From IMG/VR virus record IMGVR_UViG_3300027963_000064: a stretch of DNA of 20,000 nucleotides, one strand, 5' to 3'. The notes beneath the pieces were generated by a model that worked only from the letters and a program-made list of their open reading frames with translations, was not told the DNA's origin and did not search any database. Positions 1 through 20,000 of the stretch are shown in pieces. This stretch comes from an uncultured virus (IMG/VR IMGVR_UViG_3300027963_000064) (lineage: Duplodnaviria; Heunggongvirae; Uroviricota; Caudoviricetes). Both the position numbers and the translations under genes were made by a program. Each line of letters opens with the position of its first letter. Position 1 is the first letter of the stretch.

Positions 1-164
1 ATATTCAAAATATGAATACTAATACAGCGCAAGCCATTATTAATCAACGAAATAAAACTATAGAAACCAAAGGTAGCGTTGGGCAGGAAGAATTTTACGA
101 TGAAAAAATAAAACTACATACGCAAAAGATGGAAATGGCCTCAAAACAAGCTAAATCAAAGTAA
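1..164 (+). CDS. 3' end of an upstream phage gene (partial, hypothetical protein)
   Basis: Frame +3 is open from base 3 (IQNMNTNTAQAIINQRNKTIETKGSVGQEEFYDEKIKLHTQKMEMASKQAKSK*) to TAA at 162-164. The stop overlaps the AGGAG ribosome-binding site of the next gene. Confidence 0.7.
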   Translation, partial: IQNMNTNTAQAIINQRNKTIETKGSVGQEEFYDEKIKLHTQKMEMASKQAKSK

Positions 165-168
165 GGAG
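164..168 (+). promoter_or_regulatory. Shine-Dalgarno site for the ORF at 174
   Basis: TAAGGAG: AGGAG at 164-168 lies 5 nt before ATG 174 and overlaps the upstream stop. Confidence 0.75.
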
Positions 169-173
169 TTTAT

Positions 174-521
174 ATGGACAACTTGAATAATAGATCAGAT
201 TACAAAAAGGCCAGAGAGGAAAGATACAAGCAAGAGTCAAAAGAAAGACTCTCCAAAATTCTTAAAAAGAAAATTCAAACTACTATGATTGGCGCTCTAA
301 GTAGTATTGAAGACAATTTTAGTTTTTTGTGGGAAACTGTCGATGGTAAACTAACAAAAGATCAGCAAATTATTAAAGATGTTTTTCAAAAGGTGCGTTC
401 AGAAATACTAGATAAGGGAAATAATCAAGCACGTAATATTGATGCAGAATTGGCCCAGTATGATGTAGAGTGGCTAAGATATTCGATTAAGATTCCAGTT
501 ATTCAACCAGAAAAGAAATAG
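174..521 (+). CDS. Hypothetical phage protein, 115 aa, helical and charged (tail module)
   Basis: ORF with a strong SD, tightly packed between co-oriented neighbours. No family motif recognised. Confidence 0.8.
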   Translation: MDNLNNRSDYKKAREERYKQESKERLSKILKKKIQTTMIGALSSIEDNFSFLWETVDGKLTKDQQIIKDVFQKVRSEILDKGNNQARNIDAELAQYDVEWLRYSIKIPVIQPEKK

Positions 522-524
522 GAG
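520..524 (+). promoter_or_regulatory. Shine-Dalgarno site for the ORF at 531
   Basis: TAGGAG: AGGAG at 520-524 overlaps the TAG stop at 519-521 and lies 6 nt before ATG 531. Confidence 0.75.
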
Positions 525-530
525 ATTATT

Positions 531-1361
531 ATGTCAAAGGAAAAGGATAAAGCTATTGAAGTCAAGGTTAAAGACGGCGAAGGCGAAAAGACAGTCAAGA
601 TTGTTGTAAAAAGACCACAAAGCGCAGTAATGTCTCAAGCTCAAAGAGTTTCTGCCAAGGCTTGGACAGATTGCGTGAGAGATGGAATTATGACAAAAAA
701 GGAACTATCCAAGTTCATGAAAGAACAGGGTATTTGGGACAAGGGCAAGGACGTAGAACAGGACAAGATTAGTGCAGAAATAATCGCCTTAGAAAAGCAG
801 CTATATGTTGGCGAAAGCAAGAATGCCAAAGTAAAGGCTTCTGAAGCTAAAAATATAGCTATTGAAATGAGAAAGAAGCGAAATGAGCTAAGAGAGCTAA
901 TTGCTGAAAAAATGGCTCTTGAGCAAAATACCGCAGAAGCCATTTCTGACAATGCCAGATTTGAGTTTTTAGTTGCCAACTGTGCTTTCTATGAAAATGG
1001 CAATAAAGTGTATAATTCAGTAGACGAATACCTCGAAAAGTCAGACAGCGAAGTTGCATTTGCGGCAGCTACAGCCCTAGCTCAAATGATGTATTCTATC
1101 GACAAAGACTTCGAAGCCAACCTTCCAGAAAACAAGTTTCTTAAACAGTACCATTTCGTTAATGACGATCTCTCCCTAGTTAACGAAAAGGGTGAAACGA
1201 TTGATCTAGAAGGTCGCAGAATTAATAACCTAGGACAGTACATCAACGATGAGGGACAGCGAACTGATAAAGACGGAAACGTACTAGATGAGAATGGTAA
1301 TTATGTGCCATCTGTCGTGTATGTTGATGATAAAGGCAAGAAAGTGAATCCTGAAGGATAG
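531..1361 (+). CDS. Coiled-coil phage protein with C-terminal 7-aa (D/N)xxG repeats; candidate tail assembly chaperone by position
   Basis: 276 aa with a strong SD, directly upstream of the TMP where tail chaperones usually sit. It has a central heptad-like E/K-rich helix and C-terminal [IV]-[DN]-x-x-G repeats. The function is inferred from synteny only. Confidence 0.6.
   Translation: MSKEKDKAIEVKVKDGEGEKTVKIVVKRPQSAVMSQAQRVSAKAWTDCVRDGIMTKKELSKFMKEQGIWDKGKDVEQDKISAEIIALEKQLYVGESKNAKVKASEAKNIAIEMRKKRNELRELIAEKMALEQNTAEAISDNARFEFLVANCAFYENGNKVYNSVDEYLEKSDSEVAFAAATALAQMMYSIDKDFEANLPENKFLKQYHFVNDDLSLVNEKGETIDLEGRRINNLGQYINDEGQRTDKDGNVLDENGNYVPSVVYVDDKGKKVNPEG
1158..1358 (+). repeat. Protein-level tandem 7-aa repeats [IVLT]-[DN]-x-x-G-x-x (about 8 units)
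   Basis: VNDDLSL-VNEKGET-IDLEGRR-INNLGQY-INDEGQR-TDKDGNV-LDENGNY ... VDDKGKK-VNPEG. Confidence 0.8.
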
Positions 1362-1405
1362 TTTGTAGGAAGTGGATAGTGTGGTCTTTAACAGTATAGG
1401 GCGTT

Positions 1406-4400
1406 ATGTCTAGATTCGTACTGACTGCACAGCTACAGCTTCAAGCCCCCAATAACGTAGCGCAAGTTGTTAGCCAGATTCAAAATCAGCTAAATAATGT
1501 TAGCGTAAACGTTCAAGTTCGCGGTTCGGCCCAAGCTAATCAGCAAATACAGCAAATAACTCAATCTACCCAAGCCGCAACCACTGCGGCTGGTAGAATG
1601 GGTAATGCTTTTGCTGTTTCTATTCGTCGCTTTGCGGCTTTTTCTATTGCAACTAGAGCAGTAGGGCTATTTACTAGCACATTAGCTGATGCTGTTAAGA
1701 CGGCCATTGATTTTGAACGAGAATTGATTAAAATTTCTCAGGTTACTGGGAAAAGTGTTAGCGGTTTAAGAGATTTAACTGACTCAGTAACTTCACTAGC
1801 TACTGGACTTGGTGTTACCTCTGGTTCTTTATTAGAGGTTACAACGGTTTTAACCCAAGCTGGTTTATCTAGTGATGATACCAAGGTTGCTCTAGAATCT
1901 TTAGCTAAAGCCGCCCTTGCTCCTAACTTTGATAGTATTTCAGAAACGGCAGAAGGCGCTATTGCTATTCTTGCTCAGTTTAAACAGGGTGTTGGAGCAT
2001 TAGAAGGTCAGCTTAGTTCTATCGACGCTGTTGCTGGCGCGTTCGCGGTAGAAGCTGGTGACTTGATTGACGTTATTCGCCGTTCTGGTGGTGTGTTCAA
2101 GGCTTCTGGCGGTAGTCTTAACGAACTACTCGCGTTATTTACATCAGTAAGAGCCACAACCCGTGAAAGCGCAGAAAGTATTGGTACAGGTTTAAGAACT
2201 ATCTTCACACGTATTCAACGACCAGAAACGATTGAGTTCTTAAAACAGTTTGGTGTTGAGCTTGTTGATCTTAATGGTAAGTTCGTTGGACCTTATGAAG
2301 CCATTAAAAGACTTAGTGAAGCAATTAGTGGACTAGGAGAAGGCGACTTAACATTTATCAAGATTGCTGAAGAGCTTGGTGGATTCAGACAAATTGGTAA
2401 GGTTCTTCCACTATTACAGCAATTTAGCACAGCACAAGCTGCCCTAAATGTCGCTCAAAATGCTGGTAATGGTCTTACAAAAAATGCAGAAGCTGCACAG
2501 GCATCTTTAGCAATTAGAATTATTAAAGTTAGAGAAGAATTTTTAGCTTTAGTAAGATCAATGACGGAAACGCCAACGTTCCAAATTATGGCTAATGCTG
2601 CACTGAGTCTAGCTTCAGCTTTGATTAAGATTGCAGACTCTATTAAGCCTTTACTTCCATTACTTGGCGCTGTTGCTGCATTTAAAGCAGTAAAGGGAAT
2701 TGGTGGATTTTTAGGTGGAGTTGGCGCTGGTCTAACTTCTGGTAGAACTTTTCATGCTGGTGGCAGAGTACACGCTTTTGCTACTGGAGGTTTAGTTCCC
2801 GGAATTGGTAATAGCGATACTGTGCCAGCAATGTTAACTCCGGGTGAGTTTGTTATACGTAAAAGTAGTGTGCAAAAACTTGGCGCTAATAATTTAGCAC
2901 ACATGAATACTGGTGGCATTGTACAGAAATTTGCCACCGGTGGCACAGCAGACAAAATTGCTCAAGCAAGATCCCAAAAATTATCTCCAAACCCCAACAA
3001 AGAAAAAACAAAGACATACAAAGATGGTTCTTCATCTTCTCCTGTAGAGTTTGAGGTTAAGCCAAAATCTATTGGTGCATTTTTCATGAATCCGGCAGAA
3101 TCAGCAGATGATTCTATACCATTTGCGAAACAAAAGTTCCAACTCACAAATAAACAACTCCTAAGTTTAAATGGCATTCAGCCAAAAACATTGCGTGACG
3201 ATAATAAATTTGCAGTTGGACAATATGCAAATGCTGTATTAAAACCCGGATCAGTTTCTACATTTTATCCAAGTTTAACAGATATTTCTCGCGGTTCTTT
3301 TAGCGAAATTATACAAAGCAATGTTCAACAAAAATTAACAGAGGCTGTAGTTGATACAGCTAATTTTATTCAAAGCAATAAATTATTAGATATACCTCCA
3401 ATAGATTCCAATGAAGCGTTACTTAGGCAAACAGCCGCAAGTAGAATAGCTCAAGATAAAGGTGCTATTAGAACAACATCTGGCTATTTATTTGAAGGTG
3501 TTATAGATGCTATTACCGGAGCAAAACCAGCTTCTGGAAATGCTAATTTTGACTTTCCACCATCTTCATTACAGGGAAATAAACCAAGATTAGCTTCTTT
3601 GTTTGGAAATCCTGCTGGAATTCAAAACTTAGCACAAGCAGACGCCAAAGCGTCATATTCATCTAAAATAATTTCTGGAGGCGCTGGTAGTGGTAGCATA
3701 CTAAGTAAAATCATCAATTCTATAAATGATGGTAAGCTTGGTGGAATTAAAATGATTGCTAAAAAATCTCTTGGTGGTATAATTCAAAAATTTGCCGTTG
3801 GCGGTAGAGCTAAAGGCATACAGGGCGCGCCACTTGTTGATGATATTCCAAATGCTTCTGGTTCAATTCTACCAAGACCAAGCGCAGCTATACAAGCTTT
3901 AATCAAGGCTGGCGGTGGCGCAATTGACGTTGATAGAACAATTAAACGAACAGTTGGTGACACAGCATACGCCAAAGCCCCAACTCCGGGAGCTAAAGAA
4001 GCCTCACTAAATACATATTTTAGAGATGAAGTCAAACGTCTTCAAGATTTACAATCTGCTCCTGTAACGCAGTTTGGCAAAGAATTAAAAGTTGCAATTA
4101 AGAGTGGACAGTTAGATGCCCGCAAGATAAGCATTATAAGCAAGTCAAAAAGAGTTAAGGGCGCGGCTGAATATTTAAGTTCATTGTTTGGTATTCCAAC
4201 TCAGAATATGATTTTTACTCAGGGTGGTAGTAAACAGCCCGCTTTAGATGCTATTAGAAATAAAGGCTCTAGAGTAGACCGCGTAAAATTTGCTACCGGC
4301 GGCAATGTTGGAACAGATACAGTTCCTGCATTATTAACTCCCGGCGAGTTCGTTGTTAATAAAGCGTCAGCACAACGTATTGGCTATGGCAATCTTAATC

Positions 4401-7400
4401 GCATGAATAAGGTTGGTAAATATGCCAAGGGTGGCGTAGTACAGCATTTTGCTACTGGTGGAACAGCAACAGGTGGAACAAAATCAGTTGTTAGCAATAT
4501 TCCAGTTCCCGGCTTTGAAACAAAAGCTCCAACATTGCTTAATAAAATAATTGCACAATTAACAGGAACATTTTCAGTCGTTGATGTAGACTTAAAGAAA
4601 AGCTCTAAACAATTTAAACTTCTTCAAACAATTACACCAGATTTAGCTAAATCTTTAATGGATTATGCTCAAGCTTCAAATTTAAATGTTAAACAAACGG
4701 GACAATTAGCCGGTGCATATTCTAAGCTTGTTGGCACAATGTTAATGCAAGGAGATAAAGATTCTCAAATAGTTGCTAGTATGCAACCATATGTAGAAGC
4801 ACTGAAAGCAGATACTAACGCTAAATTAAATTCAGCCAAAGCTACAGCATCAATGACACCAGTAAATGCGGCTGCATCTAAATTTCCATCGCTTACTCAG
4901 TCTACACCAACTCCGCAGACTTCATCATTTCCTCAATTAGTAAGTAAGCCAGCACAGCAACAACAGCAAGCAAATAGTTCCACATCTACTATGGCAACTT
5001 CTGCTAATACTACAGCTATTGCTAGTAATACACAAGCTCAAAAAAGTGCAGCCCAAAGCGCTATTGGCGTTGTAAATAATAATAAAATGTTTGCTGCTTC
5101 TATGGCTACCAGTTTAATTGCAGGATTTTTACCAGCCGTGGATGAAAACAGTGGAGCTATATTGCGTGTTACGCAGTCCCTTTTTGCTATGACTACCGCC
5201 GTGTTTGGAACTTTAGCCGCTTTAGAAGCTATGAATCTTAGTTTGAATAAACAAACAATATCTAATGTATTAGATTTGTTGTCTGGTAAAGGTGGAGCAA
5301 TAGCTAGTAAGGTTGGACAATTTGCTGGAAATGCTTTAGGTGGAACTAAGATTGGTGGCATGATTGCCCCAATGGGTAATCTTGGTGGCGGGCTAGGGGC
5401 TAAAGCCGTACAAACATCAATTACTCAAGCTGCAACTGCGATTGGTGGCATAGTTGGTCCATTAGTTGGAGCAACTGCTTCATTTTTTGCAATACAAGCT
5501 GCTGGAAATTTATTAACTGAAGCTTTTATGAATTATGAAGGAAGACTAAAGAAAGCAAAAGAAACCGGAAACGTAGAAGGTGCTAGAAAAATAGCCACCG
5601 AACAACAGTCATCTAAAACAGCAGTAAATATGGTTGCCGGTACAGTTTCTGGAGCTATTATTGGCACTTTATTAACTCCTATTTTGGGTCCATTTGGAGT
5701 ACAACTTGGTGCCGCTGCTGGTGGGTTGATTGCTAAATCTTTATCTGATTTACCAGAATATTCAGGACAAGTAGCGGCAAGTCAGGCAGCTACAATAAAA
5801 GCTCAAAACTCTTTAGCAAAAGCTAGTGAAGATGCTACCAAAGCCCTATCTGATTTTGAAAAGGGTAATATTTCAGCAACAGAATTAATAAAAAGCACAT
5901 CCGGCGCTGCCAACGACGTTGCTACCGCAAAAGCAGAATCTAAAAAATTAAATGATCAATCACAAAAAGAAATATCAAGAGAGGGAGATTTTGGTGGATT
6001 AAGAGGTGGATTAAGAAATGTAGTTACTCTTGGTGGATTACTTGGAGAAAGCACCGGTGAAAAACAGGCTAGAATAGAAGCAGAGCAGAAAAAATCTACA
6101 GCCGATGTATCAAAAGCAGAAAATCAACTTATAACTAGCTCTCAACCAGTACTAAATTCTATATCTGGAGAGGTTGCTAGTTCTGGTGGATCTTTTGAAG
6201 ATGTATTAAGCCGTATTGAAGTAGACAATAAGGGTCTTTACGATGCGCTAATAAGTCAAGGTACTAAGCCTCTATCAGATGCATTTAACAACATAAAGAA
6301 AGAAGTCGAACGCGCCCAAAAAGCATTTAACGCAATGAATCTTGGTATGCAGAATGTTCAGGGTGCAGCAGCCGCAGCAGCACTTGGTGTTAATAATTAT
6401 GTTGCATCACAACAGGCTGGCAATGTTGGATTAGAACAATCATTAGCTGTTCTTGAAGCAAGTGTTACATCTGCTGCGCAAGGAATCAGTAGTGCAGATT
6501 TTGGTAAAGCTTTAAGTGATGCTTCAGAAGTATTATATGAATTTGGAGCTAATCCAGAGCAAGTTACTAAATTTCAACGCAACATTAGCGCCGTTAATGA
6601 TGTTCAGAAAAATCAATCTTCTATATTTGGTGGAGCAAAAGAGAAATTAGCAGAAAATATTCGTGCTTCATCTGGCGCTCAAGGAAGAAGAGAAGCATTT
6701 TCTAAATCTATTGACGAACAACTCAAAGCTTCTGGATATGACGATGCTACAAGGCAACGATTTCAAGATGCTTCAGCAAACATGTCTGATGATCAACTTA
6801 AAGAAATTGGTAAAGGCAACTTTCAAGCTTTCGAAGAATCTATTAATGAGCTTGGCAAAAAGACAATGGAGCAAGTTAATGGTCCACTCAAGGCCGCTAT
6901 TGAAATTCAAAAGCAACTTAACGAATTAACCAAGCAAAGAATTGAAGCTGAACGTCAGCTAATGAGCGCGCAACTAGAAGCTTCCAATGTAAGAATGGAA
7001 GCTATGGACATTGCCGCAAAGTATGGCGGGCCAAAAGTTACTCCAGAAATGCGAGCAAAAAATACAGTTGAGCAAGCAAACATTCAAGCTAGAGGAATTA
7101 ACGGCGTTACAGATCTAAAAACAGGAAGTGCAGCGGAGCTATCAGCTAGAACACAACAGCTATCAGCAAGGCAAGCTGAAATTACTGGAATAAAAACTAG
7201 AGCGGCCCAAGGTGACGCTGCCGCCACACAACAACTACAGGGAGAAAGTGGCACAAAGCTTGCAGAAGAAGAAAAAAGAATTGCCGACGCAGCAAAGAGC
7301 CAAATACAAGCTACTAGAGACTTAATTAAATCTAAAGAAGAAGAGCTTAGAATAATTAAGGAAAAGAACCAACTAGAAAAAAGTTCTATTGATGCTTTGA

Positions 7401-8404
7401 TTTCTGGCGACATTGAGAAGTTTTTTGAACAAAAAGCCGCTGTTGGAGCGCAAGCAGCCATTGCTACTGGCGATCAAAGATTGATTGGTCAATTTGGAAT
7501 GAGTGCGCTTGGTGGTGCAGCGCAAGAAACAAAACGCCAACAAGAGGCTGGTGTACAAACATTATATGGTCAACAGCTTGCTGGCCCCGGAGGTTTAACA
7601 GAAAGAGCTTATGGTTCCGCAATTTCCGCATCCGGTATTCAAAACCCATTAGCTATGGCTCAAGTTGCTGCTGGTTCTACTGGAGCAGAAAATGCATTAG
7701 AAAGCGATATTAGAGATTTAGCAGCAACAATGGGTCCAGCGGCAGATATACAAGTTCAAGCAGCAAATGGTCAATTGCAAGCAGCAGAATTACAATACAA
7801 AGCTGCCACAGCAAAGGGACAAGAGGCTGTTGCGCAAATGCAGTCTAGAGCTAATGGCGGTATGATATATGCTAATCGTGGAATATTCGTGCCTCGCGGT
7901 ACAGATACAGTTCCCGCCATGTTAACTCCCGGAGAGTTCGTTGTCAATAGAGCGGCTGTTCAACGCGGAAATAACTTGCAAATTTTACAATCAATGAATA
8001 GAGGTGTTTCATCCTCTGCTCCCGCAGCGTCTTCACAATCTGGCAATGTTGCAACTATGGCAAACGGCGGCATAGTTAGATACAGAGAGTCAGGATCAAA
8101 CGGTCCAGAAGCTGGCGGTACTGGTATAAATACAGAAGCACTAAATGCATTTGCGGCAGCATTGAGTCAATTTAATACAGAGCTAACAAAAAACATTCAA
8201 ACATTAGCAAATACTAAATTCCAAGTTTCGCTTAGTCCAACTGATATCAACGTTAATTTAACAGGAACATCTTTCTTATCCAATTTAGCTGCTAATATAA
8301 AACAAGATCTTCTAAAATTTCTTAGTCAGGAAATTAGCAATTATAGTGTAGGTAATGATGGGAAGTTAAGGAAAAGTGGATCTACATTAGGAACCGTAAC
8401 CTAG
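1406..8404 (+). CDS. Phage tail tape measure protein (TP901/PhageMin_Tail-type N-terminal core) with inserted enzyme-like domains
   Basis: 2332 aa, Ala/Gly/Gln-rich and helical. The TMP core is at about 1690-2450 (AIDFERELIKISQVTG...LTQAGL...GGSLNELLALFTSVRATTRESAESIGTGLRTIFTRI). Gly-rich hydrophobic segments lie at about 2580-2740 and 5090-5740, and long coiled coils at about 5780-7440. There are three GG...DTVPAxLTPGEFV modules of the type seen in phage TMPs. Confidence 0.92.
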   Translation: MSRFVLTAQLQLQAPNNVAQVVSQIQNQLNNVSVNVQVRGSAQANQQIQQITQSTQAATTAAGRMGNAFAVSIRRFAAFSIATRAVGLFTSTLADAVKTAIDFERELIKISQVTGKSVSGLRDLTDSVTSLATGLGVTSGSLLEVTTVLTQAGLSSDDTKVALESLAKAALAPNFDSISETAEGAIAILAQFKQGVGALEGQLSSIDAVAGAFAVEAGDLIDVIRRSGGVFKASGGSLNELLALFTSVRATTRESAESIGTGLRTIFTRIQRPETIEFLKQFGVELVDLNGKFVGPYEAIKRLSEAISGLGEGDLTFIKIAEELGGFRQIGKVLPLLQQFSTAQAALNVAQNAGNGLTKNAEAAQASLAIRIIKVREEFLALVRSMTETPTFQIMANAALSLASALIKIADSIKPLLPLLGAVAAFKAVKGIGGFLGGVGAGLTSGRTFHAGGRVHAFATGGLVPGIGNSDTVPAMLTPGEFVIRKSSVQKLGANNLAHMNTGGIVQKFATGGTADKIAQARSQKLSPNPNKEKTKTYKDGSSSSPVEFEVKPKSIGAFFMNPAESADDSIPFAKQKFQLTNKQLLSLNGIQPKTLRDDNKFAVGQYANAVLKPGSVSTFYPSLTDISRGSFSEIIQSNVQQKLTEAVVDTANFIQSNKLLDIPPIDSNEALLRQTAASRIAQDKGAIRTTSGYLFEGVIDAITGAKPASGNANFDFPPSSLQGNKPRLASLFGNPAGIQNLAQADAKASYSSKIISGGAGSGSILSKIINSINDGKLGGIKMIAKKSLGGIIQKFAVGGRAKGIQGAPLVDDIPNASGSILPRPSAAIQALIKAGGGAIDVDRTIKRTVGDTAYAKAPTPGAKEASLNTYFRDEVKRLQDLQSAPVTQFGKELKVAIKSGQLDARKISIISKSKRVKGAAEYLSSLFGIPTQNMIFTQGGSKQPALDAIRNKGSRVDRVKFATGGNVGTDTVPALLTPGEFVVNKASAQRIGYGNLNRMNKVGKYAKGGVVQHFATGGTATGGTKSVVSNIPVPGFETKAPTLLNKIIAQLTGTFSVVDVDLKKSSKQFKLLQTITPDLAKSLMDYAQASNLNVKQTGQLAGAYSKLVGTMLMQGDKDSQIVASMQPYVEALKADTNAKLNSAKATASMTPVNAAASKFPSLTQSTPTPQTSSFPQLVSKPAQQQQQANSSTSTMATSANTTAIASNTQAQKSAAQSAIGVVNNNKMFAASMATSLIAGFLPAVDENSGAILRVTQSLFAMTTAVFGTLAALEAMNLSLNKQTISNVLDLLSGKGGAIASKVGQFAGNALGGTKIGGMIAPMGNLGGGLGAKAVQTSITQAATAIGGIVGPLVGATASFFAIQAAGNLLTEAFMNYEGRLKKAKETGNVEGARKIATEQQSSKTAVNMVAGTVSGAIIGTLLTPILGPFGVQLGAAAGGLIAKSLSDLPEYSGQVAASQAATIKAQNSLAKASEDATKALSDFEKGNISATELIKSTSGAANDVATAKAESKKLNDQSQKEISREGDFGGLRGGLRNVVTLGGLLGESTGEKQARIEAEQKKSTADVSKAENQLITSSQPVLNSISGEVASSGGSFEDVLSRIEVDNKGLYDALISQGTKPLSDAFNNIKKEVERAQKAFNAMNLGMQNVQGAAAAAALGVNNYVASQQAGNVGLEQSLAVLEASVTSAAQGISSADFGKALSDASEVLYEFGANPEQVTKFQRNISAVNDVQKNQSSIFGGAKEKLAENIRASSGAQGRREAFSKSIDEQLKASGYDDATRQRFQDASANMSDDQLKEIGKGNFQAFEESINELGKKTMEQVNGPLKAAIEIQKQLNELTKQRIEAERQLMSAQLEASNVRMEAMDIAAKYGGPKVTPEMRAKNTVEQANIQARGINGVTDLKTGSAAELSARTQQLSARQAEITGIKTRAAQGDAAATQQLQGESGTKLAEEEKRIADAAKSQIQATRDLIKSKEEELRIIKEKNQLEKSSIDALISGDIEKFFEQKAAVGAQAAIATGDQRLIGQFGMSALGGAAQETKRQQEAGVQTLYGQQLAGPGGLTERAYGSAISASGIQNPLAMAQVAAGSTGAENALESDIRDLAATMGPAADIQVQAANGQLQAAELQYKAATAKGQEAVAQMQSRANGGMIYANRGIFVPRGTDTVPAMLTPGEFVVNRAAVQRGNNLQILQSMNRGVSSSAPAASSQSGNVATMANGGIVRYRESGSNGPEAGGTGINTEALNAFAAALSQFNTELTKNIQTLANTKFQVSLSPTDINVNLTGTSFLSNLAANIKQDLLKFLSQEISNYSVGNDGKLRKSGSTLGTVT
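2750..2944 (+). repeat. TMP internal module copy 1 (FHAGG-FATGG-DTVPAMLTPGEFV-MNTGG-FATGG)
   Basis: Core DTVPAMLTPGEFV at 2816-2854, repeated at 4316-4354 and 7904-7942 with mostly synonymous nucleotide differences. Confidence 0.9.
2945..3760 (+). other. Putative PD-(D/E)xK (restriction-endonuclease fold) domain inside the TMP
   Basis: Motifs in canonical order: helix SGYLFEGVIDAI (E at 3494), strand NFDFP (D at 3551), then ADAKAS (D-x-K at 3641-3649). Confidence 0.55.
3806..4288 (+). other. Putative HAD-superfamily phosphatase domain inside the TMP, circularly permuted
   Basis: Motif I GAIDVDRTI (DxDxT at 3926-3940), motif II ISIIS (S at 4139) and motif III GGSKQP (K at 4232). A motif IV-like PLVDD (3839-3844) lies before motif I. 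Confidence 0.6.
4289..4462 (+). repeat. TMP internal module copy 2 (FATGG-DTVPALLTPGEFV-YAKGG-FATGG)
   Basis: Direct translation; same core and the same downstream L-x-x-M-N element as copy 1. Confidence 0.9.
7847..8071 (+). repeat. TMP internal module copy 3 (RANGG-DTVPAMLTPGEFV-...MANGG)
   Basis: Direct translation; core at 7904-7942, followed by LQSMN and MANGG at 8057-8071. Confidence 0.9.
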
Positions 8405-8412
8405 GATATATT

Positions 8413-11400
8413 ATGGATTGTATTTTACAGCAGACAAGTGCTAAAAATCTTGCTAGTGGCACACTTAAAGCTAATGCTACAGTTATTCATAGGCCAAACA
8501 AAATAATAGAAGGCAATGGCTCTGTCAAAGCAAATATTGGTATTAATATCAATATTGGTTTTAGTCAAAATTCTCAGCCGCTATTTGGTCAAACTGAAGA
8601 ATTTTTATTCGGCGCTGCTCCATCTCAACCAGTTGTTATCACAAGATCAGAAAATAGGTTATTTTGTGTTGGTTCTTTTAGAATTCTGAATTCTAGACAA
8701 TATCGCGTAAACGACCAGACATACGTAGTTGATGATGAGAGTGATATTCTAGCTATTAGAGTTAATAATGCTAGAGTTCTTGATGTTGTTAATCCTTATA
8801 GTGAAATAAATCCCACCCTTGATACAAGCCAAGATAACTCTAATTTATCTGCATTTCTAACATTATCAAGTAACAATTTAGAGTCAAAAATTTTAGCCGT
8901 TGGTCAGTTTAGAAATATCTACACTGATAAGATAGGTGGCACTCTTGGTAAGATTAAGTCTATACCACGTTTTAGGGCTACACAAAAACTATACCCCATT
9001 AAAGATATTGTAACATCATCTAACGACGTTTATTTTGTTAACAAAGATCTGTCATCTGGAAATATATACCAAAGCGTTAATGAGGGGCTTGCTATTGGTA
9101 ACTATACAGACAATGGCGATAAAAGCACTAGAATAGCTGACGATTCATCTACATTTATACAACCATCTTCTATATACTCTCAGGGTGATTTTACATATAA
9201 ATGCGAAGTGTTTCCCCCAACAATTACACCCAAAGAGAGTTTCTTATTTATAAGAGCAGCCGCTCCACTAATTTCTTACGAATCAGATGTTCCAGCAATT
9301 TATAAGATTCACAATATAAAGCTAGAAGATCCATCTGGTAATCTTATTGTAAAATACAAAGACATTACCTTTCGTGGCGACGGTAACTACTTAAAAGAAG
9401 ATCAGTATAACTTTACAACATATGTTACGGAACCAGAAATTAATTATGCTTCTCTGCATACTTGGGAACCAAAGTTTCCAATTTTAGGAGAAGCTAGTGG
9501 CTATACTCTTAATTTAGATTTTACGGTTGATTGTATACACAACCCATTCTCTCGCGCTTTTAGCGGTGGGTACGAAGATGAATGTAAGTTAGACTTTGTT
9601 GAAACAAATAAGAATGATTATCTAGCACTAGACGGTTCGCCACTATCAACAAGAACCCAAGGGTACGAACTAAACCCAAACAATTCACTTAGAATTTCCT
9701 GTATTGAAATATGCAACAGTGGCGCACTTTTTGGTTTATTAAATGATAATTACCTAGGTTTCCATACTGAGGTTCAGCCAACTGGTAATAGACTAGAACG
9801 AATTATATATCCTTGTAATGTATTATCTTATGATTTTGATACGGGGATATATCCAGTTGCTAGCAGTGTGTGGGAATCATCTCCAGATATTGATGGTAAT
9901 ATCTCAACAAATACTAGTAACAGTGGACAAGCCGTATTGACAGACAGATTACGAAATATATTTCAAGTTGGACATATTACACTAGACTCTATTTCAAGCG
10001 TTACAAACTCTGGAAAGCTTCAATTACAATACAAGCATGAACCACCATTTGGTATTAAACAACAAACCGGTGGACCATTTAATTTTGGCGGCAAAGGTAG
10101 AAACAAATCATTAAATAGCTCTGTAAAAGAATTGGTTTATGGAAATGATATTTTCTTTACCATTGACTCTATAGAGCTACAAATTAGCGCAAAGAAAGCT
10201 GAAGGATCTCCAGATTACACAATAGACGTTGTTGGTTATAGTGATGATGGTGTTGTTAATATAACGCCAGCCGTTGGTGGATTTTTACAAAACAATGAAA
10301 CATATGATTCAAGCAACAGTTCTTTAGTTCCAGTAATTTCTGGACAAAAACAAACTAATGAATTAGCCATTAGTGCTGAGACTTTATCAGATAAAGATCA
10401 ATATTTTGAAGAACACATTACTCTTAATCCAGCTAAAGATCACTATGTTGTTTCAAAGTTGCCGCTAATCAATAGCACATCTTTCAAAAATTATACTATC
10501 CCACTAAAGATTTATCAAGACTCTGTTGAGCTTGGTTCTCCAAGAGATTACTCAATGAGTTCATTCTTTGAGAATCTATACATTGATATTTATCCACTAC
10601 CAAGCGGAGCATCTTTTGCTAAAGCTAATCTAGTTATTAAATACAAGCCATCTAATGCATTGCCATTATATACATTTGGATATCAAGAAAAAGAACTAGC
10701 GCAACGTGAAATCAAAATATATCCTTCACCAAGACAGTCTAAAGACAATATTCTTAATGCTATTTGGACAGATGCCCCACTATCACTTATTGAAGATATT
10801 CCACACGTATATAAAACTCCCACAACGATTAAAACAAATTACTCGCGCAGGTGGCGCGGAGTTGACGGTTCTACATTCGCTGGCCCATTTGATCCACTAG
10901 ATTTCAATTTTGCATTTTATAATCCACAGCTAGAAACACCATTCCTTGATGGATATTTTGATCTTAATAAAATCGATGGCAATGTTATTCTTGCTTCATC
11001 TGAAAACAGTGCCAATCTTAGTGGTATAATTGTTGGTGGAGAAATAAATAGCATTATTAGAAATATCGGGCTTAGATTTAATAGCTCTGGAATTTTTACT
11101 CACCAAGAAAGATTGTATAAGACATTAGATTGGACTTCTACCGGCCATGAATTATACGGCCACATTCTAGATTCCTTTGACAATGCACTCAGAGTTTCTG
11201 GTGTAAGCTGCAACATTAATTTTGGTGATGTTAATGTTTCTGGTGGATTTTCTATATTTACCAGATTCTGTCCAGATTCTACTATTAGCGGCGTGAACTA
11301 TAACCTGTTTAATTCTGGCGTTATAGCCTCTAAGTGGGATAGTGATAAAAATCTTGAATTTACTCTAGGTTACAATAGCGGCTACCTATGTGCCAATGCT

Positions 11401-14400
11401 AAAGATGCTGATGGAAATATTGTCACCATACAAGACTCGTCATTGTACACGGAGTATCAATATCCACTATCAATATTATTGACTTATAATGACAATAGCT
11501 CAAGAAAGCTTAAGCTCTATACTGACAATGAAATTGCTAGCGGCAGCTTTAATGTTTTAAGGGCAAGTTCTGATGAGTTTGACTTGGTTGAAAGCCACAG
11601 CGATTTGGTTTTTGGTTATTCTTCTGGATCTGGTGTCGGCATTAATGGGTTCATTAGCGAGATTGGTATTTCTCAATTCAACACCTCTGGCACAAACATC
11701 ACAGAAAATAATACAAATAGCAGATTACAGCAAGTAAAAGCTGAACATTTCTTATCAACACACAGAGCTAAGTTCTGGAATGATGGAGAATCTGTTGCAA
11801 ATGATAGATATAAAATGTGGCAATATGTTGATGAAGATACAGACCAGTGGCACTTGGGCGCTTTTAAGTATTGTGATTTTTTCTCATCTTATGACACTCT
11901 AAAAAATAGAGTTGGCAAAGATTTCATTGTACACAACTTTAGCACCAACGGTATGACTTATGGAAATATCACAAATATTCCACTCCCATCTAACGTTCCA
12001 GCATCAAATCTAGCTTACCATTCTCAGTTAGAGAATGATATGTTAAGATTTAACCTTGGTGGAAATACTAATAGATTATTCTCAGTTGCGCCAAGAATCA
12101 CTAAGGCTTTACCTCGTAGCTATTCTTTCAATGAAACCGGTTTTGTAGTTGATACTATTCTTCAACACGAAACCACAAATGATATCATTTGGGAAGATGG
12201 CACAGTTGGTCCACGACTCATTGTTAGTTTGTACACTAAAGCTAAAGACTCTGACCTTTTTGATACAACAAATTGGGGCTTAATTAATAGAAGTATTCAT
12301 CATATTGGCCCACAAGAATGCTGGTCTAAAATTAGTAGCAAATTTACACTTAATAGCCTCACAGATAAATCCAGTGAGCCTTGGTCCAACTTCGTAACAT
12401 CTAGAAACGTTACAGAGCTTAATCACAAGTTCTTTTCTAAAGATGTTGACGAAATGTTTTTGCAGTACGACTTAGTATATCCATCTGGACATTACGAGTC
12501 TAAGATTAAGATTCACTCAGCACACGTTAAGCTAGAAAACGCTTTACTAAAAGCTGAAACTGTAAACTCTTTAGATTTCAAGCTAGCTATTAGCGGAGAA
12601 GCTAGAGAACGAGAGGTTATGCCGCTGTCCCTTCCAAACACTTTTGGTTCAGTTGAAACATCTGGCAACGGCCTCACAATGTATGCTTCAGGATATTTAC
12701 TTATTCCACATACAGATTCCATGCCATTATTTAGTTCTGGTGCATATCTATTAGATAATAACGTTATGCCCCTACATTCCGTTACCGTTGGCTATATTGG
12801 CGCACCAACATTCACAGAATTTAATTTTGGCTCATCAGAAGATCAACTGTTTGGCTCTAATCCAACATATGGCCCAACACTATTCGTCGCCGGAAGAACA
12901 GATAAATACGACGATACTACGCTGGCGCTGTATATACAAAATAATCAAACTAACCCATCTGCAAACGAAACATTAGTATTATTTACGTCTTGCCCGCCAA
13001 CAACAAATACTAACTATTTTGATCTTTTTGTACAGGGCGGTTTTCCACCATTATCATACTATACAAACTCATCTGCCCCACTATATGTTAGTGCGCCAGT
13101 GCCAGATCCTATTGTAAGTGGCACTCTACCATTTATTATTGATGCCGTAAACCCAAATATTGTAAGTGTTAGTGGCTCATTATCTCTAATGGTAATGAAT
13201 CAATCTACTATTAATGCTGGATCAAATCAATTAGAGAGTTTCTTGTGGGATAAAGATCATGTTGGTAAAGATATTACTGTAGAAGATAACTATTTAGCCT
13301 TCTTTGATGCAAATAGCGAAATACGTGGCGTCCAAACAATATGCTACGGAACATGTGACAATGGCGGTACTTGCCAAGAGCTAGAGGTTATAACTCATGA
13401 TACAAAATGGTATGAATCGACCTGCGTTGAAGGTGGAGCATTAAGAGCATTAACAACATATACCAATTCAGATGCTGGTTTTAACAACAATTTCTATGGA
13501 ATTCGCAAATTTGACAAACTAATACCGCAAGCTCCATACCAAATAACAATTGTTGGCAAAACTGGAACAAGCGGAATTGCTCAAGTTCCAAGAGAAATGT
13601 CAGAATGGGAATATGGCTTTAATGAAGACGTTGGATATTCTGGACTTAAAATAGTACCTTCAGAACTAGACAGAAACGCTAATGATCAATATGGCAAGTC
13701 TATATCGATCAAAGATGATTTAATGGCTATTGGCGCACCATTCCATAACATTCAAGATTCTGATGGCTATGAAATAACAGACGCTGGCGCAGTCTTTGTG
13801 TATCGAAGAAATCCAGAACCTAGTGGTGTTGATTGGACTCATCAGCTAGATAAATCTCCTTGGTCATTAGAGGCTAAATTATCTTTACCAGATGGATTTA
13901 AACGAGATTATTACGACACAGCCAATAGACCTTTCTATCAAGATGGACAACAGCTTCCTTTTTATGGAATAGAAAAACGTTGGATTGTAGGACAAGAAGG
14001 AAGACAGCTTGGGCATTCTATCAGTATATCTAAAACTAACAACAGAGAAGTAATAGTTGTCGGTGGCCCAAGTTGCAAATGGAATAGAACTTTTGGTGGA
14101 ATACAGACTCAGCCCATTAATGTTGGGTTGTTTATTTTTACAGATGAATTTGCTCCTACTTTTCCGTACCCATGTGATCGTAGGGGCGAATGTGCTACTT
14201 ACGAAAATATTATTCCAATTATACGGCAAAACGACCTGTTGTTTAAATATTTTTGTGACCCAGCAGTTTCTTTCAATGTAGAAATTATTATTTGCGAACC
14301 CATACTTGGTACCAATAGTGATCCATCCCCAGATTTTGCAGATCCAAAACCAAATTTTGTTACTAAGTATCAAATTAATAGACATACTTATTATAACAGA

Positions 14401-17400
14401 AACACAAATCAGTTTAGAACTAAAAACACTGAAATCTTTAATGATATCAAATCTGCTTTTGAGTCTGTATTTCCATACGATGAAAGCAAGTTGCATAACA
14501 ATATTCCTCCAGTTTTAGGTTTTTATATAGATAACTCTGCATCGTTGGGTTCTAGAGCATTACAACCTGCACTAGATCAATTTGTTAAGTATTATCAAGC
14601 TTATTCTTATGCGAGCGGCTTGAAAGATTTTGATAATAATCCAGCTAGTGGTTATGCTAATATTACTATAGCTATAGATGAAAACTGGATAGCTCAAGCT
14701 TCTACGTTAATTGCTGATACTCTTGATACTGGACGCATGATTGAGAATAATACATTTCAGTTATTTGCAAATAACTTAGGACAATTTAATCCAAATGCTT
14801 CAGATTTCAATATACCTCCAGCTAGTGGTGGTAGCGTATACGTTTACGAGAAACAGGGCAACGATTGGGAAATTATCCAAGAAATTAAATCTCCTACAAC
14901 TTTAAGCTCAATTGCTCCAGATAGATTTGGACACGCAGTAACTATAAGCGAGAGTGGCAATATGATTATTGTTGGCTCTCCATATATGGAGCAAGCTGTT
15001 TCTATATATGAATATAGGCCGCACATTAAAGAACAAAAATATGCATACTTCCCATCTTGGCTTAGTAGCAAAGCTGCTCAAGATACTTCTTTTGGACATC
15101 TTTTTGAGCTTAATAGAAGACTACAATCTTTACTTGCTAATGCAACCCCATCAAACCAACAAAGCATTGTAAAACAAATTTATTCAGAAATGAATCCAAG
15201 TGGCAAATTTGAATTTAGGAGAAATCTTAACCTACAAGAATACGAACTTATTAGGACTGTAACGTATTCTGATATTAATCCCGGCGCATCTTGGAGTTTC
15301 TTGTTTGATAAGTTTGCACCAACCTCACGATTAGGATATAGCGTAGCTTGCAATGAAGACGGATCACTTGTTGCCATTGGCGCTCCAACAGATAGCATGG
15401 GCGCACAAGATAATGCAAATATTTGGTGGAAACCCGGATTTACAAGAGATACACAGTGGCAATCTTATGTTAATGCTGGAGCAATCAGAGTTCTTGAAAG
15501 TCGTAATTACTACCCACATAATAAAGTTGTGGAATATGGAAAGTTTGGAAATTTACATGAACTTTTAAGTCCAGATTATGATGCACCTTTCTTTAATCAC
15601 ATGGAGCCAATTTATGAAAATAATTTTGGCATCACTTTTGAAAAAACAAGTTTCGCTGAAACAGAAATTCCACAAGAGGCTGGCACACTATTTATTACTA
15701 CGCCAGCGGTTGATGCTGCTAGTGAAGAGATAGTGAACAAGATTAAAAATTGGCTTGCGCTAGGTGATAGAAACCTAGTTTTGGTTGGTAATGATCCAGT
15801 ATGGGAAAATAACGGAGCTTATGCAGAATCTAACTCCATTATTAATTATTTACTAGAGAGATTAGACTCTAGAATGAGGCTACAACCAGCTAGAAATAAA
15901 TATGAATCTCTTGTTGATAGTGATTTGTCAATTAATATTTTACCATCCCTTGTTCCATCTCACACAACTTCTTCTTACGTTGCTCCATCGTTCTTGAGGG
16001 GTTCTGGAGTTGCCGATATTAAATTATATTCTCCTAGCGCAAGCGCGGGATATAATTGCGGTGCTGGTGGTAAATCGGGATTTAGATATGTAGATGTAAA
16101 TGATAAGTGTGAAATGCAAATTAAACACAGGGGAGATATAAGAGCAAAATTTAACTTAACTTGCGAAGATATGTTTGGTAATCCAAGGCCTTATGAAATG
16201 AACTTAGCTATGTATTTTGGTACAGTTACCCTAGCTTCTTATGGGTGTGATAGTGGACTTTCTAATAGTCCGACTTATCAGTATGAACCAATTCCAATTA
16301 TGGCCGCTGGCGAAAACGCTTCTAGAACTATTATATATCCAAGAATACCAGAGCGCACAGAGGTCTATAATTATAGGGAAGCCGTTGGACAAAGCCCCAA
16401 TGGTAAATATCCAGTATTTTCTAATTCTCCAGATAGCGGAATTGCTTTTATATGGTCTTCTGATAGTGGAAATTATACAGAGCTAACTCTTAATCTCGGT
16501 GCCAACGTAAATAAGAGCGCATTCTTTGATCCACCAGAATACAATAGCAAAGACGCTTTGCTTATGGCTACGGCAGAAGTAAAAACGGATATTGTGAATA
16601 CAAACCCAGTTGTATCTGATAAATTTTATTATGCAGCAGAAGAACAATACGGCGACACATCATCTAGTATTGTAATCATTGCTGGCACGTTTACTGAATC
16701 TCGCTCCGCTTTGCTATCTTCTAATGCTGATAAAAACTTGAATTTCTATGGAAATATCGTCGCAAAAGATGCAGACGGCAGCGCAAGAATTGCCCAACTT
16801 GGTAATTGGACAAATATTACTAGCTTTAAGGCTGGAGATAACCAATCAGATCTATTAAACCGATTAACAAGCCTTGGTAATTTTGTTGATGAAAATGTTT
16901 CAGCTTACGATCTTAGTGTGACAAGTAACGGGTACGACGTTGGCTGGATTGCGAACACAACGGAAAATCCATCAGAAGAAGAGCTAGAAAGAATAATAAG
17001 ATGGCTAAACCAAGGAAACAAAAAACTTGTTATTACTTACGGTCAAGACCCCTCAAGTAATGATCCAAAATCTACAGACGATTATTATGCAAATATCTAC
17101 ACAACGTCTTCTGCTAGAGCGGTAACGTATTTATGTGACAAACTTGGAATCTCAATGAGGCCAATGTTCTTATTGGGAAGAAATAAATACGCAACAAAAC
17201 GAGATGCCGTAAATAAATATCAGCTTACTAATGAGAATATTGCTATCAACAAAAACTATGACCCAATTTATAGAGGAAAAAGAATTGGCTATACTCCAGA
17301 TAGTAAAATTGAAACATATGCACTTGTCAGAGGATATATCGAAGATATTATCCCAATACAGCTTAATTCGGGAACTGCATTAGCATATTTTAATACTCCA

Positions 17401-20000
17401 ATTAATGATGACTCTTTTACAAACTACGGCATACCACAACTAAAAACTGGCATAGCCAAAGTTACATTTCCAGTAATCGGCGGCTCTGGATATAGAGTTT
17501 ACTTTAATACCACTAGCGAAAGCCACGTAGAAAAAGCACTATTAGGATTTAAAATTAGCAATTGCTCAACACAAGCAAGTTTTAACCAAATGAGCTATGG
17601 TGGTCAATCAGAAATTTACGACTATACAGTTAATGATCAGCAGATTATTGTAGATACCCCAAGCATTGGCGCACAAATTGAAAAGAACAGAACGAACTAT
17701 TTTATGCCAAGTAATTACTCTGGAAGGGTAGATAATTATTTTGTAGACATACAAGTGCCAGTTTCTGCTAGTTCTATTTCTATTTATATTGATGGCTCCA
17801 ATTTGAGTTACGGTTCTGTTCCTAATCCAGACACTATCAGAACACAGAGATTAATTTCAATTTCTGGAGCATTATTACCAATTGAAGAAATTACAACATT
17901 TGAAACTGTATATGTAACTAAAACAGGTAGTTTTACTGTTCCAGCAATTCCAGAACGAAGAGTAGAAACTGAATATTTCCGCGAAATCAGTACAGATAGT
18001 TCAAAGTATTGCCCTACAGACTATTGCGAAGAATTTTTTAATCCAGCACCAGATATTGCTGATGGTCCAGTTGTTGTTGCTCAAGAAATATATCATCAAA
18101 GACCATTTGACGCTGGGGTTGCAAAATCTCGCATTACTCTAATCAGCGATGCTAGCTTAATACAGGGTAGAGCTATTGCTGATGAAAATGGCAACATCAA
18201 TCAATCCTTAGTGGCTTTCTTGGGAAGTTTGTATCCAAGAACTAACTTTCCTAGCAATAATTCTGGTAGACAATATGACTACATAACTAAACTTGTGGCT
18301 CCAGAAAGAGGTAGTCCTCAAAAATACGTTAATGCTTATAATAACTCTGGCTTGAATTTAAGATTTAATAGTAGCACAAATAGTACACTGTCTGCTTCAT
18401 CATTCTCTGATCAAGATTACTTAATTGATACTAGCGTGGGCGGGTATGGATCTCCAATGTTGCCAGAACTTGGAAGGGGTCCAACATACATGAATGCAAG
18501 AGAAATTCCAATGAACGATCCCGTTGAAATAGCTAGACTATACGCTAGCCTTATTGCCGCTTTTGAATCATCTCAGTATTACTATGGCGCTGCAACTAAA
18601 TTCAGTGGCGTTATTGATGGGAAAATGTATGCAGATGCTAGCGTTTACGGTGGTATGCCAGAAATAATGAAAGATAAAGGTTATGATTATCTTGATTTTG
18701 ATAAACTACCATCTGGATACCCCGGAGATTTGTTTGGGTATTCGTTAGCTATTAAAAACAATAAGATTTATGTTGGCGCTCCATTTGCAGCGTTCTCTGG
18801 AGAAAGTCCAGTATCTTGGAATACAGTAAAGGCAAACACTCCTATCGGTCCCACTTTTGGAACAGAGGTTGGATTTAATGGTGGTGCTGGATCAGTATAT
18901 GTGTTTGATAAAACATATCGCGGCTCTGGCATTGGCGGTAAAGTTGTTCCTTGGGAATGTGTTAAGAAATTTAGACCACAAGAAATAAACGTTGGCAATG
19001 CAAATTCTGTAATTGCAGATCAGTTTGGTTATAGTATATCAATTGATGGGGATATACTGGCGATTGGCGCTCCGGGTCATGATTACGATAACCACTCAGT
19101 AGATTCACAAGCTCCATTTATCAGAAAAGAATTTAACGAACAATTTGATTTACAAACAAGAGCCGTTCACAATTTAGGTTCGCAGGAAAATAGAGATACT
19201 TTTGGTAGCGGCTTAGTTGTTCAGAACAATGGCGCTGTATTTACATATGAGAATAAGATTGATAATTGGGGCGCAAAAACACAAAATTGGGTTCCAATTC
19301 ATAAACTTGTACCGCAGGGATATAACGCTAGGGGTGAAAATGATTTCTTTGGAAAAGCAATTTCTCTAGATAGGACTAGGCGCAATGACGGCGATTATAC
19401 ATTAGCTGTAGGTTCTCCACAGCACCAATCTGGCAGTGGAATAAATGATGAAGAATTGTCCAATGCTGGGTCTGTTTATACTTATGACGGAATGTTAAGA
19501 AAGCTTAAGCCTTCATTTGCTCATCCAGACTCATTTATTATTGGTAGAGTTTTTGGAGACATGTCAGTAGAGCGACCATATAGTAATTTCATCTTTACGA
19601 ACGATAACCTATATGATAATAGAATTTATTTCAACACCACGGTTTATGCGAATAACAAAGGTGAAGTATTCTTAGATGTTTTTGGTCAAGACATGATAGA
19701 TAAGGGCTTTATCATTCATAGACCATTTGTTGACCAAATTAAAGGAAGCTATTTGTTTGGAAACCCAACAGTCCAATATGGCAGATTATTCATAAATGGT
19801 AAGCCCCCTGAAACTAGCTCAATATTGCCTATATTTAATCAAGGGGTTGGTGAAGGTAATGTGTATAATACATTAGGATTGTACGAAAACGCGGTATTGG
19901 GCCTATCTTCTGGAACTCCATTTAGTTTATATACTAGTGGAAATATGATAGATTTTGTTGAAAGTTCTGGCCTAAACCTGTTTAATAGTGGATCGGAAAT
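8413..20000 (+). CDS. Giant virion/tail adhesin-like protein (>=3862 aa, 3' end outside the window): LamG-like domain plus a 7-bladed FG-GAP beta-propeller with inserted vWA-like and GIFT-like domains
   Basis: ATG 8413 is preceded by TAGGA, which overlaps the TMP stop. I translated frame +1 line by line and found no stop through 19998 (MDCILQQTSAKNLASG...SSGLNLFNSGSE). The protein is rich in N/S/T/G/Y/F and looks beta-rich. It has seven FG-GAP motifs. It is absent from the ORF track because it lacks a stop in the window. Confidence 0.93.
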   Translation, partial: MDCILQQTSAKNLASGTLKANATVIHRPNKIIEGNGSVKANIGININIGFSQNSQPLFGQTEEFLFGAAPSQPVVITRSENRLFCVGSFRILNSRQYRVNDQTYVVDDESDILAIRVNNARVLDVVNPYSEINPTLDTSQDNSNLSAFLTLSSNNLESKILAVGQFRNIYTDKIGGTLGKIKSIPRFRATQKLYPIKDIVTSSNDVYFVNKDLSSGNIYQSVNEGLAIGNYTDNGDKSTRIADDSSTFIQPSSIYSQGDFTYKCEVFPPTITPKESFLFIRAAAPLISYESDVPAIYKIHNIKLEDPSGNLIVKYKDITFRGDGNYLKEDQYNFTTYVTEPEINYASLHTWEPKFPILGEASGYTLNLDFTVDCIHNPFSRAFSGGYEDECKLDFVETNKNDYLALDGSPLSTRTQGYELNPNNSLRISCIEICNSGALFGLLNDNYLGFHTEVQPTGNRLERIIYPCNVLSYDFDTGIYPVASSVWESSPDIDGNISTNTSNSGQAVLTDRLRNIFQVGHITLDSISSVTNSGKLQLQYKHEPPFGIKQQTGGPFNFGGKGRNKSLNSSVKELVYGNDIFFTIDSIELQISAKKAEGSPDYTIDVVGYSDDGVVNITPAVGGFLQNNETYDSSNSSLVPVISGQKQTNELAISAETLSDKDQYFEEHITLNPAKDHYVVSKLPLINSTSFKNYTIPLKIYQDSVELGSPRDYSMSSFFENLYIDIYPLPSGASFAKANLVIKYKPSNALPLYTFGYQEKELAQREIKIYPSPRQSKDNILNAIWTDAPLSLIEDIPHVYKTPTTIKTNYSRRWRGVDGSTFAGPFDPLDFNFAFYNPQLETPFLDGYFDLNKIDGNVILASSENSANLSGIIVGGEINSIIRNIGLRFNSSGIFTHQERLYKTLDWTSTGHELYGHILDSFDNALRVSGVSCNINFGDVNVSGGFSIFTRFCPDSTISGVNYNLFNSGVIASKWDSDKNLEFTLGYNSGYLCANAKDADGNIVTIQDSSLYTEYQYPLSILLTYNDNSSRKLKLYTDNEIASGSFNVLRASSDEFDLVESHSDLVFGYSSGSGVGINGFISEIGISQFNTSGTNITENNTNSRLQQVKAEHFLSTHRAKFWNDGESVANDRYKMWQYVDEDTDQWHLGAFKYCDFFSSYDTLKNRVGKDFIVHNFSTNGMTYGNITNIPLPSNVPASNLAYHSQLENDMLRFNLGGNTNRLFSVAPRITKALPRSYSFNETGFVVDTILQHETTNDIIWEDGTVGPRLIVSLYTKAKDSDLFDTTNWGLINRSIHHIGPQECWSKISSKFTLNSLTDKSSEPWSNFVTSRNVTELNHKFFSKDVDEMFLQYDLVYPSGHYESKIKIHSAHVKLENALLKAETVNSLDFKLAISGEAREREVMPLSLPNTFGSVETSGNGLTMYASGYLLIPHTDSMPLFSSGAYLLDNNVMPLHSVTVGYIGAPTFTEFNFGSSEDQLFGSNPTYGPTLFVAGRTDKYDDTTLALYIQNNQTNPSANETLVLFTSCPPTTNTNYFDLFVQGGFPPLSYYTNSSAPLYVSAPVPDPIVSGTLPFIIDAVNPNIVSVSGSLSLMVMNQSTINAGSNQLESFLWDKDHVGKDITVEDNYLAFFDANSEIRGVQTICYGTCDNGGTCQELEVITHDTKWYESTCVEGGALRALTTYTNSDAGFNNNFYGIRKFDKLIPQAPYQITIVGKTGTSGIAQVPREMSEWEYGFNEDVGYSGLKIVPSELDRNANDQYGKSISIKDDLMAIGAPFHNIQDSDGYEITDAGAVFVYRRNPEPSGVDWTHQLDKSPWSLEAKLSLPDGFKRDYYDTANRPFYQDGQQLPFYGIEKRWIVGQEGRQLGHSISISKTNNREVIVVGGPSCKWNRTFGGIQTQPINVGLFIFTDEFAPTFPYPCDRRGECATYENIIPIIRQNDLLFKYFCDPAVSFNVEIIICEPILGTNSDPSPDFADPKPNFVTKYQINRHTYYNRNTNQFRTKNTEIFNDIKSAFESVFPYDESKLHNNIPPVLGFYIDNSASLGSRALQPALDQFVKYYQAYSYASGLKDFDNNPASGYANITIAIDENWIAQASTLIADTLDTGRMIENNTFQLFANNLGQFNPNASDFNIPPASGGSVYVYEKQGNDWEIIQEIKSPTTLSSIAPDRFGHAVTISESGNMIIVGSPYMEQAVSIYEYRPHIKEQKYAYFPSWLSSKAAQDTSFGHLFELNRRLQSLLANATPSNQQSIVKQIYSEMNPSGKFEFRRNLNLQEYELIRTVTYSDINPGASWSFLFDKFAPTSRLGYSVACNEDGSLVAIGAPTDSMGAQDNANIWWKPGFTRDTQWQSYVNAGAIRVLESRNYYPHNKVVEYGKFGNLHELLSPDYDAPFFNHMEPIYENNFGITFEKTSFAETEIPQEAGTLFITTPAVDAASEEIVNKIKNWLALGDRNLVLVGNDPVWENNGAYAESNSIINYLLERLDSRMRLQPARNKYESLVDSDLSINILPSLVPSHTTSSYVAPSFLRGSGVADIKLYSPSASAGYNCGAGGKSGFRYVDVNDKCEMQIKHRGDIRAKFNLTCEDMFGNPRPYEMNLAMYFGTVTLASYGCDSGLSNSPTYQYEPIPIMAAGENASRTIIYPRIPERTEVYNYREAVGQSPNGKYPVFSNSPDSGIAFIWSSDSGNYTELTLNLGANVNKSAFFDPPEYNSKDALLMATAEVKTDIVNTNPVVSDKFYYAAEEQYGDTSSSIVIIAGTFTESRSALLSSNADKNLNFYGNIVAKDADGSARIAQLGNWTNITSFKAGDNQSDLLNRLTSLGNFVDENVSAYDLSVTSNGYDVGWIANTTENPSEEELERIIRWLNQGNKKLVITYGQDPSSNDPKSTDDYYANIYTTSSARAVTYLCDKLGISMRPMFLLGRNKYATKRDAVNKYQLTNENIAINKNYDPIYRGKRIGYTPDSKIETYALVRGYIEDIIPIQLNSGTALAYFNTPINDDSFTNYGIPQLKTGIAKVTFPVIGGSGYRVYFNTTSESHVEKALLGFKISNCSTQASFNQMSYGGQSEIYDYTVNDQQIIVDTPSIGAQIEKNRTNYFMPSNYSGRVDNYFVDIQVPVSASSISIYIDGSNLSYGSVPNPDTIRTQRLISISGALLPIEEITTFETVYVTKTGSFTVPAIPERRVETEYFREISTDSSKYCPTDYCEEFFNPAPDIADGPVVVAQEIYHQRPFDAGVAKSRITLISDASLIQGRAIADENGNINQSLVAFLGSLYPRTNFPSNNSGRQYDYITKLVAPERGSPQKYVNAYNNSGLNLRFNSSTNSTLSASSFSDQDYLIDTSVGGYGSPMLPELGRGPTYMNAREIPMNDPVEIARLYASLIAAFESSQYYYGAATKFSGVIDGKMYADASVYGGMPEIMKDKGYDYLDFDKLPSGYPGDLFGYSLAIKNNKIYVGAPFAAFSGESPVSWNTVKANTPIGPTFGTEVGFNGGAGSVYVFDKTYRGSGIGGKVVPWECVKKFRPQEINVGNANSVIADQFGYSISIDGDILAIGAPGHDYDNHSVDSQAPFIRKEFNEQFDLQTRAVHNLGSQENRDTFGSGLVVQNNGAVFTYENKIDNWGAKTQNWVPIHKLVPQGYNARGENDFFGKAISLDRTRRNDGDYTLAVGSPQHQSGSGINDEELSNAGSVYTYDGMLRKLKPSFAHPDSFIIGRVFGDMSVERPYSNFIFTNDNLYDNRIYFNTTVYANNKGEVFLDVFGQDMIDKGFIIHRPFVDQIKGSYLFGNPTVQYGRLFINGKPPETSSILPIFNQGVGEGNVYNTLGLYENAVLGLSSGTPFSLYTSGNMIDFVESSGLNLFNSGSE
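11182..11673 (+). other. LamG/concanavalin A-like jelly-roll domain within the giant protein
   Basis: NALRVSG...FGDVNVSGGFSIFTRF...GVIASKWDS..LEFTLGY...SILLTYNDNSSRKLKLYTDNEI...DLVFGY...INGFISEIGIS follows the LamG_3 pattern (FSixxW/F, IxsK, hxxtYdg..lkLYvdG, L.iG, FxGxIdEvri). Confidence 0.7.
12574..13200 (+). repeat. Degenerate ~14-18 aa beta-strand repeats (hydrophobic-x-L-[YF]-x-x-G) in the giant protein
   Basis: FKLAISG, MPLSLPN, LTMYASG, MPLFSSG, MPLHSVT, PTLFVAG, LALYIQN, LVLFTSC, FDLFVQG, APLYVSA, LPFIIDA, LSLMVMN. Confidence 0.65.
13684..19485 (+). repeat. Seven FG-GAP (integrin-alpha type) repeats forming a discontinuous beta-propeller
   Basis: Blades start at 13684 (DQYGKSISI..AIGAP..AGAVFVY), 14002 (RQLGHSISI..VVGGP [insert] GGSVYVY), 14920 (DRFGHAVTI..IVGSP..AVSIY), 15325 (SRLGYSVAC..AIGAP..AGAIRVL), 18727 (DLFGYSLAI..YVGAP..AGSVYVF), 19018 (DQFGYSISI..AIGAP..GAVFTY) and 19342 (DFFGKAISL..AVGSP..AGSVYTY). 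Confidence 0.88.
19780..20000 (+). repeat. Second tract of the same short beta-strand repeats, continuing past the window edge
   Basis: GRLFING, LPIFNQG, LGLYENA, FSLYTSG, LNLFNSG. Confidence 0.65.

Follow-up and report, generated by a model that had tools for sequence, protein, structure and literature searches.

Tape measure proteins (TMPs) are made late and assemble with chaperones. To our knowledge, they are usually regarded as rulers and channel formers, with cell-wall enzymes as their only known passengers; the TMP of phage TM4 reportedly contains an embedded Rpf-like motif. Among other virion proteins, MuF-anchored polymorphic toxins of temperate phages are said to have been described by Jamet et al. 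in 2017.

TMP cutting has been demonstrated for T5 and lambda only (PMC12617516). In T5, pb2 is cut after R1127 (FVPR), immediately before AEGG; this frees an enzymatic C-terminal piece, which the tail retains up to ejection (PMC10038345). Lambda gpH matures to gpH* and gpHC, but neither the exact position of its cut nor the protease responsible is known (PMC12617516). A 2023 survey was unable to confirm recent domain mosaicism in TMPs (PMC10684548). Polyvalent proteins are large virion-associated polypeptides that string together conflict-type enzyme domains, including ADP-ribosyltransferases (ARTs), and are presumed to accompany the DNA into the host; the paper describing them (Iyer et al, 2017) puts emphasis on metallopeptidase domains as separators of the parts, and its text has zero occurrences of "tape measure", "tape-measure" or "TMP" (PMC5512222).

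Here we analyse a 20,000-nucleotide stretch of DNA from an uncultured virus (IMGVR_UViG_3300027963_000064; hereafter the window), whose TMP resembles each of these systems in part. It shares with lambda gpH a ~60-residue module with the order FAxGG, PAxxxxGEFV, IGxGNLxxM and YAxGG. Lambda gpH, which has no passengers, carries this module once, beside the maturation cut and within the C-terminal piece removed there; in the window TMP the module occurs three times, and two of the copies are internal and flank an insert slot. As in T5 pb2, predicted enzymatic domains are embedded in the TMP. The enzymes known to be embedded in TMPs are peptidoglycan-directed and lie near the C-terminus; the inserts in the window TMP instead lie in its N-terminal quarter, are exchanged as cassettes, and comprise a HAD/receiver-like domain and a possible nuclease, with an ART in relatives. 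These chemistries point to cytoplasmic targets. Like polyvalent proteins, the window TMP carries several enzyme-like domains in one polypeptide, which may be injected. It differs in that the TMP itself is the scaffold, that the junctions are one standard joint, and that scans of full TMPs and of 87 representative segments from relatives turned up no peptidase, protease or lysozyme family. The likeness to MuF toxins is a conserved virion-protein scaffold with a variable, exchangeable enzymatic part; there the scaffold is reportedly a head protein that ends in a single toxin, whereas here it is a tail protein with an internal multi-cassette slot. We found no published description in the literature of a TMP slot with swappable enzymes, and we consider the window TMP a new variant of both TMP-embedded enzymes and polyvalent proteins.

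The tape measure gene and its repeated module

The open reading frame at positions 1406..8404 on the + strand, which encodes all features described below, has a stop-free translation of 2,332 aa (P0001). The product serves an uncultured aquatic phage with a long tail as its tape measure protein: PF10145 (PhageMin_Tail) matches aa 129-312 with 85.9 bits against a cut-off of 33.2, three PHROG TMP families (phrog_4211, phrog_1272 and phrog_28) also match, and the protein has the great length and the hydrophobic parts (aa 1343-1432) of this class. The N-terminal core (aa 1-447; 1406..2746) is 65-97% identical in the listed relatives and has many invariant columns in a 21-sequence alignment. The slot with the passenger domains occupies the N-terminal quarter, upstream of two hydrophobic segments (aa 1343-1364 and 1405-1432; 5432..5701) that are rich in glycine, resemble glycine zippers and are defined by Kyte-Doolittle windows of at least 1.5. 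The protein ends in a domain (aa 2226-2332; 8081..8401) that forms a conserved cluster at the C-terminal end of relatives. Gly-zipper Pfam families match the part of the relatives equivalent to the hydrophobic segments, at scores below cut-off.

The motif [FY]AxGG occurs six times in the TMP (aa 458, 509, 796, 962, 1006 and 1015). Shuffling the protein gave a mean of 0.146 occurrences, and none of 5,000 shuffles reached six, so the motifs are not due to chance. DTVPA[ML]LTPGEFV occurs at aa 471, 971 and 2167. In the order FAxGG, DTVPAxLTPGEFV, GGxVQxFAxGG, these elements make up a ~60-aa module present in three copies. Module 1, the left border of the slot (aa 448-513; 2747..2944), runs from FHAGG/FATGG through DTVPAMLTPGEFV to GGIVQKFATGG. 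Module 2, the right border (aa 962-1019; 4289..4462), runs from FATGG through DTVPALLTPGEFV to YAKGGVVQHFATGG. Module 3, the canonical C-proximal copy (aa 2143-2223; 7832..8074), carries FVPR-G at aa 2161-2165. Every motif reported in the preliminary description of this locus was found where it had been placed. The copy of DTVPA[ML]LTPGEFV in module 3 lies outside the range which that description covered.

An HMM built from 381 modules matches module 1 with 95.1 bits (aa 447-523), module 2 with 91.0 bits (aa 950-1023) and module 3 with 76.4 bits; at the DNA level, the 68-nt cores of the three modules show 60-82% similarity. The same HMM matches lambda gpH once, at aa 731-790 with 25.7 bits, and the module is homologous to this region. 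Module 1 also matches 20 PHROGs, of which 15 carry the name TMP, and the matches mostly lie towards the C-terminal end of the profile; C-proximal placement of the module is typical for many PHROG TMP families. Within the slot, passengers are linked by an 11-14-residue glycine joint, GG-h-I-Q-K-F-A-x-GG, which corresponds to the tail of the module; four 39-nt joint copies show 67-79% DNA similarity to the reference copy. In the window TMP, the short joint KSLGGIIQKFAVGG (aa 787-800; 3764..3805) separates the two passengers, domain A (aa 514-786; 2945..3763) and domain B (aa 801-961; 3806..4288).

Exchange of slot contents among relatives

Close relatives swap the passenger domains of this slot precisely at the glycine joints. 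The 93 TMPs that keep the N-terminal core have 39 distinct slot contents and 41 cassette families, and seven different contents are found among the 11 TMPs whose cores are at least 90% identical. One case is P0003, which matches the window protein without a difference as far as GGIIQKFA-x-GG; there 110 unrelated residues replace the 161-aa domain B, and identity returns exactly at FATGGNVGTD in module 2; the short joint is thus the left edge of an exact cassette replacement. Across 153 relatives, 180 of 396 HSP endpoints fall within 8 aa of an xAxGG motif (12% expected), with clusters at aa 780-809 around the short joint and 44 endpoints in aa 960-969. In relatives with 88-96% identical cores, similarity stops at aa 513-540. 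Some breakpoints lie at aa 680-699, within domain A and away from any GG joint.

These comparisons support much of the preliminary description, which had proposed that the inserts are globular non-TMP domains, that they begin and end at GG motifs, and that these motifs are exchange points. The AlphaFold 2 model of domain A has a pLDDT of 82.1 (pTM = 0.78) and that of domain B a pLDDT of 92. The domain borders coincide with FATGG (aa 509-513), FAVGG (aa 796-800) and FATGG (aa 962-966), which enclose 282 aa for domain A and 161 aa for domain B. In the comparison of homologous TMPs that it had proposed as a check, the segments between motifs differ among relatives in number, order and identity while the flanks stay conserved. 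We read the joints primarily as flexible linkers and as sites where passengers are exchanged by homologous recombination.

Of the 93 TMPs, 86 contain domain A, a count biased upward since these TMPs were found through similarity to domains A and B; among 93 TMPs from the loci, 59 contain it. Its prevalence looks more like that of a family fixture than of free cargo, which weighs against a freely swapped passenger.

Passenger domains and their predicted chemistries

Domain B appears to have a HAD/receiver-like phosphoaspartate fold; in fold searches it is matched best by class B/C acid phosphatases, which act on nucleotides. Its DxDxT sequence (aa 841-845; 3926-3940) follows the strand at residues 38-40 of the model, as in HAD motif I, and is almost invariant (D841 and D843 in 119/119 copies, T845 in 118/119). 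The residues of motifs II and III follow in order (S914 in 119/119, K943 in 118/119). The acidic pair of motif IV was not found at the position aligned to GDGAND of SerB, where an hhalign alignment that is not significant places TQGGSK. An acidic pair, D812-D813 (114/119), instead precedes motif I, the order seen in CheY. D841 is probably the residue on which domain B forms an aspartyl-phosphate, and the domain probably works as a phosphatase or phosphotransferase.

Domain A combines a beta-rich, variable N-terminal half with a conserved C-terminal half. In 133 distinct copies, G693 and E697 are invariant, D716 is kept in 132 and K748 in 130, and position 746 is D in 95 and E in 35. The E..D..(D/E)xK signature that results, with E697 on a helix (172-191) and K748 on a strand (231-235) of the model, fits that of PD-(D/E)xK enzymes, and because it is kept in these copies, domain A is possibly a metal-dependent nuclease. 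The earlier label "nuclease-like" therefore stands for the residue pattern and not for the fold: domain A has no sequence match in Pfam, PHROG or PDB, and four fold searches (Foldseek against PDB and BFVD, VIA wide and pdb_via) gave no nuclease and no known fold among the matches listed, which cover only a helical hairpin (helices 111-185).

A bona fide effector type, an ART, occupies the same slot in relatives. PF03496 (cut-off 23.4 bits) matches the slot of P0058 (28.5 bits), P0082 (29.8 bits) and L029:11987-12478 (33.9 bits), and the R, STS and ExE elements of the R-S-E triad are conserved in 11 sequences. The cassette also matches a PHROG named "RNA polymerase ADP-ribosylase". The window TMP itself lacks this cassette. 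No Pfam family was found in 83 of the 87 representative segments from relatives, so the label "enzymes" cannot be generalised to the passengers.

Proposed delivery and cleavage, and alternative readings

The explanation that we favour on balance, if by no means firmly, is that the TMP contains a recombination-swappable slot whose passengers are ejected last and act early, with the joints serving as linkers and exchange sites. The slot is framed by two copies of the ancient ~60-residue TMP module, both internal, and its passengers would be a candidate nuclease (domain A) and a predicted aspartyl-phosphate enzyme (domain B). Given their position in the N-terminal quarter, the passengers would leave the tail last, immediately ahead of the DNA, and could act on nucleic acids or nucleotides early in infection. 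That the passengers are active, packaged, ejected into the host or cut at all is our inference; the tail may deliver a changeable set of enzymes together with the DNA. Precedents are the enzymatic C-terminal piece that T5 pb2 keeps in the tail and the lambda TMP, which was labelled from the cytoplasmic side upon injection (PMC13190303). A tail lumen of ~4 nm would be too narrow for three to six folded domains of 18-31 kDa next to one another, so passengers would have to be staggered or unfolded.

If this explanation is true, it would give phages a second route, beside head-packaged proteins, for pre-loading early-acting effectors, bring to light tens of uncharacterised passenger families that may have anti-defence or takeover functions, and provide a joint, natural and portable, with which cargo could be engineered into phage tails. 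The slot swaps would also be a concrete, confirmed case of the recent TMP domain mosaicism sought by the 2023 survey.

More tentatively, the TMP could be a polymorphic effector-delivery scaffold, in which a duplicated ancient maturation module frames a slot loaded by recombination at a standard joint, and the passengers, passing through the tail immediately before the genome, disarm the host or reprogram it within seconds of the start of infection. Such a scaffold would be the tail's equivalent of polymorphic toxins and of the polyvalent proteins packaged in heads. Its cargo would include nuclease-like and aspartyl-phosphate enzymes, the ART and dozens of unknown folds.

We think it rather unlikely that the inserts are instead contact surfaces, which touch host inner-membrane factors or are sensed by TMP-sensing defences and turn over through escape or host switching. 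One study reports that the defence nuclease SNIPE binds siphovirus TMPs, and that TMP mutations yield escape or alter the inner-membrane factor used (PMC13190303). Rapid turnover is consistent with such a role: the N-terminal half of domain A changes fastest, with identities of 100%, 99%, 32% or undetectable in relatives whose cores are 93-97% identical. So is the scarcity of known families among the segments, and mosaicism reaches past the slot, which also weighs against the explanation that we favour; in P0002 the core is 97% identical and the S/T/Q-rich and hydrophobic parts only 32%. However, the near-invariant acidic, Lys, Ser and Thr sets kept in divergent copies are the pattern of an active site rather than of a binding surface, and an ART with an intact R-S-E triad sits in the same slot of relatives.

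The preliminary description had seen the TMP as a polyprotein, in which each xAxGG joint is proteolytically processed and the protein is cut into free enzymes released in the host. Homology of the module to lambda gpH and the T5 cut lend this idea some plausibility, as does FVPR at aa 2161-2164 of module 3, which precedes the module core as it does the T5 cut. This last likeness amounts to four residues matched by eye, since T5 pb2 scores -3.3 bits with the module HMM and so is not recognised by it. A basic residue matching the T5 cut is found in 92 of 100 C-proximal modules, where P[RK]G[TSA] precedes the core, but in only 27 of 275 internal modules, and FVPR is absent from modules 1 and 2 of the window TMP; neither these two modules nor the short joint has such a basic residue. 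Neither the lambda cut site nor its protease is available for comparison, TMP cutting is known from two phages, and no peptidase family was found in the segments and TMPs scanned. Processing at every joint is therefore not borne out, and we consider the polyprotein improbable. By analogy with T5 and lambda, a maturation cut would be expected at the C-proximal module and not necessarily at internal joints. The slot and its modules bear on where, how and why TMPs like lambda gpH get cut.

Finally, it is very improbable that the inserts serve the producing cell or tail assembly, as a plug, length-independent spacer or chaperone dock that is removed before maturation or never leaves the virion: late synthesis with chaperones, the possible shedding of three of six gpHC copies during lambda maturation (PMC12617516) and the poor fit of folded domains in the tube would suit such a role, but it leaves the conserved DxDxT/S/K set and the ART triad unexplained, and inserts are gained, lost and reordered on near-identical backbones, which argues that assembly does not need any single insert.

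Layout of the tape measure protein

The 6,999-nt open frame at 1406-8404 (+) encodes a 2,332-aa tape measure protein (TMP): PF10145 matches aa 129-312 at 85.9 bits against a Pfam cut-off of 33.2, and the product also matches three PHROG families that bear the name tail length tape measure protein. A preliminary description had read this TMP as a polyprotein of enzyme cassettes delimited by glycine motifs acting as cleavage or exchange points, and we recovered all of its motifs in the translation where it had placed them. The pentapeptide [FY]AxGG occurs at aa 458, 509, 796, 962, 1006 and 1015, and these six copies compare with 0.146 expected by shuffling, with six reached in none of 5,000 shuffles. 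DTVPA[ML]LTPGEFV occurs at aa 471, 971 and 2167, the third copy lying beyond the range covered by that description.

The N-core (aa 1-447) is followed by module 1 (aa 448-513), domain A (aa 514-786), a short joint of sequence KSLGGIIQKFAVGG (aa 787-800) that equals the tail of a module, domain B (aa 801-961) and module 2 (aa 962-1019). An S/T/Q-rich stretch then leads to hydrophobic glycine-rich segments (aa 1343-1432) and a long part, mostly without annotation, that reaches to module 3 (aa 2143-2223), after which comes the C-terminal domain. The region between modules 1 and 2, here called the slot, holds A and B as passenger domains and is framed by duplicated maturation modules.

Database comparisons indicate that the module, a ~60-residue FAxGG / DTVPAxLTPGEFV / GGxVQxFAxGG unit, is not peculiar to this phage. 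Among cultured phages, tblastn hits to the module fell in TMPs from phages of Gordonia, Ralstonia and Nitrincola, and also in a Synechococcus phage protein whose annotation reads transmembrane; none of these 63 records covers domain A or domain B. Of the 20 PHROGs that the module matches, 15 carry the name TMP, and the match usually lies near the C-terminal end of the profile; in lambda the homologous stretch of gpH falls within gpHC, the C-terminal piece cut off gpH. Because the module is common in TMPs, mostly near the C-terminal end and including that of lambda, module 3 is the ordinary C-proximal TMP module, and modules 1 and 2 are additional internal copies.

According to one account, TMP cutting has been demonstrated for T5 and lambda only, and the precise cut site and catalyst in lambda are unknown (PMC12617516). 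T5 pb2 is reported to be cut after R1127, separating a metallopeptidase piece that remains in the tail (PMC10038345), and the T5 record reads FVPR/AEGG at the cut site (slash). Module 3 carries FVPR-G at aa 2161-2165, ahead of the module core. T5 pb2 has no match to a profile HMM of the module, so this likeness consists of four residues only. By analogy, a maturation cut at module 3 is plausible. The proposal that the xAxGG joints are themselves cleavage sites found no positive evidence at the internal joints, and one observation speaks against it there: among relatives, the basic-residue motif P-[RK]-G-[TSA] precedes the core in 92 of 100 C-proximal modules versus 27 of 275 internal ones.

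Exchange of slot contents among relatives

When aa 514-961 served as query, a word-indexed search gave 96 relatives of TMP length, on contigs of up to 164 kb. An exhaustive scan of 1.84 billion representatives, unrestricted by length, yielded 106 hits, almost all of them 1,500-4,400 aa long. In IMG/VR, at least 632 stretches encode relatives. Splitting 97 proteins at the pentapeptide produced 544 pieces, and clustering of these pieces showed an N-core that stays constant, a slot that varies and a rear part that is conserved. The 93 proteins that have an N-core show 39 kinds of slot contents, drawn from 41 cassette families, and each slot holds between one and seven cassettes. Most frequent were A-B (33 proteins), A alone (10) and A-B followed by an ADP-ribosyltransferase (ART) cassette (8); the order was reversed to B-A in three of the 93, and one protein contained three copies of A. 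Since similarity to A and B was the basis of retrieval, each protein in this set contains at least one of the two. We also clustered 93 non-redundant TMPs drawn independently from related loci; they gave 176 clusters, and A was found in 59 of the TMPs and B in 22.

Eleven TMPs, including that of the window, have N-cores at least 90% identical, and among them are seven different slot contents. The cleanest swap is in the relative P0003: its identity with the window protein runs through GGIIQKFA-x-GG and resumes at FATGGNVGTD, and in between it has 110 unrelated residues in place of the 161-residue domain B. Alignments with 153 relatives have 396 endpoints between aa 300 and 1250, and 180 of these lie no more than 8 residues from a pentapeptide, where 12% would be expected (binomial p 2e-61, a value that overstates independence because the sequences are related). 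These data show that inserts are exchanged among relatives at the joints, and they bear out the earlier suggestion of exchange points, the segments between joints varying in number, order and identity while their flanks stay conserved.

Mosaic replacement also extends outside the slot: aa 1023-1460 (window 4472-5700), spanning the S/T/Q-rich and hydrophobic segments, is 32% identical to the relative P0002, compared with 97% in the core and 100% in domain A. At seven related loci (L029, L050, L056, L070, L072, L073 and L074) the TMP frames are 5,091-5,686 aa long and contain many more inter-joint segments. Among the 106 hits of the exhaustive search, 19 were shorter than 1,200 aa, and of the 16 inspected all were TMP pieces except P0162; on this evidence we discarded the possibility that free-standing enzymes of type A or B are common. 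P0162 is a 599-aa non-TMP protein containing a domain B-like stretch with DFDRT, and its parts are separated by three copies of GFIPNF instead of xAxGG, which may represent another kind of joint serving this passenger.

The passenger domains

Neither A nor B gave a match of use in Pfam, PHROG, PDB sequences or the ESM Atlas. Pfam yielded nothing usable at E <= 10 for the domain segments, nor for each member of their alignments (A4 and A5); the best PDB sequence profiles (E 0.039 and 0.64) were both unrelated, and the ESM Atlas gave at best 0.88, to unnamed viral clusters. We built structural models from alignments of related loci, and both folds were confident. The slot inserts are thus folded domains, and they show active-site-like conservation.

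The domain B model (pLDDT 91.6, pTM 0.86) is an alpha/beta fold with a four-helix insert immediately after the strand ending in DxDxT. The ten best Foldseek rows in the PDB were all HAD phosphatases (phosphoserine phosphatase, AphA) with weak scores (best E 1.3e-2, TM 0.42), and the nearest structural neighbors act on nucleotides. In 119 distinct copies, D841, D843 and S914 are invariant, T845 and K943 are kept in 118, and D812-D813 in 114. The motifs follow the CheY order (DD, DxDxT, S, K); DxDxT and the cap are characteristic of HAD proteins. No acid occupies the canonical position of HAD motif IV, and hhalign comparisons with E. coli SerB and CheY were not significant. We therefore describe domain B as a HAD/receiver-like aspartyl-phosphate domain, assigned to neither family. 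Its conserved residues and model predict that it is probably an active phosphatase or phosphotransferase.

The domain A model (pLDDT 82.1, pTM 0.78) combines a beta-rich N-terminal half, long helices and a C-terminal half with short strands. In 133 distinct copies, G693 and E697 are invariant, D716 is kept in 132 and K748 in 130, and position 746 is D in 95 and E in 35; the model places the Glu on a helix and (D/E)xK on a strand. The C-terminal half thus displays a PD-(D/E)xK residue pattern, including the D/E alternation, and the fold assignment is putative. The earlier reading of domain A as nuclease-like agrees with this residue pattern, but four fold searches matched a helical hairpin and nothing else. 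A secondary, smaller cluster of similarity breakpoints lies inside domain A at aa ~680-699 (window 3440-3500), without a glycine joint, and the variable N-terminal half and the conserved catalytic-type C-terminal half seem from the alignments to have been exchanged separately.

For the other cassettes, 83 of 87 representative segments had no Pfam family at E <= 1e-3; the remaining four matched ADP-ribosyltransferases (two), a glycine zipper and, weakly, a DUF, and Pfam found no peptidase or lysozyme among the 87. The ART cassette exceeds the Pfam cut-off of 23.4 in P0058 (28.5 bits), P0082 (29.8) and L029 (33.9), conserves Arg, Ser-Thr-Ser and Glu-x-Glu across 11 distinct sequences, and matches a PHROG named RNA polymerase ADP-ribosylase.

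Possible delivery and genomic context

We infer that the TMP exits the tail tip-first, in which case the N-terminal quarter bearing the slot would leave last, right ahead of the DNA, which could give its passengers access to the cytoplasm. For lambda, labelling of the TMP from the cytoplasmic side has been reported while injection takes place (PMC13190303). A lumen of ~4 nm would be too narrow for folded trimers or hexamers of 18-31 kDa domains to lie next to one another, so they would be stored staggered or unfolded. The slot is a variation on two known kinds, TMP-embedded enzymes and polyvalent proteins, and the paper on the latter never mentions TMPs (PMC5512222). A 2023 survey reports mosaic signals in TMPs with no genuine recent case confirmed in its account (PMC10684548). 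Literature searches, supplements aside, turned up no account of a TMP that carries ART, nuclease or HAD cassettes.

Eleven matches in genome collections (L144-L154) lie in MAGs of unrelated phyla, labeled Verrucomicrobiales, SAR202, Flavobacteriales, Saccharibacteria, Woesebacteria, Thermoplasmatales and others, and are therefore probably mis-binned phage contigs. Thirteen neighboring ORFs in the related locus L017 gave two weak tail-fiber PHROG matches and nothing else. In the window, ORFs 174-521 (+, 115 aa) and 531-1361 (+, 276 aa) precede the TMP gene, with no Pfam or PHROG match above threshold; tail assembly chaperones are usually encoded just before the TMP. The gene that follows, 8413-19998 (+), encodes more than 3,862 aa and is open beyond the window end; it carries FG-GAP repeats (PF14312, 76.8 bits), has no PHROG match, and may encode a giant distal tail or central fiber protein. 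Frames of ~3,200-3,340 aa follow the TMP at related loci L004, L013-L015, L031, L042, L054, L057, L059, L061-L063 and L065.
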